NCBI GenBank assembly: GCA_043823065.1 | Contig: JBDRBB010000008.1 | Location: forward strand, 639 to 64,638 | Origin: Pseudomonadota bacterium | Lineage (GTDB): Bacteria > UBA10199 > 2-02-FULL-44-16 > DYJF01 | Direction of reading: 5' to 3' | Length of the DNA stretch: 64,000 nt | Part shown: positions 1 to 64,000 of the stretch, piece after piece | How the letters are laid out: each line of letters opens with the position of its first letter | Position numbering within the stretch: position 1 is the stretch's first letter | The notes under the pieces: model-generated | Told to the model about the DNA's origin: nothing | Databases searched by the model: none | Seen by the model: the letters and a program-made list of their open reading frames with translations, nothing else | Program-made: the position numbers and the translations under genes

Positions 1-2
1 CT

Positions 3-296
3 AAGACAGGAATTGCGCCAGATAGAATATCAGAACTAGTGCAAGGTTTAGTAAATTTAGCTAACATTAAACTAAAGGGGCTGATGATTATTCCGCCTTA
101 TGTGCTAGATCCAGAAGCAAGTCGTCCTTATTTTAAAAAATTGCGGCAAATTTTGGCTCAAATTAATGCTCAAAATATTTATCCGCAAAAACTAGCTGAA
201 CTTTCCATGGGAATGAGCCATGATTTTGAAGTAGCTATTGAAGAGGGAGCCACTATAGTTAGGGTGGGGACGGCGATATTTGGTGAGCGGAAATAA
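3..296 (+). CDS. yggS: PLP homeostasis protein YggS family, 5'-partial
   Basis: C-terminal GLM...LSMGMSHDFEVAIEEGATIVRVGTAIFG motif; frame open to the window edge; typical yggS-proC synteny. Confidence 0.95.
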   Translation, partial: KTGIAPDRISELVQGLVNLANIKLKGLMIIPPYVLDPEASRPYFKKLRQILAQINAQNIYPQKLAELSMGMSHDFEVAIEEGATIVRVGTAIFGERK

Positions 297-302
297 AAAT
301 TT

Positions 303-370
303 AGACCATAGACAATAGACAATAGACCGTTGACCTTTTTGTTTTGGTCTATGGTCAATAGTCAATGGTC
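303..370. repeat. Heptamer-repeat hairpin (GACCATA/GACAATA tandem units facing TATGGTC/AATAGTC/AATGGTC units)
   Basis: agaccata gacaata gacaata gacc...ggtc tatggtc aatagtc aatggtc between yggS and proC. Confidence 0.7.
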
Positions 371-386
371 GCTTTGCGGGGGTTCT

Positions 387-1214
387 ATGAGAGATTCCTA
401 TATAGTAGGTATTATTGGTGCAGGAAATATGGGCGAGGCTTTAATTAAAGGTTTGTTGCGTTCCCAATTGGTGCGCTCCTATGAAATTATTGCCTCAGCC
501 AGAAGGAGTTCGCGCATTCATTTTTTAGAAAAGGCGTATGGTATTCACACAACTTTAAATAATAAAATGATCATGAATTCCTCAGATACAGTCATCCTTG
601 CAGTTAAACCCCAAAATTTTGAGGAATTAGCAGGCCAGATTAAAGATTTTGTTACTGCTGATCATCTGCTTATTTCTATTGCTGCTGGTCTTGATTTGGT
701 GATGCTGCGCAAACTTTTGGGAAATAAACCAAAATTGATTAGAGTTATGCCCAATCTGCCAGCAATTGTTGATCAAGGTGTAAGCGCTATTTATTGTGCG
801 CCCAAGGTTGCTGAGCGCTATCGGCGTTTTGCTCATCAAATTTTTCAAGCAGTAGGTACTACGGTGGATATTAAAGATGAACAGTTAATGGATGTTATTA
901 CAGGCGTATCTGGCACTGGACCTGCCTATATTTTTGCATTAATGGAAGCCATGACCCAGGCTGGGATTAAGGCTGGTCTAACGCCAAAAATGGCTAAAAC
1001 TTTAATTCGACAAACTGTTTTGGGCTCAGCGCTTTTGGCCTCTCAATCAGAAGCAGAACCAAAAGAGTTAAGAGAAAGGGTAACATCTAAAAAAGGTACA
1101 ACTTGGGCAGCGATGAATGTATTTCAAAAACAAAAGTTTTGGACAGTGGTAGAAAATGCAGTTGAGGCAGCAATTAAGAGATCTAACGAATTGCGCAAAT
1201 TTAAAAATAGTTAG
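387..1214 (+). CDS. proC: Pyrroline-5-carboxylate reductase
   Basis: GIIGAGNMGEA Rossmann motif, AVKPQ, RVMPN, GVSGTGPAY, VTSKKGTT; ATG 387 preferred over TTG 330, which lies in the repeat. Confidence 0.95.
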   Translation: MRDSYIVGIIGAGNMGEALIKGLLRSQLVRSYEIIASARRSSRIHFLEKAYGIHTTLNNKMIMNSSDTVILAVKPQNFEELAGQIKDFVTADHLLISIAAGLDLVMLRKLLGNKPKLIRVMPNLPAIVDQGVSAIYCAPKVAERYRRFAHQIFQAVGTTVDIKDEQLMDVITGVSGTGPAYIFALMEAMTQAGIKAGLTPKMAKTLIRQTVLGSALLASQSEAEPKELRERVTSKKGTTWAAMNVFQKQKFWTVVENAVEAAIKRSNELRKFKNS

Positions 1215-1222
1215 AATTTCAC

Positions 1223-1251
1223 TTTACATTACAAGTAGATAAACTTAAAGT
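1223..1251 (+). promoter_or_regulatory. Putative sigma70 promoter
   Basis: TTTACA-N17-TAAAGT upstream of ATG 1278. Confidence 0.45.
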
Positions 1252-1277
1252 GGAGACTTTAATACCCATATAAAATT

Positions 1278-1511
1278 ATGCCGACCTATGAATATCATTG
1301 TAAAAAATGTGCCAAAACTTTTGAGTTTTTTCAAAAGATTACTGAAAAGCCTTTAGATAAATGCCCTGATTGTGGCAATAAAATAAAACGGCTCATTTCT
1401 GGCGGAGCTTTTGCGCTTAAAGGTGGGGGTTGGTATAAAGATGGCTATAGTTCTGCAACTTCAAAAAAATCTGATGCCAATAATAAGCAAGTTAATAAAA
1501 AAGAAAAATAG
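1278..1511 (+). CDS. FmdB-family zinc-ribbon regulatory protein
   Basis: MPTYEYHCKKC...CPDCG...LKGGGWYKDGY signature. Confidence 0.9.
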   Translation: MPTYEYHCKKCAKTFEFFQKITEKPLDKCPDCGNKIKRLISGGAFALKGGGWYKDGYSSATSKKSDANNKQVNKKEK

Positions 1512-1516
1512 GTGTT

Positions 1517-2146
1517 ATGGTAGAAAAAGTTAGCCGACCAGATGCTCCTCCAGCTTATAAGGTTCAGGAGACCAAAGAGACCAAGGACGATCAGTCGCGG
1601 CGTGAAGACAGCCAAGAGCAAGAAGAGGGCTATCAAAAAGAAGATGCTGCAAAATGGAATAAATTTAGCTCTCCTGCTGTAACAGTGGAAACGATTAAAG
1701 TTCCCAAAGAGCGTATTGCTAAGGTTTTATTTGGCAGAGTGGTTTTACGCAGCGGAGTGTCTATTTTGGAAGGTAAGATTATCTGGAAAGATGGTAGGCA
1801 AACAGAATCAGCTTTATTTTTACTTGGACAAACTGAAGACTATATTAGGTTAAAACTATATACCAAAGGACGAGAAGTTCCAGAAAGTTTTTGGGCCAGG
1901 GGTCCACAGGTGGAAATAGGAATTATTAAAAGAGGTGCGATTACCGGATCTTGGAATAGTAGAGATTTATCAGCAAAGCCAGAACAGACGGATAGTTTGC
2001 CAGAAGATAATAAAGCAACGGTAGTGATTTTAAAAACACTTGGCTTGATTGATAAAAATACAGGAAAATTTCAGTTGTTTAATCTGGCGATGTATTTAAT
2101 TGGCTTGGCTGCAGTTGGCATGATTATATATTACGCAGTACAATAG
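1517..2146 (+). CDS. Hypothetical protein with C-terminal membrane anchor
   Basis: 209-aa ORF tightly packed in the operon; charged N-terminus, hydrophobic C-terminal helix. Confidence 0.75.
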   Translation: MVEKVSRPDAPPAYKVQETKETKDDQSRREDSQEQEEGYQKEDAAKWNKFSSPAVTVETIKVPKERIAKVLFGRVVLRSGVSILEGKIIWKDGRQTESALFLLGQTEDYIRLKLYTKGREVPESFWARGPQVEIGIIKRGAITGSWNSRDLSAKPEQTDSLPEDNKATVVILKTLGLIDKNTGKFQLFNLAMYLIGLAAVGMIIYYAVQ

Positions 2147-2149
2147 ATT

Positions 2150-4642
2150 ATGGCAGATTTTGAACCTAAACAATTTGGCAAATATTATCTAATCGAAAAG
2201 ATTGCTGTAGGTGGCATGGCAGAAATCTACAAAGCCAAGACCTTTGGAGTGGATGGCTTTGAGAAACTGCTTTGCATCAAGAGGATCTTGCCTCATTGCG
2301 CAGCAGATAAAGATTTTATCACCATGCTCACTGATGAAGCCAAGCTTTCAGTGCGGCTTTCTCATGCCAACATTGTGCAGGTTTTTGATTTAGGCAAAAT
2401 TGGCGATGACTACTTTATTGCCATGGAGTTTATTAATGGCATAAATCTGCGCGATGTTATGTATCGTTGCCGGGAATTGAGTAAGCCAATCCCCCAAGAT
2501 ATTGCAGTTTATATTATCAGTGAAGTTTGCAAGGGTTTAGATTATGCCCATAACCGCAGAGACGATTCAACTGGCCAGCCATTAAACATTGTTCACCGCG
2601 ATATTAGCCCTCAAAATATTTTGCTGTCTTATGAAGGTGAAGTGAAAATTGTGGATTTTGGCATTGCCAAAGCAGCCATGAATATTTCTCACACCATGGC
2701 CGGGGTTTTAAAAGGTAAAATTGCCTACATGTCGCCAGAACAGGCTATGGGCAAAACCATAGATTGTCAGACGGATATTTTTTCCACTGGTATTTTGCTT
2801 TATGAAATGCTCACCAATGCCAAGCTATTTACAGGCGAGTCGCAGTTTGAAGTCTTAAAGAAAATCAGAAGCGCCAGAGTTGATGTTAAAAGTTTGCCAG
2901 ACACTATTCCAGATAAACTTAAAGCTGTGGTGGCCAAGGCCTTGGCTTATAACACCCAAGATCGTTATCAAAATGCTGGTGATTTACAGCTAGATCTTAC
3001 CAAACATCTTTATTCCAGTTACGTAGATTTTTCTCCGCGTAAATTAGCCGCGTTTGTTAAGGAAATTTTTCAGGAAGAGTTGAAGAAAGAGCAGGTGCGA
3101 CGCGCCCAAGAGGCTTCTTTAGAATCTCAAACAGCTTCAATGAGCATTGATGAAGGCGCTAAGCAAGTGGATATTGTACACCGCGATATTTCAGAAAGAG
3201 AAGCTTTAGAAAAAGAGGCTTTAGAAGAAGCAACAGATAAGCGCATTGTTCAAAAGCCTAAACCAATTCCTAAACCAAAACCAGAAATTAGGGCTAAACC
3301 AAAAAAAGGAAATTCTTTCTTAAAAGCAGCCACTGTTTTGTTGGTTTTAGCTGGCGTGGGTTATGGTTTATATAAATATGTTCCTGCAATGCGTTTTTGG
3401 GAAAAACCAGCAGAAGAAATTGTAATTGGACTGGCTAAAATATCTTCTCAGCCACCAGGGGCTAAAATTTTACTTGATGGCCAAGATACCAAAATGACCA
3501 CACCTGCTGAGCTTAAAGATTTAGAGATAAATAAAGTTTATACATTGCGCCTAGAAAAGCAAGGGTTTCAGCCTTTGGAGGAATCTTTAAAAGTTGCTTC
3601 TACAGAACCTTTGAATCTGAGCTTAACTTTAACCTCTATTGTTGATAAAGGCTTGATAAATATTATAACCGAACCTCCAGGCGCTGCGATTTTATTAGAG
3701 GGCAAGACTACAGGAAAACTAACTCCATCCACACTAGAAGATTTGCCATTAAAACAAGATCTGAAAATTACTTTATCCAAACCAAAATATAAAGATTACG
3801 AGCAAGTAATTAATTTGCAATCAACAACGCCCCAAAAAATTTCCACTACATTAGCTTTGATCACTGGTTCTATTCAAGTAGAATCACAGCCCGAGGGCGC
3901 CTTAATTTCTTTAAATAATAAAAGCACAGGCAAGACTACACCAGCTTTATTGGAAGAATTAAATATTGGGGAAGATTATAATATTAAACTAACCAAAAAA
4001 GGATATGAATCTTGGAGTCAAACTATAAAGGTTACTGATTCAAGCCAGGCAAAGCTTGAAGGTACCTTAAAACAAGAACCTAAAAAAGAACTTCCACCTT
4101 CAGTCACTACTAAAGAACCAGAAAGAGTTACTAAAAAAGAGCCTGCTAGAACTACTGAACCAACGCCAACTAAAACAGTGGAAGAACCAGAAGAACCTGC
4201 GGTTACTTCAGGTGCGCCTGGAAAAATTAAAATTGCCAGCAAGCCTTCTGGGGCGCAGGTGTTTGTTAATGCTGAATATAAAGGAGAAACACCTTTAACG
4301 GTTAGTGTTTCACCAGGCAAGATTTCAGTGTTAATTAATAAAGAAGGATATACCAGAGTTTCGCGCAAGGTAACTGTGCGACCAGGTCAAAGTGTTAATT
4401 TAACTGATATTCAACTGTTAGATCTTTTTGGCGAAGTAAGTATTGCCTCTACCCCGCCACGGGCCCAAGTGGTATTTGATAATCAACAAATTCCAGCTAA
4501 AACACCGGTGACCATCAGAAAGGTAAGAAGAGATCAGCCCCACCGGGTTACTGTTACTTTATCTGGTTATAAAACTTGGTCCAATTCTTTTACTATGGAA
4601 TCAGGCGATAAAAATTTTAATGTAGTGTTAGAAAAAGAATAG
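2150..4642 (+). CDS. Membrane Hanks-type Ser/Thr kinase with extracytoplasmic PEGA repeats
   Basis: GGMAEIY, HRDISPQN, DFG, YMSPEQ; one TM helix; about five S-x-P-x-GA-x-(I/V) PEGA repeats. Confidence 0.95.
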   Translation: MADFEPKQFGKYYLIEKIAVGGMAEIYKAKTFGVDGFEKLLCIKRILPHCAADKDFITMLTDEAKLSVRLSHANIVQVFDLGKIGDDYFIAMEFINGINLRDVMYRCRELSKPIPQDIAVYIISEVCKGLDYAHNRRDDSTGQPLNIVHRDISPQNILLSYEGEVKIVDFGIAKAAMNISHTMAGVLKGKIAYMSPEQAMGKTIDCQTDIFSTGILLYEMLTNAKLFTGESQFEVLKKIRSARVDVKSLPDTIPDKLKAVVAKALAYNTQDRYQNAGDLQLDLTKHLYSSYVDFSPRKLAAFVKEIFQEELKKEQVRRAQEASLESQTASMSIDEGAKQVDIVHRDISEREALEKEALEEATDKRIVQKPKPIPKPKPEIRAKPKKGNSFLKAATVLLVLAGVGYGLYKYVPAMRFWEKPAEEIVIGLAKISSQPPGAKILLDGQDTKMTTPAELKDLEINKVYTLRLEKQGFQPLEESLKVASTEPLNLSLTLTSIVDKGLINIITEPPGAAILLEGKTTGKLTPSTLEDLPLKQDLKITLSKPKYKDYEQVINLQSTTPQKISTTLALITGSIQVESQPEGALISLNNKSTGKTTPALLEELNIGEDYNIKLTKKGYESWSQTIKVTDSSQAKLEGTLKQEPKKELPPSVTTKEPERVTKKEPARTTEPTPTKTVEEPEEPAVTSGAPGKIKIASKPSGAQVFVNAEYKGETPLTVSVSPGKISVLINKEGYTRVSRKVTVRPGQSVNLTDIQLLDLFGEVSIASTPPRAQVVFDNQQIPAKTPVTIRKVRRDQPHRVTVTLSGYKTWSNSFTMESGDKNFNVVLEKE

Positions 4643-4654
4643 AAGGAGTTTAAG

Positions 4655-6040
4655 ATGGTGGAGAAAGAATTTGATTCAAAAACTGAATTATTAAAACTAG
4701 AAGATGCTCAATCTGTAGTATCTTTGCGTAAATGTCAGCTGATCATTGCCGAAGGTCCTAATCGCGGTAAAAAGTTTTCCTTAAATAAAAGCACGGTTAT
4801 TATTGGCAAGCGCGACACTAATGATATTGTGCTTAAAGATACCACGGTTTCTAGAACTCATTTGGAAATTAAACATTTGGAAGACAGTTTTTTGCTTAGG
4901 GATTTGGAATCAACCAACGGTACTTTTGTCAATGGCACGCGAGTTAAAGAAGCTTATCTTTCTCCTGGCGATTTAATTAAAGTTGGCAATACCAGTTTAG
5001 AATTTGTGGCTTATGATGAAAAAGTGCGTATTGAGCCAGCTGATCGCGATTCTTTTAGCAATCTTTTTGGCAAGAGCACCAAGATGCGCCAGATTTTTGC
5101 CATTATGGAAAGAATTTCCGCATCTGTAGCCACAGTTATTATTGAAGGTGAAACCGGCACAGGCAAAGAATTAGTAGCCCGGGCAATTCATGAAAACAGT
5201 GCCAGAAGCAAAAAACCATTTGTGGTGTTTGATTGTTCTTCAGTCGCGCCTAATTTAATTGAAAGTGAACTTTTTGGTCATGAAAAGGGTTCATTTACTG
5301 GCGCGGTCAAAGCCAGAAGAGGAGCATTTGAAGAAGCTACAGGCGGAACCATATTTTTAGATGAAATTGGCGAACTAACCCCAGATTTGCAGCCAAAACT
5401 TTTAAGAGCTTTGGAACAAAGGGAAATTAAAAAGGTTGGCGCCAACATACCAACAAAAATCGATGTACGTGTAATTTGCGCTACTAATCGCAATTTAAAA
5501 AAGGAAGTTGATGAAGGAAGATTTAGGGAAGATTTGTATTATCGCTTGTCAGTGGTTAAAATCCTGCTGCCACCTTTGCGAGAACGTTTAGAGGATATCC
5601 CAGGTTTAGTAGAAGCTTTTTTAACCACAGGCAAATTTAATCAATTACCAGATGGCTCTTATAAGGTGCGCCGGGTGGAAGACGATGCCTTGAAATTATT
5701 GGCGCGTTATGAATGGCCAGGCAATGTGCGCGAACTAAATAATGTAATTGAGCGTGCTTGTTCATTTGTGGAAGGAGATGCAATTTCCAAACCGCATTTA
5801 GATTTTATTTTTGCGGAAATGTATCATGGCGAAGATCGCACTGAACGCATGGCTGTTGATACAGAAATTCCTTTTAAAGATGCTAAACAAAAAATAGTAG
5901 AGTCTTTTGAAAAAGAATATTTAATTGATTTGTTGCAAAGGAATAACAATAATCTTTCCAAAGCTTCCAGAGAAGCCAAGATAGACCGCAAACATCTGCG
6001 CAATCTTTTAAAGAAATATGACATTCCGACCAAGGACTAG
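4655..6040 (+). CDS. FHA-domain sigma54-dependent transcriptional activator
   Basis: FHA (IGKR...VSRTH...DLESTNGTFVNG), GETGTGKE, ESELFGHEKGSFTGA, FLDEIGE, WPGNVREL, Fis-type HTH. Confidence 0.95.
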   Translation: MVEKEFDSKTELLKLEDAQSVVSLRKCQLIIAEGPNRGKKFSLNKSTVIIGKRDTNDIVLKDTTVSRTHLEIKHLEDSFLLRDLESTNGTFVNGTRVKEAYLSPGDLIKVGNTSLEFVAYDEKVRIEPADRDSFSNLFGKSTKMRQIFAIMERISASVATVIIEGETGTGKELVARAIHENSARSKKPFVVFDCSSVAPNLIESELFGHEKGSFTGAVKARRGAFEEATGGTIFLDEIGELTPDLQPKLLRALEQREIKKVGANIPTKIDVRVICATNRNLKKEVDEGRFREDLYYRLSVVKILLPPLRERLEDIPGLVEAFLTTGKFNQLPDGSYKVRRVEDDALKLLARYEWPGNVRELNNVIERACSFVEGDAISKPHLDFIFAEMYHGEDRTERMAVDTEIPFKDAKQKIVESFEKEYLIDLLQRNNNNLSKASREAKIDRKHLRNLLKKYDIPTKD

Positions 6041-6042
6041 TG

Positions 6043-6132
6043 TGTCATTGCGAGGAGCGAAGTGACGAAGCAATCCAGGTTTATCAATGGCTTCCACTGG
6101 ATTGCCACGCCCCTTCGGGGCTCGCAATGACA
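6043..6132. repeat. REP-like palindromic doublet between convergent genes
   Basis: TGTCATTGCGAGGAGCGAAGTGACGAAGCAATCC ... GGATTGCCACGCC...CTCGCAATGACA. Confidence 0.8.
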
Positions 6133-6162
6133 TTACACTACCGTCGCGATGACGAAAAAGGT

Positions 6163-6714
6163 TTATCTGACTTTGACGGTGCGTCCCCGTTGTTTTCGTA
6201 AATGGTCAGCTTGCATGGAACGCTTAAGGGCTATAACTAAAGAACGGGCCCGATTGGCCCAAAGGTTGCTTCCTACAGGATCTAGCAAAATTACATTTCT
6301 AAAATCCTGGGCTGCTTTTTTGAAATTTTTGTGGCGCAGGTAAATTTCTCCCCGGTTTACGTAAGCAGATAATTCTTTGTTATTAAGTTTTAAGGCTTGG
6401 GAATATTCCATGATAGCTTCAATAGGGCGGTTTTGCTTTTGATGAATAGCGCCCATTACTGCATGAAAATAGGCGTTGCGATGATCTAGCATGATGAGGC
6501 CGCGATAGATATCGCTAGCTTCTTTAAACCGGCCGTGTTTGAATTTAACAAAACCAGCATCAGCCAGCCGAAATAGATCTTCACGCGTAATGCCCTTCAT
6601 TTCAGCTATACTGACTTTATCTTTAAGAAAATTCATTAAAGTATCAATCAGGTGCTTGCGCCTGGCTGGATCTGGCGCTAAAATTTGAGTGCGTTTGCCT
6701 TTTTCTTGTTCCAT
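6163..6714 (-). CDS. TPR protein, SycD/LcrH-like class II T3SS chaperone
   Basis: Three TPR motifs; SIAEMKGITREDL N-terminus typical of LcrH; located in the T3SS locus. Confidence 0.8.
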   Translation of the reverse strand: MEQEKGKRTQILAPDPARRKHLIDTLMNFLKDKVSIAEMKGITREDLFRLADAGFVKFKHGRFKEASDIYRGLIMLDHRNAYFHAVMGAIHQKQNRPIEAIMEYSQALKLNNKELSAYVNRGEIYLRHKNFKKAAQDFRNVILLDPVGSNLWANRARSLVIALKRSMQADHLRKQRGRTVKVR

Positions 6715-6730
6715 ATAATAAATCTTTTTA

Positions 6731-6772
6731 CCTCCTCACCTCTCCCTTGAGGGGAGGGGCAGGGGGAGGGTG
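6731..6772. repeat. Short GC-rich palindromic repeat
   Basis: cctcctcacctctcccttgaggggaggggcagggggaggg. Confidence 0.55.
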
Positions 6773-6774
6773 TT

Positions 6775-7629
6775 TTAACCAGCTGCAGTAAATTTCTGGA
6801 TGATTTCACGACGAGTGCGATTAATGCCTTCAATCATGCCGTGTACTTGTTCCAAAGTGCCACTTACATCTTGCATAACTTTTTGCAACGTCATGGTTAG
6901 TTGTTGTTGTTGCATAGAAAGATCTCTGGTTTCAGATTGAGCCAATTGTACTTGGCCAAAATAATCAGTTGAGGTTGTGTCAGCAATGCTCAAATCATTA
7001 GCCACTTGATTCATGCGGCTGTTAGTATAAGCAAGTTTGCGGCCCAGACCAGCAAATAAAACTCCGTTCTTGGTTACATTAACTTTAGCTAAAGCCAGTA
7101 AAATATATTCAGGATCAGCTTGCCCGCTTCTGACCATGGCGATAATGCGTTTAAGTTCGCCCTCAATTTCTTTTAAGCGGCTCTCAGTGTCCATCATGAT
7201 TTGATTATCCATGATGTTTCCCCAGAGTTCATCTGAGAAGTTTGCCCATTCATCCAGGGTTGCTTGCGCCATGTCTTCAATTGAGGCAGGAGCTTGTTCT
7301 CCTTCTGCTAGAGTGTCAAAAAAACCTTCTAGGTCTGCTTGAGCAATGGTATTAGCTTTGGTGTTTGATGAAAAAAAATCTAAATTAGGCGCTGGAGGCA
7401 TGCCTGGCTGAGAGTAAACTTCTTGCTCTTGCAAAATTTGACTCTTCCAAGCGCTCCATTGACTGCCCAAATATTCTTCAAAATCTTTAAGGGTTATGCC
7501 GTCGGGTAGATTGCGCAAAACCTCGTGAATATTATCGCTCTGGCGCAAAGCTTGTTCCAGCTCTGATCGCGCAACATCACTTTTAATTTCACTTTGACGG
7601 ACTCTTCCTGGTCCAAGAGGATCTACCAT
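6775..7629 (-). CDS. Helical putative T3SS-secreted substrate (filament/tip/translocator-like)
   Basis: Located between two LcrH-like chaperones; amphipathic C-terminus; paralogous to 8554..9687. Confidence 0.6.
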   Translation of the reverse strand: MVDPLGPGRVRQSEIKSDVARSELEQALRQSDNIHEVLRNLPDGITLKDFEEYLGSQWSAWKSQILQEQEVYSQPGMPPAPNLDFFSSNTKANTIAQADLEGFFDTLAEGEQAPASIEDMAQATLDEWANFSDELWGNIMDNQIMMDTESRLKEIEGELKRIIAMVRSGQADPEYILLALAKVNVTKNGVLFAGLGRKLAYTNSRMNQVANDLSIADTTSTDYFGQVQLAQSETRDLSMQQQQLTMTLQKVMQDVSGTLEQVHGMIEGINRTRREIIQKFTAAG

Positions 7630-7632
7630 AAA

Positions 7633-8259
7633 TTAATGTTCCTTTTTCGTGGGTTTTTTATCCCCTTTTTTCTTGGATTTTTCAATTTGCAGCAAAAGCA
7701 CGCGGGCGCGATTGGCCCATTTATCTTCGCCAGTTGGATCAGTGGCAATGGCTTGTTCAAAATCAGCTTTAGCCTCAGTAATTAGATTGTGCATCATAAA
7801 AATTTCGCCGCGATTAGTAAGAGAAACTGTATCTTGAGGAAAAAGCTCAATTGCCTGGGCATATTCAGCCATGGCCTCGCCATAGCGTTTTTGACGCTGC
7901 AAGATGGTGCCCATCATGGAGTGATAATAATGATTATTCCAGTCTAAAACAGTAAGCACCTTAAAGACGCGTTCTGCATCTTCATATCTGCCAAACTTGA
8001 ATTGGTTATAGCCAAATTCAGCCATTTGAAAGAGCATTTCTGGCGTAAAATTAAACAGTTCAGCCCAACCAATTTTTCCTTCTAAGTAATCAATAATTTT
8101 TTGGCTGCCTTTTTTTAATTCAGCTTCAGGAACATCTTTTAGTTGATCTTCTAACTTGGAAAAATAATCGTCCATAATTGCATCAGCTTCTTGCTTGGAC
8201 ATTTTTTCCAGACCTATTGGGTAATCCCACTTCTTTTTTGAGGATTTTTTTTGTACCAT
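7633..8259 (-). CDS. TPR protein, SycD/LcrH-like class II T3SS chaperone
   Basis: FNFTPEMLFQMAEFGYNQFKFGRYEDAERVF TPRs; AGGAG SD before ATG 8259; paralog of 6163..6714. Confidence 0.85.
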   Translation of the reverse strand: MVQKKSSKKKWDYPIGLEKMSKQEADAIMDDYFSKLEDQLKDVPEAELKKGSQKIIDYLEGKIGWAELFNFTPEMLFQMAEFGYNQFKFGRYEDAERVFKVLTVLDWNNHYYHSMMGTILQRQKRYGEAMAEYAQAIELFPQDTVSLTNRGEIFMMHNLITEAKADFEQAIATDPTGEDKWANRARVLLLQIEKSKKKGDKKPTKKEH

Positions 8260-8281
8260 GCCAACTCCTTGAAACAACAGC

Positions 8282-8310
8282 AAAATATCATTTATATAGC
8301 TATGGAGCAA
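8282..8310 (-). promoter_or_regulatory. Possible internal sigma70 promoter for the chaperone genes
   Basis: TTGCTC-N17-TATTTT on the minus strand, downstream of the 8487-8526 terminator. Confidence 0.35.
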
Positions 8311-8328
8311 GTTATATTTCACATCTTG

Positions 8329-8482
8329 AGAAAGGAAGCGAGGTTGAGTATGTTTTTGCGGCGTGCGAGTGAGCCATCACAGCAGCCTATATAACATGGC
8401 TCGCGAAGAACGCTTCCAAAATTTCTGGCGCATGAAGAAATTTTGGATTTAGCAAAAACATACTCAACCTCGCTTCCTTTCT
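8329..8482. repeat. Long multi-branch palindromic (MITE-like) element
   Basis: Perfect 31-bp terminal IR (AGAAAGGAAGCGAGGTTGAGTATGTTTTTGC) enclosing two inner hairpins (GAGCCAT/ATGGCTC; CCAAAATTTCT/AGAAATTTTGG). Confidence 0.85.
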
Positions 8483-8486
8483 AACA

Positions 8487-8526
8487 AAGTTAAAGGGCCT
8501 TTGGAGTCTCTTCCCCCAAAGGCCCT
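8487..8526 (-). terminator. Rho-independent terminator after 8554..9687
   Basis: 11-bp stem AGGGCCTTTGG/CCAAAGGCCCT followed by a T-rich tail on the minus strand. Confidence 0.65.
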
Positions 8527-8553
8527 GATTTCATCGGTCGTCAGTCGTTGCTA

Positions 8554-9687
8554 TTAGCCACCCATTCTAGAGACAGTTCTTAGAATTCTACCATAAGCAT
8601 CTAATGCACCCTTAGTTACACTGGTTAAGTTTTCCACAACCATGGCCATTTCTTCCATCATGTTTGAGATCAACTTCTGTGAAGTGGCAATTGAATCGGT
8701 TTCGCTTTTTACCAAGGTCATGGTTTTCATAAATTCATTACTGGAATTAGGATCACTGGCATCAGTTTGTTGATTCATGAGCATGTCAGTATATTTTCTA
8801 GAAGTATCTTGCAGCTCAATTAATTTTCTGCCCATATCAATTTGCTGTTTAGCTTTATCTTTAGAAATTACATAGGTGATAAATTTCATGAATTGATACA
8901 TAGCGCCCATGTCACCAGATTCTGCCATTTTGGCAAAATGGAAGAACATCATCATGAGCTGACGACCACGGCTGGTGGTTTGCAACACTGAATCATAAGA
9001 AGATAAAATGCTATCTTCCATGGCCATGCTTTGCATATAAGCGCTAGAATTAAAAGCTGGCATGCCAGTTTGCGCGCCCCAATTCATCGGAGGTGTAAAA
9101 CCAGCGCTGCGACCAGTTGTTTGGGCCCGAGGCTGTGAACCTTGGCTGCCACCAGTTGTCATGGCTGCAGTGTTGCGGCCATTTGCTCCGGGTTGTTCCA
9201 TTTCAGCGGCGCTGTAATATTCAGATGGTATGTCTACTCTATCTCCTCTAGAGACTTGCTGATTTAAAAACTCAGCTCTTTGAATTTGTTGCTGAAGCTG
9301 TTGTCTTAATTCTTGTAGCTGTTCTCTAATTTCTTGTTGTCTATTTTCTGGAGTGCTTGGATTATTTAGTTCAGTTTCTAATTGGCTTATTTGATTATTA
9401 ATAGAACTCATAGATCTGTTCAAAGATTGCAGCTCAGTTCTGGCAGCAGCAGGTTCTGGAGCTGAAGCAGCTTGGGCCATAGTTTGTTCTATGCGATTAA
9501 GAAACTGTTCCCAGGTTTCATTTTGCCCAATGGTAAATGTGGTTTCTCCGACTCTAACAGTAGTGCCAGAAAGATTTGTTGGTTCTGTAATTGCATCATC
9601 ACCAGTTCTAGAAGCAGCAACATCTTGATGATCAATTCTATTATCGCTATTTCTATCAGTTATGACAATTTCTCCTACACTAAACAT
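8554..9687 (-). CDS. Coiled-coil putative T3SS-secreted substrate
   Basis: AGGAGG SD; own sigma54 promoter and terminator; Q/E-rich coiled coil, low-complexity linker, Met-rich helical C-terminal domain; upstream of an LcrH-like chaperone. Confidence 0.65.
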   Translation of the reverse strand: MFSVGEIVITDRNSDNRIDHQDVAASRTGDDAITEPTNLSGTTVRVGETTFTIGQNETWEQFLNRIEQTMAQAASAPEPAAARTELQSLNRSMSSINNQISQLETELNNPSTPENRQQEIREQLQELRQQLQQQIQRAEFLNQQVSRGDRVDIPSEYYSAAEMEQPGANGRNTAAMTTGGSQGSQPRAQTTGRSAGFTPPMNWGAQTGMPAFNSSAYMQSMAMEDSILSSYDSVLQTTSRGRQLMMMFFHFAKMAESGDMGAMYQFMKFITYVISKDKAKQQIDMGRKLIELQDTSRKYTDMLMNQQTDASDPNSSNEFMKTMTLVKSETDSIATSQKLISNMMEEMAMVVENLTSVTKGALDAYGRILRTVSRMGG

Positions 9688-9725
9688 ATTATCCTCCTAA
9701 AAGGTTTATCTTCGCCTTAATACTA

Positions 9726-9741
9726 TGCAAGTGAGATGCCA
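9726..9741 (-). promoter_or_regulatory. Sigma54 -24/-12 promoter
   Basis: TGGCAT-CTCAC-TTGCA; IHF consensus AATCAAGATGTTA at 9790-9802. Confidence 0.8.
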
Positions 9742-9949
9742 AACTTAGGAGCAGAAGTCAGAATTTAGTATTTATAATAAAACAAGTAAAATCAAGATGT
9801 TAGACGCGATTAGGATTTTGCTCCGTCTGAAAAATTCAAGAAAATAAGACCTAAACTGGCCACTTTATAGGTCTCCTGAGGACCCTTCACCCCACCCAAA
9901 TTCCCCTTGGGGGTAAGGTCTTCAAAGCAGGCGCACTCAACCTGGTCAA

Positions 9950-10060
9950 CATATAGATGACCTAATTAAGCTTAAACAGCATGCTGGACGTGAGCGTGAT
10001 AATTTGGATATAAGAACTTTGAATAAAATTAGAGAAATTAAAAATGAAGAAAAAAGATGA
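9950..10060 (+). pseudogene. 3' remnant of a nucleotidyltransferase-family gene
   Basis: HIDDLIKLKQHAGRERDNLDIRTLNKI resembles the C-terminus of small NTase proteins; in-frame stop at 9914 and no start codon. Confidence 0.5.
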
Positions 10061-10223
10061 TCAAAAATGCGAAGAATATAATGTGGAAAATCTGAAAAAA
10101 TACATGCAACTATCTGCTACACAGAAACTGGAATATTTAGAAGAGCTGAACAAGTTTCTGGCTGCAGCCACTCCTTTCAAGAACAAGAAAGTCTGGGAAA
10201 AACTTAAAAAATTAGGATGGTAG
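10044..10223 (+). CDS. 59-aa small protein, probable partner of the NTase remnant
   Basis: MKKKDDQKCEEYNVENLKKYMQLSATQKLEYLEELNKFLAAATPFKNKKVWEKLKKLGW; overlaps the end of the remnant; below the ORF-track cutoff. Confidence 0.55.
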   Translation: MKKKDDQKCEEYNVENLKKYMQLSATQKLEYLEELNKFLAAATPFKNKKVWEKLKKLGW

Positions 10224-10236
10224 ATAGCACATTGTT

Positions 10237-11145
10237 TTAAGGTGTTACAACTTGTGGTGGGCCCATTTCTGGCTTTGGTAAGCCTTCTTCTGGGGCAGGC
10301 ATAGGTATAGTGGGAATTGGCACTTTATTTTCTAGAAAAAGCACTGCTTTATCTGCATTATTATTTGCTTTTTGAGAATATTCAATAATTTGATCGCAAA
10401 TTATCGTAATAGACAAAAAAACCATGATTATGCCTAAATAGCCTTTGACCGTAAAACCCATCATCCATACATCGATTTGAGGTGAAACTCGGTTGGCAAT
10501 ACCTAAAATAATATCAGCCAAGAATATGGCAATAATTACCGGCGCTGCTAGCTTAATGGAGATAACAATTACCTCACCGGTTATTTTCATGAAAAAATCT
10601 ATAAGGGCAAAGAGTCCAGGTCCGCTAGTGGGAAACTCTAAAATTGGCAAGGTGATAAAGCTGGTAAAAAAAGAGTTGAAGAAAATCAAATGTCCGCCCA
10701 CGGTTAAATAGAGCACCAAAGCTAGTTGAAACAAAAAATTTCCGCTAATAGAACCTTGTGAATCAAGTTGAGGAATCAAAATCCTGGCAATTGATACGCC
10801 GCGCTGATTATCAACCATCTGACCTGCTGATTCTATGCCATGAAACAGAATTCCTACAGCAAAACCTATTGCTAAACCGTAAAAAACTTCTTTCATATAT
10901 AAAACAATTAAAGCCAGCAGATTAAGTTCTAAAGGAGGTGGCGAATCTGGTACAATATTGACATGTACAAACACCGCCATGACCATGGTGGCGCCAACTA
11001 GCACATAGCGCGGTACTGGTTTTCCCAAAAGAAAGGGAATGGTTACTCCCATTGCCAAAACACGTACCCAGATTAAAGTGAGAAAAATAAAATTAAAGGA
11101 TACATCCAGATCTACGCCAATTTTGGTTAAGACATCTTGAAGCAT
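10237..11145 (-). CDS. sctT: T3SS export apparatus SctT (FliR family)
   Basis: Multi-TM; AGQMVDNQRG, GGHL, LGIANRVSPQIDV. Confidence 0.9.
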   Translation of the reverse strand: MLQDVLTKIGVDLDVSFNFIFLTLIWVRVLAMGVTIPFLLGKPVPRYVLVGATMVMAVFVHVNIVPDSPPPLELNLLALIVLYMKEVFYGLAIGFAVGILFHGIESAGQMVDNQRGVSIARILIPQLDSQGSISGNFLFQLALVLYLTVGGHLIFFNSFFTSFITLPILEFPTSGPGLFALIDFFMKITGEVIVISIKLAAPVIIAIFLADIILGIANRVSPQIDVWMMGFTVKGYLGIIMVFLSITIICDQIIEYSQKANNNADKAVLFLENKVPIPTIPMPAPEEGLPKPEMGPPQVVTP

Positions 11146-11148
11146 AGG

Positions 11149-11412
11149 CTAGTGTACATAGGTGGCAAACTGACCATATATAGACTGGGTAAAGGAAATT
11201 AACTGGGCTAGCATCCAAGGTCCAGTAATTGCCAACACCGTGATGACCCCAACCAGTTTAGGTACAAAGGTTAAAGTTTGTTCTTGCACCTGGGTTGTGG
11301 CTTGCAAAATGCTGATCATTAAACCTACTAAAAGCGCGGTTAATACTGGTGGCGCAGTTAAGATTAAAGATAAGAATAAAGTTTGTTTGGCTATAGCTAC
11401 AAAGTATTCCAT
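11149..11412 (-). CDS. sctS: T3SS export apparatus SctS (FliQ family)
   Basis: LQATTQVQEQTLTFVPKL. Confidence 0.95.
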   Translation of the reverse strand: MEYFVAIAKQTLFLSLILTAPPVLTALLVGLMISILQATTQVQEQTLTFVPKLVGVITVLAITGPWMLAQLISFTQSIYGQFATYVH

Positions 11413-11423
11413 AAGTTTCTTGC

Positions 11424-11490
11424 CACCCTTCGACTAGCTCAGGGTGAACGGTGTTCTTTTGTACCGTTCGTGGTGAGCTTGTCGAACCAT
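11424..11490. repeat. REP-like doublet (CTTCGACxAGCTCAG family) between sctR and sctS
   Basis: CACCCTTCGACTAGCTCAGGGTGAACGG...CCGTTCGTGGTGAGCTTGTCGAACCA. Confidence 0.8.
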
Positions 11491-11503
11491 AAACATTTAT
11501 TGA

Positions 11504-12271
11504 CTACACATATCCTAAGATCAATCCTCTGGCGATCATGTGCCAGCCGTCAACCAACACAAACAATAATAGTTTAAATGGTAAAGAAATAGTAATTGGT
11601 GAAATTTGAAACATACCCAATGATAATAAAATATTGGCAATTACCAAATCAATCACCAAAAATGGTAAAAATATAATAAAGCCAATTTGAAAGGCTTCAG
11701 TTAATTCACTAATCACAAAAGCAGGAATTAAATTTACAAAATCTGTATCAGTAATTTGATCGCGATCTTCTTCACTAGTGCGCAGCTTTAGGGCCAGGTT
11801 ATAAAATAAACTTCTTTCCTGAGGGTGTACGTGTTTTAAGAGAAAATTGCGTATTGGTTCTTGGCCTGCTTTAGCGCCTTTGGTTAAAATTTCAATAGAA
11901 GCTTGAGATAGCAAAGGTTGATTAGTGCCTTGGTTAATCACTGCCCCAGCATCACGGTAAACACTATAGCCAACAGGCACCATGATATAGATAGTTAAAA
12001 TCATGGCCAGACCGGTGATGATGGTATTTGGTGGAACTTGTTGCGTGCCCATGGCGTTTCTAATTAAGGCCAAGACCACAGCAATTTTCACAAAAGAAGT
12101 GGACATCATCACTACAAAAGGCACTAAAGATAGGGCAGCCAGCACAATTAGCAGTACCAAAGGTTTGGAAACACCAACCTTGGCAGTTTGAGCATAAGCC
12201 ACACTACTAATTAAGATTAAAAAAACAGAGATGCCAGCGCTGATCAACAGCTGTTTTTTACGCTTGGTCAT
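11504..12271 (-). CDS. sctR: T3SS export apparatus SctR (FliP family)
   Basis: TSFVKIAVVLALIRNAMGTQQVPPN, PAFVISEL, SLPFKLLLFVLVDGW. Confidence 0.95.
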   Translation of the reverse strand: MTKRKKQLLISAGISVFLILISSVAYAQTAKVGVSKPLVLLIVLAALSLVPFVVMMSTSFVKIAVVLALIRNAMGTQQVPPNTIITGLAMILTIYIMVPVGYSVYRDAGAVINQGTNQPLLSQASIEILTKGAKAGQEPIRNFLLKHVHPQERSLFYNLALKLRTSEEDRDQITDTDFVNLIPAFVISELTEAFQIGFIIFLPFLVIDLVIANILLSLGMFQISPITISLPFKLLLFVLVDGWHMIARGLILGYV

Positions 12272-12272
12272 G

Positions 12273-12617
12273 TTAGTTATGTCCCCCTGATTTTCCTTCA
12301 GCCTCTTGTTTGGAAATTTCAGTTAACATGTTTATACCATGATCTGCCACTCCTAGCACTAAATATCTTTGACCTATATTAACTAAATAAAGCGCTTTTT
12401 TAGGCTCCAATTGATAGCGACCCATAACTTTAAAATATTTACCTTTTTGAATGGGTTTTAAGAGGCCAAGTCTGGGAGCTGCATATTTCAAAAGTACAAC
12501 AGCCAGGGCACAAATAACAATTAAGAGCAGCAGCATCTTGATAAACAACCAGGTGAAATCCAGACCAGCACCAGGCGTTGCTGCCTGAGTTTGAATTGTG
12601 GAAATTAGAGAAAGCAT
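12273..12617 (-). CDS. FliO-like protein
   Basis: N-terminal TM, then LEPKKALYLVNIGQRYLVLGV; directly upstream of sctR. Confidence 0.8.
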   Translation of the reverse strand: MLSLISTIQTQAATPGAGLDFTWLFIKMLLLLIVICALAVVLLKYAAPRLGLLKPIQKGKYFKVMGRYQLEPKKALYLVNIGQRYLVLGVADHGINMLTEISKQEAEGKSGGHN

Positions 12618-12627
12618 GGTTTTACCT

Positions 12628-13098
12628 TTAACGCGTTAATTTAATAATTCTTACGCCTAGTTTGCCGTCGATATCAACCAGCTCTCCGCGGGCAAATAAT
12701 TTACCGCTAGCCACCAAGTCTACTGTTTCTCCTGGCGGACGACCTAAGTCAATGACCTGGCCCATTTGATAGTTCATTAAATCCTTTACAGAGATAGTAG
12801 TTTTGCCAATTACTGCCACCAGTTGTACTGGAATGTCAGATGACATGGCCAAAACTTCCTCAGAAAAGTTTTGGTTTTTCTTTGCTTTTGTTTCAAATTC
12901 TTCTTCAGACAAGAGATCATCTTCAAAAACTTGTTCTGCAGGTTCTGTATGCTCTGGGCTGGTTGGCAGCTCATCTGTAATAGAATCGTCTCTTGGAGCA
13001 TTTTTTTTAACTTCTGTTGGTTCTTCAAAATCCTCAAAAAGATCTATGTCTTCGTGAAATTCCTCTTCAGGAATATTTTTTTTCTTATCTTTTACCAT
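12628..13098 (-). CDS. FliN/SctQ-C SpoA-domain protein
   Basis: DIPVQLVAVIG...GQVIDL...ARGELVDIDGKLGVRI; acidic N-terminus. Confidence 0.9.
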   Translation of the reverse strand: MVKDKKKNIPEEEFHEDIDLFEDFEEPTEVKKNAPRDDSITDELPTSPEHTEPAEQVFEDDLLSEEEFETKAKKNQNFSEEVLAMSSDIPVQLVAVIGKTTISVKDLMNYQMGQVIDLGRPPGETVDLVASGKLFARGELVDIDGKLGVRIIKLTR

Positions 13099-13107
13099 AG
13101 GTTCTCC

Positions 13108-14043
13108 TTATAGGATGTCTTCGCCCTTATAAACATCCACAATTTCACAATGTACTTGTTTAGAATCTGTTTTGATCTTAGAAATAAAGCCGCCGTGTTT
13201 GCCATTGCCAGCGCGCAACACTATGTTTCCAGATAACTTATTATTTTGCAGTTTAAGTTCTGTTTTATCAAAAAGAATTACATCACCTGGTTCTAAATTT
13301 TTTATCTCACCGGCTAAAATAGTGGTATTGCCAGCTTCAGCCCATAAAGACATTTTGATATGGTCAAAATCTATTAGCTGACCAAGTAAATAATCTTTTT
13401 CAATTTGATGTGCTTCAGTTTTGGCTCCTACATTTAGATAGAGTTGTTCAATTAAAGGTGAGGGTAGGGCCAAACGTATAAAACCATCATATTTGCCAAT
13501 TGTGATTTTTATGGTCAGGATGAAAAGTAGATTTTGAGCTGGCAAAACATCTTTTAATTCCATTGGAGTGGTGATGAATTTTTCAAATTTAAAATGGACG
13601 CGCGAATCTTTGCCACAGAGACGATAGATATGAGATAGAACCTGCAAACAAAGATATTGCAGCACACCTTGCTCAATATCTGAGAGTTGTTTGGGCAGAG
13701 GAAATTCAGATTTGTCCTCGCCCAAAAGCCGACTAATAAAAAAAGCAGCCAAGCTAGGATCTATTTCCAGAATTACTTTGCTGGTGCGCGGTGGCATTCC
13801 CAGCACAATTACCGAAGATAGATCTGGCAGCTTGTGCACAAAATCATCAAATTTTTCTTGGGAAATGGTTTCCAGATGATGTGAGACTTTAATTCCTAAA
13901 TGTTTGCTTAAGGCATTGGTTATGGCTTGGTTAAAAGTATTGCGCAAGCCTGTGCGTGGCAGAAAGTCAAACAAGGCTTCTAGGATTTGCTGTTGTCTGG
14001 GATCAACTTTTTCTAATTTGAAGTGAAATGGTTTAATTTTCAT
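13108..14043 (-). CDS. sctQ: FliM-like/SctQ sorting-platform protein
   Basis: FliM-like middle domain (LSDIEQGVL) and C-terminal SpoA (LEPGDVI). Confidence 0.7.
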   Translation of the reverse strand: MKIKPFHFKLEKVDPRQQQILEALFDFLPRTGLRNTFNQAITNALSKHLGIKVSHHLETISQEKFDDFVHKLPDLSSVIVLGMPPRTSKVILEIDPSLAAFFISRLLGEDKSEFPLPKQLSDIEQGVLQYLCLQVLSHIYRLCGKDSRVHFKFEKFITTPMELKDVLPAQNLLFILTIKITIGKYDGFIRLALPSPLIEQLYLNVGAKTEAHQIEKDYLLGQLIDFDHIKMSLWAEAGNTTILAGEIKNLEPGDVILFDKTELKLQNNKLSGNIVLRAGNGKHGGFISKIKTDSKQVHCEIVDVYKGEDIL

Positions 14044-14058
14044 CTGAGAGCTAATCTA

Positions 14059-14829
14059 TCAAGTTATACGAATATCTTCAACTACAATACCTCTTTTCTC
14101 TAAGGCTGCTCGAATTTCAGCTGAATTATTTTCAAAAGTGGCCCGATCTTTGGCGTCTGCAGTAATAAATTCGACTGTTACCCGTCCATTTTTAGAGGTA
14201 ACCTTAAATTTCAAGCCTTTAAAGAATTTTTCTTTAAGTTTAAGTTCAATTTCTTTTTCTTCAGCAGTTAAGCTGATGCGCACTTGAGCAACCATTTGAT
14301 TAAGCACAGATTGGGTGAATTGAGGGTGCCCAGTTAAGCTGGCGATCTGGCTTTTAAGTTTTTGGGCAAATTTGCCTTGGAGCACAGATGCGGTAAAAGT
14401 GGATGTTCCTTTTTGTTTGGTTAACTTGGCGCCACGTCGGCTTTGGCTAAATCCGTAACCTGTTTGTCCTTGTCCACTACTTTGACCTTGTTTGGATTTT
14501 CCTTTGCCCATTACTCTTTGGTCTAATAAACCAGAGCTGGTTTCTTTGCCTTCAGCATCTTTTTGACCCCGCTGATCTTTGTCTTTGCTGTCTCTTTTCT
14601 GGTCATCTTGTTTCCGCTCATCATGTTTTCCGCCTTCTTTGACAGCTTGTTCTGTTAAAGTGTTTCGCCCGGTATTTTGTTGCATGATGGGGTTTTTTTG
14701 CGTGGTCTGACTTCTTTCCAAGACCTGATCGAATTTACTTTTTTCTTCCTTGGGCTGATCTTTAGCTTTGGGTTTTTGTGGCAATTGTTCTTGTTTGGCT
14801 TGTTCTGCCCTGGATATTTCTTTTGTCAT
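14059..14829 (-). CDS. FliK/SctP-like length-control (ruler) protein
   Basis: Disordered N-terminus plus C-terminal T3S4/FliK-like domain; position after sctO. Confidence 0.7.
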   Translation of the reverse strand: MTKEISRAEQAKQEQLPQKPKAKDQPKEEKSKFDQVLERSQTTQKNPIMQQNTGRNTLTEQAVKEGGKHDERKQDDQKRDSKDKDQRGQKDAEGKETSSGLLDQRVMGKGKSKQGQSSGQGQTGYGFSQSRRGAKLTKQKGTSTFTASVLQGKFAQKLKSQIASLTGHPQFTQSVLNQMVAQVRISLTAEEKEIELKLKEKFFKGLKFKVTSKNGRVTVEFITADAKDRATFENNSAEIRAALEKRGIVVEDIRIT

Positions 14830-15344
14830 TAAATTTCTCCAATGCTCTTTTCACCGCGCATCTTGCGAATTTGGTGAATAGTGCTGCCCAACTCGTCCAT
14901 TTCTTTTTCTTCGCGTCTGGAAATTTCTGCCTTAACCTTTTTTTGCCAGAGCTCTTTGTGTTTTGACATTACCTTTAGTTCTTTACAAGCATCAATATAT
15001 TCGCGCCTGGCTGATTTTACTTTATCTTCAGCCTCTTTAACGACTTCTTTTTGATCTTCAATTTCTTCTTCTTTTTCTGCTTCGTCTTCTTTGAGTTTTC
15101 GCAAGTAATTAAGATGAACATTGCCTTTGCCAACAACTGCGCCATCCGCCATTTTTTGTTTCATATCAGAGCGGGCTTTTTCCCATTTCTCAACAATTTC
15201 TTTTTTTTCCTCTTTTAATTTATCAAGTTTTTCTTTGGCTTTTTCCAGACTTTTTATAGCCACAGCCAATAGAGCTTCCGCTCTTTTTTTAAGCCGCTGC
15301 TTAATATTTAAAAGAGCCTGTAGTCTGTATTTTTGCTTAGCCAT
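14829..15344 (-). CDS. sctO: SctO/FliJ stalk protein
   Basis: YRLQALL start, long coiled coil, EEKEMDE end; directly after the ATPase. Confidence 0.8.
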   Translation of the reverse strand: MAKQKYRLQALLNIKQRLKKRAEALLAVAIKSLEKAKEKLDKLKEEKKEIVEKWEKARSDMKQKMADGAVVGKGNVHLNYLRKLKEDEAEKEEEIEDQKEVVKEAEDKVKSARREYIDACKELKVMSKHKELWQKKVKAEISRREEKEMDELGSTIHQIRKMRGEKSIGEI

Positions 15345-15346
15345 TT

Positions 15347-16729
15347 TTATTCAAAGATTTCTTTAAGCATTGCTACAGCTTCTTCCAAGGTGTAATTATC
15401 AAAAACATCCTGCTTTAAGAAATTATTAACCTCGTCAATTTTTTCAATGGCATAATCTACTTTAGGATCACTACCTTCTTCATAAGCGCCGATTAAGATC
15501 AAATCTCTTTCTTTTTCATAATTAGCCACAACTTCGCGCAGTTTTTGCGCAGCTTGGCGATGGTCATCATCTATAATAGAATCCATAACCCGGCTGATGC
15601 TTTCTGATACATCAATGGCTGGATATTGGCCGCGAGCTGCCAAATCGCGAGACAGAATAATGTGACCATCCAAGATAGATCTGGTTTCATCAGCCACAGG
15701 TTCATTCATATCATCACCAGCCACCAAAACAGTGTAGAAAGCGGTAATTGAACCTTTATCTGAATTTCCAGATCTTTCCAGCAAGCGAGGTAAAGTGGAA
15801 AACACAGATGGCGTATAACCTTGTCTAGCTGGTGGTTCGCCAACAGCCAATCCCACTTCGCGCAAAGCTCTGGCAAACCTGGTGATGGAATCCATCATTA
15901 ACATTACTTTTTTTCCTTTGTCGCGAAAATACTCAGCAATGGCTGTAGCCACATAGGCGGCTTTTAATCTAACCAAAGAAGGCTGATCAGAAGTGGAAAC
16001 AATAACCACTGAACGTTTCAGGCCTTCTGCACCCAAAGCTTGTTCTAAAAAATCTCTGACTTCGCGTCCTCTTTCCCCAACCAGGCAAATGACATTAATA
16101 TCTGCCTCAGTGTTGCGCGCAATCATGCCGATCATGGTGGATTTGCCCACACCTGCAGCAGCAAAAAAACCAATGCGTTGGCCTTCGCCCACAGTGAGCA
16201 TGGAATCTATGGCTTTAATGCCAATGGAAATTGGTTTAGTCACTCTTCTGCGGTGCAAGGCAGGTGGGGGATCTGCGGTAACTGGATATTCTTCAGAAAA
16301 TAGTAAAGGTCCTTTTTCTTTTTCATCTAAGGGATCGCCCAGCCCGTCTAAAATTCTGCCTAAAAGTTGATCGCCAACACGAACTGTTAAGGTGTGTCCG
16401 CTTGGAATAACATCATTGCCTAGCCCAATGCCTTCTAGATTTCCCAAAGGCATGAGCAATACTTCTTGATCACGAAAGCCCACAACTTCGGCTTTAATTG
16501 GCGTGCGGCTATGATAAGGCACAATAAAGCAAAGCTCGCCCATGCGCACGCCAGGCACTACTGCGCGTACCACGATGCCGGTTAATTCCGTGACTTTGCC
16601 TTTGATGCTGTAGGTGGAAACAGCAGATAATAAGTGATGATACTTATGAAAATCCACTTGTGGTAATTCAGTATGGGGTATTTTGTCATTTTTCTTTGTT
16701 GTCATGTGTTGCTCGAAGTCTATGGTCAT
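15347..16729 (-). CDS. sctN: T3SS ATPase SctN
   Basis: AAAGVGKS Walker A, GERGREV, MMDSITRFARA, GEPP, LDGHIILSR. Confidence 0.97.
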   Translation of the reverse strand: MTIDFEQHMTTKKNDKIPHTELPQVDFHKYHHLLSAVSTYSIKGKVTELTGIVVRAVVPGVRMGELCFIVPYHSRTPIKAEVVGFRDQEVLLMPLGNLEGIGLGNDVIPSGHTLTVRVGDQLLGRILDGLGDPLDEKEKGPLLFSEEYPVTADPPPALHRRRVTKPISIGIKAIDSMLTVGEGQRIGFFAAAGVGKSTMIGMIARNTEADINVICLVGERGREVRDFLEQALGAEGLKRSVVIVSTSDQPSLVRLKAAYVATAIAEYFRDKGKKVMLMMDSITRFARALREVGLAVGEPPARQGYTPSVFSTLPRLLERSGNSDKGSITAFYTVLVAGDDMNEPVADETRSILDGHIILSRDLAARGQYPAIDVSESISRVMDSIIDDDHRQAAQKLREVVANYEKERDLILIGAYEEGSDPKVDYAIEKIDEVNNFLKQDVFDNYTLEEAVAMLKEIFE

Positions 16730-16732
16730 TAA

Positions 16733-17419
16733 TTAAATTTCCAATGCTTTCTTAATCGCTTCCAATTGCGTTTCAATCTGCGCGTCAATTGTGCCTACTT
16801 CGGTTTCCACCACACAGCCACCTTTGGCAATTGTATCATCTTCTTTTAGGTGCAGTCTTTTAGTGCGGTCTAAAATATCGCGAAACTCAAAATTGCTTTC
16901 TTGAATGGTTTTATAATCTTCTGGATTAAGTTTAATAGTGATGCGATCACCCAAAGATCTTTCCAAGGCTTGTTTGACCACATTCATAATTACCTCGGGT
17001 TTTTCAATAACAATTTGGCCAATAACCTTTTCTGCAATGGCTGTAGCTAATTTGATTAGTTCTGGTTCAGCTTGCGCGTAGAATTTTTCGCGAATAGCTT
17101 CCAGTTGAACCAATTTTTCCGTAACCTCGGCCAAGCCTTGCTGCTGGCCTTTTTCAAATCCATCTTTTATGGCTTTTTCCCGCACAGCTTCCACTTCAGC
17201 GAGTATCTTTTTTGCTTGAGTTCGAATTTTATCAGCTTCAGCTTCTGCCTGAAGAATCATTTTTTCTGCTTTGTCTTTAGCAACCATGGTGCGTTTATCT
17301 AAAACACCACCTTCTTCTAAATCTATATCAATGGTTTTATGTTTAGGGATTTGGTCGACTTCTTTTTGCAGGCCGGTTTTTTTATCAAGCTCGGATTTTT
17401 TAAGTACTTTGGCAGTCAT
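16733..17419 (-). CDS. sctL: SctL/FliH stator protein
   Basis: GFEKGQQQG repeats, GGCVVETEVGTIDA; SD before ATG 17419. Confidence 0.9.
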   Translation of the reverse strand: MTAKVLKKSELDKKTGLQKEVDQIPKHKTIDIDLEEGGVLDKRTMVAKDKAEKMILQAEAEADKIRTQAKKILAEVEAVREKAIKDGFEKGQQQGLAEVTEKLVQLEAIREKFYAQAEPELIKLATAIAEKVIGQIVIEKPEVIMNVVKQALERSLGDRITIKLNPEDYKTIQESNFEFRDILDRTKRLHLKEDDTIAKGGCVVETEVGTIDAQIETQLEAIKKALEI

Positions 17420-17488
17420 AATAGATCCTTTCAGTATCAAACGCCGTGTTATCTTCTAAATCATAACATACACTGGCGCTTCTGCCAA

Positions 17489-18481
17489 CTATGCATCTGC
17501 TTTGAAGAAATTGCACCAAGATTGGTCGATTTGGTTTTCTTGGGCTAGACTAGCCACCCTGGAAATTATCAGAGTTTGTCTTTCTTCTGATATCTCACGG
17601 GTGTTTTTGGAGGTTCTTTCCACCAGATTACGTTTAAGAAGATAACTGGTTTGGGGGGCTAATTTTACTTCCAGCTGACGCATTAGATTGCGTTGATCTG
17701 GCATTACAGCTCTGGCATAAGCAGCCAGACCAATTTCCAAAAGAAACTGATCTGCCCCAACTTTTTTTTCTTCTACTTCTAATACCGTAAATTTAGACTG
17801 TCTTTTTAATCCTTCAGAAACATTAGAAAGCGCTTTAATGCGATTTTTCAACTCGTTAGACTCTTTGACCGGCAAGCGGTTCAATAAAAAGCTTAAGGAT
17901 TTTTCTGGTAAATCATGAAAAGCCAAGGCCAATTCCTGCAAGCCAAGATCCTTGAAAAAGATATCTAGCTCTTCGCTGCGTAAATAATAAAGATGCTCAA
18001 AACCAAGATGCTTTATGGAACGAGAAAGTCGTAAGGTGGTAAATTTGCTTTCAAAGAGTTTTTTAATTACTTCTAAAACAGGTTGAGGCACATAAAAAGC
18101 TTCTACAACATTGGGAATGGCATATCTAATAGTAGGTGGTAAGTGTTCTAAAATATAGCGTACATGACGGGAAGGTAGATAGCGCAAGATAATGCCAATG
18201 ATGCGAGGGGGCTCATTTTTTAATTCTTCTAAGACCCAGGCTGGATGGATTTCACCCAAGCCGCTCCATTGTTCAGAGGCGATTAATGAGCTGGTTTGTT
18301 CTTGGAGCTTGGTTTCACGCTCTTCAATATCAATTTCCAGATAAGCAGCTATTTCAGCTTGGCAGATTTCTTTATCTTCAGGGTTTAGGAAATCTAAAAG
18401 ATCTGTAGCTTTTTCACCATCTTCCAAAACTGCCAAGGTAGCGAGCATGCGTTGTCTATTGTTTGCGTTCTTTTCCAGCAT
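17489..18481 (-). CDS. SctK/FliG-like protein
   Basis: IHPAW motif and EPPRIIGIILRYLP FliG-like helices; positional equivalent of sctK. Confidence 0.6.
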   Translation of the reverse strand: MLEKNANNRQRMLATLAVLEDGEKATDLLDFLNPEDKEICQAEIAAYLEIDIEERETKLQEQTSSLIASEQWSGLGEIHPAWVLEELKNEPPRIIGIILRYLPSRHVRYILEHLPPTIRYAIPNVVEAFYVPQPVLEVIKKLFESKFTTLRLSRSIKHLGFEHLYYLRSEELDIFFKDLGLQELALAFHDLPEKSLSFLLNRLPVKESNELKNRIKALSNVSEGLKRQSKFTVLEVEEKKVGADQFLLEIGLAAYARAVMPDQRNLMRQLEVKLAPQTSYLLKRNLVERTSKNTREISEERQTLIISRVASLAQENQIDQSWCNFFKADA

Positions 18482-18505
18482 AGTTTACCTGTTCCCCCGC
18501 CATTT

Positions 18506-18997
18506 TTACTGTACTTGCGTGTTGAGCACTGATTTTACAGATGAAACACCTTGTTCAGCTATTTTTACAGTTAATTCAGTCATTTGCGCATAATGAAAAA
18601 CATGAGCTTGGATGCAAAGCAATTCTTGGTTGGAAAATTTTTTGTCACTGTAAAGAATATTGTTTACCAAAGAGTCCATCTGGATTTGACCATTGTTAAC
18701 TACACTTAACATATCCAATACTTTTTTACCTGTTTCAGGTTGGCCAATGCCGGTTGCAGCTTGGTCAGGTGTAAAATCAATTTGATTAGCTCCCAAAGAT
18801 TTCATATCTACGGTGCGGGACATGATATCTTGGCCAATGCCTAATTGTTCAGCAAAATCACGCCCAGCATCAACATTATTTAACACATCTTGAAAAGAAT
18901 TCTGGCCAGCTAGGGGCTGCCCACTGCCAGCGGTTTTGTTAACAGCCTTGTCCAAGGCTTGGGTTGAAAGTTTTGATACTACTGTTTCAATAGCCAT
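18506..18997 (-). CDS. SctI-like inner-rod protein
   Basis: C-terminal SNQELLCIQAHVFHYAQMTELTVKIAEQGVSSVKSVLNTQ resembles the YscI/PrgJ pattern. Confidence 0.7.
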   Translation of the reverse strand: MAIETVVSKLSTQALDKAVNKTAGSGQPLAGQNSFQDVLNNVDAGRDFAEQLGIGQDIMSRTVDMKSLGANQIDFTPDQAATGIGQPETGKKVLDMLSVVNNGQIQMDSLVNNILYSDKKFSNQELLCIQAHVFHYAQMTELTVKIAEQGVSSVKSVLNTQVQ

Positions 18998-18999
18998 AA

Positions 19000-19857
19000 T
19001 TACTCCTGTTGCCCCCCTGGTTGTTCTTCTATTTTATCTTGAACGTTTTCAGAACCAGCAGATTTTTGCTTAATTCGCTTGAACAGCAAGCTCAAGGCGC
19101 GTGCGTGAAGTCTAGAGGTCCAGGATTTAGAGAGTCCTAATCTTTCGCCAATCTCTTCTAAAGTTTTATTCTGAAAGTAATACATCTTCACTAATTGTTT
19201 TTCCTTTTCCGGAAGAGTGCCGATTGCTTCGCGCATATGATTTCTGATTTCTAAAAATTCACTCTTCTTTTCAATATCTTCTACTTTATCGTCAGCAATT
19301 TCAAAATCATCTGAGGCATCCATGGAGATAATATAGATTGAAGCAAGCGTGTTAACTGTTTCCACAGCTTCATCTTCAGCGTGAAAATCAGCAGATTTGG
19401 TAGCGCTGCTGGATTTATATTGCAGATATTCATTTGATGCTTCTTCAAATTTTAATTTTGCATATAAGGTACGAGGTAACCAACCGCTGCGGCGCAAACC
19501 ATCGTAAATGGCGCCTTTAATGCGGTAATAAGCAAACGTTCTAAAATCAACTTCTTCTTTAAGATCAAAACGTTTAGCTGCTTCTAAAAGACCCAGCCTG
19601 GCGTTACAAAGCACATCTTCATAATCAACTGCGCTGGATAAAGTCTGGCAAACTCTAGAGGCAATTGAAGCTGCATAGGGCATATATTGATTGATTAATT
19701 CATCACGTTTTTTAATCAACTCCAGCTCCTTCTTGGTGAGCTTTTTGCCTTGATATTGCTCAGTTACCTGATGCGCAGTTTCCTTGGCATTGATTTTCTT
19801 GCGAAAATCATGCTTTTTAAGCACAGGCTTTAATTTAGCTAAGATGGATTTAGCCAT
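19000..19857 (-). CDS. FliA/WhiG-family sigma factor (sigma28-like)
   Basis: GLLEAAKRFD, FRTFAYYRIKGAIYDGLR, TLEEIGERLGLSKSWTSRLH. Confidence 0.9.
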   Translation of the reverse strand: MAKSILAKLKPVLKKHDFRKKINAKETAHQVTEQYQGKKLTKKELELIKKRDELINQYMPYAASIASRVCQTLSSAVDYEDVLCNARLGLLEAAKRFDLKEEVDFRTFAYYRIKGAIYDGLRRSGWLPRTLYAKLKFEEASNEYLQYKSSSATKSADFHAEDEAVETVNTLASIYIISMDASDDFEIADDKVEDIEKKSEFLEIRNHMREAIGTLPEKEKQLVKMYYFQNKTLEEIGERLGLSKSWTSRLHARALSLLFKRIKQKSAGSENVQDKIEEQPGGQQE

Positions 19858-19900
19858 ATACTCCCCTTTTAACTACAACTCTGATTTCGTCTTTATTGTA

Positions 19901-19916
19901 TGCACGTTCTATGCCA
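19901..19916 (-). promoter_or_regulatory. Sigma54 -24/-12 promoter of the T3SS operon
   Basis: TGGCAT-AGAAC-GTGCA; IHF-like TTTCAAATTGTTA about 30-40 bp upstream. Confidence 0.7.
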
Positions 19917-20091
19917 GGAATTTGACACTGTTTTTGGTGGTATAACAATTTGAAATTATTGGATTATCTGTTATGGCCAAAGATGCTTAAGTAGGGATAA
20001 GGCCCCAAAATTGAACAAAAAGCGGGGGGTAAAGTCTTCAGTTTGAAGTAAAGTTGACAATATAGCCTATGCACGGTACTTAGGCTGCCCT

Positions 20092-22368
20092 ATGAAACAA
20101 ATACAAAAGATTGTTGAACAGGTTATAAAAGAAAAAGGCTTTAACTATTCGGCAACTATTCCAATTTTACAGGGAGTGCAAAAAGAGCTGCGTTATTTGC
20201 CTTTGGAAGCCTTAGAACAAATTGCCAAAAAATGCGAAATTCCAGCAGCCCAGCTTTATGGAGTAGCTACTTTTTATACTCAATTTCGGCTTTCGCCAAT
20301 TGGCCGTCATTTAATTAAAGTTTGTCATGGCACAGCCTGTCATGTGGCTGGAGCGCTTGGTGTATCTGAAAGTTTAGGTGATCGTCTGAAAACAGATTAT
20401 GATGGTGGCACCACCAATGATAATGAATTTACTATTGAATCTGTGGCCTGCCTTGGTTGTTGCTCTTTGGCGCCAGTAATCATGATTGATGAAACTGTAT
20501 ATGGCAATCTAGATCGAACCAAGGCAAGCAAGACAGTTGATGATTTTACTGCCAGCCAAGGTCAGCAACAAGATTTGTTGGAAGGTATTACTATAGATAA
20601 GAAAGATTTGGCCGGGCAGGAAATTGCGCAAGTAATTATTGGTTTAGGTTCTTGCGGTATTGCCTCTGGTGGTAAAGTGGTTTTTGATTTTTTTAGCGCA
20701 GCAAAAAAGAAATTTGATTTGCCGTATCAGTTAATGGAAACCGGTTGTATTGGCATGTGTCACTGTGAACCATTGGTGGAGTTTATTGATCGTTCTGGAA
20801 AAAAGACTATCTATCGTAACATTCAACTCAAAGATGCTAAAAAACTTTTGCAAGATCATTTGGCTCAAGGAAAACCGTTTGAAAAACGCATAGTGGATTT
20901 AAAAACAGAAGGCAGCGAAGAATATGCCTTTTACGCCAAACAAGTGCGCATTGTTTTGGAAAATTGCGGTCAGCTAGATCCTGAATCAATTGATGAATAT
21001 ATTGCCAAAGGCGGCTATGCAGCGATCAAAAAAGTTCGCGAACAAATGAAGCCAGAGCAAGTTATTGCTGAAGTAAAAACTTCTGGTTTAAGAGGCAGAG
21101 GTGGCGCGGGTTTTTCTACTGGCCTAAAGTGGGAGTTTTGTCACAAGGCCCAAGGCACAGAAAAATACATTGTGTGTAATGCTGATGAAGGTGATCCAGG
21201 CGCGTTTATGGACCGTTCAGTTTTGGAAAGCGACCCCCACCGGGTTTTAGAAGGCATGATGATTGGCGCTTATGCTATTGGCGCTAAAAAAGGCTATATC
21301 TATTGCCGGGCTGAATATCCTTTAGCTGTTAAACGTTTGGAAATAGCTATTGCTCAAGCTAAAGCAAAATGTTTTTTGGGAAAAGATTTAGATATTATTA
21401 TTAAAGAAGGTGCTGGTGCTTTTGTGTGCGGTGAAGAAACAGCACTCATTGCTTCTATTGAAGGCAAGCGTGGCATGCCTAAGCTTCGTCCTCCGTTTCC
21501 AGCCCAATCTGGTTTATGGGGTAAGCCAACCAATATTAATAATGTAGAAACTTTTGCTAATATAGCTTGGATCATCAACCATGGTGCTCAAGAATATGCC
21601 AAACTTGGTACAGAAAAAAGCAAAGGCACCAAAGTCTTTGCTTTGGCAGGTGATATCAAAAGAGGAGGCTTAGTGGAAGTGCCCATGGGCATTACGCTTA
21701 TGGAAGTAATCAGAGATATTGGAGGTGGCACTTCTTCTGGTTTGCCTGTAAAAGCGGTGCAGCTAGGTGGGCCTTCTGGTGGTTGTATCCCAGCATCTTT
21801 AATGGGAACAATTGTGGATTACGATGCTGTTAATGCCACAGGCGCTATTATGGGTTCTGGCGGCATGGTGGTTATGGATACCTCTGCTTGTATGGTGGAT
21901 ATTGCCAAGTTTTTCTTGAATTTTACCCAAAATGAATCTTGTGGAAAATGCACTTTTTGCCGCATTGGCACGCGCCGCATGTTGGAAATTTTAACCAGAA
22001 TTACAGAAGGTGAAGGAAGAAATGGCGATATTGAACTATTAGAAGAATTGGCTCAGCAAATTAAAATTTCCAGCTTATGTGGTTTGGGCCAGACCGCGCC
22101 CAATCCAGTGTTGACCACTATTAGATATTTTCGAGATGAATATGAAGCTCATATTAAAGAAGGCAAATGTCCAGCAGGTAAATGCCGGGCTCTGATTAGT
22201 TTTGATATTTCGAAAAAATGTATTGGGTGCGGAGTTTGTATTAAAGCTTGTCCAGTGGATGCCATTACTGGCGAAAAGAAAAAGCTGCATGTCATTTCCC
22301 AGGAAAAATGCACCAGGTGCGGGGCGTGCAAGCAGGTTTGCCCTGTGGATGCTGTTGAAATTAAGTGA
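20092..22368 (+). CDS. NuoE-NuoF (HydC-HydB/BfuC-BfuB-like) fusion flavoprotein
   Basis: NuoE CHGTAC...CLGCC; thioredoxin-like 2Fe-2S; GLRGRGGAGF, NADEGDPG, GAGAFVCGEET, SCGKCTFCRIG; C-terminal 2x[4Fe-4S]. Confidence 0.92.
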   Translation: MKQIQKIVEQVIKEKGFNYSATIPILQGVQKELRYLPLEALEQIAKKCEIPAAQLYGVATFYTQFRLSPIGRHLIKVCHGTACHVAGALGVSESLGDRLKTDYDGGTTNDNEFTIESVACLGCCSLAPVIMIDETVYGNLDRTKASKTVDDFTASQGQQQDLLEGITIDKKDLAGQEIAQVIIGLGSCGIASGGKVVFDFFSAAKKKFDLPYQLMETGCIGMCHCEPLVEFIDRSGKKTIYRNIQLKDAKKLLQDHLAQGKPFEKRIVDLKTEGSEEYAFYAKQVRIVLENCGQLDPESIDEYIAKGGYAAIKKVREQMKPEQVIAEVKTSGLRGRGGAGFSTGLKWEFCHKAQGTEKYIVCNADEGDPGAFMDRSVLESDPHRVLEGMMIGAYAIGAKKGYIYCRAEYPLAVKRLEIAIAQAKAKCFLGKDLDIIIKEGAGAFVCGEETALIASIEGKRGMPKLRPPFPAQSGLWGKPTNINNVETFANIAWIINHGAQEYAKLGTEKSKGTKVFALAGDIKRGGLVEVPMGITLMEVIRDIGGGTSSGLPVKAVQLGGPSGGCIPASLMGTIVDYDAVNATGAIMGSGGMVVMDTSACMVDIAKFFLNFTQNESCGKCTFCRIGTRRMLEILTRITEGEGRNGDIELLEELAQQIKISSLCGLGQTAPNPVLTTIRYFRDEYEAHIKEGKCPAGKCRALISFDISKKCIGCGVCIKACPVDAITGEKKKLHVISQEKCTRCGACKQVCPVDAVEIK

Positions 22369-22376
22369 ATATTTTA

Positions 22377-22456
22377 GTCCTTCGACTCTGCTCAGGACGA
22401 ACGGTTTAGTTTAGGGTGAACTCTTCCGTTCATGCTGAGCTTAGTCGAAGCATGAA
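22377..22456. repeat. REP-like doublet (CTTCGAC family)
   Basis: GTCCTTCGACTCTGCTCAGGACGAACGG...CCGTTCATGCTGAGCTTAGTCGAAGCATG. Confidence 0.8.
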
Positions 22457-22458
22457 TA

Positions 22459-24588
22459 GTGAGTAAAGTTATGCAAATTACTTTAAATGGAAAAAAAGTT
22501 GAATGTCAGGCAGGGGAAACAATTTTGCAGGTGGCCAAAAGAAACGGCATTGAGATTCCCACGCTTTGTTATCAGGAAGAACTTAAACCTTATGGCTCTT
22601 GTTTTATTTGTGTGGTGGAAGTTAAAGGTTTAGCGCGTTTAGTTCCTTCCTGCGCCACTTTAGTGACAGAGGGCATGGAGGTGGAAACTCATAGTGAAAA
22701 AGTAAAAGCATCGCGCAAAGTATGTATTGAACTTTTACTTTCTGATCATGTTGGAGATTGTCGCGCACCTTGTAGTGTAAAATGCCCAGCTGGAATTGAT
22801 ATCCCAGGTTTTGTTTCTCTTCTAGCTCATAGCAGCGAAGCTGAAGCAATTAAGTTAATCAAAGAAGCCTTGCCTTTGCCAGCAAGTTTGGGCCGGGTGT
22901 GCCCCCGTCCTTGCGAAACAGAATGCAGGCGCGCTTGTGTGGATGATGCAGTATCCATTTGTTTTTTGAAACGTTATATTGCGGACAAAGATATGGCTTC
23001 GCCAAATCCCTATGTAGCTACTCCAGGTAAGCCCACTGGTAAAAAAGTAGCAATAGTTGGCGCTGGCCCAGCAGGACTTTCAGCTGCTTTTTATTTAAGA
23101 AAAGATGGCCACGCAGTGACTATCTATGATGCTCACGAGGAAGCAGGTGGCATGTTGCGTTACGGTATTCCAGCTTATCGCCTGCCGCGCGACGTTCTGG
23201 CCAAAGAAGTTGAACTGATTGAAAAAATGGATGTAAAATTCCAGATGCAGCAACGATTGGGCAAGGAATTTACCTTAAAACAATTACAAAATGATTATGA
23301 TGCGGTGTTTTTAGCTATTGGCGCCCAATCAGCTTCAGATATGCGGGTAGAAGGTGAAAAAGAAGGTGGTGCAATTTCCGGAATTGCCTTTTTAGAAGAC
23401 ATTGCCAAAAACAAACCTGTTAATATTGGCCATGATGTATATGTGGTTGGTGGAGGTAATACAGCTATTGATGCTGCTAGAACTTCTTTGAGAATAGGCG
23501 CTAAAAATGTTTCTATTCTTTATCGTCGTTCGCGTGAAGAAATGCCAGCCAACAATTTTGAAGTAGAAGCAGCTTTGCACGAAGGAGTGAAAATTGAATT
23601 TTTAACTTTGCCCACCAAGATGGAAAAAAACACAGATGGAATAACTCTAACTTGCGTGCGCATGCAGTTAGGTGAACCAGATGCTTCTGGTCGCAGGCGT
23701 CCCATTCCTGTTGAAGGTTCAGAATTTAAGGTTAAAGCTTCAGCTGTAATTTCAGCTATTGGTCAAAATGTTGATCCAGCTTGTCTGGATAATGAACCCT
23801 TTGATATTAAGCTTACCAAGTGGAACAGTTTAGATGTGAATGAGCAAACTTTTGAAACCAATCTGTCTGGAGTATTTGCAGGAGGTGATTGTGTATCAGG
23901 CGCTGATATTGCAGTGACCGCAATTGCTGCTGGCAAGAAAGTGGCAGCTTCAATTGATCAATTTTTAAAAGGGGAAAAAATAACCGGCATTCCCAAACAA
24001 TATTTACATGCTATGGGTGAAAAAAAAGAAGATACACCCCAAGAACAATTTATTGGTGTTAAAAAACAAGAAGTAGCGCGTATGCCAGAGTTGCCAGCAG
24101 AAAGTAGGGTAAAGAGTTTTGAAGAAGTAGAAACTGGTTTTATTTTTGAACAAGCCAAAAAAGAAGCTGAACGTTGTTTATCTTGCGGTTGTCGTTCTTT
24201 TGAATCCTGCACCATGCGCAAATTGGCTGACGAGTATGGTTGTTTGCCAGATCGTTTTGCCGGAGAAAAACGTCATTTCTTTGTTGATGATTCTCATCCT
24301 CAAATTAGATATGAAGCGCACAAATGTATTTTGTGCGGATCTTGCATCAGGGTTTGTTCAGAAGTAAAAAATCTAGATGCCTTGGGGTTTGTCAAACGCG
24401 GTTTCTCAACTCAGATGAAACCAATTTTTGAAAAACCTTGGAAAGAATCAACCTGTGATTCTTGCATGAAGTGCGTGCCCATGTGTCCAACCGGAGCGAT
24501 TTCATTAAAAACAACTCCAGCTGAAGAAGTGTTAGCTTTACGTGAAAAAGGCGTCGACGCCAGCAAAGACGTTCCAAAAGATACTTAA
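22459..24588 (+). CDS. NuoG-like Fe-S scaffold with inserted GltD/NfnL-like FAD/NADP(H) domain (StnC/Nfn-BfuA-like)
   Basis: IPTLC...CFICVVE 2Fe-2S; GRVCPRPCETEC; GAGPAG; GGGNTAID; YRRSREEMPA; CILCGSCIRVC and CDSCMKCVPMCP; start may be ATG 22471. Confidence 0.88.
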   Translation: MSKVMQITLNGKKVECQAGETILQVAKRNGIEIPTLCYQEELKPYGSCFICVVEVKGLARLVPSCATLVTEGMEVETHSEKVKASRKVCIELLLSDHVGDCRAPCSVKCPAGIDIPGFVSLLAHSSEAEAIKLIKEALPLPASLGRVCPRPCETECRRACVDDAVSICFLKRYIADKDMASPNPYVATPGKPTGKKVAIVGAGPAGLSAAFYLRKDGHAVTIYDAHEEAGGMLRYGIPAYRLPRDVLAKEVELIEKMDVKFQMQQRLGKEFTLKQLQNDYDAVFLAIGAQSASDMRVEGEKEGGAISGIAFLEDIAKNKPVNIGHDVYVVGGGNTAIDAARTSLRIGAKNVSILYRRSREEMPANNFEVEAALHEGVKIEFLTLPTKMEKNTDGITLTCVRMQLGEPDASGRRRPIPVEGSEFKVKASAVISAIGQNVDPACLDNEPFDIKLTKWNSLDVNEQTFETNLSGVFAGGDCVSGADIAVTAIAAGKKVAASIDQFLKGEKITGIPKQYLHAMGEKKEDTPQEQFIGVKKQEVARMPELPAESRVKSFEEVETGFIFEQAKKEAERCLSCGCRSFESCTMRKLADEYGCLPDRFAGEKRHFFVDDSHPQIRYEAHKCILCGSCIRVCSEVKNLDALGFVKRGFSTQMKPIFEKPWKESTCDSCMKCVPMCPTGAISLKTTPAEEVLALREKGVDASKDVPKDT

Positions 24589-24596
24589 TTATATCC

Positions 24597-24803
24597 CCGC
24601 TCACCCTGAGCTTGTCGAAGGGTGGAGTACTCGTCATTCCTGTATCTTTTTGTCATTCCCGCGAAAGCGGGAATCCCATGCGCTCATTACTGTCATTCTG
24701 AGCAAAGCGAAGAATCCCAAGTAAAAACCCCTGCAGCAGGAAAGGTGTTTGAAGCAGCTGCACTCCACCAAGTATCCGTTCATCCTGAGCTTGTCGAAGG
24801 ATG
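24597..24803. repeat. Mosaic cluster of different REP-like units
   Basis: CACCCTGAGCTTGTCGAAGGGTG; GTCATTCCCGCGAAAGCGGGAATCC; GTCATTCTGAGCAAAGCGAAGAATCC; CATCCTGAGCTTGTCGAAGGATG. Confidence 0.8.
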
Positions 24804-24812
24804 CACCATAAA

Positions 24813-24938
24813 GGGGCATTGCTCTCGTGGCTCTCGGCCGACTTTTTTTATTTCCCTATGAACCTTACGGCGTATTCCTATTTTTCGTCATACCGGGAAA
24901 GTAAAAAAAGCCGCCCTACGCCACTAGCGCAATACCCA
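24813..24938. repeat. Long imperfect hairpin element
   Basis: GGGCATTGC..GTGGC..CTTTTTTTATTTCCC.TATGA pairs with TCATA..GGGAAAGTAAAAAAAG..GCCAC..GCAATACCC. Confidence 0.65.
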
Positions 24939-25042
24939 AGGTGTCATCTAATTAAGGATTATCTTTAACTTGTCGAATTAACTAACAAACAAAGTTCTAG
25001 ACTCAAATAACGCTAGTTGAGTATAGTGGTGAACAAATTTAT

Positions 25043-25606
25043 ATGTTTGCATCAATTATTATATATCTAATTCAAGAACTCTTAACTATGGTTAAGATAA
25101 TATGGAGAGATCCTATGGAATCTCAAATTCTAATTTCATTTATTAGTGCTTTTTTTGGCGCCGGTATTTTACTTTTTTTACAATGGTCCTTTTCAGAACG
25201 AGAGATTCGTCATTTTTGGGAAATAACAGATGATAAAGAATCGCTTCAACATATTATTTATATTTCAAATAATAATAAGCATGCGGCATCTATATTCAAT
25301 CTTGAAGTTGTTACAAGAAATGGAAAAGTGCTTAAAAGAGGAACTACGATGAGTTTGAAGTCTGCCAATGATATGAAGGATATATTTGCAAAAGTTGTTT
25401 TTTTAGAACCTTATCACGTATACCCCTTATGGATAGAGGTATATCGTAAGCATAACGGCAATAAAAATCCGAATGGCATAGAAAACAATGATGATATTAA
25501 ATTGTTAAGGTTCGAGTCCAATGTATGCGGAAGTGGAGCAAGAGGTGTCATTTCAAGGCTTTTCAAGAATAAGATAAGAAAGTATGAAATTAAAAAGCCG
25601 GACTAA
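25043..25606 (+). CDS. Hypothetical membrane-anchored protein (island cargo)
   Basis: Very AT-rich ORF with one TM (ILISFISAFFGAGILLFLQW); start uncertain (may be 25088 or 25115). Confidence 0.6.
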   Translation: MFASIIIYLIQELLTMVKIIWRDPMESQILISFISAFFGAGILLFLQWSFSEREIRHFWEITDDKESLQHIIYISNNNKHAASIFNLEVVTRNGKVLKRGTTMSLKSANDMKDIFAKVVFLEPYHVYPLWIEVYRKHNGNKNPNGIENNDDIKLLRFESNVCGSGARGVISRLFKNKIRKYEIKKPD

Positions 25607-25666
25607 TGAATCAATTTGTTTCGCTATCGCTGTTTTTTATGTTGTTCAATTAAAAACAAAATTTGG

Positions 25667-25704
25667 TGGACACGATACTCAATTGAAATAAGTATCGTGT
25701 CCCC
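25667..25704. repeat. Palindrome GGACACGATACT...AGTATCGTGTCC; half copy at 30481-30500
   Basis: ggacacgatactcaattgaaataagtatcgtgtcccc; ggggacgcgatacttatttc at 30481. Confidence 0.7.
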
Positions 25705-25774
25705 GGAATTTTTCCTGCAGGAATTTTTCAATGAACCATATTTAATTTGAAAGTTATCTGAGAATATTGAAGTT

Positions 25775-26224
25775 TTATATTTTAAACCCCACAAACGTTC
25801 CACCACCAGACATAGAATTACCTGAAAATGTGTTTCCACCAACAGTTAAAGAGGAGTAGCCACCATACATTTTTAGACCAATAGGGCGAAAATCTAGTTT
25901 TTCTACGATTGCAGAATATTGGTCTATCATTTTTACAGACAAAATTAATTCTTCGGAAATCATTACATTTAAAGAACCAGATTCTTCATAAACTTTTACA
26001 GCTGGATGCTTTGAGATAGATTCTTCAACAATAGTGACAAATTGATTTTTCTTTGAGTCTGCAAGAGCTTGAAGCCAAATCTTTGGTTTTTCACCTTTAC
26101 CTATTAAGATTGGTAAAACATCGCCTATAGCAACCAGGTTGCCACCACCGGAAAGCACATTGCTACAAATTGTTAATGTATTAAAAGGAATATAATTTTT
26201 AGGTATGTTTTTACGCGTTATCAT
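25775..26224 (-). CDS. Hypothetical protein (island cargo)
   Basis: 149 aa, beta-rich; 4-bp ATGA/TAA-type overlap with the upstream gene. Confidence 0.75.
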   Translation of the reverse strand: MITRKNIPKNYIPFNTLTICSNVLSGGGNLVAIGDVLPILIGKGEKPKIWLQALADSKKNQFVTIVEESISKHPAVKVYEESGSLNVMISEELILSVKMIDQYSAIVEKLDFRPIGLKMYGGYSSLTVGGNTFSGNSMSGGGTFVGFKI

Positions 26225-26919
26225 TTATTTTGTTCCTTAAATGCATGTCTTTTTGTTGGAGCTTCCTTAAAATGTTTTTCAATTTTTTTCATTACTTTTT
26301 TACGATCGTTTGGAAGACAAAGTCCGATTATATATAGGACTGCCGATAAAGCGATACCTATAACCAATGTTACTTTATCTCCCTTATTTATGTTTGCGAT
26401 ATTTGAGTAACCCTTAGCTAGAAGTTGAAGACCAAAACCAAAAGTTGTTAATGCGATACTAATAGCTAAGGTAAAGGTAATTGGTCTGCCACGCTTTATT
26501 CGTTCAAAGTCTATTTCGCGAAGAGAGTAATCTTTTTGCCATGTGCCAATATCCGCACCTGTCAACAAATCAGGGACAAATTGAGTTTCTGTTATCTCTC
26601 TATTACGCACGTTTTTTTCACTTTCTTCACTTGGTGCAATTATTTGGCAAGCTTTGAGAGCTCCAATTATTATGGTATGTTGTTCATAAAAAACATCCGG
26701 GCCGTATCCCGACATTAAACTTAAATTAAAGTTTTTAAACAATTTGTATGGTGTGCTATCTCTACCATAGTTTTTAATTATGAAGTCTTCAACTTGGGCA
26801 ATCCAGGCTTGGAAGTCAGCAGATGGACTACTGTATATGCCCGTGTTTCCTTGTCGGCTATTATTTTTGAAAGTAAAAGTGTATCCAGTGCTAATTAATT
26901 GTTCAATTATTTCTTTCAT
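26221..26919 (-). CDS. Hypothetical protein with helical N-terminal domain and two C-terminal TM helices
   Basis: 232-aa ORF; TMs ITFTLAISIALTTFGFGLQLL and VTLVIGIALSAVLYIIGLCL. Confidence 0.75.
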   Translation of the reverse strand: MKEIIEQLISTGYTFTFKNNSRQGNTGIYSSPSADFQAWIAQVEDFIIKNYGRDSTPYKLFKNFNLSLMSGYGPDVFYEQHTIIIGALKACQIIAPSEESEKNVRNREITETQFVPDLLTGADIGTWQKDYSLREIDFERIKRGRPITFTLAISIALTTFGFGLQLLAKGYSNIANINKGDKVTLVIGIALSAVLYIIGLCLPNDRKKVMKKIEKHFKEAPTKRHAFKEQNK

Positions 26920-26929
26920 TTTAATTTCG

Positions 26930-26950
26930 TAACCACTGGTAACGGAGCAA
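26930..26950. repeat. Island spacer repeat, copy A (partial)
   Basis: TAACCACTGGTAACGGAGCAA, about 11 bp upstream of ATG 26919. Confidence 0.75.
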
Positions 26951-26967
26951 GTTAGTTTATTAATGAT

Positions 26968-27375
26968 TTAAATATTATATAAAGCAAATATTCCTAACAG
27001 CAATCCAATTTCACCCAATATAACTGATAATACTGCTAATCTGGCAGAAACTCGGTAAGAGGGATCAGATGCACGCCATGCCCACTTTAATTCACCCAAT
27101 AACCCCTTTTGTTTAAGTTTAACATCTACTTCTTCGTTGGGTTTAACATTTAGTTTGCTTCTGGTAAATTCGTCAAGTATGAGTCTTTCATCGCCATATT
27201 CTCGGCAACCACGAACAATAACCAGAGTTTGTTGATCCCCAATCTTCAATTCACAAATAGTACAATCTTTTATCGACACTCCCTTAGCATCTTTTCGATA
27301 TTTCTCTGGTATTCTTGCAATATCTTTTAGTCTATCTTCTTTGTGTGTTTTAGAAATTTTTAATTTTATATCAAT
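26968..27375 (-). CDS. Hypothetical protein, possible double-psi-barrel-like domain plus C-terminal TM
   Basis: Frame open from 27381 (IDIKLKISKTHKEDRLKDIARIP...LILDEFTRSKLNVKPNEEVDV); ATT start after GGTGG, or 5'-truncated; ORF track gives GTG 27279. Confidence 0.6.
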   Translation of the reverse strand: MDIKLKISKTHKEDRLKDIARIPEKYRKDAKGVSIKDCTICELKIGDQQTLVIVRGCREYGDERLILDEFTRSKLNVKPNEEVDVKLKQKGLLGELKWAWRASDPSYRVSARLAVLSVILGEIGLLLGIFALYNI

Positions 27376-27382
27376 TAATTTT

Positions 27383-27480
27383 TAACCACCGGTCACGGAG
27401 CAAAAAGGCACGGAGCAAATTGCTTTTACGCCGTGCGAAATACGCTCTAAAACGATATGGCGTATTGGGGTTGATGTCAA
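27383..27480. repeat. Island spacer repeat, copy B, with minus-strand sigma70 promoter
   Basis: TAACCACCGGTCACGGAGCAA...GCTTTTACGCCGTGCGAAATACG...AAACGATATGGCGTATTGGGGTTGATGTCAA; TTGACA-N17-TATCGT on the minus strand. Confidence 0.85.
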
Positions 27481-27484
27481 AAAA

Positions 27485-28489
27485 TCAGGTTAAAATATAT
27501 TTACCTGATTTTTTGCTTCCAATTCGTTTCACTAACTTGGCTTGAATAAGTGGTTTAAGTAAATCTAGGGCGCCTTGTTTTGAGATATTTAGTTCCGACC
27601 ATATCTCTTTTGGTGCCATGCTCTTTTTCTCTCGTAACAAATTCAATAATTGTTCTTGTTTAGGAGTCAAAACAAGTGTTTTTTTGTGGCTGCTTAATCG
27701 TAGCTGATCTATTCGTTGTAAAACGTTTTCTAGGGTTAAATGTAACACTTCTGCACAATACTCAAGCCAACCTGTTAAATCATCATCTTGTGTTCTAACT
27801 TGGTCTAGGGCCTTATAATAACGAGGTCTGTTTTCCCAATAAGTTTCATCAATTGAAAATATATGATGGGTATCAAAACCGCGTCTATAAAGTTCCCATA
27901 AAGCAAGTGCTCGACCAACACGCCCATTTCCATCTGCAAAAGGATGAATTGCTTCAAATCGATAATGAAGAATTGAAGAAGAAATAACTGGTGACCACTT
28001 CTGACTTTGATCATTCCACCATTCAATTAAATCTTTCATTAGCTTTGGAACTTCTTTTGCTTTTGGTGGTAAGTAGTGGCCAACTCGCACTTCTATTTTA
28101 CGATATTCGCCAGAACTGCCTTGATCCATTACACCAGTTGAGATAATTATATGAAGTTTTAGCAAATCTTTATCTGTTATCTTTTTAATTTCCGTAGCTT
28201 TCTCAATTAATCTGAGAGCTGCAAAATAATTTAAAACTTCCTGTTTTGATCTATTTGTTCTTGTTAGTAGCTGCCCCCCTTGTTCCAATATTTTAACCTC
28301 TTGAAGTGTTAAAGGATTTCCTTCAATCGCGGTTGAAGCATGGGTGTTTTTAACTCTAGCATCTTTTTGAAGGGCAGGAATCCAAGGAACTTGAACTGTA
28401 GCAGCCAATATTTGTTCTCTAAATGAAGCAATTTCTTCAATCATTTTAAGTAAATGAGCAGTAATTGTGAATTTTGGTTTGTAAGCCAT
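27485..28489 (-). CDS. Fic-family protein with C-terminal winged HTH
   Basis: STAIEGN, HPFADGNGRVGR active-site motif, C-terminal HTH. Confidence 0.95.
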   Translation of the reverse strand: MAYKPKFTITAHLLKMIEEIASFREQILAATVQVPWIPALQKDARVKNTHASTAIEGNPLTLQEVKILEQGGQLLTRTNRSKQEVLNYFAALRLIEKATEIKKITDKDLLKLHIIISTGVMDQGSSGEYRKIEVRVGHYLPPKAKEVPKLMKDLIEWWNDQSQKWSPVISSSILHYRFEAIHPFADGNGRVGRALALWELYRRGFDTHHIFSIDETYWENRPRYYKALDQVRTQDDDLTGWLEYCAEVLHLTLENVLQRIDQLRLSSHKKTLVLTPKQEQLLNLLREKKSMAPKEIWSELNISKQGALDLLKPLIQAKLVKRIGSKKSGKYILT

Positions 28490-28505
28490 ATTTGTTATTT
28501 TACAG

Positions 28506-28550
28506 ATAAGTCAAGTATAAGTCAAGTATAAGTCAAGTTGTTAGTCAAGT
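28506..28550. repeat. 11-bp tandem direct repeats upstream of fic
   Basis: ATAAGTCAAGT x3 plus TTAGTCAAGT. Confidence 0.8.
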
Positions 28551-28634
28551 GGGTGGAAGCTAGTTTTCGTAAAAAAGGGGATGTTTCTCTTTTTGTAAGC
28601 CTTTGAAATTATTAAGGTTTATTTTGCTATTGGA

Positions 28635-28740
28635 TTTTAACGCCGTACGCCGGTCGCTGTACGCCGTATGAAATACGAGCGACTAGCGACTAGATACGGT
28701 TTTTAAACGATATGGCGCAATGGGGTTGATGTCAAGGTTG
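28635..28740. repeat. Island spacer repeat, copy C, with minus-strand sigma70 promoter
   Basis: ACGCCGTACGCCGGTCGCTGTACGCCGTATGAAATACG...TAAACGATATGGCGCAATGGGGTTGATGTCAAGGTTG. Confidence 0.85.
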
Positions 28741-28947
28741 GGAAGTTGCTGGTAAAATTTGGGCTCTATCTATATTAATCTTTCAAAACCATTGCTAAAC
28801 AAAAAGCGTTTTAAAAATATTGCAGTAATACTCTTGAACTTGTCCAATTGGCGTCAAAGCTGATAAACTTTTATATTGCTTTACATACTTAGCTCTTCTA
28901 AAGGTTTTACTCTAAATAAACATTACAAACATTATTAGAGGTATTAT

Positions 28948-29265
28948 ATGGCATGGTTATTATTGCTAGGTGCTGGAGTATTAGAGGTTGCTTGGCCAAT
29001 TGGTTTTAAATATTCCAATGGATTTACTAAAATATTACCCACCATTCCTACAATGCTTGCTCTTTTACTTAGCTTTTTCTTAATGTCGCAAGCTGCTAAA
29101 ACTTTGCCAATTGGAACTGTCTATGCAATTTGGACGGGTATTGGTGTATTAGGCACAGCTATTTGTGGAATTTTATTGTTTCAAGAATCTTATAATTTAT
29201 TTCGCATGGCATGCATCTTTTTGATTTTCTTGGGTATAGCTGGCCTCAAGTTTACAACTAAGTAA
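28948..29265 (+). CDS. SMR-family efflux transporter (SugE/Gdx-like)
   Basis: MAWLLLLGAGVLEVAWPIGFKYSNGFT, LPIGTVYAIWTGIG; four TMs. Confidence 0.9.
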   Translation: MAWLLLLGAGVLEVAWPIGFKYSNGFTKILPTIPTMLALLLSFFLMSQAAKTLPIGTVYAIWTGIGVLGTAICGILLFQESYNLFRMACIFLIFLGIAGLKFTTK

Positions 29266-29299
29266 AAGGATTCCATTCAAACACGCCAACATTGTTTTC
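29258..29299 (-). pseudogene. 3'-end remnant of a homolog of the 31153..31578 gene
   Basis: ENNVGVFEWNPFT* versus DGNVGVFEWNPLG* at the end of 31153..31578. Confidence 0.7.
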
Positions 29300-29300
29300 T

Positions 29301-29400
29301 TAACCACCGGTCAAGGAGCAAATTGCTTTTACGCCGTACGCCGGTCGCTAGAGATAAACAGTATGGCGCAATGTGCTTTTTACTACATATTCTTTTACGA
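29301..29400. repeat. Island spacer repeat, copy D
   Basis: TAACCACCGGTCAAGGAGCAAATTGCTTTTACGCCGTACGCCGGTCGCT...TATGGCGCAATG, then TTTTACTACATA shared with copy E. Confidence 0.85.
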
Positions 29401-29437
29401 AAAAAATATTGGAGCAAATTGATTTTTTTATGCTTTG

Positions 29438-29860
29438 TTACAATTCAATTTTCAACGCCTCTTTTAATGCTCCAGCAAATTCATCTGCTTTTTTGGCAAA
29501 CTGTTTTACCAAGGAAATATATTGATCCATGGTTATGCCAAAATAATCATGCACACTGCCGTTTCTAGCATCCAACGCATTGGCCCAAAATTCCGGATCA
29601 TCAATCCATCCAAATTTTATCGCCTCTTGAATGGCTGGCCTGGGACCAAAAGCTTCCGCACCTTGATAATCGGCCGCTGTTTTCATTACTTTCCAACAAT
29701 ATTCAAAACAGACTTCAAATCTTTTTACCACCGCATCTGTGCAAATCTCATTTAGTTCAGATTTATTTTTATTAGCTTCCAAAAGTTCCAAAGATTCTTT
29801 TAATTTGCTTAAAGCTTCTTTAAAAGTTGCCATAGTTTTTTTTACATTGTTGATGGTCAT
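29438..29860 (-). CDS. HEPN protein (HI0074-type nucleotidyltransferase substrate-binding family), putative toxin
   Basis: DAVVKRFEVCFEYCWKVMK and ARNGSVHDY (Rx4H). Confidence 0.9.
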   Translation of the reverse strand: MTINNVKKTMATFKEALSKLKESLELLEANKNKSELNEICTDAVVKRFEVCFEYCWKVMKTAADYQGAEAFGPRPAIQEAIKFGWIDDPEFWANALDARNGSVHDYFGITMDQYISLVKQFAKKADEFAGALKEALKIEL

Positions 29861-30408
29861 GCTATCTCCTTTAATTTTATGGAATCTGGATATAGTTTAG
29901 TAATTCGTATACTGCTTGTTGCAATTGAATTTAAAAACCAAGCTGGTGCTTCATTTAAACACACCAAATCAATGCGATAGGGAAAAGCCAGATCAATTAG
30001 CTCTTGCTTGAAAAGAGAAAAACCTTTTGGTCGCTTGTCTAGGCGAAAATACAGAGCAAAATCCCAATCGCTTTTAATGCCTTTTTTACCCCTAGCCCGA
30101 GAACCAATTAAAAAAAGATCTGCTTGATTTTTTTGAGCATATTCTTCAAATTTTAGAGCTATTTTTTTTATTTTTGGTGGAGAATCTTGAATAATTGATT
30201 CAAAATCTGTTGTTTTGGTTGTTATTTCCTCAAAATCAACTCCAAGTTCAGCCAAAACCTTTTCAAATGAAGTGGAAAAAATAGATTTACCAGAAAACAT
30301 ATTATATAATGATTGTCTTGATACACCACACTTATGGGCAAATTCAGTGATATTTCCCCCCTTTGCCCTTAAATGCGATTCGAACTTATTCTTATCTAAT
30401 AACAACAT
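29857..30408 (-). CDS. HTH-MNT fusion (minimal nucleotidyltransferase antitoxin)
   Basis: N-terminal HTH (ITEFAHKCGVSRQSLY); GSRARG..SDWD and IDLV NTase motifs; 4-bp overlap with the HEPN gene. Confidence 0.88.
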   Translation of the reverse strand: MLLLDKNKFESHLRAKGGNITEFAHKCGVSRQSLYNMFSGKSIFSTSFEKVLAELGVDFEEITTKTTDFESIIQDSPPKIKKIALKFEEYAQKNQADLFLIGSRARGKKGIKSDWDFALYFRLDKRPKGFSLFKQELIDLAFPYRIDLVCLNEAPAWFLNSIATSSIRITKLYPDSIKLKEIA

Positions 30409-30502
30409 ATTTGTATTGTATTACATATAAGACGTTTTGTCTATAAATTAAGAAGTAAGGTCTTGTCTTTTAAAAATTATGGGGACGCGATACTTATTTC
30501 AG

Positions 30503-30610
30503 AACCACTGGTTTTCTTATTTTACTACATACGCTTTTACGCCGTGCGCTGTACGCCGTACGAAATACGTTTTTAAACGATATGGCGCAATGGGGTTGAT
30601 ATCAAGGTTG
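30503..30610. repeat. Island spacer repeat, copy E
   Basis: AACCACTGGT...GCTTTTACGCCGTGCGCTGTACGCCGTACGAAATACG...TAAACGATATGGCGCAATGGGGTTGATATCAAGGTTG. Confidence 0.85.
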
Positions 30611-30640
30611 AGAAAATAGTGAGATAAGATGCTATTATTT

Positions 30641-30854
30641 AAAATTCACGGAGGGGGTAAGGTGTTTGAAGCAGGCGCACGAAACCGGGCTATTCATCAT
30701 GAAAATATTGCTACTTGCTTTATGAGTTAGAAGATTTCCTCTGTCATCATCTAACTCATGCAAGCAGTCAATATTTTCATTCTTCATACGCCCTTATTTC
30801 GTAAGCGCGCGCCTAAATTGCTTCAAACACCTTCTTACCCCCTCCGTGAATTTT
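30641..30854. mobile_element. MITE-like 214-bp nested palindrome
   Basis: AAAATTCACGGAGGGGGTAAGGTGTTTGAAGCA ... TGCTTCAAACACCTTCTTACCCCCTCCGTGAATTTT; inner stem ATGAAAATATTG...ATGAGTTAGA/TCTAACTCAT...CAATATTTTCAT. Confidence 0.65.
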
Positions 30855-30943
30855 GCAGTACCGAAAGCCGCTTAATGAACTGGATAATCAGGGTTGCTTT
30901 GCTGTGCCAGAAATGACAAAGCAGAATCGTCAGACGGAGCAAG

Positions 30944-31148
30944 CTGTTTACCAGATAGGTTTGACGGAGAAAAGGGTTTGTTCTGAAGTAAAAAACCCTG
31001 GAACCAGTCAACTTGCGATGCTTGCCTCAAATGCGTGCCAATGTGCCCAACTGGTGCGATTTCTCTAAAAGTAACCCCTGCTGAGGAAGTCTTGGCCTTG
31101 CGCCAAAAAGGCGTCGATGCCAGCAAGGATGTTCCAAAAGGGGGCTAA
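30944..31148 (+). pseudogene. Diverged, internally deleted 3' remnant of the 22459..24588 oxidoreductase gene
   Basis: KPWNQSTCDACLKCVPMCPTGAISLKVTPAEEVLALRQKGVDASKDVPKGG* is 43/51 identical to the intact C-terminus; short blocks match about 24241-24269 and 24349-24371. Confidence 0.9.
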
Positions 31149-31152
31149 GAGA

Positions 31153-31578
31153 TTAACCAAGCGGGTTCCATTCAAACACGCCCACATTGCCATCTTGATC
31201 AATAATGGCGATTTCTCTTTGGCGATTTCCGCTAAAACTTCCCAAATAAACTTGCACGCCTAAAGAAGAAGTGTTGCGCAAGCTTGGTTTGCGGTTAGAA
31301 ACTGTAGTGGTTCTAAATAAGGTTTGAGGTTGATTTGTTAAAGAATTTTCTGCAAACACCCGCACACTATCAAAACCAAATTTTCTCAAATTTGTTTCAA
31401 CTCTAATATAATGATCTTGATGAAAAGTTGTGGGATTGGCCGAAGCTCTATGAACTATTTGCTGTTCTTCATGGCAGGTGCGCAGATCTTGAGCATTTTT
31501 TATTTGCAAATCTACTGGTTGCCCAGCTTGCTCAATCTCTAGTCTTGTAAATGGCCTTAATATCTTTTCCCAGACCAT
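31153..31578 (-). CDS. Hypothetical protein
   Basis: 141 aa with AGGAG SD; C-terminus duplicated at 29258-29299. Confidence 0.75.
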   Translation of the reverse strand: MVWEKILRPFTRLEIEQAGQPVDLQIKNAQDLRTCHEEQQIVHRASANPTTFHQDHYIRVETNLRKFGFDSVRVFAENSLTNQPQTLFRTTTVSNRKPSLRNTSSLGVQVYLGSFSGNRQREIAIIDQDGNVGVFEWNPLG

Positions 31579-31634
31579 GGTTGCTCCTGCTTAGCCAAGT
31601 AATTACTAAAGATTGGACACTTAGCAAGTGTTTT

Positions 31635-33209
31635 TTATTCCGTTATATTTATTGTTTTAAAAATAGGCACTGGGTTGGTTACAATTACTCCTAATATGCC
31701 ACCAGTAGTAGTTGGATAATAGACAATTTGGGTTGGCGCTACGTTGGCAGTATAGGAGGTGGTGGTTAGGCTGGAGGTGATCATATCAACATTAACAATG
31801 CTATTGGCGCTGTTATCAGCAATATAGATCTCATTTCCAGCAGGGTTGGTCGCAATACCTTGAGGCGCGGTGCCAACTTCTAAGCCTGTAGCTTCAATCC
31901 TTGGTCCTAAAGTGGTGTTGGTTTCAGCAAGCATAATCAAGTCTGTGCCGTTATTATCAGTCATGAGCGCTAAATCATCATTATACCAGCTTAAATCAAA
32001 TGGAGAAATTTCTGGATCTAAATCTCCAGATCTGGGAAATAGGGTTGAGTCAGGGTCGCGCAATTCAAAAGAGATTAAAGGAGCGCCAATAAAAGATCTA
32101 AAATGAGCAAAATGCACAACTCTTTCGCCTCCTGCATATTCTGCAAACAGAACCATTTTGGCATAGTTTAAGGTGGTTTGGATTATGTCAAGTTTGGTGG
32201 CGCGCACTGGCATTGGATCACTAGTTAAAGAACAATTTGGATAATCTTCATCATCTGGAGTTGGCAAACAATTGCTCCGGGTAGGGTCATTTAGACTGTA
32301 AGGAGCTCCAGAATTGATTTCATAAATATCCAGAAAACCAAAATTTTCTGTTTCAAAATCATGGGCCACAGCCACAAAATCAGCAGTAGTTAAAGGCACA
32401 TCAGCAAGTTCAGCAATAGCTACATCATGAATATCAATCTCAAAGGCATCAGAGCTGGTTGCCGCTATATTATCAGCTAGGGCTGCTAAATCATACCAAT
32501 GCAAAGTGTCATTGGTGGTGTCTAAAATTGCTGCATGATCGAAACTAGAATGCACAGCAATTCTATCAAACAAGACTCCAGCAAAAGAGGCACGCTGATA
32601 AACTAGGCCAGTGGCCATATTGATTTCAATGATTTCACTGTTAGTGCCGTCATTTGCCACAATTACCGCAAGCCCATTATCCCAGTCCATTGCCACATCT
32701 TGAGGAATCATAGTGCTTGAAGAAGAAAGAACTTGGTTATTGCTATTGACAGTTGTGCTATAGGCTTCACTTTCTTCACCAGTGCCAGGATCAATATAGG
32801 TCACGGTAATTGTGTCATTTAGGTTGGCATTAATACTGGTGGAAAAATAGCCAGTAGTATCAGTGGTGGTGGTGACCAAGGTCTCGCCAGCTGCTTTCAA
32901 GGATTTGCCAGCCAAATTAGCTTGGGCAGCAGCTGTAGTATTAGTGACCTTTACCGTGGCATTGCCTACTGGTAGATTGTTAGCATAGATATAGCCATAT
33001 ACCAGGGATTTGCCGCTGGCATCAGGAGAGGTTACCGTGATATAGCCAGCAGTTGGTGCGGGCAAAGAAATAGGAGAGCTACCGGTAGTACCTCCTCCTG
33101 AACCTGCGCCACCGCCGCAATTGCTTACTGCCACAATACAAAGAGGTAGTATCGTGACCATGGTAATTGTTCGGAAATATTTGCCTATTTTTGAGTTAAT
33201 TATCTTCAT
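31635..33209 (-). CDS. Lipoprotein with Ig/carboxypeptidase-regulatory-like N-terminal region and probable beta-propeller
   Basis: GAGGTG SD at ATG 33209; signal ending VAVSNC followed by a Gly/Ser linker; VGTAPQGIA and PQDVA propeller-like repeats. Confidence 0.75.
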   Translation of the reverse strand: MKIINSKIGKYFRTITMVTILPLCIVAVSNCGGGAGSGGGTTGSSPISLPAPTAGYITVTSPDASGKSLVYGYIYANNLPVGNATVKVTNTTAAAQANLAGKSLKAAGETLVTTTTDTTGYFSTSINANLNDTITVTYIDPGTGEESEAYSTTVNSNNQVLSSSSTMIPQDVAMDWDNGLAVIVANDGTNSEIIEINMATGLVYQRASFAGVLFDRIAVHSSFDHAAILDTTNDTLHWYDLAALADNIAATSSDAFEIDIHDVAIAELADVPLTTADFVAVAHDFETENFGFLDIYEINSGAPYSLNDPTRSNCLPTPDDEDYPNCSLTSDPMPVRATKLDIIQTTLNYAKMVLFAEYAGGERVVHFAHFRSFIGAPLISFELRDPDSTLFPRSGDLDPEISPFDLSWYNDDLALMTDNNGTDLIMLAETNTTLGPRIEATGLEVGTAPQGIATNPAGNEIYIADNSANSIVNVDMITSSLTTTSYTANVAPTQIVYYPTTTGGILGVIVTNPVPIFKTINITE

Positions 33210-33281
33210 GCTCACCTCATAATTATAACAGAAAAACAACCTACTTCCTATATATATGATTTGTATTACATCATTATAATA

Positions 33282-33297
33282 AGCAATGGTTATGCCA
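33282..33297 (-). promoter_or_regulatory. Sigma54 -24/-12 promoter for the lipoprotein gene
   Basis: TGGCAT-AACCA-TTGCT; IHF-like TTTCAAGATATTA just upstream. Confidence 0.75.
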
Positions 33298-33462
33298 ATA
33301 TTGTGGTAAGTATAATATCTTGAAATTATTGATAAAAATATTTAGTATATGTTTAGTATATATTTTATATGTATATGAATTATAGATTAAATGTATTAAT
33401 TATATAATTCAGATAATTATTTGTGTTGCCCAGAATTATATACATAAGATATAATAACCATT

Positions 33463-36400
33463 ATGGACAATGAGCTTCCTCAAAATATAGCAGGTCGGTG
33501 GCAGGTGGTAAAAGAACTAGGTTCAGGGGCCATGGGGCAGGTTCTTTTGGCCAAAGCAGAAGATGGCATTCCTGTAGCAATCAAACTTATGACCATGACC
33601 TTGACCAAAGATCAAAAACAAAGAGTGGAAAGGTTTAAGTCTGAATTTTCCATTCTTAAGGAATTATCTCATCCTGGAATCAATAAGGTTTATGATTTTG
33701 GTTATGATGAACCAACTCAACATTATTATTTTACTTCAGAATATATTGCTGGCGACCCATTTTTAAAAGCAACAGAATTGCTAAACGTGGATGAGATTGA
33801 AGAATTGTTTGTAGAAATTTTAAGATCTCTGGAATATCTGCACAGTCATGGCATCATGCATGCTGATATTAAATCAACAAACATTTTAGTAGAAGCCAAT
33901 CCTCAAGAAAATTCTCGGATCAAGCTGATTGACTTTGGTTTAGCAGCCCTGGGAACTTTTGATAAGGTCGTGGGCACCCCTTCCTATATGGCGCCAGAAG
34001 TTATTTTGCGCAACAAACCAGATAACCGTGCAGATTTATATTCACTTGGCGTGCTAATTTACACGGCTATTACCAGATATAATCCATTTAAGGCCAGGCA
34101 GTTAAATGAAATGTTTGAAAGACAAATCAATGTTGTGCCTGAACCGCCATCTTTTTATGAACCAACAGTGCCCAAATATTTAGATGATATAATAATGAAG
34201 CTTTTGAAGAAAGTACCTGGTGAGCGTTTTTCTTCAGCAGCGCATGTTATTAGAGCGCTGGCTTATGGCAGCGGTAAGTCTTATCCAGTGGAAACTCAGG
34301 AAACATTTTTGGGTTACTTGCCGACCAAAGGTAATATTGTGGGCAGAAAAAAAGAACTGGCTTCAATTAAGGAACATTGTTTGGCGATTAAGGATTTAAA
34401 ACCGCAAACACCAGCCGGGCTTTGTCTAATGGGCGAAGCTGGTACAGGTAAAAAAAGGTTGTTAACTGAACTAAAATATTTTGCCCAGCTCAATGAACTG
34501 GAGGTAGTTGAACTTAAAGTTTTAGACGAAAAAATTCTGGCCGGGTTTAACGAAGAGCTAAAGCTCTTAATGAAAGAACCGCCCAAGCGCAGCTATATAA
34601 TAGTCGTTGGTGTTTTAGGCTGGCTCGCCACACATAAAGCTGGCAGGCAAACCATTGAACAGTTACGCAAACTTATTAACTGGCTTGGTTTTGTGCGCGC
34701 CCTGTCTCCGGTTAAAGATGTCAGCCGGGTTTTGCTGGCATTTAGCGCCAACCAAGATGAGCTAAATCTATTTAGTTATATGCTGGATTTGCCGGAAAAT
34801 GAATTAAATATAGTTGAGCTTAAAAATTTTGATCAGCAAGAAACCAAAGAGTATCTTACAGTTTTAACAGGCGTGGAAGAAGTGCCCCAGGAATTGGTTG
34901 CTGAATTATATAAAAGAACTCAAGGCAATCCTTTGTTTATTACTGAAGTTATGAAAGAGTTGGTAAAACAAGGTATGCTTTTTGACAAAATTGGTCGCTG
35001 GAATAAAGAAGCGATTGAAGATATTGGTATTAGTTTTGCAAAATTGAAAGTGCCCCAAACGCTAACCCAGATGTTGGTTTCAGCTTATGCCGCTACTTTA
35101 CCAGCAGAAAAAGAAATTTTAGAAGCCTTGGCTGTTTGGAATAGACCGGTTAGTGCAGAAGAATTAAAAGCAATTGCTAGCTCAGAAAAAATTTTTGAGG
35201 TTCTGTCTTCTTTGGTTAAGACTAATACTGTTTTTTTCGATAATATCAATGGGGCGTATTATTTTCAAAACGATTTACTAAAAGATGTTGTCTATGAAAA
35301 CATTTCAAAAGAGAAAAAAGCAGATCTGCATCAATTAATCACCTCATTTTTAAAAACACACCAGCCTGAAAATTTTTCAGAAATTAACTGGCATTTGGGT
35401 AGGTGTGCTGAAGATCAAGAAGCTGTAGATGCCTTAATTCGTTTGGGCCTGCATTATTTAAAAAACTATAAAGTATTAGATTCCATAACAAACTTTAGCG
35501 AAGCCCTTGCTCGCGGCCAAGTAGCTGACTATCGCTTAAATGAAATATTGCTGCACTTAGGTGAGGCCTATACTCAAGCCAGGCGCTATGTTCAAGCAAT
35601 TGAAGTTTATCAAAAACTTTTGGACAAATTAAAATCTCAGGGGGATGAGGAAAGCCTGGAAGTAATCGAGACTTGGCAAAAATTGGGTGTGGTTTATTTG
35701 CGCTATGGTGATTTAGGTCATAGTAAGGAAATTTTAGGCAAAGCGCAAAAAGCCTTGGAAAAAATATCAGGGAAACTTCCTTTAAAATTAAAAGTTTCCA
35801 ATCATTTAGCCAGACTTGCTTTTTTGGAAGGCAAGCTGGATCTGGCTGCCAATATTTATAAGGAAAATAAGGACAGGTGGAAGGTTTTGTCGCCAGATGA
35901 AAAAAAACAGGTATTAAATAATGATTTGGCTCATGTTTATCTGCGCATGAATAAATTTGATCTGGCGGAAAAAGAATTAAATGCAGATATTAAATATTTG
36001 GAAAGCATTAAAGAAGATAAAGAACTGGAAAGAGCATATTATGGAATCGCTGAGCTGTATCGCGAAAAAGGAGATTTAGACCAAGCTATTCTCTATTTTG
36101 AAAAAGCCATTAGCCTTGCCAAAAATATCTATGATTCTGAGTTGCTGCTTTATACTTATAATGGTTTGGGCAATGCCTATAATGCTAAAGGAGAGCAAGC
36201 CAAGAGTTTATATTGGTATGAGCGCGGCCTGGATTTGGCGGCGCGTACTGGTGAGGATTCAAACGCAGCAGCAATAAGCGTAAACATTGGCTTGATAAAA
36301 GAAACTCAGAATGATTTAGAACAGGCTGCCCACCACTTTGATTCTGCAATACGTATTATCAACCGAGTTGAGAAAAAAACCAGTTTTGAATTAGGCTACT

Positions 36401-38478
36401 TGCTCAGAGCATATATTGAATTAGCCAATATCTATCGGCTGCAAAAAAAATATAAAAAAGCCCAATATTTTTTAAATGAAGCCCAAAACTATTCTGGTTT
36501 AGCTGTATTTAAGACCCAATTATTTTGGTTTAAAAAAATAGAGTTAGAACTGGCCAGAGATAAAAATGACCAGACCAGGGTCGAGCAAATTTTAGCTGAA
36601 TTAAAAAATTTAGCAGATTCTGATCAAGAGAAAAAAATCTATGAAGAACTATCATATGTGCCTTCTGCCGAGCCTGAAGTTCAAAAGGGAGGCGAGAGTA
36701 AAGAAGCAAGTGCTTATGAATATATTTTAGAGATCAATAAATTTTTAGGCACAGAGGATGATTTGGATTTTGTGCTAAAAAGTATTTTGAAATATGCCTT
36801 GGAACTTGCCCAAGCCGAAGCTGGTTTAATTCTTTTGAAAAATCAAGAAGAGGAATTAGAGGTTAAGGCCAGGGTTAATATTAAGCTTGATCAAAAGATA
36901 TCAGAAATAAGCACCAATATTGCGCGTTCATGTCTGGAACAAGATCGGGTCATTGTTACCCAAAATGCTATTACTGATGATCGTTTTAAGAAAATGGAGT
37001 CTGTGGTGCTTTTGGGTTTGAAATCAGTTTTGTGTGTGCCAATTCATATTAGAAAAAAACCAGCGGGAGTATTGTATTTGGAAAATAGATCAAAGATTGC
37101 TGCTTTTGTTAAAGTTAATGAAGAGATTTTGCGCGCGTTTGCTGATCAAGCAGGTATTGCTATTGAGAATGCCAAGCTTTTGGAAAGTTATCAATCTGAA
37201 GAAAAACTAATTAGGGAACAATTGGCCCAATCCCAGGCAAAGCTGGAAGAACTTGACGAACAGGTAAAATTGCAAGTTTCTGAGCTGCAGGCCAGGTATC
37301 AGTTTGACCGGTTAGCGTCAATTTCGCCAAAAATGAAAGATATCTTTGAATTGCTGGAAAAAATTTCAGACACAGCCCTTTCAGTTTGTTTAACTGGCGA
37401 ATCAGGAACTGGCAAAGAATTGGTGGCCAAGGCCATTCATTATAATAGCAGTCAGGCTAAGGGGCCATTTGTAGCAGTTAATTGCACAGCAATTCCTGCC
37501 ACTTTAATTGAAAGTGAATTATTTGGTTACAAAGCCGGGGCTTTTACTGGAGCAACTAAAGATAAAAAAGGTTTGTTTGAAGCAGCAGATAAGGGAACTT
37601 TATTTTTAGATGAAATTGCTGATCTAGATCCTTTTTTGCAGGCCAAATTACTCAGAGCAATTCAAGAACATGAGATTAGAAGGGTTGGTGATACCAAGCC
37701 CATTAAATGCAAAGTGCGGATTTTGTGCGCCACTAATAAAAATCTGGAAAAGTTAGTTGAAGAACAAAAATTTCGCCAAGATCTTTATTATCGTTTAGCA
37801 GAGATTAAAGTGGAATTGGTGCCTTTGCGTCAGAGAATAGAAGATATACCATTTTTAATTGATGAATTTGTGGTCAAATATGCGCAGGAGCATAATTTTA
37901 AAACTCAGCCAAAAGTTGACCCAGGTTTTGTCAAAGCTTGTCTGGAATATGCCTGGCCAGGAAATATCAGAGAGCTGGAAAATGCGGTAAGAGTGGCTAC
38001 AGCTTTAAGCGGACAAAAAAAAATAAGTCTGGAAAACTTGCCAGAAAATCATTTTTTACGACAAGCTGCAGGGCACACTAAATTAATAAAACAAGAGCAA
38101 ATAGCTAGAGCTGATTTGCCTTTGATTGACAGTTATAATCACCATGACCCAACTAGGACCTGGAAGGAATATGAAGACATAATTATTGCTGCTGCCTTTA
38201 AGCAAAGTAACTTTGGAGTTAAGCAGACTGCTAAAGTTTTAGGTTTGGCTGTGCCCACAATTTATAAAAAAATAAATGAATTAAATCTAAAAGATGAAGC
38301 AAATTCTTTGTATGCTGCTGATTTTCAATATGATGAAAATTATAGTTTGGATGACTATGTGCTAGCTATATTTAAGGCAACCTGGGAATATGTGGAGCAT
38401 CATCCTTACCAGGCTGCTAAACAACTGGGCATTTCCCATGGGTATTTTTATAAGATACTCAAACAGATTAGAAATTAA
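33463..38478 (+). CDS. Ser/Thr kinase-P-loop ATPase-TPR-GAF-sigma54 activator multidomain protein
   Basis: GSGAMG, HADIKSTN, DFG, YMAPE; GEAGTGKK, TQGNPLFITE; TPRs; GAF (SVLCVPI..GVLYLEN); GESGTGKE, GAFTGA, WPGNIREL; two HTH-like ends. Confidence 0.92.
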   Translation: MDNELPQNIAGRWQVVKELGSGAMGQVLLAKAEDGIPVAIKLMTMTLTKDQKQRVERFKSEFSILKELSHPGINKVYDFGYDEPTQHYYFTSEYIAGDPFLKATELLNVDEIEELFVEILRSLEYLHSHGIMHADIKSTNILVEANPQENSRIKLIDFGLAALGTFDKVVGTPSYMAPEVILRNKPDNRADLYSLGVLIYTAITRYNPFKARQLNEMFERQINVVPEPPSFYEPTVPKYLDDIIMKLLKKVPGERFSSAAHVIRALAYGSGKSYPVETQETFLGYLPTKGNIVGRKKELASIKEHCLAIKDLKPQTPAGLCLMGEAGTGKKRLLTELKYFAQLNELEVVELKVLDEKILAGFNEELKLLMKEPPKRSYIIVVGVLGWLATHKAGRQTIEQLRKLINWLGFVRALSPVKDVSRVLLAFSANQDELNLFSYMLDLPENELNIVELKNFDQQETKEYLTVLTGVEEVPQELVAELYKRTQGNPLFITEVMKELVKQGMLFDKIGRWNKEAIEDIGISFAKLKVPQTLTQMLVSAYAATLPAEKEILEALAVWNRPVSAEELKAIASSEKIFEVLSSLVKTNTVFFDNINGAYYFQNDLLKDVVYENISKEKKADLHQLITSFLKTHQPENFSEINWHLGRCAEDQEAVDALIRLGLHYLKNYKVLDSITNFSEALARGQVADYRLNEILLHLGEAYTQARRYVQAIEVYQKLLDKLKSQGDEESLEVIETWQKLGVVYLRYGDLGHSKEILGKAQKALEKISGKLPLKLKVSNHLARLAFLEGKLDLAANIYKENKDRWKVLSPDEKKQVLNNDLAHVYLRMNKFDLAEKELNADIKYLESIKEDKELERAYYGIAELYREKGDLDQAILYFEKAISLAKNIYDSELLLYTYNGLGNAYNAKGEQAKSLYWYERGLDLAARTGEDSNAAAISVNIGLIKETQNDLEQAAHHFDSAIRIINRVEKKTSFELGYLLRAYIELANIYRLQKKYKKAQYFLNEAQNYSGLAVFKTQLFWFKKIELELARDKNDQTRVEQILAELKNLADSDQEKKIYEELSYVPSAEPEVQKGGESKEASAYEYILEINKFLGTEDDLDFVLKSILKYALELAQAEAGLILLKNQEEELEVKARVNIKLDQKISEISTNIARSCLEQDRVIVTQNAITDDRFKKMESVVLLGLKSVLCVPIHIRKKPAGVLYLENRSKIAAFVKVNEEILRAFADQAGIAIENAKLLESYQSEEKLIREQLAQSQAKLEELDEQVKLQVSELQARYQFDRLASISPKMKDIFELLEKISDTALSVCLTGESGTGKELVAKAIHYNSSQAKGPFVAVNCTAIPATLIESELFGYKAGAFTGATKDKKGLFEAADKGTLFLDEIADLDPFLQAKLLRAIQEHEIRRVGDTKPIKCKVRILCATNKNLEKLVEEQKFRQDLYYRLAEIKVELVPLRQRIEDIPFLIDEFVVKYAQEHNFKTQPKVDPGFVKACLEYAWPGNIRELENAVRVATALSGQKKISLENLPENHFLRQAAGHTKLIKQEQIARADLPLIDSYNHHDPTRTWKEYEDIIIAAAFKQSNFGVKQTAKVLGLAVPTIYKKINELNLKDEANSLYAADFQYDENYSLDDYVLAIFKATWEYVEHHPYQAAKQLGISHGYFYKILKQIRN

Positions 38479-38590
38479 GATAGCTCTCGACCAGGTCTTC
38501 TCACCTCCCTCAGGCTTTTACGAAACTATTAGAGGCTTGAGAGTTGTCGGTCCGGATTCGCAGACCTGCTCTACGCCATCTTAATTTCTA
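38469..38590. repeat. Multi-branch palindromic element overlapping the upstream stop codon
   Basis: TAGAAATTAAGATAGC...CAGGTCT / AGACCTG...GCCATCTTAATTTCTA; inner CTCAGGCTTTTA/TAGAGGCTTGAG. Confidence 0.7.
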
Positions 38591-38595
38591 GCATT

Positions 38596-38985
38596 GTGGA
38601 GAATAATATGAAAGACACGGAATTTAGACAAATAGTAGAAGAAGGTATTAGAAGGTTGCCGCCTGAGTTTCAGGAACATTTAGATAATGTGGAAATAATT
38701 GTGGCTGATTATCCAAGCTCCATTCAGCAATCCAAGATGCAGCAAAAGTATCATTCAAGTCGAGCTTTTGTTTTGTTGGGTTTATACGAAGGCGTGCCTC
38801 ATGGTAAAAATAGCGTGTTTTCCACACCATCTTTGCCAGCCCGGATTACTTTGTTTCGCAAAAGCATTGAACAAATTTGTTCCACTCGCGAAGATATGAT
38901 CGAACAAATAAATCGCACCTTGCTTCACGAAATCGGCCATCATTTTGGGATGAGCGATAAAGAACTGCGGACATTGGGATTTTAG
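38596..38985 (+). CDS. Zincin-like metallopeptidase (DUF1025 family)
   Basis: LLGLYEGVP, PARITLFR, HEIGHHFG; start may be ATG 38608. Confidence 0.9.
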   Translation: MENNMKDTEFRQIVEEGIRRLPPEFQEHLDNVEIIVADYPSSIQQSKMQQKYHSSRAFVLLGLYEGVPHGKNSVFSTPSLPARITLFRKSIEQICSTREDMIEQINRTLLHEIGHHFGMSDKELRTLGF

Positions 38986-38992
38986 ACAAGAC

Positions 38993-39691
38993 TCACTTAG
39001 GAAATGTCCATAAATAGGCATCTTCAGCCAGGCCTTCTTTAAGGGCTTTGTCTCGTAAATTTTGAGCTGCGTTTTGGCTTAAATTAGCGCCAATGACTAC
39101 TGTATAAAAAGGATTGTCGCCATAAGGAGCATAGACTTCTGCCTGAAAATCATCATAAGCTCGGTTGATAAGTTTAGCCTGACGCTGGGCATTATTTTCA
39201 TGGCGATAAGAACCAACAATTACAAACCAAGTATTTGCAGGTTCAGCGCCAATTAAACCGCGAAAAAATTGTTGAGTTTGGGTTTCAGGAGGTATTTGAA
39301 ATTTTTTTACAGTTTGCAGTTCTTCAGGTTGAGTTGTTTCTTGGGCCAGGGCGTCATTAATAAAAAATATTTTGGCTGAAGGAGGAACAATTTCTGCAGG
39401 ATTAAAATCAGCTTGTTTAATATTGCCAGCATTGATCATGGCTGTAATTAAGGCAGGAGCAATTATGCCTAGCTCAAATATTTTTTTCTTGTTGGTTTCA
39501 GTATGCAAGGCAGCCCAAAAACCGCCAATGCTGAAAAATACCAAAAAGCGAATGGAATAACCCAATCCTACATAAAAAGTTAAGTTGGTAAGCACAGTTT
39601 GATAATCAACAATCAAAAGATTCATGATTAGAGGAATTGCTCCACCAACTCCGCCAATAAAAAATTTTTGCCAGGTTTTTAGTGTTGTCAT
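38993..39691 (-). CDS. Membrane protein with C-terminal SPOR-like domain
   Basis: Three N-terminal TMs; WFVIVGSY..NNA...YTVVIG...AQNL SPOR pattern. Confidence 0.65.
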   Translation of the reverse strand: MTTLKTWQKFFIGGVGGAIPLIMNLLIVDYQTVLTNLTFYVGLGYSIRFLVFFSIGGFWAALHTETNKKKIFELGIIAPALITAMINAGNIKQADFNPAEIVPPSAKIFFINDALAQETTQPEELQTVKKFQIPPETQTQQFFRGLIGAEPANTWFVIVGSYRHENNAQRQAKLINRAYDDFQAEVYAPYGDNPFYTVVIGANLSQNAAQNLRDKALKEGLAEDAYLWTFPK

Positions 39692-40599
39692 TTTGTCCCC
39701 CGGAATCTAATCGTATACTTTTTTTCCATACGTATTGGATTATAGGATTCTTTGGCTTTGCGTAAGCCAGGAATTCCTAAATCTTGTTCTCGGTTTATCC
39801 ATGTGTACTTTGGATCTATGGTTTGCGCAAAGCGTTGATTTATAAACTGGTAAATTCCGCGGTAATGATAATTGCCTTTTTCTACATGAATGGTAAAAGT
39901 ATTTTTATTTAAGGGTTCGCCCATAGTTAGACCAATAATTTTCCCTTTGTAGCGTACAACTGCTCCAGTGAGTTTAAGCACTTCAAAATGGGTAAGCATT
40001 TGATAAATTGAACAAGTTTCTTTGGAAAGGGTGGGATTTTTTTCACACTCCCTGCTTAAACACCAGTCATGTTCAAATTTTAGGGCTTCAGCAACATTTT
40101 CTGTGGTTAAAGGTTCAAAATAAGCATCATATTTTTTTTCAAATTGATTTAAGAGATTTTTTTTGTTGTGAAAACGGCGACCAGCTAAATTCACTAAATC
40201 ATCTCTAGTATAAACATAATCAAAATGATCTCGTTCCTGGTCAATTTCAAGATCTTTGCTGTGCTTGGTTATCTTATCGATCATTTTTTCATCAGCACAG
40301 TGAAAATGATCTGCAACTTTGGCTTGTTTAGATTCTTTTAGAATATTAAAAATATCCTGGTGATTCCACTTGCCAACAGGTGGATATAGGCCTCCTAATC
40401 CACAAGCTTTGGTTAAAATTAAAACAGTTCCATTATATTTACAGACCTGAAAATCATACTCATGGGTCCAAGTGAATAAGTTGGTGAAAGTATATTCTGA
40501 GATTAAAGGAGGATAATTATGAAATAACTCATAAAAAAAAGGAGCATCTCCAATACTAATCGGTCTAAATTTAGGAAATTTAGGAATTTCTTTGCTCAT
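39688..40599 (-). CDS. DUF2156 GNAT-like (aminoacyl-phosphatidylglycerol synthase-like) protein
   Basis: SEYTFTNLF, DYVY, IHVEKG, WINREQDLGIPGLRKAKESYNP. Confidence 0.88.
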   Translation of the reverse strand: MSKEIPKFPKFRPISIGDAPFFYELFHNYPPLISEYTFTNLFTWTHEYDFQVCKYNGTVLILTKACGLGGLYPPVGKWNHQDIFNILKESKQAKVADHFHCADEKMIDKITKHSKDLEIDQERDHFDYVYTRDDLVNLAGRRFHNKKNLLNQFEKKYDAYFEPLTTENVAEALKFEHDWCLSRECEKNPTLSKETCSIYQMLTHFEVLKLTGAVVRYKGKIIGLTMGEPLNKNTFTIHVEKGNYHYRGIYQFINQRFAQTIDPKYTWINREQDLGIPGLRKAKESYNPIRMEKKYTIRFRGTK

Positions 40600-40732
40600 C
40601 TTATAATTGCCAAAAAAATGTCACATCTATATCTTTTGACTCTATTTCATACCCATTTGTAAATACACACCTTTTTCTAATAAATTTTATTAATTATTTC
40701 AACTGGTTATATATACAAAAAAACAAGGCTCC

Positions 40733-40748
40733 TGGCACGTGTTTTGCT
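40733..40748 (+). promoter_or_regulatory. Sigma54 -24/-12 promoter
   Basis: Consensus TGGCAC-GTGTT-TTGCT; IHF-like TTTCAACTGGTTA about 25-35 bp upstream. Confidence 0.8.
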
Positions 40749-40783
40749 ATTTTAAATGGTGGTTAATAAATAGGGGGACTTAA

Positions 40784-41281
40784 ATGAAGAAATCTAATAA
40801 GCGGCACTTTATAGAGCAGTTAAAAAAACAAATTGAAGACTTAGGGGCCTTAAAAACAGGGGAGATTCATGTTATTACTGTAAATGCTAACTATGGTAGA
40901 TATAAATTAGTGGTTGGTCCAATTAAGGATCAGCAAAATTATCCCATAGAGATTGATGGAGAAATTCATCATTTATTTGTCTCGCCCAAAGCCATAACAC
41001 CCAATCCTTCTAAAAAAGAAGTTCAGGAAAATTTAAAACATTCAGTTATTATGAAGGATCTAGAGGTGCACCTTAATGATCCAAATGGAGATGGGCACAG
41101 TTTGAGACATTCAAGATGTAAAGTAGAGCCCAAAGAATACATCAATTTTGCAGGCCAAGCTGGCAAGGAAATGCTCAATAGCATTAATTCTCATGGTCGG
41201 CTTTCCAATGCTGCTTATCGCATAATTCAAGATGATATTATTCGGTCCATGAAAAAACGTCGGTCACGTCCAAATGCTTAA
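40784..41281 (+). CDS. Hypothetical protein
   Basis: 165 aa with AGGGGG SD, downstream of a sigma54 promoter. Confidence 0.8.
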   Translation: MKKSNKRHFIEQLKKQIEDLGALKTGEIHVITVNANYGRYKLVVGPIKDQQNYPIEIDGEIHHLFVSPKAITPNPSKKEVQENLKHSVIMKDLEVHLNDPNGDGHSLRHSRCKVEPKEYINFAGQAGKEMLNSINSHGRLSNAAYRIIQDDIIRSMKKRRSRPNA

Positions 41282-41362
41282 TTTTTGGACACAGGTGTAG
41301 TAAAATAAAGCACCTGAAAAAAATCATCCGCGGCAAATTAGCATAAAATCATATTTTTGATT

Positions 41363-41378
41363 TGGCATAAAAATAGCA
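41363..41378 (+). promoter_or_regulatory. Possible sigma54 promoter of comM
   Basis: TGGCAT-AAAAA-TAGCA, 13 bp before ATG 41392. Confidence 0.4.
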
Positions 41379-41391
41379 TTGGTATTTTTGT

Positions 41392-42915
41392 ATGTTGAGC
41401 AAAGTTCAAGCTGCAGGTTTAACCGGCATAGATGCCTATCTGGTAAAAGTTGAAATAGATATACCCAGTTGCGGTCTGCCTGGCTGGAACATGGTTGGTC
41501 TGTTGGAAACTGCGGTTAAAGAAGCCAAAGAGCGGGTGGCCGCAGCAATTAGAAATTCTGGCTATCAAATTGTTAATCGTAAAACCATTATCAACTTGGC
41601 GCCTGGACACATTAAAAAAAGTGGGGTGCATTTTGATTTGCCAATTGCTGTTGGTTTATTGGCAGCTTGGCAAATTATTAGGCAAGATTTGTTAAAACAA
41701 TATTTATGTATAGGCGAATTGTCTTTAAGCGGCAAGGTGTTGCCAATAAATGGTGTTTTGCTGGCAGCTACTCTGGCCAAACAAAAAGGGTTCAAGGGAA
41801 TTGTTGTGCCAGCAGAAAATTTTGCGGAAGCTAGTTTAGTAGATGGATTAGAGGTAATTGGTGTTAATAGCTTAAAGCAAACTTCAGACTTTTTTAATAA
41901 TCAGGAAAAACCCAGCCAGAATCATCAACCTTTGCCGTTAATTGCAGATATAGCCAAACCAGATTTTGCTGAAGTGCGTGGTCAGGAATTTGCCAAGCGT
42001 GGTCTAGAAATTGCTGCTGCTGGCGGACATAATATTTTATTAATTGGCCCACCAGGCACTGGCAAAACAATGTTGGCTGAAAGACTTCCTTCAATATTGC
42101 CGCCACTATCTTCAACTGAAAGGCTGGAAACCTTAAAAATATATAGCGCTTATGGATTGCTGAATGAAAATTTTTCCTTGGGTTTTGGGCGTCCCTTTCG
42201 TGCGCCTCACCATTCTGCTTCTTATGCAGGTTTAATAGGAGGCGGAAATAGAACCGCCCATTTGGGCGAAATTTCCTTGGCCCATAATGGAGTGCTATTT
42301 TTAGATGAAATGCCGGAATTTAAAAGAGATGTGCTAGAAGTTTTGCGCCAACCTTTGGAATCTGGTTTGGTAAGGATTGTGCGCTTAGGATGCAGTGTTG
42401 CCTATCCAGCCAGTTTTATGCTGGTTGCTGCTATGAATCCTTGCCAATGTGGTTATTATGGTGATCCAAGAAAACCCTGCATTTGTACGGTGCCGCAAAT
42501 TCGCAAATATCGAAATAAAATTTCTGGGCCACTTTTAGATCGGATTGATTTACATATAAATGTGGCCAGGCCAACTCATGAAGAACTTTTAGAAACAATG
42601 CAGGCTGAGTCATCAGAAAAAATTCGTGAACGCGTGTTTCAGGCCAGGCAAAGACAGGCCAGCAAGTATGCAGGAAAAATTAGCTGCAATGCAGCGCTTA
42701 AGGCAAAACAAATTCAACAATATTGTGTGCTCAATAAAGATAGTAAAAATTTTTTGAAACAAGCTTCGGAAAAAATGTTTTTATCTGCCAGATCTTTGCA
42801 CCGCACCTTAAAAGTAGCAGCCACCATTGCTGATTTGGAGGCAAGCGCTGAGATTTTAGTTTCCCATATAGCAGAAGCTTTGCAGTTTAGAAGCTTCGAA
42901 CGCCTTATAATATGA
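41392..42915 (+). CDS. comM: ComM/YifB Mg-chelatase-like AAA ATPase
   Basis: INLAPG..K.G..FDLPIA, GPPGTGKTM, RPFRAPHH, GEISLAHNGVLFLDE, MNPCQCG. Confidence 0.95.
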   Translation: MLSKVQAAGLTGIDAYLVKVEIDIPSCGLPGWNMVGLLETAVKEAKERVAAAIRNSGYQIVNRKTIINLAPGHIKKSGVHFDLPIAVGLLAAWQIIRQDLLKQYLCIGELSLSGKVLPINGVLLAATLAKQKGFKGIVVPAENFAEASLVDGLEVIGVNSLKQTSDFFNNQEKPSQNHQPLPLIADIAKPDFAEVRGQEFAKRGLEIAAAGGHNILLIGPPGTGKTMLAERLPSILPPLSSTERLETLKIYSAYGLLNENFSLGFGRPFRAPHHSASYAGLIGGGNRTAHLGEISLAHNGVLFLDEMPEFKRDVLEVLRQPLESGLVRIVRLGCSVAYPASFMLVAAMNPCQCGYYGDPRKPCICTVPQIRKYRNKISGPLLDRIDLHINVARPTHEELLETMQAESSEKIRERVFQARQRQASKYAGKISCNAALKAKQIQQYCVLNKDSKNFLKQASEKMFLSARSLHRTLKVAATIADLEASAEILVSHIAEALQFRSFERLII

Positions 42916-43010
42916 TAATCAAGCAAGATTGTTTTATGCACATTTATATTGACCTCCTAGCTTAATGTTGTAAGTGTTCTCTAAATTTAAATCTCTAAAA
43001 GGAGGAAAAA

Positions 43011-43832
43011 ATGTCTGATCTTATTCCCAATCTTAATTTGCCCAAAAATATTAAGTATATCGGTATTGCGGTTGTTGTTGGCTTAATTTTATTAGCCAAA
43101 TCTGTGGTGGTAATTCCTGCTGGTCATGTGGGCGTTATTTCGCTTTTTGGCAATGTCTATGATAAACCAATCAGTGCTGGAATTCATGTAGTTAATCCTT
43201 TGGTCAAGATTGAAAAAATGAGCGTTAGAACTCAGCAGATCACAGAAGATGCGCAGGTTCCTTCTAAAGAAGGTTTAATTGTCAATCTAGATCTATCAGT
43301 GTTGATGAGTTTGGAAGCAAACAGAGCTCCAGAAGTATATAGAACCATTGGCACTAATTATATTAATGTAATTGTCGTGCCTCAGTTGCGTTCAGTGGTT
43401 AGAGGAGTAACTGCTGGTTATGAAGCCAAGGCTTTATACACTGCGGAAAGAGAAATGTTAGCTACCCAAATGTATGAACAACTAAAGCCTATGGTGGAGC
43501 AAAGAGGCGTGCACTTAGAAACGGTTTTGCTGCGTTCAGTTAAGTTGCCAGAAATTCTTTCCATTGCTATTGAAAAGAAACTAGAAGCAGAACAACAACA
43601 AGAACAAATGAAGTTTGTTTTAGGAAAAGAGCTTAAAGAAGCAGAGCGTAAAAAAATTGAAGCTAAAGGCATTAGCGATTACAACTTGGAAGTTGGCCGG
43701 AGTCTAACTGAGAATGTTTTGAAATTGCGCGGCATTGAAGCTACTAGACAATTGGCAGAAAGCGATAATTCTAAAGTAGTAGTGGTTGGTAGTGGTAAAG
43801 AAGGTTTGCCAATTATCCTGGGCAATCAATAA
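43011..43832 (+). CDS. Prohibitin/SPFH-domain protein
   Basis: N-terminal TM, GHVGV, SPFH domain, AIEKK..AEQ coiled coil. Confidence 0.92.
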   Translation: MSDLIPNLNLPKNIKYIGIAVVVGLILLAKSVVVIPAGHVGVISLFGNVYDKPISAGIHVVNPLVKIEKMSVRTQQITEDAQVPSKEGLIVNLDLSVLMSLEANRAPEVYRTIGTNYINVIVVPQLRSVVRGVTAGYEAKALYTAEREMLATQMYEQLKPMVEQRGVHLETVLLRSVKLPEILSIAIEKKLEAEQQQEQMKFVLGKELKEAERKKIEAKGISDYNLEVGRSLTENVLKLRGIEATRQLAESDNSKVVVVGSGKEGLPIILGNQ

Positions 43833-43847
43833 ATAAGGAGTGAGCTT

Positions 43848-44546
43848 ATGCAAACAAATGCTATTACTAGGCAGGGTACAGTTGAACTGGCTCAGCAACG
43901 TTTTGTGGCCAAGGTCTATTGGTGGATGTGTATAGCTTTGCTCACTACAGGTTTTGTTTCCTATTATGTAGCTGCTAATCCCTCGCTTATTGCCACCATT
44001 TTTGGCAATAGTATGTTGTTTATAGTTTTGGTTATTGCCCAATTTGGTTTGGTGATCGCGCTTTCAGCAGCCATTAACCGTTTGTCAGCAATGACTGCCA
44101 CTGCGTTATTTTTCTTATATTCAGCGCTCACAGGTTTGACTTTGTCTGTGATCTTTATTGCTTATACCCAAGAATCTTTGGTAACCACTTTCTTGGTTAC
44201 AGCTGGCACTTTTGGAGTTACTGCTTTTTATGGATATGTAACTAAAAAAGACCTTACCCAAATTGGCAGCCTGGCCTTTATGGGGCTAATTGGTATTATC
44301 ATTGCTTCCATTGTGAATTGGTTTTTTCAAAGTACCTTTTTAAATACCATTGTTACCTATATCGGAGTATTGGTATTTGTGGGCTTAACTGCTTATGATA
44401 CCCAAAAAATAAAACAGATGGGCCCTATGTTTCAAAGTGGCAGTGAGCAGGAACAAAAAGGGGCAATTTTAGGGGCCTTAAGATTGTATCTGGATTTCAT
44501 TAATTTATTTTTGATGTTGCTTAGAATATTCGGTCGTCGGCGGTAG
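43848..44546 (+). CDS. Bax inhibitor-1/YccA family membrane protein
   Basis: Seven TMs, TAYDTQKIK, GALRLYLDFINLFL. Confidence 0.95.
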   Translation: MQTNAITRQGTVELAQQRFVAKVYWWMCIALLTTGFVSYYVAANPSLIATIFGNSMLFIVLVIAQFGLVIALSAAINRLSAMTATALFFLYSALTGLTLSVIFIAYTQESLVTTFLVTAGTFGVTAFYGYVTKKDLTQIGSLAFMGLIGIIIASIVNWFFQSTFLNTIVTYIGVLVFVGLTAYDTQKIKQMGPMFQSGSEQEQKGAILGALRLYLDFINLFLMLLRIFGRRR

Positions 44547-44620
44547 AAGATCATTTGCGATGACAAAAAGGAGGCAACTTTTTCAACATATAACCGATAT
44601 AGAGCTTGAATGGAGGAACA

Positions 44621-45253
44621 ATGCAGGCTTTGGTTATAGGCATTGCTGGGGGATCAGGATCAGGCAAAAGCACTATTGCCCAAAAAATTAAGGAAAAAGT
44701 TGGCTTAGAACGTATTTGCTACATTGAGATGGATAGCTATTATCATACGTTATCCCACCTGTCAGTTGATCAAAGAGCTCAGCATAATTTTGATCATCCT
44801 TCAGCATACGATATTGAGCTGTTTATTGAGCATATCAGGAAATTGAAACAAGGTTTCCAAATTGAAAAACCCCATTATGATTTTGTTAATCATACCAGAA
44901 AAGCAGATGTGTCAGTGGTAAGGCCACAGCCGGTGGTTATTGTGGAAGGTATTTTGCTTTATGAAAATCCAGAGCTAAGAGAGCTCATTGATATTAAAGC
45001 CTATGTAGAAACCCCAGACGATATCAGGTTTATCAGGCGTTTGCTGCGTGATATTGAAGAGCGTGGTCGCACCCCTCAATCAGTTGTGGATCAATATTAT
45101 AAAACTGTGCGACCAATGCATGAAACTTTTGCTGGACCCACCCGGGAGTGGGCTGATATGATCATCCCTTGGCATGATTATAATGAAGTAGCCATTGAAA
45201 TGGTTATTCATCGCATTGAAGCTTGCCTTAGGCAGAAAAAACAGTCAGCTTAA
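44621..45253 (+). CDS. udk: Uridine kinase
   Basis: GIAGGSGSGKST, NFDHP, IVEGIL, RRLLRDIEERGR; GGAGG SD before ATG 44621. Confidence 0.95.
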   Translation: MQALVIGIAGGSGSGKSTIAQKIKEKVGLERICYIEMDSYYHTLSHLSVDQRAQHNFDHPSAYDIELFIEHIRKLKQGFQIEKPHYDFVNHTRKADVSVVRPQPVVIVEGILLYENPELRELIDIKAYVETPDDIRFIRRLLRDIEERGRTPQSVVDQYYKTVRPMHETFAGPTREWADMIIPWHDYNEVAIEMVIHRIEACLRQKKQSA

Positions 45254-45291
45254 ATCTTCGGTAATTAACAATATTAACAAGGAGGAAGAAA

Positions 45292-46317
45292 ATGGGAGTC
45301 GCATACAAAGATTTAGGATTGGTAAATACTAAAGAGATGTTTAAGCAGGCTTTTGCCCAAAAATATGCTGTGCCAGCTTATAACTTTAACAATATGGAGC
45401 AGATTCAAGCTATTATCACAGCTTGTGTGGAAACCAGGTCTGCCGTAATTTTGCAGGTATCTAGCGGGGCCAGAAAATATGCTGATCAAACTCTTTTGCG
45501 CTATATGGCTCAAGGCGCGGTGCAAATGGCGCGGGAACTAGAAAAAAAACATGGTTGTGATCAAGAAATTCCCATAGCTTTACATTTAGATCACGGCGAC
45601 ACTTTTGAACTTTGTAAATCTTGTATTGATAGTGGTTTTTCTTCAGTCATGATTGATGGTTCGCATCATACTTATGAAAAAAATGTTGAGCTCACCAGAC
45701 AGGTTGTTGAATATGCGCACAAACATAATGTTACAGTGGAAGGTGAGCTGGGTGTGCTGGCTGGAATTGAAGATGAAGTAGTTGCCGACAAGTCAACCTA
45801 CACCAAGCCTGAAGAAGTTTTTGATTTTGTGGAAAAAACCGGTGTGGATTCATTGGCAATTTCCATTGGCACTTCTCATGGAGCCAATAAATTTAAACCA
45901 GAACAATGCACCAAAGATGAACAGGGTAAGTTAGTTCCACCTCCTTTAAGATTTGATATTTTAGAGGAAATAGAAAAAAAGATTCCAGGTTTTTCCATTG
46001 TTTTGCATGGTTCTTCTTCTGTGCCAGAAGATGCAGTAGCTACTATTAATAAATACGGCGGAGCTCTAAAAGAAACTATTGGTATTCCAGAAGATCAGCT
46101 CAGGCGGGCGGCAAAATCATCGGTATGTAAAATTAATATTGATTCAGATGGCAGGTTGGTGATGACTGCAGCTATACGTAAACATTTTAGCGAAAAGCCA
46201 GCTGATTTTGATCCTAGAAAATATTTAGGCCCAGCCAGGGTAGCGCTAATTGAGATGTATAAAGAGAAAAATATTAAGGTGCTAGGATCATCTGGTCGTT
46301 ATGGGAACATGGTTTAA
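45292..46317 (+). CDS. fba: Class II fructose-1,6-bisphosphate aldolase
   Basis: LHLDHG, SVMIDGS, VEGELG, SIGTSHG, VLHGSS, KINIDSD. Confidence 0.95.
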   Translation: MGVAYKDLGLVNTKEMFKQAFAQKYAVPAYNFNNMEQIQAIITACVETRSAVILQVSSGARKYADQTLLRYMAQGAVQMARELEKKHGCDQEIPIALHLDHGDTFELCKSCIDSGFSSVMIDGSHHTYEKNVELTRQVVEYAHKHNVTVEGELGVLAGIEDEVVADKSTYTKPEEVFDFVEKTGVDSLAISIGTSHGANKFKPEQCTKDEQGKLVPPPLRFDILEEIEKKIPGFSIVLHGSSSVPEDAVATINKYGGALKETIGIPEDQLRRAAKSSVCKINIDSDGRLVMTAAIRKHFSEKPADFDPRKYLGPARVALIEMYKEKNIKVLGSSGRYGNMV

Positions 46318-46331
46318 TTTGTTTCCCAGCA

Positions 46332-46403
46332 TGTCATCCTCCAGCTTGACTGGAGGATCAAACTTGAGAAATTTGGATTGCCCGATCAAGTCGGGCAATG
46401 ACA
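46332..46403. repeat. REP-like doublet between convergent fba and pfkA
   Basis: TGTCATCCTCCAGCTTGACTGGAGGATC ... GATTGCCCGATCAAGTCGGGCAATGACA. Confidence 0.8.
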
Positions 46404-46408
46404 ACTTT

Positions 46409-47486
46409 TTAAATTCCAAAAGAAGTTCCCAAAGATTTAGCAATTTTTACAAATTGGTGATCTGGGGTAACTTGCTTTAATTTAGAAACTGCGTCGCCTA
46501 AATAAGAAGAGGTTATTTCGCCATTTCTTAAAGCAACCATTTTGCCAAAGTCATTGTTTGCAGCCAGTTCAGCAGCTTTGGCGCCATAGCAAGTGGCAAG
46601 CACTCTATCATAAAAAGAAGGTGATCCTCCTCGTTGCAGGTGCCCTAAAACAGTTACCCTGGATTCTATACCCAGGGTTTCTTCAACTTTATCTGCAACT
46701 AGTTGTCCAATTCCACCTAAACGGATTGGATCAGGGCTGTCAGTAATTTTTTTTCTAATAACATAATCTTGTCCTTTGGGACGAGCGCCTTCTGAAGCAA
46801 TAACAATGCTGAATTTTTTGCCGCGTTTTCTGCGCATTTCAATTTCTTCCATTATTTTTTCAAATTCAAAAGGCATTTCTGGCAATAAAATAATATCACC
46901 TCCGCCAGCCATGCCGCCTTTTAGCGCTATCCAGCCAGCATAGCGACCCATCACTTCAATAACCATGCAGCGATGATGAGATTGGGCCGTGGAATGAATG
47001 CGGTCAATTGATTCAGTAACAAAGTTGCAAGCAGTGTCATAACCAAAGGTTTGATCTGTGGCTTGTAGATCATTGTCTATGGTTTTGGGAATGCCGATGA
47101 TTCTTGGAAAATATTCGCAAAGTTTATGGGCAACTGTTAAGGTGCCATCTCCACCAATGCAAAACAGGGCATCTATTTTCCAGTTTTCCAGATTTCTCAT
47201 TAAATCTTGGGTGTGGTCTCCCTGCTTGCCATGAAGTTTGTAATCAAAAGGGTTGGCTTTATTAGAGGTGCCAAGGATTGTGCCACCTAGCGGCAAAATG
47301 TTGGCAACATCCTCAAAGCTTAAAGGCATCACATGAGCTTCAACTGCGCCTTCAAAACCATCGCAAATGCCCAAAACTTCCCAACCATAATCAATAATAG
47401 CCATTCTGGTGATAGCTCTGATAACTGCGTTTAAGCCAGGGCAATCTCCCCCTCCGGTTAGAATGCCTATTTTTTTTTATTGTCAT
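46409..47486 (-). CDS. pfkA: 6-phosphofructokinase (group III type) with a +1 frameshift in an A9 run near the start
   Basis: GGTILGTS, GGDGT, PKTIDND, MGR, GHLQRGG; ILTGGGDCPGLNAVIRA lies upstream of the ORF-track start; ATG 47486 is out of frame by one base. Confidence 0.9.
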
Positions 47487-50269
47487 AAATCCCCCTTTAA
47501 CATGGCGACTGGAAATTGATTTAGTATTTGCCCAATTTGAATATGTTCATTTATATTAATTTTTTGGTCTGTAAAAATATCTTGCCAATTTCGGGGAGCG
47601 CCTGTTGGTAAAATTAACTGCGTGTCTTCCCAAATTTCATTCCCCAAAGGGGGAACATTTTCCTGAATTAGGCTGGTTAGAAACCTTGGCACTAAAATAA
47701 TTAGCCATTTTTGATCGAGTTTGCGGGCAAAGCCAATAATATGTTCTTTGTGTTTTCCGCTAATTTCTAAAGGCACATAAGTAGAATTTAGAAAAATATC
47801 TGCATGAGTATTTCTAGCTTGTAAAGCTTGAAATATAAGGAATAGCTTTAGGCGGCCATCTTCTTTGTTGGCAAGCAGGTCTTTAATGAGTTCTGTTTTT
47901 TGCAGAACCGATCTTGTTTTAATTTCATTTAAATAATTTTGACGCTTAGAGAAATCTATGGGGCGGCGATTGTCCGGGTCAACCAAGTTAAGATCCCACA
48001 ATTCTGTTCCTTGATAAAAATCAGGAACTCCTGGTGCAGCAATTTTTAACAAGGTTTGAGACAGAGAGTTGAAAATGCCGTAAAAAGCGATTTTTTTCTG
48101 AAATTGCTTGAAATCATTTAAGAATAAGTTGTCATCAGAATCCCAAAGCAATTTATCCACAAAAGAAAGATAAGTTGATTCATAATCTGAGTCTGGTTTT
48201 AACCAGGCTGTGTGGACCTTGGCTTCTCGAACTGCTTTGATAATATATTCTTTAAGGCGATTTCCAAACTCTGGAATCTCTGCTGGATCAAAGGGCCAGG
48301 CGCCTAAAAGAGTTTGATATAAAAAGTATTCATCGTTTTCATCTGGTTTGTTTTTTTTATTAACCAAAGCTTTTTTGTCACGATTGATTTTTCGCCATAA
48401 TTTTAGTTTTGCTTCCCACTGATCTGGAATTTCTGATAGCACATTGATCCTGGCTCGCACATCTTCGCCTCTTTTGGTGTCATGAGTAGAAGTGCAGTTT
48501 AGGCCAAACAGGCCACGCTTTTTATTATAAAGATGAAATTCCTTAATAGAGATGCCAAATTTGCCAGGATTACTGCCAACATCATTTAAGGAAATTAAGC
48601 GATTATAAATATAGAGGAAGGTATCTTCAAAACCCTTGGCCATTAAAGGGCCAGTGAATTGTTGAAAACGCTGAACAAAATGCAATAGCAATTTTTTTTC
48701 AGATTCATTAAGCAAATCGGCAAATTCCAGTAAAAGAAATTTTTCAATAAAGCTTAATTCATAAAACAAACCAGGCGCGCGTTGTTTGGCTTTGTTAATT
48801 GTGTCTTTTATATAATTTTGGTCAGATCTCGAAAAATTTTCTTCGTCTATATATGTTCTGTAAACAGGGAAAAAAGCCATAATTTCAACCAAGGCCCTTC
48901 TTAGACCATATAAAGTAATATCTCTTCCATAGCGATCAATTCCGGAAATGCGTTTCATTAAGTGGGCCAAGTTATCAATATCGCCAGCCATATGTTTGCC
49001 AATAATAAGACGCTTTTTATCACTGACAAAATCATCGTATTCTAAATGTTGATGAGTGTGTTTGGCATAAATGCGATTAAACTTTCGCTCATTTCTCCTC
49101 TGGCAAAACAGGCCGTTAACATAATTCAGAAAATCATAGCCAGTTGTCCCTTCTATAGGCCAAAAATCAGGCAACCTTTCTTTTAGTTCCAAGATTTTTT
49201 CAACTATTATATAAGCATTATTTGTTTTTTGTTTTAGTAGTTCCAGATATTTGGTTGGAGCATAAAGACCGTCAATATGATCAATGCGTAAGCCGCTTAT
49301 TTTATTTTCAGCAATAAGCTTGAAAATCAATTCATGGGTATAGGCAAAGACATTTTCATCTTCAGCTTTTAGCGAAATTAATTGATTGATGTTAAAAAAA
49401 CGTCGATAGTTAATTTCTTCAGTAGCAACTTTCCAAAATGACAACCTGAAACGCTGGGAAGTTAATAGTTCATCTAATAAGTTAAAACTTTGGGGATTGC
49501 CAGCTTGGCCGTTGTATGTGGACAGGGTTTGATCGATAAAATTTTTTATATCAATATTGTTATTATAAATTTGCCAAAGCATTTTTTTACTGGAACAGAT
49601 TTGCTCTGTTCTTTTTATAGAATCTGCTTCAGTAATTGCGCTGTTAAAAGTATAAACAGTTCCCACAAATTTGATTAACTCAGGATGATGTTTTCCAAGT
49701 GTTTGTTCTAGCTGGCTCAGGTTAAGAGTAAACACCTTTTGATAAGATTCAATATTCAAGGGAAAACTGTTATCATAATAACGAACAGCTAGCCCGTTTT
49801 CTCCATAATGCAGTTTGATTTCACCTTTATCTAAGGCCTCTCCATAGAAATTGCCTAAAAACGGAGCGAGTAAACGGCCACGACTTCCTGCATAAGTATG
49901 GGTCCACTCAATATCAAAAAAATTATAAAAGGGAGATTTTTCTCCATTTTCCAAGACATCTAAAAGTAGCAGATTATCACTGTTATAGGCCATGTGATTG
50001 GGGACAATGTCTTGTAACCAGAAAAGATGGTGATTTTTAAGCTTGGCTACTAATGATTCAAATTCTTCAATTCCGCCGAGCTCAGGGTTAATAAGGTTGG
50101 GATCAACAACATCATAACCATGGTTGCTGCCTTTGACTGCTTTAAAAATTGGTGAGGCATAAAGATCTGAAATGCCCAAGTCAGCCAAATATTGCAAAAT
50201 TTTCTTGGCATCTGAAAAACCAAAATTGGCATTAAACTGAATTCTATATGTTGCTAATGGTAGATGCAT
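47483..50269 (-). CDS. treY: Malto-oligosyltrehalose synthase
   Basis: ATYRIQF, HGYDVVD, DIVPNHM, GLRIDHIDGL, STHDTKRGEDVRAR, LVDPDNRRP. Confidence 0.96.
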   Translation of the reverse strand: MHLPLATYRIQFNANFGFSDAKKILQYLADLGISDLYASPIFKAVKGSNHGYDVVDPNLINPELGGIEEFESLVAKLKNHHLFWLQDIVPNHMAYNSDNLLLLDVLENGEKSPFYNFFDIEWTHTYAGSRGRLLAPFLGNFYGEALDKGEIKLHYGENGLAVRYYDNSFPLNIESYQKVFTLNLSQLEQTLGKHHPELIKFVGTVYTFNSAITEADSIKRTEQICSSKKMLWQIYNNNIDIKNFIDQTLSTYNGQAGNPQSFNLLDELLTSQRFRLSFWKVATEEINYRRFFNINQLISLKAEDENVFAYTHELIFKLIAENKISGLRIDHIDGLYAPTKYLELLKQKTNNAYIIVEKILELKERLPDFWPIEGTTGYDFLNYVNGLFCQRRNERKFNRIYAKHTHQHLEYDDFVSDKKRLIIGKHMAGDIDNLAHLMKRISGIDRYGRDITLYGLRRALVEIMAFFPVYRTYIDEENFSRSDQNYIKDTINKAKQRAPGLFYELSFIEKFLLLEFADLLNESEKKLLLHFVQRFQQFTGPLMAKGFEDTFLYIYNRLISLNDVGSNPGKFGISIKEFHLYNKKRGLFGLNCTSTHDTKRGEDVRARINVLSEIPDQWEAKLKLWRKINRDKKALVNKKNKPDENDEYFLYQTLLGAWPFDPAEIPEFGNRLKEYIIKAVREAKVHTAWLKPDSDYESTYLSFVDKLLWDSDDNLFLNDFKQFQKKIAFYGIFNSLSQTLLKIAAPGVPDFYQGTELWDLNLVDPDNRRPIDFSKRQNYLNEIKTRSVLQKTELIKDLLANKEDGRLKLFLIFQALQARNTHADIFLNSTYVPLEISGKHKEHIIGFARKLDQKWLIILVPRFLTSLIQENVPPLGNEIWEDTQLILPTGAPRNWQDIFTDQKININEHIQIGQILNQFPVAMLKGDL

Positions 50270-52692
50270 TAGGGACTCAAAACCGTTAAAAAATTTCCTA
50301 GATGGTCAAATTCCTCTAGCCAGGATTTTGCTTGATCATCGCCTTGCCTGGCTCTGTCTTCTTGTTCCTGGTAATGTTTGGATGCAATCTTAAAATATAT
50401 ATTTTGGGAATTCCAGAGATCTACTCTCAGCTGCATCTTTTTTAAGAGATTAAACCAGGCGTTAATTTGCTTAAGTAACTTTAAATCAAAAACTTTGGTC
50501 GTATATTCGTTTAATAAACTATCTAATTTGTTTTGAGCCATAAAACCCAAAGTGGTTTGATCCAGATTGGTTTCCCATTTTTTAAATTCTTGGGCAACTT
50601 TTTGCAGTTTTTCTAGGTTCAATTCAGGTTGTTGTAAAAGCATAGCCAAATCATTGTTAATGGTAAATTCCACCACAGTTTTTAGAGCTCTAGGAAGCGG
50701 AATGTGCATTTCATGCATCACTTGCATGATAGGATAGTTGTTTTCAAAAATTTGACGGAAAGAAGCGCCAATTTCATTTAAGGTGCTGGTCACGATTTGG
50801 TCTAAGACCTTTCTTTGTTCATCTTTAAATAAATGCCACAAAGAATAACTATGACTGCCAAAATATTGATCAACCAAAAAGATAACTTGAGTGCTATCAC
50901 TTTTTTGAAAAGAATCTTTAATCTGCGCCTGAATATCAGCTAAATTATTCACATCAGAGTATCTATGTGCTCCACCAATGAGATTGTGATCGCCTAAATG
51001 TAAAATGCCAAAACTTATTACATCTTCTTCAAGAGTAATTTTAGAGTGCAACTTAACCTTGCCTACTGCCAAGGTTTGTCTTCCCAAATCAATGCGGTCA
51101 TACATTTTTTTTGATGCTAAATAACAATAAATATTAATGGTTTCTGGATAGTCTTCAAACAAAGAAGATACAGCATAATGGGCGCCAACTCGCAGCAGGT
51201 CAATCATGGTTGGCTTAACCAGTTTTTCAAATATTATAGCGCCATTTTTGTATTTAGACAGGTTGCTTGGCGCTTTTTCCAAAAGTCTTAGGTAGGCTGG
51301 CTCCAAGTCTATGCCACTTGTTTCTTTGGCAAGCTGAAAAGAACGGGCAGCATATTGTATGATTTGGATAGTTTCAATGCCAGATATCTCGTCAAAAAAC
51401 CAACCGCAACTGGTGTACATGAGCATGCCATGGCGTTGCATCTCCAATAATTTTAGAGCTTTGACTTTTTGGTTCGGATTTAGTTCGATTTTTGCTTGTT
51501 CCTGAAAAAATTTATCTATATTTTCCAAAGAACGATCTAGGATTACATTAATGTAACTGTTGCGTGCCTGCCAAGGATCGTAAAATAAATCAAGAGCCTG
51601 CTCTTCATAAATTTTATCCAAACTATCTTTTAGCCAATCCATGGCTTCTTTTAATGGCGCACGCCAATTTTGGTTCCAATTGGGATTGGCACCACTGCAG
51701 CAACCACAATTATCGCTCCACCTTTTAACTCCATGGGCACAGCTCCAAGAGGTTTTTTCAAAAATTTCCACTTCTTGAGTTGGAGGATGTTTTTCTAAAA
51801 ATTCACCGTAAACAGTAATTCGCGCCAACTTTTTTGCTTCTAAATAATGCAGACAATAAGCCAGGGCCATATCGCCAAACCGGTGATGATGTCCATATGA
51901 TTCGCCATCAGTGGCAATATGTTCTAATTGTGCGCGATTTTGATCAGCAAAAGCGTGAGCTAGTTTTTTGGCAAAATCCTCACCGCTATTTAATAGGTTA
52001 TTGAAGGCAACAGCATGGGAATTAGAGCCATCATAAAAAAAGATATTAATGGTTTTTCCTGAAGGTAGGCGGCAGAGATAAGCTTGCTTGGTATCAAGTG
52101 TAGCTGGAGTTATGTTTGTCCATTTTTGTTCGTTTAATTCTTTAACCCGCTGCGCTTGATTTGGCGCTAGAATGGTAAATTTTATTCCATATTCAGCAAG
52201 CACATCTAATGTTTCCAGATCAACTGCTGTTTCAGGTAACCACATGCCTTCAGCTGGTCTTTTGAAACGATATTCAAAATCTTTGAGACCCCAGATGACT
52301 TGAGTATGTTTATCTCGCAAACTAGCCAAGGGCATGATCATATGATTATAGGCTTGGGCTAAAGCCGAGCCATGACCAGAAAACTTTTGCTGGCTGAGTT
52401 GATCTGCTTCTAGGATGGCTTGGTAAGTTTGGGTGTTATTCTTTTTTAGCCAGGATAAAAGAGTTGGCCCAAAATTAAAACTAATTTTGGCATAGTTATT
52501 AACTATATCGATTATTTGTTTTTGACTATCTAAAATGCGCGAAGAAGTATTGGGTGCATAACATTCAGCAGTAATTTTTGTGTTCCAATCATGATAGGGA
52601 TAAGCTGAATCTTGCAATTCCACAGCTTCTAACCAAGGGTTTTCGCGGGGTGGCTGATAAAAATGTCCATGAATACAAATATAGCGGTCCAT
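50269..52692 (-). CDS. GH57-family glycoside hydrolase with DUF3536
   Basis: CIHGHFYQPPRENPW, GMWLPET, ATDGESYGHH, SWSCAHG, MYTSCGWFFD. Confidence 0.92.
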   Translation of the reverse strand: MDRYICIHGHFYQPPRENPWLEAVELQDSAYPYHDWNTKITAECYAPNTSSRILDSQKQIIDIVNNYAKISFNFGPTLLSWLKKNNTQTYQAILEADQLSQQKFSGHGSALAQAYNHMIMPLASLRDKHTQVIWGLKDFEYRFKRPAEGMWLPETAVDLETLDVLAEYGIKFTILAPNQAQRVKELNEQKWTNITPATLDTKQAYLCRLPSGKTINIFFYDGSNSHAVAFNNLLNSGEDFAKKLAHAFADQNRAQLEHIATDGESYGHHHRFGDMALAYCLHYLEAKKLARITVYGEFLEKHPPTQEVEIFEKTSWSCAHGVKRWSDNCGCCSGANPNWNQNWRAPLKEAMDWLKDSLDKIYEEQALDLFYDPWQARNSYINVILDRSLENIDKFFQEQAKIELNPNQKVKALKLLEMQRHGMLMYTSCGWFFDEISGIETIQIIQYAARSFQLAKETSGIDLEPAYLRLLEKAPSNLSKYKNGAIIFEKLVKPTMIDLLRVGAHYAVSSLFEDYPETINIYCYLASKKMYDRIDLGRQTLAVGKVKLHSKITLEEDVISFGILHLGDHNLIGGAHRYSDVNNLADIQAQIKDSFQKSDSTQVIFLVDQYFGSHSYSLWHLFKDEQRKVLDQIVTSTLNEIGASFRQIFENNYPIMQVMHEMHIPLPRALKTVVEFTINNDLAMLLQQPELNLEKLQKVAQEFKKWETNLDQTTLGFMAQNKLDSLLNEYTTKVFDLKLLKQINAWFNLLKKMQLRVDLWNSQNIYFKIASKHYQEQEDRARQGDDQAKSWLEEFDHLGNFLTVLSP

Positions 52693-52695
52693 GTG

Positions 52696-54522
52696 TTAGC
52701 TCTCCAATTTATACACCACAAAACTCAAACCTGAAATGTTAATGAATGAAGATTTGTTTAATTTGGTTGGGCATTGACTTCCTGGTCCTTCCCAGATGAT
52801 GTCAGCGGAATCTAGGATTTTTTGCCAATGACCATTTTCTAGCTTGAGTTCAATGTTTTGATTTTGTTCACTAAAATTCATGACACAGATAACTTGTTCA
52901 GTTTGATATTGTTTATGTAAAAACACAACATTTTGTTCTTCTACAAAAGAAGAACTGTGGTGACTATCAGTAATTTGAGAAAAAGGTAAAATAGAGCGGC
53001 GCAAAATAATTAGGTGTTGATAAAATTTTAACATGGTTTGATGATGCTTGCTGTTTCTTTTTTCCCAATTGATTTTGCTCTGTTCAAAAGTTTGCGTGCT
53101 TTGCGGATCTTTGAGCTCATCTTTCCAGTTAAAGGAAGCAAATTCTTTTTGTCGACCTTGTCTAACTGCTTCTACCAAATTTTTATCTAAATGGCTGATA
53201 AAATAATTAAATGGTGTATTTTCAGCATATTCTTCGCCCATAAAAATTAAAGGGATGTAAGGAGAAAGCAAGACTGCAGCTGCCGCAAGTTTGCAACCTT
53301 CAAAACTAATTTCTGTGCTTAAACGATTGCCAAGCAAGCGGTTGCCAACTTGATCATGGTTTTGGCTAAAAACCACAAATTGGTTAGCAGCTAGATCAGC
53401 AGAAGCATTGCCATGCCGCCTTTTTCGATATTTGGAATAATCCCAGGTATAAACAAAACCTTGATTAAGAGCTTTGCTTAACTGATGGGTTTTGCCAAAA
53501 TCAACATAATATCCGGTTTTTTCTTTGGTGAGTAAAGTATGCAAGCAGTGATGATAATCATCATTCCATTGAGCAGATAAACCATAACCTCCTTGGCTGG
53601 CAGGTCTAATTACACGAGCATCATTTAGATCGCTTTCTACAATTAAATAATAAGGACGGTTGTTTTCTTGGGAAAACTCAGCTGTTTTTTCAGCAAGCTC
53701 TTGCAAAAAAGGTTTGGCGCTAAAATCATAGATACCGTGGATGGCATCAATGCGCAGAGCATCTAGATGAAAATGTTCAAACCAATAAAGAGCATTTTGA
53801 ATGAAAAAATGGCGAACCTGATCACTTTCTTGATCATCAAAATTAATGGCACAGCCCCAGGGAGTTTTATATTTATCAGTAAAATAAGGACCAAATTGGC
53901 CTAGATAATTACCTTCTGGACCTAGGTGATTATATACGACATCTAGAATCACAGCTATTTTATGTTGATGAGCAGCATTAATAAATTTTTTAAATTCTTC
54001 TGGTCCACCATAAGAATTTTGAACTGCAAAAGGGTGAACTCCATCATAACCCCAATTGCGATCTCCTGGAAATTGGGCAACAGGCATAATCTCTATGGCA
54101 TTAATTCCTAGATCCTTAAGATCTGCCAGGCGCTCTATTGCTGCGGCAAATGTTCCTGTTTTATTAAAAGTGCCAATATGTAGCTCATAGATTATATAAT
54201 CTTTAAGAGCAGGATTTTGCCAGTCCCGGTCTTGCCACTTAAAAGCGTTGTGATCAAAAACTGCAGATGGGTTATGCACTCCTTCTGGTTGAAAGAAAGA
54301 GGCAGGGTCAGGAAATCTTTGGCCATCAAGCTGAAAATAATAATAATTTCCTGGGGTTATATTAGAAATAGTTTGGGACCAATAGCCATTTTCCTCTGGA
54401 TTTAATTTAATGATCTTGGCTTCAGGGGTTTGGACTTCCAAATTAACTTGTTTGGCAAAAGGAGCCCAAACTCGAAACAAACCAGAGGAATTACCTAGAT
54501 AATGTGCGCCAATTTTATGCAT
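52696..54522 (-). CDS. treZ: Malto-oligosyltrehalose trehalohydrolase
   Basis: FRVWAP, YELHIGTF, RNWGYDGV, DVVYNHLGPEGNY, QNHDQVGNR; likely ATG 54522. Confidence 0.95.
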   Translation of the reverse strand: MHKIGAHYLGNSSGLFRVWAPFAKQVNLEVQTPEAKIIKLNPEENGYWSQTISNITPGNYYYFQLDGQRFPDPASFFQPEGVHNPSAVFDHNAFKWQDRDWQNPALKDYIIYELHIGTFNKTGTFAAAIERLADLKDLGINAIEIMPVAQFPGDRNWGYDGVHPFAVQNSYGGPEEFKKFINAAHQHKIAVILDVVYNHLGPEGNYLGQFGPYFTDKYKTPWGCAINFDDQESDQVRHFFIQNALYWFEHFHLDALRIDAIHGIYDFSAKPFLQELAEKTAEFSQENNRPYYLIVESDLNDARVIRPASQGGYGLSAQWNDDYHHCLHTLLTKEKTGYYVDFGKTHQLSKALNQGFVYTWDYSKYRKRRHGNASADLAANQFVVFSQNHDQVGNRLLGNRLSTEISFEGCKLAAAAVLLSPYIPLIFMGEEYAENTPFNYFISHLDKNLVEAVRQGRQKEFASFNWKDELKDPQSTQTFEQSKINWEKRNSKHHQTMLKFYQHLIILRRSILPFSQITDSHHSSSFVEEQNVVFLHKQYQTEQVICVMNFSEQNQNIELKLENGHWQKILDSADIIWEGPGSQCPTKLNKSSFINISGLSFVVYKLES

Positions 54523-54566
54523 AACCAGCAAACTAGCTTGATTTGAAAAATAAATCAATGAAATGA

Positions 54567-54604
54567 AAAAATAGCCTGGATCTGATTAATCCAGGCTATT
54601 TTTT
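54567..54604. terminator. Bidirectional intrinsic terminator
   Basis: AAAAAATAGCCTGGAT-ctgatta-ATCCAGGCTATTTTTT. Confidence 0.8.
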
Positions 54605-54629
54605 GTTCATTGCTGATAACTAAGTGAAA

Positions 54630-54851
54630 CTATTCTGAAGTTCCTTCTTCTGGGCTTGTGCCTTCAACTTCTTCCACAGCTTCAGTTTCAGCAGGGGTTT
54701 TTACTACCATTTCTTCAGTAGTAACTGTGCCGGCGTCTGTTGCTTCTGTTTCTTCAGTGTCCATTACTTCCATTTTGCTTTTGGTGCAGGCAGCAAACAT
54801 GAAAGTGCCAGCGATCAGGACGCTAAATAAAAATAGACCAAACTTTTTCAT
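54630..54851 (-). CDS. Small acidic lipoprotein
   Basis: AGGAGG SD, MKK plus hydrophobic signal, lipobox FAAC, E/T-rich tail. Confidence 0.8.
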   Translation of the reverse strand: MKKFGLFLFSVLIAGTFMFAACTKSKMEVMDTEETEATDAGTVTTEEMVVKTPAETEAVEEVEGTSPEEGTSE

Positions 54852-54878
54852 AATGATCCTCCTTTTTTGCTGTTTCTA

Positions 54879-56174
54879 CTAGTTATCAATAATTTTAGCA
54901 AGCCCTTGTTGAAAAATTTTTATGGCACATAAATCGCCACACATAGAACAGGTTTGTTTGGCTATGTTTTTGTTTAATCCCTCCTGTAATAGGGGTTTGG
55001 GATCAAGGGCCAGATAAGTCATGTTTGGCCAATCCAGTTTTGCTCTAGCCAAGGCCATTTGTTTATTGTGATTTACTGCATATTGTTTGCCTTGAGCCAG
55101 GTCTGCGCTAAAAGCGGCAATTTTAGTGGCTATTATACCTTGTCGAACATCATCCAGATTAGGCAGACGGATGTGCTCAGCAGGTGTTACATAACACAAA
55201 AAATCAGCTCCAGAAAGGGCTGCCAGGCTTCCGCCAATAGCTGCGGTGATGTGATCATAGCCTGGAGCCACATCGCAAACTACAGGTCCCAAGACATAAA
55301 ACGGAGCTTGATTACAGATGGAATTTTGCAACTTCATGTTCAAGGGAATATCAGCCAGGTTGACGTGACCAGGACCCTCAATCATGACTTGTACGCCTTT
55401 TTGGCGGGCTTGATTAGCCAGTTCTCCTAAGATTATTAGTTCTTCAATTTGAGCAGCATCAGTTGCATCATGGATGCAGCCAGGTCTTAGGGCATCTCCC
55501 AGAGATAAAGTGACATCATATTCCAAAGCAATGTCTAGAATTTCAGCAAAATAGCTATATAGAGGGTTTTCTTGTTTGGTAAGTTGCATCCAACTGGCTA
55601 GCAGGGAGCCACCCCTGCTGACAATGCCTAAAATCCTGGGCGATTGGTTAAGGCGATGAAGGCTGATTTTGTTGATTCCAGCATGAATGGTCATGAAATC
55701 TACACCTGCTTTGGCTTGATGTTTGATGGTTTCTAAAAAATGAGCTGGTTTAATACTAGTCAAATCATCTTTTCTTTGTCTGGCTAAATCAAAGGTTTCA
55801 TAAACTGGAACAGTGCCAACTGGAAGTTGAGATTGCTCAATTATTCTAGCTCTGATTTCTGCCAGATTGCTGCCAATGCTTAGATCCATGACTGCGTCAG
55901 CTTTAAGCTCATGAGCAAGTTTTAACTTTTCCATTTCTAATTCGAAATTATTTAAGTCAGGCGAAGTTCCTAAGTTAACATTAACTTTTACTCGAGTTTG
56001 TTTGCCAATTGCTCTAATTGTTTGTGGTGCGTGTTTAGGATTATAAGGAAGCACTACTTTGCCTTGAGCAACAAGCTCGCACAATGTTTGTGGATCAAGA
56101 TCTTCAAACTTGGCTGCTTGCTCCATTTGCGGAGTAATAATATTTTTTTGAGCTGCTTCTAGCTGTGTAGCCAT
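54879..56174 (-). CDS. thiC: Phosphomethylpyrimidine synthase ThiC
   Basis: KVNVNLG, AVMDLS, SRGGS, LGDALRPG, EGPGH, GYDHIT, CSMCGDLC. Confidence 0.95.
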   Translation of the reverse strand: MATQLEAAQKNIITPQMEQAAKFEDLDPQTLCELVAQGKVVLPYNPKHAPQTIRAIGKQTRVKVNVNLGTSPDLNNFELEMEKLKLAHELKADAVMDLSIGSNLAEIRARIIEQSQLPVGTVPVYETFDLARQRKDDLTSIKPAHFLETIKHQAKAGVDFMTIHAGINKISLHRLNQSPRILGIVSRGGSLLASWMQLTKQENPLYSYFAEILDIALEYDVTLSLGDALRPGCIHDATDAAQIEELIILGELANQARQKGVQVMIEGPGHVNLADIPLNMKLQNSICNQAPFYVLGPVVCDVAPGYDHITAAIGGSLAALSGADFLCYVTPAEHIRLPNLDDVRQGIIATKIAAFSADLAQGKQYAVNHNKQMALARAKLDWPNMTYLALDPKPLLQEGLNKNIAKQTCSMCGDLCAIKIFQQGLAKIIDN

Positions 56175-56806
56175 GATCTCTCCCCTTTTAGAATACGTGT
56201 GTATAAGCTTGCTTCTTGTCCAATATCTTTAGCTCCGCTAAGTCCACTAATAGCGGCAATACGTCGACATCCTGCAGCTACGATATTTTTACTGTTCATA
56301 GTAGTAATTCCGCCGATAGCTACAAATGGAGTATTGATATTTTGAATATGCTTTAAGAAATTTGGACCAAGTGGGGGATTGTTTTGAATCTTGGTTGAGC
56401 TCGGATAGATTGGACCGACACCAATATAGTCTACATACTTAGGATCAACTTGTTTAATTTGTTTTAAGTTATGGCAAGACAAGCCAAGTAACATAGTTGA
56501 GCCAACTATCTTTCGGGCTTGTGTAGGAGGTAGATCTTCTTGTCCTATGTGCAATCCATCAGCTTGAAGTTTTAGGGCTAGTTCAGGATAATCATTAACT
56601 ATAAATAAGGCATTATGCTTTTGACAGATTGTTTTAATTTCTTGGCCAAGGCTAAAAAGATCAGCTTGATTTAATTTTTTACTGCGAAGTTGCAAGACTT
56701 TGGCGCCGCCAGCTAAAACTTGTTTGGCAAGAGCTATTGGCTTAAGATCGCCAATATCTTCTAGAGATAAAATAAAATATAATAATGGATTAGGTAATTT
56801 TTTCAT
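56159..56806 (-). CDS. thiE: Thiamine-phosphate synthase
   Basis: QLRSK, VNDY, GLHIGQED, GPIYPSSTK, VAIGGI. Confidence 0.95.
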   Translation of the reverse strand: MKKLPNPLLYFILSLEDIGDLKPIALAKQVLAGGAKVLQLRSKKLNQADLFSLGQEIKTICQKHNALFIVNDYPELALKLQADGLHIGQEDLPPTQARKIVGSTMLLGLSCHNLKQIKQVDPKYVDYIGVGPIYPSSTKIQNNPPLGPNFLKHIQNINTPFVAIGGITTMNSKNIVAAGCRRIAAISGLSGAKDIGQEASLYTRILKGERSWLHS

Positions 56807-56807
56807 T

Positions 56808-56877
56808 GCTTCCTTGCGCCAGTATTACCTGGATCAAGTTCAAAGGGTTATCTCAGCCTAAAGGGCACCCCTAGCAG
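56808..56877 (-). ncRNA. TPP riboswitch (compact)
   Basis: Minus strand: TGCTAGGGGTGCCCTTTAGGCTGAGATAACCCTTTGAACTTGATCCAGGTAATACTGGCGCAAGGAAGC, directly before the thiE ATG. Confidence 0.93.
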
Positions 56878-56894
56878 TATGTTTCGTGTGTTAG

Positions 56895-57042
56895 TGATGG
56901 TTGGTTTTGGGGATGTTCTTTTGCTACGGCGGCTCGACTCAAACGCCGTCTCGCTCGCCTGCCGTAAAATTGTTGCGTTTTATATGGCTTAGAGGCAACA
57001 ATTTCACAGGCCGCTCAAGAACATCCCCAAAACCAACCATCA
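56895..57042. repeat. Long multi-branch palindromic (MITE-like) element
   Basis: Perfect 26-bp IR TGATGGTTGGTTTTGGGGATGTTCTT enclosing hairpins ACGGCG/CGCCGT and AAATTGTTGC/GCAACAATTT. Confidence 0.85.
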
Positions 57043-57079
57043 GCAACTTAGCTTCACTTTGTTTAACAGTAAGCAATAG

Positions 57080-58735
57080 TTAGCTCAATATCTCCGCTAA
57101 ATCTTTTTCTGCAGTTTTAATAGGCATAATGTTATATTTTTCTACCAGCACTTTGAGAATATTAGGTGTAACAAATGCTGGCAGGCTTGGTCCTAAACGC
57201 ATATTTTTAATGCCCAAATGTAGCAAAGTGAGCAAGATGCACACCGCTTTTTGTTCATACCAAGATAAAATTAATGATAAGGGCAATTCATTTACCGAGC
57301 ATTTAAAAGTATCAGCTAGGGCCGAAGCTATCTTTATTGCTGAATAGGCGTCATTGCATTGCCCGCAATCAAGTAGTCTGGGAATGCCGCCAATATCGCC
57401 AAAATTTAGTTTGTTGAAACGATACTTGCCACAAGCCAAAGTTAGAATAATACAGTCTTTGGGTACTTTTTCGGCAAACTCAGTGTAATAGTTACGGCCA
57501 GATTTGGCTCCATCGCAGCCGCCAATTAAAAAGAAATGACGAATTGCTTTGCTTTTGACTGCTTCAATAACTTTATCAGCAACACCTAAAGTTGCATTAT
57601 GCCCAAAGCCAACAGTTATATATTTTTCCTGTTCATTGGTTGTAAAACCAGGGCTGGCTAAAGCAGCTTCAATTACTGAACCAAATTCATAATTAGAGAT
57701 GTGTTTGACTTCTGGCCAAGCAACCAGGCCGCAAGTAAAAATTCGATTCTTATAACTATCCATTGGCCGTTGAATGCAATTAGTAGTCATGACAATTGGG
57801 CCTGGAAACTGAGCAAACTCCTTTTGCTGATCTTGCCAAGCGCCACCATAATTTCCAACCAGATGTTTATATTTTTTTAATTCAGGATAAGCATGGGTAG
57901 GTAGCATTTCGCCATGCGTATAAATGTTGATATCTTTGTCTTTGGTTTGTTTTAAGATTTCTTCCAGATCTTTTAGATCATGGCCAGACACCAGGATCGC
58001 CTTGCCCTGAACTGGAGTGATACGAACTTTGGTAGGAATGGGATGACCGTAACTGCTGGTATTAGCTTTATCTAAAAGTTCCATGACTCTTAAATTGACT
58101 TTACCGCATTCATTAATCAGCTCCATTAGTTTAGCAGCATCAGTTGGTTCATCAGCTAAAAAACTCAAAGCTTTGTGAAAAAAAGCATAAATGTTTTCTT
58201 CTTCCTGACCTAAAATAAAAGCATGATCTGCATAGGCAGCTGTTCCTTTAAGGCCATAAGTTAAAAGTTCTTGCAAGCCAGTGATATCGTCTCCCAATTT
58301 TTGTTTGCGCTCTGTAATTGGATGTTTGCGGCCTTCAGTCAGAGAAGCTTGAAGTTCGGGAGTAAATTCGATTTGCGCAGAGCCAGAAATTTGCTCTGGT
58401 TTGATTCCTTTTTGCTGACAAGTTTCTTGATATAATTTTTTAGCTTTGGTTTTAGCGGCAAAAACTTTTTCCAGCAAAATTTGATAACGCTTAGGATCAA
58501 AATTGACGTTTGTAACTGTTGAAAATAAGGCTTCAATTGTTAGCTGATTTATTTCAGGATCAGAAATACCCAATTGACGCAAACGATGAGCGTGCTGAGC
58601 CAAGCTTTTAACCGCATACATGGTCAAATCAATCATAGCTGACACATCTGGCGATTTGCCGCACACGCCCTGCACCGTACAACCAGTGCCCTGTGCAGTT
58701 TGTTCACACTGATAACAAAACATTTTGGTATTCAT
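57080..58735 (-). CDS. hcp: Hybrid cluster protein (hydroxylamine/NO reductase)
   Basis: MFCYQCEQT..CTVQGVCGK, SGHDL, THGEMLP, GGCDG, DCGQCNDAYS, SWYEQKA; GGAGG SD before ATG 58735. Confidence 0.97.
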   Translation of the reverse strand: MNTKMFCYQCEQTAQGTGCTVQGVCGKSPDVSAMIDLTMYAVKSLAQHAHRLRQLGISDPEINQLTIEALFSTVTNVNFDPKRYQILLEKVFAAKTKAKKLYQETCQQKGIKPEQISGSAQIEFTPELQASLTEGRKHPITERKQKLGDDITGLQELLTYGLKGTAAYADHAFILGQEEENIYAFFHKALSFLADEPTDAAKLMELINECGKVNLRVMELLDKANTSSYGHPIPTKVRITPVQGKAILVSGHDLKDLEEILKQTKDKDINIYTHGEMLPTHAYPELKKYKHLVGNYGGAWQDQQKEFAQFPGPIVMTTNCIQRPMDSYKNRIFTCGLVAWPEVKHISNYEFGSVIEAALASPGFTTNEQEKYITVGFGHNATLGVADKVIEAVKSKAIRHFFLIGGCDGAKSGRNYYTEFAEKVPKDCIILTLACGKYRFNKLNFGDIGGIPRLLDCGQCNDAYSAIKIASALADTFKCSVNELPLSLILSWYEQKAVCILLTLLHLGIKNMRLGPSLPAFVTPNILKVLVEKYNIMPIKTAEKDLAEILS

Positions 58736-59405
58736 GCGATCCTCCTTCAATGGTGATAACATTAGTTTTAAGTGTCAAATCGCTGCCAGCGTTTTTGAGT
58801 GCTTGTTCAGCCAAAGTTTTTAGGCCATGGCAGCAGGGCACTTCCATCATAACTACAGTAATTGATTTCAAATTATTTTGTATAATTATTTGGGTTAATT
58901 TTTCCAAATAAGGTTTTGTATTATCAAGTTTAGGACAGGCCATAGCTATAACATGTTGGCGCAAGAAATCCTGATGTAAATTAGCATAAGCCACTGCCGT
59001 GCAATCTGCAAGAAGCAAAAGATCGGCATTTTTTAAATAAGGTGCATTAATTGGCATTAAGGTTAACTGAATTGGCCACTGTCTGAGTTGAGATACTTGC
59101 TCTGCATTATTTATTTTATTTTTTTTAGGTTCAAAACTTTTAGTCATGGTGCCTGGACAACCACAAGGTAGCGGAGGCAAGCTGGATTCATCAAATTCAT
59201 CTGCTGGACGTTCTTCAATGGTTAATGCGCCCTGTGGACATTGGCCAAGGCAAACACCAAGTCCATCGCAATAAGAATCTTTTATTAGTGTTGCTTTGCC
59301 ATTCACAATTTGCAAAGCACCTTCTTTGCAAGCAGGAATACACAATCCGCACCCATTACACTTTTCCTCGTCTATCTTAATTATGTTTCTAGTATTTTTT
59401 GCCAT
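58704..59405 (-). CDS. 4Fe-4S dicluster protein (hcp-associated)
   Basis: CNGCGLCIPAC, CDGLGVCLGQCP, CGCPG, QWPIQL, ACPKLD, MEVPCC. Confidence 0.9.
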   Translation of the reverse strand: MAKNTRNIIKIDEEKCNGCGLCIPACKEGALQIVNGKATLIKDSYCDGLGVCLGQCPQGALTIEERPADEFDESSLPPLPCGCPGTMTKSFEPKKNKINNAEQVSQLRQWPIQLTLMPINAPYLKNADLLLLADCTAVAYANLHQDFLRQHVIAMACPKLDNTKPYLEKLTQIIIQNNLKSITVVMMEVPCCHGLKTLAEQALKNAGSDLTLKTNVITIEGGSHEYQNVLLSV

Positions 59406-59440
59406 CAGTAAAATAATAATCTAGGACGAATTGAAAGTAA

Positions 59441-59454
59441 TTGATCTAGGTCAA
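59441..59454. promoter_or_regulatory. FNR/HcpR-type binding site
   Basis: TTGAT-CTAG-GTCAA centred about 42 bp upstream of ATG 59405; TATTAT -10 element 7 nt before that ATG. Confidence 0.7.
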
Positions 59455-60108
59455 GAGGGTGGTTAATTGTTCTGGATCTTTAATGGTAACTTTATCTTTT
59501 TCCACTTGGATTAGCCCAGATTTTTTCATCTTTTTGAGGGTGCGGGAAAGGGTTTCTGGGATAGTGCCAAGCTGAAAGGCCAATTCTTTTTTGGGCAGAC
59601 CAAGGGAAAACTTGTTTTTTCCTTCTTGCCGGAATCTTTTAAATAGGAACAAAGCCAAGCGGCTAGATACTGAGCCCAAGGATAATTCAGAAATTAAATT
59701 ATTAAGATGGCGAAGTAGGTTGGCCATAGCGCCCATCATTTTAAAAGATATTTCTGGGTGAATTTTTATTAAACGCAGCAAATCTTTTTTGTTGATCAAG
59801 ATTAATTCACAATCAGTTCTGGTGATGGCATTAACCGGATAGGTAGTGCCGGAAAACATGGCTGCTTCGGCAAAAATTTCACCAGAATTCACTTGGCGGA
59901 TTAGTTGTTCTTTGCCTTCAGTGGAAGATTTAATTAGATCGACTTTTCCTTTTTGCACCAGAAACAAGGTTTGGGCTGGTTCGTCGGCATAAAAGATTGC
60001 GTTGTTTGCTGAAATATTTTTTAGGACAGCAATATTTTCTATTGCTACTAAACCTCTTTGGTCAAGGTCTGCAAACAAGACATATTGTTTTAGATTTATT
60101 TTGGACAT
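59446..60108 (-). CDS. Crp/Fnr-family regulator (HcpR-like)
   Basis: cNMP-binding domain (GEIFAEAAMF), HTH LGTIPETLSR; adjacent to hcp. Confidence 0.9.
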   Translation of the reverse strand: MSKINLKQYVLFADLDQRGLVAIENIAVLKNISANNAIFYADEPAQTLFLVQKGKVDLIKSSTEGKEQLIRQVNSGEIFAEAAMFSGTTYPVNAITRTDCELILINKKDLLRLIKIHPEISFKMMGAMANLLRHLNNLISELSLGSVSSRLALFLFKRFRQEGKNKFSLGLPKKELAFQLGTIPETLSRTLKKMKKSGLIQVEKDKVTIKDPEQLTTLLT

Positions 60109-62708
60109 TAATCTAAAAAATGTTCCTGGGCTGGGCGGCGCAAGTTATAGGAAGAACTCATAACCCGGCCATAAGCGCCAACTGTGCCTATAAGTAAGAT
60201 ATCGCCGGTTTTAGGATCAGCAATTTTTCTGGATGAGCCTAAAACATCGCCAGATTCGCAAATTGGCCCCACAATATTGGCAGAAACAAAATCTTGATCA
60301 TCAATTTTGGTTAAATTAACAATTTCATGATAGGAGCCATAAAGCGCGGGCCTAATCAAGGAATTCATGCCAGTGTTTATACCAACATAATAATGCTCAC
60401 CTTTTTGTTTGGTTTGGGTTACTTCAGCCAGTAACACACCAGCACTGGCCACGATAAATCTGCCAGGTTCCAACCAGAATTCAAAATTAGGATGAGTAGT
60501 TTTGACCTTAGCTAGATTATCATTCACTTTTTCTAAATTAAGCGGAGCCTGCCCTGGTTTTTCCACTACACCCAAGCCGCCGCCAAGATCTAATATTTTT
60601 GCTTCTGGAAAATGTTTGCTGACTTCAATCAAATATAGAGCAGTGTTGCTCCAAGTCTCTGGCGTAAAAATGTTGCTACCTACGTGGGCGTGTAAACCAA
60701 TTACCCGAGTTTTATTTTTTTTCAGGAGTTTGCTTAGTTTTTCGAATTCAGGATAGGCAATGCCGAATTTGGATTTAAAACCAGCAGTGCGCACATATTT
60801 ATGATGCCCCTGACCCTGGCCAGGATCAATACGCAAAAAGATTTCTTTGCCTTTAAATAACTCTGGCCAATTTTCCAAAGGAAATAAGTTATCAAGAGTG
60901 ATATTAACTCCCTTGTTGATGGCATGCTCATATTCAAGGCGCGGAGCAAAATTAGGTGTAAAAAGAATTCTTTTGGGATCAATATTTTTAAATAAACTTA
61001 AGACAAGATTAATTTCACTTGGTGAAACACATTCAAATCCCAAATCAGCCTCATAACAGACTTTTAAAATATAGGGCAGAGGATTGGCTTTTACAGAATA
61101 GAAAATTTGATTAGCAGCTGAAATGGTTTTTAGTTCAGAGATTTTTTGTTCAATAGTAGGTTTGTTATAGACATATAAAGGAGTGCATTTAGCAGCAAAA
61201 CCTAAAAGCTCATCGCGGCGTTTATACCACCAGGCCGAAGAATCAACAGTCGCTGGTTTTGGACGCGATTTAGAAAAAGTTTCTTCCCAAGTTAAACCTA
61301 AATTAGGATCAGAATTATTGTTTGGTCCTAAGAGCTCTTCATGTAGTTTACCAACTAAGCGCGCGGCATGGTCTTGATCTACTACAAAGGATAAATTTAA
61401 ATCATTAGCTGCTTGAGAGACTAAATAAATTTTATGTTCCTCAAATAGTTTTAGGGCAGGAGCAAGTTGATGTAAAATTCCTCTGATATTGCGGCCGACC
61501 AAACTCACTACAGCACAAGAATCAATTGCTTTGGCTTGGCAAAAGCTGTTCAAATCATGGAGTAAGGAGTTGAGGGCCCGGTCATCCATGGTGTTGGTGG
61601 CCTGGTCTAAGGTTACGCTAACATTGCTTTCCGAGGTTGAAATCAAATCAATGGATATTCCGTGGCGCCTGAAGCAATCAAACACTTTAGCCAAAAAACC
61701 AACCTGATGCCACATCTCCATAGTTTCTAAAGAAATTAAGGTGATACCGTGTTTTGCGGCAATTGCTTTGAGCTGTGCGCCTGCAGTTTGAGGATCATTG
61801 TTGATTTGAGTGCCTTTAATGGTTGGTTCCAATGTGCAACAAATTTCTAAAGGAATATTATTTTGACGCAAAGGAGCAATGCATCTGGGATGTAAAACTT
61901 TTGCTCCTGAAGAGGCAATTTCCTGGGCTTCTTCATAATCCAATTTTTTTAATAAACGCGCATTTGAAACCTGATGTGGGTTGGCTGTATATAAGCCAGG
62001 AACATCAGTCCATATCTCGCAGTGCTTGGCATTTAATTTGGCGGCAAAATAAGCAGCTGAAACATCTGAGCCACCGCGGCCTAAAAGCACGCATTCATTT
62101 TGCTCATTCTTGGCAATAAAACCTTGGGTAATAATTATAGGCAAGGGTTCTTTGGTAAAGATTTGATGTAAGTTTTCATCAAACTTAGTTTCACAATGAG
62201 CGCTTAAAATGTTTCTAGCCAAAGAGGCATCTGGCATGGGTTTGGCTTGAAGATATTTTCTGGCATCATACCAAGTTGTAGCCAGATCGTTTTGATGCAG
62301 AAAAGCAGCGCCAAGTTTGGTGAGCATGATTTCACCCAAGCTTAAAACTTGAGCATGCAGATGAGGTGTGTTTTCTTTTGCTAAAGAAATAGTTATGGCC
62401 AAAGCATTCAGCTTTTCTATATCTGGTTGAATTTCTGCAATTGCTACACCCAATTCATTGGCAAATTTTGCATGAATTTTACCAATTTCTTGAAAGATTT
62501 CCTGATGATTATTATTTACAGCTTGTTTAACCAAATTTTCTAGTTTATCAGATATGCCGCTTAAGGCAGAGCAAACCACTACTGGCCGCAGATTTTTTTG
62601 GAGACGGTCCTGGATAATTTGGGCAATTGTTTCCCAAGTTTGTTTTGTAGAAACACTGGTGCCGCCAAATTTCAACACTACCCAACTTGATTGTTTTGCT
62701 TGATGCAT
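60108..62708 (-). CDS. Bifunctional aspartate kinase/diaminopimelate decarboxylase
   Basis: VLKFGGTSV, LGRGGSD, WTDVPG, ACT domains, then YSVKANP, HAHVGS, DLGGG, EPGR, GPICESGD; start ATG 62708 or 62741. Confidence 0.93.
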   Translation of the reverse strand: MHQAKQSSWVVLKFGGTSVSTKQTWETIAQIIQDRLQKNLRPVVVCSALSGISDKLENLVKQAVNNNHQEIFQEIGKIHAKFANELGVAIAEIQPDIEKLNALAITISLAKENTPHLHAQVLSLGEIMLTKLGAAFLHQNDLATTWYDARKYLQAKPMPDASLARNILSAHCETKFDENLHQIFTKEPLPIIITQGFIAKNEQNECVLLGRGGSDVSAAYFAAKLNAKHCEIWTDVPGLYTANPHQVSNARLLKKLDYEEAQEIASSGAKVLHPRCIAPLRQNNIPLEICCTLEPTIKGTQINNDPQTAGAQLKAIAAKHGITLISLETMEMWHQVGFLAKVFDCFRRHGISIDLISTSESNVSVTLDQATNTMDDRALNSLLHDLNSFCQAKAIDSCAVVSLVGRNIRGILHQLAPALKLFEEHKIYLVSQAANDLNLSFVVDQDHAARLVGKLHEELLGPNNNSDPNLGLTWEETFSKSRPKPATVDSSAWWYKRRDELLGFAAKCTPLYVYNKPTIEQKISELKTISAANQIFYSVKANPLPYILKVCYEADLGFECVSPSEINLVLSLFKNIDPKRILFTPNFAPRLEYEHAINKGVNITLDNLFPLENWPELFKGKEIFLRIDPGQGQGHHKYVRTAGFKSKFGIAYPEFEKLSKLLKKNKTRVIGLHAHVGSNIFTPETWSNTALYLIEVSKHFPEAKILDLGGGLGVVEKPGQAPLNLEKVNDNLAKVKTTHPNFEFWLEPGRFIVASAGVLLAEVTQTKQKGEHYYVGINTGMNSLIRPALYGSYHEIVNLTKIDDQDFVSANIVGPICESGDVLGSSRKIADPKTGDILLIGTVGAYGRVMSSSYNLRRPAQEHFLD

Positions 62709-62837
62709 GATTTGTTTCCTTATGTTAAATGCCGATAACATAAGCAGATGTTAGACTTCAAGTTAAATAATTATATGTATAGATGTTATTAAAAATTGAG
62801 GTGGACAGAATAAAGACTATTAGGTAGATGAAGCGTT

Positions 62838-63968
62838 ATGTACACCAAAGTATCTGGATTCTTTTTAGCGTTTTTTCGACTCCTGGCCTTTGCTGCTCTG
62901 CTGTATTTATTTTTAATTGCGATAGGCTTGATGGGGGACTCTTTTAAGCTTTTAGGCCAAGGAGTTGCCGAAGCTTTAATCACCACCACTTCCAATCCTT
63001 TTGTTGGTTTGATGATTGGAGTTCTTACCACTGCTATTGTGCAAAGTTCATCCCTAACCACTTCTTTGGTGGTAGCGCTGGTTTCAGGCGGGGCGCTAAC
63101 CGTACATAATGCTGTGCCCATAGTAATGGGCGCCAATATTGGCACCACCATTACCTGCTCTATGGTTTCTTTGGGTCATATTAGGCGTGATGAGGAGTTT
63201 GAGCGGGCCTATGCTGGAGCCACTGTTCACGATATTTTTAATGTCTTGTCAGTGATAGTTTTATTTCCCCTGCAAATGGCCACTGGTTTCTTTGATAAGG
63301 CTGCCAATATTTTGGCCACCATTTTTTATGGTTCTCAAACTGCCAGTTTTGATAGTCCGCTTAAGGTAATAGTTAGTCCGGTGGTCAAAGCCATTCATCA
63401 TTTTCTTTTAAATACCATGGGCTTGGCAGATCAAATAACTGGCGTGTTAAGTGTAATTTTATCTTTGCTGTTTATTTTTGTTGCTTTAACTTTTATGGTA
63501 AAGTTTATGCGCCAGGTGGCTGCCACCAAGCTGGAGCACTGGATTCAGCGCATTTTTTCCTCTAATGTTTATTTGATATTTTTAATCGGCCTAGTTGTAA
63601 CCGCCATTATTCAATCCAGCTCAATCACCACTTCCATGATTGTGCCCATGTTAGGTGCTGGTTTAATTAATTTAGAGCAAGCTTTTCCCATTGTGGTTGG
63701 CGCCAATATCGGCACAACTGTGACAGCCTTGATTGCTGCTCTGGCTGGTAACAAGATGGGTTTGACCATTGCTTTTGTGCATTTAATCTTTAATGTTTGT
63801 GGAACCTTAATTTTCTTTGTGCCGCCATTTATGCGTAAAGTGCCGATACGCATTGTAGAATATATGGTAGGTTATTTTATAAAACATAAAAAATTTGTTT
63901 TTATTTATATGCTGCTTATTTTCTTTATCATCCCATTGCTGGCGATGTTTATCAGCAAGGTTTGGTAA
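62838..63968 (+). CDS. Na+/Pi cotransporter (NptA family)
   Basis: Duplicated QSSS motifs and GANIGTT repeats. Confidence 0.93.
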   Translation: MYTKVSGFFLAFFRLLAFAALLYLFLIAIGLMGDSFKLLGQGVAEALITTTSNPFVGLMIGVLTTAIVQSSSLTTSLVVALVSGGALTVHNAVPIVMGANIGTTITCSMVSLGHIRRDEEFERAYAGATVHDIFNVLSVIVLFPLQMATGFFDKAANILATIFYGSQTASFDSPLKVIVSPVVKAIHHFLLNTMGLADQITGVLSVILSLLFIFVALTFMVKFMRQVAATKLEHWIQRIFSSNVYLIFLIGLVVTAIIQSSSITTSMIVPMLGAGLINLEQAFPIVVGANIGTTVTALIAALAGNKMGLTIAFVHLIFNVCGTLIFFVPPFMRKVPIRIVEYMVGYFIKHKKFVFIYMLLIFFIIPLLAMFISKVW

Positions 63969-63985
63969 GCTGAAAGGAGTCAAAT

Positions 63986-64000
63986 ATGGTTCTGAAGGAA
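63986..64000 (+). CDS. Start of a downstream gene (3'-partial)
   Basis: AAGGAG SD followed by ATGGTTCTGAAGGAA at the window edge. Confidence 0.5.

Follow-up and report, generated by a model that had tools for sequence, protein, structure and literature searches.

We examined a 64,000-nucleotide window of DNA from a Pseudomonadota bacterium (GCA_043823065.1 JBDRBB010000008.1:639-64638) with a genome of 1.89 Mb. Within this window, two convergent genes, encoding an oxidoreductase and a protein of no known family (geneX), enclose a ~6.5-kb stretch of foreign DNA, which was in all likelihood acquired via recombination with DNA of a related bacterium. As a sequence-only reading of the window had described, the order is the oxidoreductase gene (forward), cargo, a 3' end of geneX (reverse), further cargo, a 3' end of the oxidoreductase gene (forward) and geneX itself (reverse). 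The features are as follows.

22459..24588, plus strand: intact oxidoreductase gene, 709 aa, GltD-like Fe-S flavoprotein, mosaic (Pfam, NCBIfam, mosaic pattern)
24241..24588, plus strand: part of the intact oxidoreductase gene that is present twice, the second copy being the remnant
24304..24405, plus strand: interval in which the intact gene switches from P0072-like to P0001-like, a likely homologous crossover
24589..24939, no strand: REP-like block of short dispersed host-genome repeats (17-nt core, GC 0.43-0.45)
25043..25606, plus strand: cargo ORF of 187 aa, no known family (no Pfam, NCBIfam or PADLOC match)
25775..26919, minus strand: two cargo ORFs of 232 and 149 aa with a 4-nt overlap, no known family (Pfam, NCBIfam, PADLOC)
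26924..26957, plus strand: spacer repeat copy 1, a-b part alone
26968..27279, minus strand: cargo ORF of 103 aa, no known family (Pfam, NCBIfam)
27379..27480, plus strand: spacer repeat copy 2, a-b-b-c-d
27485..28489, minus strand: Fic-domain protein with a C-terminal winged helix, SoFic-like (Pfam Fic 9e-21; PADLOC SoFic 1e-59)
28640..28750, plus strand: spacer repeat copy 3, c-d
28948..29265, plus strand: SMR transporter, SugE-like (Pfam; NCBIfam 7.9e-34, 116.1 bits, under the 126-bit cut-off)
29258..29294, minus strand: remnant of geneX, last 11 codons and stop (25/27 nt, unique in the genome)
29295..29430, plus strand: spacer repeat copy 4, adjoining the geneX remnant
29438..30408, minus strand: HEPN-like and MNT-like pair, nucleotidyltransferase toxin-antitoxin type (Pfam, NCBIfam)
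30496..30620, plus strand: spacer repeat copy 5
30641..30854, no strand: element of 214 nt, found once in the genome, whose 21-nt ends are perfect inverted repeats
30934..30943, plus strand: 10-nt b motif ACGGAGCAAG, adjoining the oxidoreductase remnant
30945..31148, plus strand: pseudogenised 3' end of an oxidoreductase gene, of a different tail type (three in-register pieces, frame-broken)
31153..31578, minus strand: geneX, 141 aa, no known family, 4 nt from the stop of the remnant

The intact oxidoreductase carries the Pfam domains Fer2_4, Fer4_20, Pyr_redox_2 and Fer4, matches NCBIfam PRK12814 and is paired with a NuoF-like gene at 20092-22368; its tail is a 4Fe-4S ferredoxin-like domain. 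The REP-like block downstream of it has a 17-nt core found in 47 copies across the genome, and positions 24813-24945 are present again on contigs C8 and C10. GC content is 0.31-0.39 in the insert versus 0.39-0.47 in the flanks, and the AT-rich cargo comprises the Fic protein, the SMR transporter, the HEPN/MNT pair and four ORFs of no known family. The pair matches NTase_sub_bind/HepT-like and Polbeta/NTP_transf_2 in Pfam, and in NCBIfam HI0074 above its cut-off and MntA at 43.4 bits, under the 60-bit cut-off. The SMR transporter is the sole copy in the genome and is 90% identical to a protein of the relative G002, which encodes it at another locus.

The oxidoreductase remnant consists of three pieces: 30945-30974 corresponds to 24241-24270 (24/30 nt identical), 30973-30995 to 24349-24371 (22/23 nt) and 30991-31148 to 24431-24588. 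This confirms the earlier claim of a repeat of the gene's 3' end near 30944-31148 with two internal deletions. The missing parts, 24271-24348 and 24372-24430, both break the frame and have 2-5 nt of microhomology at their bounds. The left edge of the remnant is uncertain by ~20 nt, as the preceding 20 nt match the intact gene in register at 10/20 positions. The sequence at 30925-30950 is similar to the gene and to the spacer b-c part alike. In the final 53 codons, the remnant and the intact end are identical at 123/159 nt (77%) and at 44/53 codons including the stop, and no stretch of identity in the last piece exceeds 13 nt. Differences by codon position number 8/3/25 (pS 0.69, pN 0.099, dN/dS 0.056), which indicates that the two tails diverged as working genes in different lineages. 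Furthermore, pN/pS of the remnant over 63 codons is 0.11, at the low end of the range for working orthologues (0.11-0.19), so nearly all of the divergence accrued under selection in another lineage. The sequence-only reading had proposed this alignment and dN/dS comparison as a check, and its argument from synonymous divergence against a recent in-genome duplication is borne out.

At the other remnant, 29268-29294 and 31163-31189 share 25/27 nt and are the sole two matches in the 1.89-Mb genome (chance ~5e-7). The remnant, which overlaps the stop of the SMR gene, reads NVGVFEWNPFT-stop where geneX reads NVGVFEWNPLG-stop; the predicted repeat of the geneX 3' end (NVGVFEWNP) at an equal distance to the stop was therefore found. 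At the three synonymous differences between the two, geneX always has G/C and the remnant A/T.

At the local junctions, the window is matched without a difference by contigs that Logan assembled from public runs: the region of the geneX remnant in 28931-29438 and 29065-29625 (runs X1 and X3, one sample), and the junction at the oxidoreductase remnant in 30801-31097 (X3) and 31117-31267 (X4, another study). A further run, X2, belongs to a different study and gave depth in 28/30 bins. With respect to a chimera of two strains, which the sequence-only reading had named as a concern, the contigs at the junctions speak against it, though no single Logan contig or read spans the whole island. A contig that joins two strains, or a duplication of the tail within the genome followed by decay, is extremely improbable. 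A second lineage with a remnant-type tail does occur in the same sample, where an X1 contig carries an intact gene with such a tail. However, the deletions and broken frame of the remnant are absent from this co-occurring intact gene, independent Logan contigs (30801-31097 and 31117-31267) match the junctions exactly, the X2 depth comes from another study, and decay after duplication would push pN far over the observed 0.07-0.10.

In G002, the oxidoreductase gene and geneX adjoin with a 9-nt gap, and the two genes are likewise 9 nt apart on two metagenome contigs encoding the same proteins as G002; the site states seen are one filled lineage and one empty lineage, and the recombination hotspot that the sequence-only reading inferred for the convergent junction would be a putative one at population level. 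Among the 84 ORFs scanned, none had a recombinase or transposase domain, and none was an integrase or integrase fragment. No integron integrase (IntI-type) was present in the window, no tRNA gene was found, and the three PF00589 genes of the genome lie solely on contigs C3, C4 and C6. These results bear on a site-specific island that would have integrated into the oxidoreductase 3' end by its own integrase, supplied a replacement end and later lost the integrase. Prophages and islands are known to integrate into the 3' ends of protein genes with a substitute end, for example at the icd site of E. coli. The locus resembles such integrations, in which the element-borne 3' end keeps the gene intact and the diverged old end lies at the far junction, here beyond AT-rich cargo. 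We nevertheless consider this explanation very unlikely: the locus lacks an integrase, a tRNA gene and phage genes, there is no identical core repeat at the two island ends, where the edges of the duplication are ~80% identical from the first base, and the geneX fragment would be left unexplained.

We compared the intact oxidoreductase with its relatives along its length. It differs from P0072 at 7/124 residues before residue 643 and at 10/67 after, and from P0001 at 23/124 and 5/66, respectively. Informative sites split 18:2 between P0072 and P0001 up to residue 615 and 3:8 from residue 650 (Fisher p 0.0007), in a test that drops 4 sites where the window matches neither protein and that does not assign the recombination to any one of the three proteins. 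Judged by this pattern of substitutions, the intact gene is a mosaic with a P0072-like body and ~60 P0001-like codons at its end, the break falling within nt 24304-24405; the nearest relative of the body is not that of the 3' end. The intact tail is closest to P0001 (47/51), which is the closest full-length relative, and in a tree of tails the two pair (support 85/81) with the remnant outside. A cluster of remnant and intact copy to the exclusion of all relatives, which would have spoken against an origin in another lineage, was thus not seen. At residues 662, 663, 668 and 670, the intact tail is of the type common to G002, P0001 and P0004. The remnant has its best match among 79 proteins in the tail of P0072 (47/52; next best 42), and its first piece has L at residue 596, as in P0072 and unlike P0001. 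The X1 variant contig is intact-like to 24404, continues with 26 other letters that restore the missing piece of the remnant and then reads as 30991-31139; downstream of this remnant-type tail lies a repeat, not geneX. From the sequences of this contig and of P0072, a lineage whose intact gene bears the remnant-type tail exists.

The sequence-only reading had proposed additive integration of a version of this locus from another lineage, and the mosaic gene, the empty site in G002 and the existence of a remnant-type lineage support it. One of the two oxidoreductase tails is of foreign-lineage origin. Irrespective of direction, we regard it as highly probable that DNA of a related lineage recombined here additively, anchored by homology, and the best reading of the locus is that tails were displaced in this way at the ends of both genes. 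We infer the incoming tail, the position of the crossover, the form of the donor and the order of events as follows. The ancestral locus would have had the oxidoreductase gene and geneX facing each other stop to stop. DNA of a related lineage, with its own oxidoreductase tail followed by AT-rich cargo, would have recombined additively within the oxidoreductase 3' end. Through a homologous crossover near 24372-24404, the resident gene body would have received the incoming tail, which kept the gene whole, and the resident tail would have moved 6.5 kb downstream, still 4 nt from geneX, later losing two pieces by short-repeat deletion. A circular intermediate and a donor already bearing the duplication would give an identical product, and no integrase would be required, the duplicated tails serving as homology arms. 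The geneX tail fragment would reflect a mirror-image event at geneX in the ancestry of the donor.

As to which oxidoreductase tail came in, the balance leans moderately towards the intact tail over the remnant; the specific version with an incoming intact tail and a resident remnant has about an even chance of being right. Consistent with this version are the low dN/dS (0.056, changes 8/3/25) and a pN/pS no higher than in working orthologues, the empty site with its 9-nt gap in G002 and two metagenome contigs, the switch within the intact gene (18:2, then 3:8), the P0072 tail as best of 79 matches to the remnant and the change from intact-like to remnant-like at 24404 in the X1 contig. In addition, the identities of the three pieces (24/30, 22/23 and 123/159) fit a crossover in the middle piece, and the last piece, with no more than 13 identical nt in a row, offers too short a stretch for one. 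The low GC of the insert, its sole copies in the genome of a motif dispersed in relatives and the absence of recombinase and transposase domains also agree, and one event explains insert and remnant together. On the other hand, the tail type of the remnant looks odd for the family, the intact type being the common one. GC3 reaches 0.50 in the remnant, compared to 0.35 for the intact tail and 0.28 for the body of the gene, while tail and body differ by just -0.13 to +0.11 in 12 relatives; third-position changes from intact to remnant comprise 14 AT>GC and 6 GC>AT. An incoming intact tail therefore requires an earlier tail replacement, in a common ancestor with the P0072 lineage. L596 in the first remnant piece is P0072-like, another event, earlier in time, has to be assumed for the geneX fragment, and the island as a whole is spanned by no read.

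Several of these observations would suit the reverse direction, which is possible but the less probable of the two. The intact oxidoreductase would then be wholly native, and the remnant would come from a P0072-like lineage on a fragment of oxidoreductase tail and adjoining geneX, with homology in geneX and an illegitimate join of the far end at the b motif of a pre-existing island; the geneX remnant would be the resident's own tail, displaced in an earlier geneX-anchored event. The pairing of the intact tail with P0001 (47/51; 85/81) and its common residues, the poor fit of the remnant's GC3 to the genome, the G/C in geneX at all three synonymous differences and L596 favour this direction. 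Against it, at least three separate events would be needed here (one bringing the cargo, one displacing the geneX tail and one importing the remnant) in addition to a tail replacement in the P0072 lineage. Moreover, remnant piece 1 differs from the intact gene at 6/30 nt, compared to ~9% for body-type pieces of the variant lineage (8/71, at most 4/48 and 1/23), the remnant-type tail of the X1 contig is followed by a repeat and not by geneX, and near-identical spacer copies flank the supposed junction on both sides.

As first noticed from the sequence, the ACGGAGCAAG motif adjoins the oxidoreductase remnant and a spacer copy (copy D, from 29295) adjoins the geneX remnant; the two remnants adjoin different spacer parts. 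The a-b part is present in 12/93 genomes of the class and occurs in the relatives G002, G054 and G058 as inverted pairs 57-290 bp apart. Its copies in the window are in direct orientation only, are confined within the genome to the island and are fused to a c-d part seen nowhere else; the island holds the genome's sole copies of this repeat motif dispersed in relatives. Integron cassette arrays and integrase-less attC clusters likewise have small-gene modules with similar cargo between related ~100-nt repeats, and attC sites are imperfect hairpins with paired core sites. If the spacers were the recombination sites of such a cassette system, tails could have been captured as cassettes or at secondary sites, as the 5-6 related spacers between one- or two-gene modules (SMR, toxin-antitoxin, Fic, small ORFs of no known family), the spacer parts next to both remnants and the near-identical spacers flanking the geneX remnant might suggest. 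We consider this very unlikely. The window has no IntI and its modules lie on both strands; the spacers showed no attC-like hairpin, folding no better than shuffles (z -0.03 to -2.84 in 8 folds) with no end-to-end pairing, no match to attC core sites by eye and no Rfam match at gathering score; the remnants adjoin different spacer parts, and the a-b part is a dispersed inverted-pair repeat in relatives. The inverted pairs of the relatives resemble REP/REPIN repeats, known together with RAYT transposases (PMC3337134 and PMC3116915), and Y1-transposase-like ORFs occur in 5/5 genomes searched. In contrast to REPINs, the window copies are direct, fused to c-d and island-confined, and the 21-nt motif (at most 4 mismatches) was found in 0/6 Y1_Tnp loci examined, of 24 matches.

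It is doubtful, though conceivable, that the island spreads without a recombinase of its own, with the copied ends of both flanking core genes as built-in homology arms and the REPIN-like spacers, hairpins in relatives, as preferred breakpoints for gain of modules. If this were true, any relative with a plain oxidoreductase-geneX junction could acquire the island by ordinary recombination and every transfer would leave a new chimeric tail remnant, making the locus an integrase-free cassette collector.

Displacement of tails has precedents among known systems. For the C-termini of rhs, CDI and T6SS effectors, PMC5361080, with a reference to Jackson et al. 2009 for rhs, puts forward a model in which one end recombines by homology and the other is joined illegitimately. 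At those loci too, a conserved body gains a new 3' end and downstream genes from another lineage and the old end is orphaned downstream, as is the alternative end at 30945-31148, and repeated events build arrays. The present gene differs in being a housekeeping-type Fe-S flavoprotein and not a polymorphic toxin, and here both genes of a convergent pair have a displaced tail. Its tail is ferredoxin-like, with neither a variable toxin domain nor a cognate immunity gene travelling along, so there would be no selection for the new tail as such. Homology-facilitated illegitimate recombination, described for transformable bacteria in PMC3240628 and by De Vries & Wackernagel 2002, Prudhomme 2002 and Meier & Wackernagel 2003 as cited in PMC5361080, similarly integrates foreign DNA from one homologous anchor and with no site-specific recombinase. 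A candidate anchor is 24349-24371, a short stretch with 22/23 nt identical compared to 24/30 and 123/159 in the flanking pieces. The classical product, however, replaces recipient DNA, whereas 24241-24404 is kept twice here, which requires the circular intermediate or a donor already carrying the duplication.

The type of event is ordinary, and since the mechanism itself is already known its general interest is modest; the record of it here is unusually good. For annotation, 30945-31148 is a pseudogene fragment and not a small ORF, and the intact oxidoreductase is probably a recombinant gene. With this locus, nature has left a clean record of foreign genes entering the small genome of an uncultured groundwater/biofilm lineage without a mobile-element enzyme; among the genes gained are the only one for an SMR transporter in this genome, one for a Fic protein and a toxin-antitoxin pair. 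The gene ends left behind serve to date and orient the events and are evidence of gene flow among sister lineages that occur together.

The window's genome (1.89 Mb in 27 contigs, 39% GC) carries an oxidoreductase gene, O, and a second gene, X, in convergent orientation with 6.5 kb in between. The best NCBIfam match of O is PRK12814. The features of this locus, including the island inserted between the two genes, are as follows.

22459-24588 (+): O, an Fe-S flavoprotein of 709 aa with Fer2_4, Fer4_20, Pyr_redox_2 and a C-terminal 4Fe-4S domain
24589-24939: short-repeat block
about 24940-30640: AT-rich cargo (GC 0.31-0.39 vs 0.39-0.47 outside)
26924-26957, 27379-27480, 28640-28750, 29295-29430, 30496-30620, and a 10-nt motif at 30934 (the b motif): five to six related spacer stretches between cargo modules
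29258-29294: remnant of the 3' end of X
30641-30854: 214-nt element whose ends are perfect 21-nt inverted copies; it occurs once in the genome
30945-31148: remnant of the 3' end of O, last item of the insert, 89 nt after the 214-nt element
31153-31578 (-): X, 141 aa, no known family

The O remnant consists of three pieces, all in register with the intact gene: 30945-30974 matches 24241-24270 (24/30 nt), 30973-30995 matches 24349-24371 (22/23 nt), and 30991-31148 corresponds to 24431-24588. Two stretches of the intact gene are absent, with a 2-5 nt repeat at their bounds; because these missing stretches break the frame, the remnant is a pseudogene fragment. This is the repeated 3' end with two internal deletions that the sequence-only reading had described. 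Upstream of 30945, any further homology to O was at chance level, with 165 of 300 shuffles scoring at least as high as the real sequence. The junction at 30925-30950 resembles the spacer as well as the gene, which is compatible with, though no proof of, joining at microhomology. The X remnant, which overlaps the stop codon of a cargo SMR transporter gene and adjoins a spacer, matches the end of X at 25/27 nt (29268-29294 vs 31163-31189). It is the only other match to that end in the genome (~5e-7 expected by chance) and lies at an equal distance to the stop codon, again as had been claimed.

Over its last 53 codons, the O remnant is identical to the intact copy at 123/159 nt and 44/53 codons. 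Differences per codon position number 8/3/25 (pS 0.69, pN 0.099, dN/dS 0.056), and pN/pS is 0.11 when all 63 codons retained by the remnant are counted. The corresponding values for eight working orthologue pairs were 0.11-0.19; as the remnant falls within this range, nearly all of its divergence arose under purifying selection, in a working gene elsewhere. The earlier argument that synonymous divergence speaks against a recent duplication is thus upheld by these values.

A chimeric assembly of two strains had been named as the alternative that would undo this picture. Locally, the junctions are matched without a difference by Logan contigs from public sequencing runs (X1 to X4, labels unrelated to gene X), one of which is possibly the window's own source. 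Contigs covering 28931-29438 (X1) and 29065-29625 (X3) contain the SMR gene, the X remnant, the spacer and a HEPN gene; one covering 30801-31097 (X3) contains the b motif and the O remnant with both deletions; and one covering 31117-31267 (X4, another study) crosses the junction between the O remnant and X. A third study's run, X2, had depth in 28 of 30 bins, bins without depth not being counted as evidence. The support is one of local junctions, as no Logan contig spanned the whole island. An X3 contig joining 24939 to 30801 had the appearance of a cargo-less haplotype; it really derives from contig C8 of the same genome at 147.5 kb, where the same repeat modules lie side by side as joined in that contig. 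The idea that the cargo splits one repeat element was also dropped, since the C8 locus explains the joint and 30641-30854 is complete by itself. A joint of 24675, 25 letters and 30546 occurred in X1, X2 and X3 and is only putatively from this genome; other run-contig joints, with sides of 22-25 letters in a repeat of depth 775-1200, were unused.

The remnant-type tail of O also occurs in another lineage. One X1 contig (depth 3.5) is like the intact copy over 24357-24404, continues with 26 letters unlike it (8/26 differing, by eye), and then tracks the remnant over 30991-31139 at at least 90% identity; its frame ends two codons past this match and is followed by a dispersed repeat. The 26 letters are part of what the O remnant has lost, restored in frame. 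A short-fragment protein search recovered exactly this tail in P0072, a contig-end fragment of 191 aa. It is the best of 79 relatives to the last 52 residues of the remnant (47/52, the next 42, the intact copy 43). The closest full-length relative of O, P0001 (88% identical over the body), has a tail of the intact type, matching 47/50 residues of the intact copy vs 40/50 of the remnant. A tree built on the 63 shared residues pairs the intact copy with P0001 (support 85/81) and places the remnant outside, other forks being unresolved; the remnant therefore does not cluster with the intact copy to the exclusion of relatives, the pattern that would have counted against the sequence-only reading.

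Comparison with both relatives reveals a break within the intact gene. Relative to P0072, the window protein differs at 7/124 positions over residues 519-642 and at 10/67 over residues 643-709; relative to P0001, it differs at 23/124 and 5/66, respectively. At sites discriminating the two relatives, the window shares the P0072 residue 18 times and the P0001 residue twice up to residue 615, against 3 and 8 times, respectively, from residue 650 (Fisher p 0.0007; comparison from residue 519, four sites matching neither dropped). An identity profile to P0001 alone showed no break, which is visible only with P0072 added. On these alignments, the intact O gene appears to be a mosaic with a switch between nt 24304 and 24405, an interval consistent with the X1 contig, which departs from the intact copy after 24404, and with the 22/23 piece at 24349-24371.

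X was present in 2 of 41 related genomes, the window's own included. In G002, from another genus of the same family, X and O face each other only 9 nt apart. A metagenome scan with X gave 3 loci, and the two that were read (L029 and L030) have the same arrangement and proteins as G002 and so represent no lineage beyond it. In the window, the stop codon of the O remnant lies 4 nt from that of X, which makes the remnant-X junction the ancestral junction type. Two further genomes of the family, G001 and G003, lack X; in both, O is followed by a CorA-like gene. No Pfam, NCBIfam or PADLOC family covers X itself, which has only 4 matches among 5.8 billion proteins (55-100% identity, one being the window's own); the G002 form is 43% identical, and X evolves much faster than its neighbour.

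Leaving direction aside, DNA of a related lineage very probably entered this locus by additive, homology-anchored recombination. The mosaic O gene and the P0072 tail bear out the core of the additive integration from another lineage proposed in the sequence-only reading. There is an even chance that a P0001-like donor supplied the present tail together with the island and that the resident tail was pushed aside to become the remnant; the window's and P0072 lineages would then once have shared the remnant-type tail. One event then explains both island and remnant, and the identity pattern of 80% / 96% / 80% is as expected if one crossover fell within the middle piece. The remnant's first piece differs from the intact copy at 6/30 nt, above the ~9% of the variant lineage vs the gene body (from 8/71, at most 4/48, and 1/23, the 71-nt contig being only putatively of the same lineage), and the closeness of the remnant to the variant lineage (at least 90%) is about that of the gene body. 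On this reading, the tail must already have been replaced once before, in the common ancestor. It is possible, though rather doubtful, that intact O is instead wholly native, that the P0072 lineage is the recombinant, and that the remnant entered from a lineage of that kind via homology in X. Intact-type residues 662, 663, 668 and 670 are common to G002 and the relatives P0001 and P0004, as this alternative would have it, and composition points the same way: GC3 is 0.50 in the remnant vs 0.35 in the intact tail and 0.28 in the body (tail and body differ by at most 0.13 in 12 relatives), third-position changes run 14 AT>GC vs 6 GC>AT, and three synonymous differences between the X end and the X remnant go in the same direction. 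At least three separate events would be needed in this lineage under the alternative.

The longest identical run in the last piece is 13 nt, so a crossover inside it is unlikely, and the retention of 24241-24404 in both copies excludes simple replacement by a linear fragment. A circular intermediate could have integrated by one crossover, or a donor already carrying the duplication could have recombined by two, at its intact copy and at its remnant; the product is identical. The X fragment marks a mirror event at X, in this or the donor's lineage. Integrase, recombinase or transposase domains were found in 0 of 84 ORFs scanned (12 + 41 + 31), and the genome's three PF00589 genes are all on other contigs. 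A tRNA scan of the window returned 0 genes, no exact core is common to both duplication edges, and the Cas12f/TnpB-type family PF07282 was found in 0 of 5 genomes.

The cargo includes a winged-helix Fic protein (PADLOC SoFic, 1e-59), an SMR transporter whose best model, SugE, scores slightly below cut-off, a toxin-antitoxin-type module formed by a HEPN-like/MNT-like pair, and four ORFs (187, 149, 232 and 103 aa) to which no family could be assigned. The SMR gene (28948-29265) is the genome's sole one. In G002 (contig C185), an SMR gene 90% identical to it lies between an ABC-F gene and a GTPase gene, an unnamed ORF that we take by eye to be typA-like; the window genome's own ABC-F gene (locus C11, 2967-5767) has a different neighbour, an opposite-strand ORF, and no SMR gene. 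Upstream of the Fic gene, an 11-nt unit occurs three times (28510-28543), with one X2 contig one unit shorter. Two convergent cargo genes are separated by a stretch with a 27-nt palindrome (25658-25712); one of its arms recurs over 30 nt, with 90% complementarity, at 30472-30501, upstream of the MNT gene and 4.76 kb distant, and a short stretch resembling the palindrome follows the repeat block at 147.6 kb on C8. Outside the island, 33463-38478 encodes a 1671-aa protein with a Ser/Thr kinase domain, TPR repeats, a GAF domain and a sigma-54 activator domain, and 2150-6040 a second kinase, with five PEGA domains, and an FHA-sigma-54 activator.

The spacers are built of successive parts, a to d. 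The c-d part is confined to the island (3 matches in the genome), as is the a-b part within this genome. Across the class, 12 of 93 genomes carry the a-b part, often with 94-100% identity along 20-47 nt, and it forms inverted pairs 57-290 bp apart in G002 (C112), G054 (C85) and G058 (C53) that have the look of REP/REPIN-type repeats. The a-b part suggests to us that the island DNA came from a lineage in which this repeat family lives. Y1-transposase-like ORFs were present in 5/5 genomes searched (6 in the window's genome, 212-328 aa), and the a-b motif was absent from 6/6 Y1 loci fetched. The spacers folded no better than shuffles, and Rfam at E<=1 gave 2 chance-level matches, none reaching gathering score. 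One G002 copy of the a-b motif (21-35 nt; 27384-27404 in the window) provides the stop codon of a 473-aa gene. Separately, 24597-24624 and 24776-24803 belong to a repeat with a 17-nt core and 47 genome copies (26 forward, 21 reverse; control pattern 0), of which 30-nt stretches have exact matches in other families of the class. Ends related to those of the 214-nt element lie at 24724-24756 and at 147.6 kb on C8.

Among described processes, C-terminal displacement at rhs, CDI and T6SS effector loci comes nearest. In it, a new 3' end and downstream genes are acquired via homology in the gene body, the old gene end is retained downstream, and homology-facilitated illegitimate recombination is proposed (PMC5361080). 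A mosaic gene and an orphan tail are common to both, whereas the O locus lacks the toxin/immunity logic. It therefore works like C-terminal displacement without being a member of those families. Prophages also integrate into the 3' ends of protein genes and supply a substitute end; the outcome at O is similar, but without an integrase and core. The kind of event is already known. Less usual are the displaced tails at both genes of a convergent pair and the visibility of the partner lineage in the same samples.

Follow-up and report, generated by a model that had tools for sequence, protein, structure and literature searches.

The islet between the two anchor genes

The stretch analysed here (the window) comprises 64,000 nt, positions 639 to 64,638 of the forward strand of contig JBDRBB010000008.1, and belongs to a 1.89-Mb metagenome bin of 27 contigs from a Pseudomonadota bacterium (GCA_043823065.1). 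It was compared with 92 other genomes of the phylum and with metagenome contigs from four runs (X1-X4), which stem from at least two studies, and the bin itself may derive from one of these. The window contains an AT-rich islet of ~6.5 kb (about 24405 to about 30990) that is foreign in composition, with a GC content of 0.32-0.36 against 0.39-0.45 in the flanks. The left anchor is the gene of a 709-aa Fe-S/FAD oxidoreductase (22459..24588, plus strand; Pfam Pyr_redox_2, Fer2_4 and Fer4_20), and the right anchor is p141 (31153..31578, minus strand), which has an orthologue in the relative G002. The initial annotation had described unrelated cargo separated by five same-orientation copies of a spacer, called here units A to E. 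The five copies were recovered, starting at 26931, 27384, 28635, 29302 (core D had been placed at 29301) and 30503, and the cargo assignments (an orphan pair, an orphan TM protein, Fic, SMR and HEPN-MNT) were upheld. The units fill five of the seven intergenic gaps of the islet, and these five are consecutive.

The oxidoreductase gene is followed by a cluster of REP-like palindromes of genome-wide families (24589..25042), whose short matches number more than 100 and fall on most contigs; contig depth over the four runs was 337-1205 in the 24613-24883 bin. Next comes p187, an orphan membrane protein (25043..25606, plus strand) with no Pfam, PADLOC or NCBIfam match and unnamed clusters only in Atlas. 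An inverted-repeat pair with 27-nt arms (palindrome P, 25658..25712) separates it from the convergent p149 (25775-26224), which overlaps p232 (26221-26919) by 4 nt in an orphan minus-strand pair (25775..26919); p232 gave only a weak PDC-S35 match and p149 no recombinase-like lead. Beyond unit A (26931..26957) lies p135 (26968..27375, minus strand), with a CDC48_N-like domain (PF02359, E = 5.6e-4, below cut-off) and, towards the C terminus, a hydrophobic stretch taken for a TM helix. Its one homologue (43% identity) begins with a methionine that aligns with an ATA codon (27369-27367), where no canonical start codon is found. Unit B (27384..27480) adjoins the gene of a SoFic-like Fic protein with a C-terminal winged helix (27485..28489, minus strand; Pfam Fic 9e-21, PADLOC SoFic 1e-59). 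A hairpin with 19-nt arms covers the Fic stop codon (27478..27515) and is likely a bidirectional terminator, and a predicted proximal promoter lies within four copies of the 11-mer ATAAGTCAAGT (28497..28550, minus strand), whose number varies between runs (X2 and X4 lack 11 nt at 28506).

Unit C (28635..28744) precedes a SugE-type SMR transporter (28948..29265, plus strand; Pfam Multi_Drug_Res 1e-26; NCBIfam SugE 8e-34, below cut-off). Next on the minus strand are the final 13 codons of a p141 copy that has diverged (29259..29300); this remnant is cut at the core of unit D (29302..29380). The next block is a minus-strand pair (29438..30408) of HTH-MNT (29857-30408) and HEPN (29438-29860), of which an 86%-identical allele co-occurs in the runs, where several strains coexist. 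An inverted copy (27/30) of the right arm of palindrome P (P', 30472..30501) abuts the core of unit E (30503..30619). Further right comes a MITE-like element (30641..30854, ~214 bp) whose 21-nt terminal inverted repeats are perfect and of which the genome has 11 other copies of at least 140 nt. It is followed by a decayed remnant of the oxidoreductase 3' end (30855..31140, plus strand); the part at 30991-31140 keeps the frame and shares 80% identity with 24431-24580.

Make-up, promoters and distribution of the spacer

The spacer is modular, as first described, and reaches about 115 nt rather than about 100 bp. Its modules are all present and unevenly shared: the AACCACYGGT core is carried by A, B, D and E only, and the promoter-like right module by B, C and E only. 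Unit A consists of the core and GGAGCAAG only (AACCACTGGT plus AACGGAGCAAG). Unit B has the core, GGAGCAA twice, one heptamer unit and the right module; C has heptamers and the right module, without core or GGAGCAA; D has the core, GGAGCAA, heptamers and a degenerate right module; and E has the core, heptamers and the right module, without GGAGCAA. The likeness does not end at AACCAC, as had been thought, and extends about 7 nt further (ATTTCNN-AACCAC). The core had also been placed 8-11 nt from the next start in A and B, which is true of A (11 nt from the p232 ATG) and not of B, where the canonical start codon is missing. The core forms a partial palindrome in A and E (ACCA-N-TGGT), a symmetry that B and D break (ACCGGTGGT). 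By our reading of the aligned sequences, the 21 nt of core plus GGAGCAA agree at 18/21 positions between A and B and at 20/21 between B and D. The right modules of C and E are identical at 35/36 positions and those of B and C at 31/36, and that of D matches C and E at 22-23/36. The left part thus links B with D, the middle D with C and the right part C with E, a mosaic that is expected from recombination among copies.

On the minus strand, the right module reads TTGACA-N17-TATCGT in B (27480..27452) and C (28735..28707) and TTGATA-N17-TATCGT in E (30605..30577), in agreement with the initial annotation. These three units carry a predicted sigma-70-like promoter aimed at the minus-strand cargo, and we infer promoter activity from the motif. 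The proposal that the spacer supplies the promoter stands for these units only; A has none, and Fic and MNT-HEPN have predicted promoters of their own (TTGACT-N17-TAAAAT, 28525..28497, and TAGACA-N17-TACAAT, 30443..30415), 7-8 nt from their start codons. Past the Fic terminator hairpin, the 109-nt gap contains a single sigma-70-like site on the minus strand, that of unit B, which is most likely the promoter source for a p135-p232-p149 transcription unit. Units C and E would be added distal promoters upstream of the self-sufficient Fic and MNT-HEPN genes. No conserved structure was found in the putative leader (0 predicted pairs).

The full left and right modules are confined to the islet locus in a profile search of the genome, in which the four best right-module matches had E <= 1e-12. 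Off-locus matches cover the heptamer part only, apart from one left-module match (C6:31615-31638, E = 0.033). The repetition exceeds chance: each of AAACGATATGGCG and GGGGTTGATRTCAA occurs three times in the genome, always at this locus, and the core 21 times, four of them here. The spacer was found in none of the 92 other genomes of the phylum, and the public collections scanned yielded no further case. An ordinary dispersed REP, a reading considered from the outset, was rejected because the full modules are not dispersed in the genome, and a MITE because the units share no terminal inverted repeat and have no full copies elsewhere in it. The heptamers had been taken for hairpin units of the spacer; they are present, and belong to a genome-wide class of period-7 arrays. 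Indeed, period 7 is the commonest tandem period in the genome (133 rows with at least 3 copies, versus 65 for period 6), 21 such arrays are of the ACG/CGT type, and paired inverted forms are frequent genome-wide. Since this module is of a resident kind, the spacer probably evolved in the islet's lineage or a close one.

Proposed build-up of the islet

In G002 the orthologues of the two anchor genes converge, their stop codons being 9 nt apart, and no spacer is present; in the window, 12 nt separate the oxidoreductase remnant from p141. Oxidoreductase orthologues in relatives are 61-78% identical. Over 52 codons, 35 sites separate the two versions of the oxidoreductase end; 25 are third positions, and the codon changes are 21 synonymous versus 8 non-synonymous. 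This mainly synonymous difference indicates that both were functional genes while they diverged in separate lineages. In a related strain, a contig (X4, also X1) joins gene body and remnant directly and matches both at about 89% (329/368 and 133/149). The remnant is therefore probably the native end, and the present last ~160 nt of the oxidoreductase gene probably arrived with the islet. In the p141-like remnant, nine residues (NVGVFEWNP) are identical to intact p141, and its best non-self match in the genome has E = 1e-4. As the initial annotation noted, unit D adjoins a gene remnant; since core D lies exactly at the cut of this foreign 3'-end copy, at least one unit marks a recombination junction. 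Diverged copies of both anchor 3' ends, with mostly synonymous differences in the copy tested, point to an islet built by recombination with DNA of related lineages.

We propose, with somewhat less than even confidence, that the spacer is a lineage-specific promoter/leader segment copied during the stepwise recombinational build-up of the islet. The islet would have entered the junction between the convergent oxidoreductase and p141 genes and grown by recombination with DNA of related lineages, in two or more steps. A homology-driven process (Campbell-type or similar) is most likely, since a diverged duplicate of an anchor 3' end remains from each step. On the minus strand the unit runs from a sigma-70-like promoter through a genome-typical heptamer array, TTGCTCC, ACCRGTGGTT and a short A-rich stretch to a start codon. 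Its copying would have accompanied the gain or exchange of gene blocks, and general recombination between copies would have produced the mosaic. We infer this mechanism from sequence, and the proposed number and order of events are one of several that fit. A precedent for a copied leader segment exists in the same genome, where three sigma-54 promoter/leader copies (C23:82059-90769; 101-140 nt, 92-95% identical) carry TGGCACG-N4-TTGC and precede three different genes. General recombination does not predict that four copies share a sharply defined left end, at a core that is partly palindromic, and the occurrence of units in five consecutive gaps between unrelated cargo looks organised.

Alternatively, selection may have maintained the units as duplicated regulatory modules, whose shared promoter, with the core as operator, would place unrelated stress and defence genes under one regulator. 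The identical −10 box of B, C and E, the identical −35 box of B and C, the partial palindrome of the core, the two HTH proteins encoded in the islet (MNT with HTH_3, Fic with its winged helix) and the triplicated sigma-54 leader are consistent with this. However, A lacks the promoter and C the core, Fic and MNT are served by separate promoters with repeats or palindromes that resemble operators of these genes, the putative leader has no conserved structure, and the gene remnant at D is left unexplained; we consider this scenario unlikely.

The initial annotation proposed a possibly undescribed cassette capture and expression system. Here the units, or their TTGCTCC-N3-ACCRGTGGTT ends, would be where an undescribed site-specific recombinase acts in trans on an integron-like array, with E as the head site bearing the promoter and each minus-strand cassette ending in a short site before the next ORF. 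The left ends of A, B, D and E are indeed co-oriented and sharp, p135 is flanked by the 21-nt direct repeats of A and B, the distance from the core to the following ORF is 11 nt at A and 8-14 nt at B, a gene remnant is truncated at core D, the E promoter points into the array, and the cargo (TA pair, Fic, SMR, orphans) is typical of cassette arrays. On the other hand, a domain scan of 57 ORFs (13 + 44 ORF references) found no integrase or transposase in the window, as had been stated, and no orphan looks like a recombinase. The genome encodes three tyrosine recombinases, one serine recombinase and six Y1 transposases (Y1_Tnp), none with a unit-like sequence nearby. C has no core, the core palindrome is broken in B and D, and no core-to-core joints occur among the metagenome contigs listed. 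As for the spacer as recombination junction, D at the cut remnant speaks for it, but the sole strain-level breakpoint seen lies within HEPN, not at a core. Lacking a second instance in the phylum or the public collections scanned, this system seems distinctly unlikely, and nothing in evidence shows a new gene-capture machine over ordinary recombination.

Decayed ends of a non-autonomous cargo-carrying transposable element, moved for example by the Y1 (IS200-like or RAYT-like) transposases of this genome, are improbable. The six Y1_Tnp genes, the wealth of REP-like and MITE elements, the strict co-orientation of the copies and the TCAA at the end of the right module of B, which we take to resemble an IS608-type end, would fit; yet the units share no hairpin or terminal inverted repeat, no full copy exists elsewhere in the genome and no Y1 gene lies in the window. 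That the mosaic is an assembly artefact of strains mixed at repeats is hardly credible: the bin is fragmented and several strains coexist, but the runs come from at least two studies, one possibly the source of the bin, and independent contigs in them bridge five junctions with 0 differences (p232-A, X3 26431-26968; p135-B, X3 27127-27410; Fic-C, X2 28410-28784; SMR-remnant-D-HEPN, X1 28931-29438 and X3 29065-29625; MITE-remnant, X3 30801-31097).

Comparison with known systems

CALIN are described as integron cassette arrays without a nearby integrase, and attC sites as carrying R'' and R' boxes (PMC4889954). The islet resembles them in its co-oriented repeats between unrelated, mostly small cargo including a toxin-antitoxin pair, in the lack of a nearby integrase and in ORFs that begin a few bases after some sites. 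The units are nevertheless not attC, as initially claimed: they have no R''/R' boxes and no shared hairpin, the genome has no integron integrase, and the units are alike in sequence rather than structure, three of them carrying a predicted promoter. In Acinetobacter plasmids, Xer-dependent dif modules bound toxin-antitoxin or resistance genes by short sites, with no recombinase of their own. A dif-like site was rejected, since no unit contains an XerD-arm-like motif; moreover, all units are co-oriented, not alternating. CIME-like elements arise by tandem accretion of att-flanked integrative elements without their own integrase. As in these, direct repeats part accessory blocks at one site beside the 3' end of a conserved gene, of which a displaced copy is kept. 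However, the blocks measure only 0.45-1.9 kb, the repeat does not derive from the target gene end, the empty G002 site has no unit and no cognate integrase was found.

In the minimal mobile elements of Neisseria, different genes are exchanged between conserved flanks by recombination. Correia repeats are described as short intergenic repeats that can supply promoters (PMC2649163). Gene exchange between conserved flanks and intergenic repeats that are possibly promoters are features of our islet as well, although Correia elements are dispersed with inverted ends and the unit, which has none, is confined to one locus. Finally, the short tandemly repeated heptamers (STRR) of cyanobacteria differ in heptamer sequence, and only the middle module of the spacer is of that kind; this module and the genome-wide excess of period 7 are nonetheless reminiscent of them.

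Anatomy and distribution of the units

All five copies of the spacer were recovered in the window, in the same orientation, within the islet, an AT-rich stretch (about 24405-30990) between the oxidoreductase gene (22459..24588, plus strand) and p141 (31153..31578, minus strand). The anatomy of five co-oriented copies proposed in the initial annotation was largely right; as a feature, the array is both real and unusual. The units are built from a left module (core AACCACYGGT and GGAGCAA), a middle module of heptamers and a right module that resembles a minus-strand promoter. Unit A (26931-26957) is the core AACCACTGGT plus AACGGAGCAAG and nothing more; unit B (27384-27480) carries the core, two GGAGCAA motifs, one heptamer unit and the right module; unit C (28635-28744) has neither core nor GGAGCAA; unit D (29302-29380) consists of the left and middle modules, its right module being degenerate; and unit E (30503-30619) combines core, heptamers and right module without GGAGCAA. 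The right modules of C and E agree at 35 of 36 positions, and those of B and C at 31 of 36. The left end is sharp in A, B, D and E, ATTTCNN-AACCACYGGT being common to all four, and the palindrome ACCA-N-TGGT is intact in A and E and broken in B and D. The islet has seven intergenic gaps, and units occupy five consecutive ones. A small plus-strand ORF in the units (GGAG-N7-TTG in B and D) was rejected, its frame and length both being unconserved.

The whole modules are confined to this locus. In the 1.89-Mb host genome, AAACGATATGGCG and GGGGTTGATRTCAA occur three times each, always at the islet, where 4 of the 21 occurrences of the 10-nt core are also found. Profile searches of the genome matched only the heptamer part elsewhere, with one exception, a weak left-module match on another host contig (C6:31615-31638, GAACCACTGGTGACGGAGCG, E = 0.033), which is the sole left-module-like match off the locus. 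This match sits in an ORF-poor gap of about 650 nt, with a MITE copy on one side and a 116-aa gene on the other. A core-like match near a Y1 gene (C10:221221) falls inside a coding gene and was rejected. The unit was not found in any of the 92 other genomes searched in a collection of 93 species genomes of the phylum, where the genomes closest to the host belong to other genera. The right-module pattern had no match in the genome contig collection or in the viral contig collection; three metagenome contigs that carry it were set aside as chance matches, being coding DNA of 64% GC with no further similarity to the window. Four single matches to the left-module pattern in the genome collection (Acidobacteriaceae, Verrucomicrobiia, Synechococcus and Bryobacterales) are about the number estimated for chance. 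The plasmid collection gave a sole match, to 59 nt within the Fic gene, from a record that is catalogued as Fusobacterium, and the phage collection gave none. Moreover, the flanks of nine MNT homologues in relatives (41-50% identity) are without unit motifs.

These searches bear out the earlier view that the spacer is not an ordinary genome-wide REP: its left and right modules are found only at the islet, whereas true REP-like palindromes of 26-28 nt, of the TGTCATTCCCGCGAAAGCGGGAATCC and CACCCTGAGCTTGTCGAAGGGTG type, lie at 24589-25042 and throughout the genome, with more than 100 matches. The genome also holds six Y1_Tnp genes. Contig depth over 24613-24883 was 337-1205 across the four metagenome runs, and similar elements are therefore common in those communities. 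At 30641-30854 there is a hairpin MITE (about 214 bp) whose 21-nt terminal inverted repeats are perfect; it has 11 other copies of at least 140 nt in the genome, several of them at contig ends. Between the convergent genes p187 and p149 lies a palindrome with 27-nt arms (25658-25712); an inverted copy of one of its arms (27/30) at 30472-30501 directly abuts core E, and the two bracket 4.76 kb whose cargo is mainly on the minus strand. A motif resembling this palindrome is present in an intergenic region of a relative (G016, about 1504-1530 of locus L018).

The heptamer module is not specific to the locus. Among the tandem periods of the genome, 7 is the most frequent (317 of 1358 rows), and among rows with at least three copies it accounts for 133, against 65 for period 6. 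The genome has 21 period-7 arrays of the ACG/CGT type, found for example directly upstream of two ORFs that, to judge from their N-termini, encode RpoA and L20, with another inside a coding gene; in the window, a period-7 array lies in unit C (28640-28668). Families of this period include AAATTCT, ACCATAG, AATGGTC and ACGCCGT, and the arrays are often paired as two adjacent inverted arrays, as at C24:6027-6094. On the minus strand, the right module reads TTGACA-N17-TATCGT in B and C and TTGATA-N17-TATCGT in E, matching 10, 10 and 9 of the 12 promoter hexamer positions, respectively; these are consensus matches only, in a region that holds 27 such sites against 21.8 expected. The site in unit B probably drives p135-p232-p149, because it is the only one in the 109-nt gap that follows the Fic terminator hairpin. 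Fic and MNT have their own predicted promoters, 8 and 7 nt from the respective start codons; on these predictions both blocks are therefore self-sufficient, and the units stand between blocks rather than within them. Four copies of an 11-mer (28506-28550) overlap the proximal promoter of Fic. Metagenome contigs from two runs (X2 and X4) have one copy fewer, and thus the length of this array varies between strains.

Cargo of the islet and gene remnants

The cargo comprises a SoFic-like, winged-helix Fic protein, an SMR transporter of the SugE type, an HTH-MNT/HEPN pair and the orphans p187, p149, p232 and p135. As initially stated, the window is without an integrase or transposase, no such domain being found in a scan of its 57 ORFs, and Atlas look-ups of p149 and p187 gave no lead resembling a recombinase. 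No tRNA or tmRNA gene was detected in the window, and when 24000-32000 was scanned against Rfam, nothing relevant matched at E <= 1. Across 24800-30600 the GC content is 0.32-0.36, compared with 0.39-0.45 on both sides. A single homologue of p135 (26968-27375) was detectable among 5.8 billion proteins, at 43% identity. Its first Met aligns with an ATA codon (27369-27367), with ATT two codons upstream, so that p135 is without a canonical start where one would be expected; judging from this alignment, the gene may use a rare start codon or may be inactive.

The islet was inserted where two convergent genes meet. In a relative of the same family (G002), the orthologues of the oxidoreductase and of p141 converge, and 9 nt separate the two stop codons. 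Other relatives have different genes downstream of the oxidoreductase, and the 12 ORFs scanned there yielded no TA, Fic or SMR match. At 30855-31140, 12 nt from p141, there is a decayed copy of the 3' end of the oxidoreductase gene, whose final 150 nt remain in frame and match 24431-24580 at 80% identity. The two ends differ at 35 sites over 52 codons, 25 of them third positions, and the codon changes are 21 synonymous versus 8 non-synonymous; it was therefore as functional genes, each in its own lineage, that the two diverged. In a contig from a related strain (X4, also X1), the gene body (329/368) and the remnant (133/149) are matched at about 89% each and are directly joined. Since this contig matches body and remnant equally and joins them, the remnant is probably the original 3' end of the gene, the present one having probably come with the islet. 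Such an arrangement would follow from one crossover with a circular molecule that bore a stretch of homologous DNA. The second remnant (29259-29300) comes from a diverged copy of p141, of which it keeps the final 13 codons, with NVGVFEWNP identical, and is cut off at core D; at the DNA level this match ranks first among the non-self matches in the genome (E = 1e-4), the protein match alone not being significant. Together, the two remnants therefore record two or more recombination events, which probably relied on homology to this junction.

Origin of the repeated units

Our tentative explanation, which falls a little short of being the probable one, is that the units are a lineage-specific promoter/leader segment, duplicated while general recombination brought in blocks or swapped them. 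Part of this exchange would have been with DNA of related strains. The reticulate similarity among the copies fits recombination between copies. A precedent exists in the host genome at C23:82059-90769, where three promoter/leader copies of 101-140 nt, 92-95% identical and carrying TGGCACG-N4-TTGC, precede three different genes (105, 75 and 397 aa) of a radical-SAM cluster. This may be a peptide-modification cluster; it also contains two radical-SAM enzymes, a trypsin-like protease and two hybrid histidine kinases. Around AAA_14/DUF4143 ATPase genes there are local direct repeats (38-140 nt) at C8:112010-115854, where the repeat is on both sides of the gene, and at C6:120373-126618, where the gene adjoins a 315-aa Y1_Tnp gene.

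Alternatively, the islet could be a minimal integron-like system independent of attC and IntI, in which every minus-strand cassette would end, at its 3' side, in a short site TTGCTCC-N3-ACCRGTGGTT and unit E would be the promoter-bearing head site that drives the array; some recombinase, or RecA acting on the units of about 100 nt, would excise circles and reinsert them. The sharp left end common to four units and the remnant junction placed exactly at core D argue for such a system. However, the window contains no recombinase and the collections searched hold no second instance. Moreover, an allele of HEPN/MNT about 86% identical (29599-30107) is present in contigs of three runs (X1, X3 and X4), and the X3 contig stays identical as far as about 29635 and differs from there on. 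The breakpoint at about 29636, the only strain-level one seen, is thus intragenic, inside HEPN and not at a core. We consequently regard this alternative as improbable, and the cassette-capture interpretation of the initial annotation is not supported. Among the best-supported joints listed for the low-depth contigs of the four runs, data whose reach does not extend to rare circles, none was core to core. One joint (24675->30546) belongs to another genomic locus, C20:~4080, where a REP adjoins a heptamer array; two others (24675->30669 and 24939->30801) link the REP cluster to the MITE with a shorter side of 25-30 letters and were taken as other copies of these elements.

If the units mark ordinary recombination, the locus is a tidy example of how a tiny defence/TA islet is assembled at a convergent-gene junction, and it shows promoter-bearing intergenic DNA being copied together with genes; the phylum is an uncultured groundwater/biofilm one, for which the searched collection has just 93 species genomes. 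If the cores were true exchange points, a cassette system without integron integrase or attC would bear on the origin of cassette arrays; the evidence for such exchange points does not reach that claim.

Comparison with known systems

The attC features tested here follow the anatomy given in PMC4889954. A site of this kind has R''/R' boxes at its two ends and is an imperfect palindrome whose fold is a conserved hairpin, marked by R and L boxes, an unpaired spacer and extrahelical bases. Neither strand of 24589-31152 has a pair of R''/R' boxes (RYYYAAC/GTTRRRY) at a spacing of 40-150 nt (0, against 1.85 +/- 2.1 in 200 shuffles). No attC-like hairpin is common to the units, whose single-strand folds differ between copies: for E the z-scores are -0.05 to -0.23 and for D they are 0.08 and -0.17, while B and C have -1.85 to -2.87, their pairing being that of inner heptamer stems. 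The consensus RNA fold of the units has 0 pairs. In the host genome, which is 95.8% complete, the best match to the integron integrase model TIGR02249 reached 83.4 bits, against a cut-off of 265. By these features the spacer is not attC, as first proposed, and the locus differs from an integron or CALIN in its boxes, in its hairpins and in that the genome has no integron integrase.

Xer-dependent dif modules have a dif-like XerC/XerD site at their borders and alternate in orientation, whereas all units here are co-oriented. An 11-nt XerD-arm motif with up to two mismatches was found inside none of the units, the window total being 53 against 62.8 expected. REP and BIME elements are dispersed, high-copy short palindromes, in contrast to left and right modules found at one locus. 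MITE or Correia-like promoter repeats share with the units the hexamers near one end, reading into the neighbouring gene; however, they have terminal inverted repeats and dispersed copies, and we found neither an inverted repeat within the units nor dispersed copies in the genome. In CIME-like accretion, att-flanked integrative modules are each flanked by direct repeats and depend on a cognate integrase, in cis or in trans. The likeness lies in the direct repeats flanking modules; the same att would, however, be expected once at the empty site of relatives, and G002 has only 9 nt there. The host genome encodes three tyrosine recombinases and one serine recombinase, all outside the window, and contains no unit-like sequence elsewhere. 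Finally, the short tandemly repeated heptamers (STRR) of cyanobacteria are period-7 arrays that recur genome-wide, a likeness that is limited to the middle module of the units.
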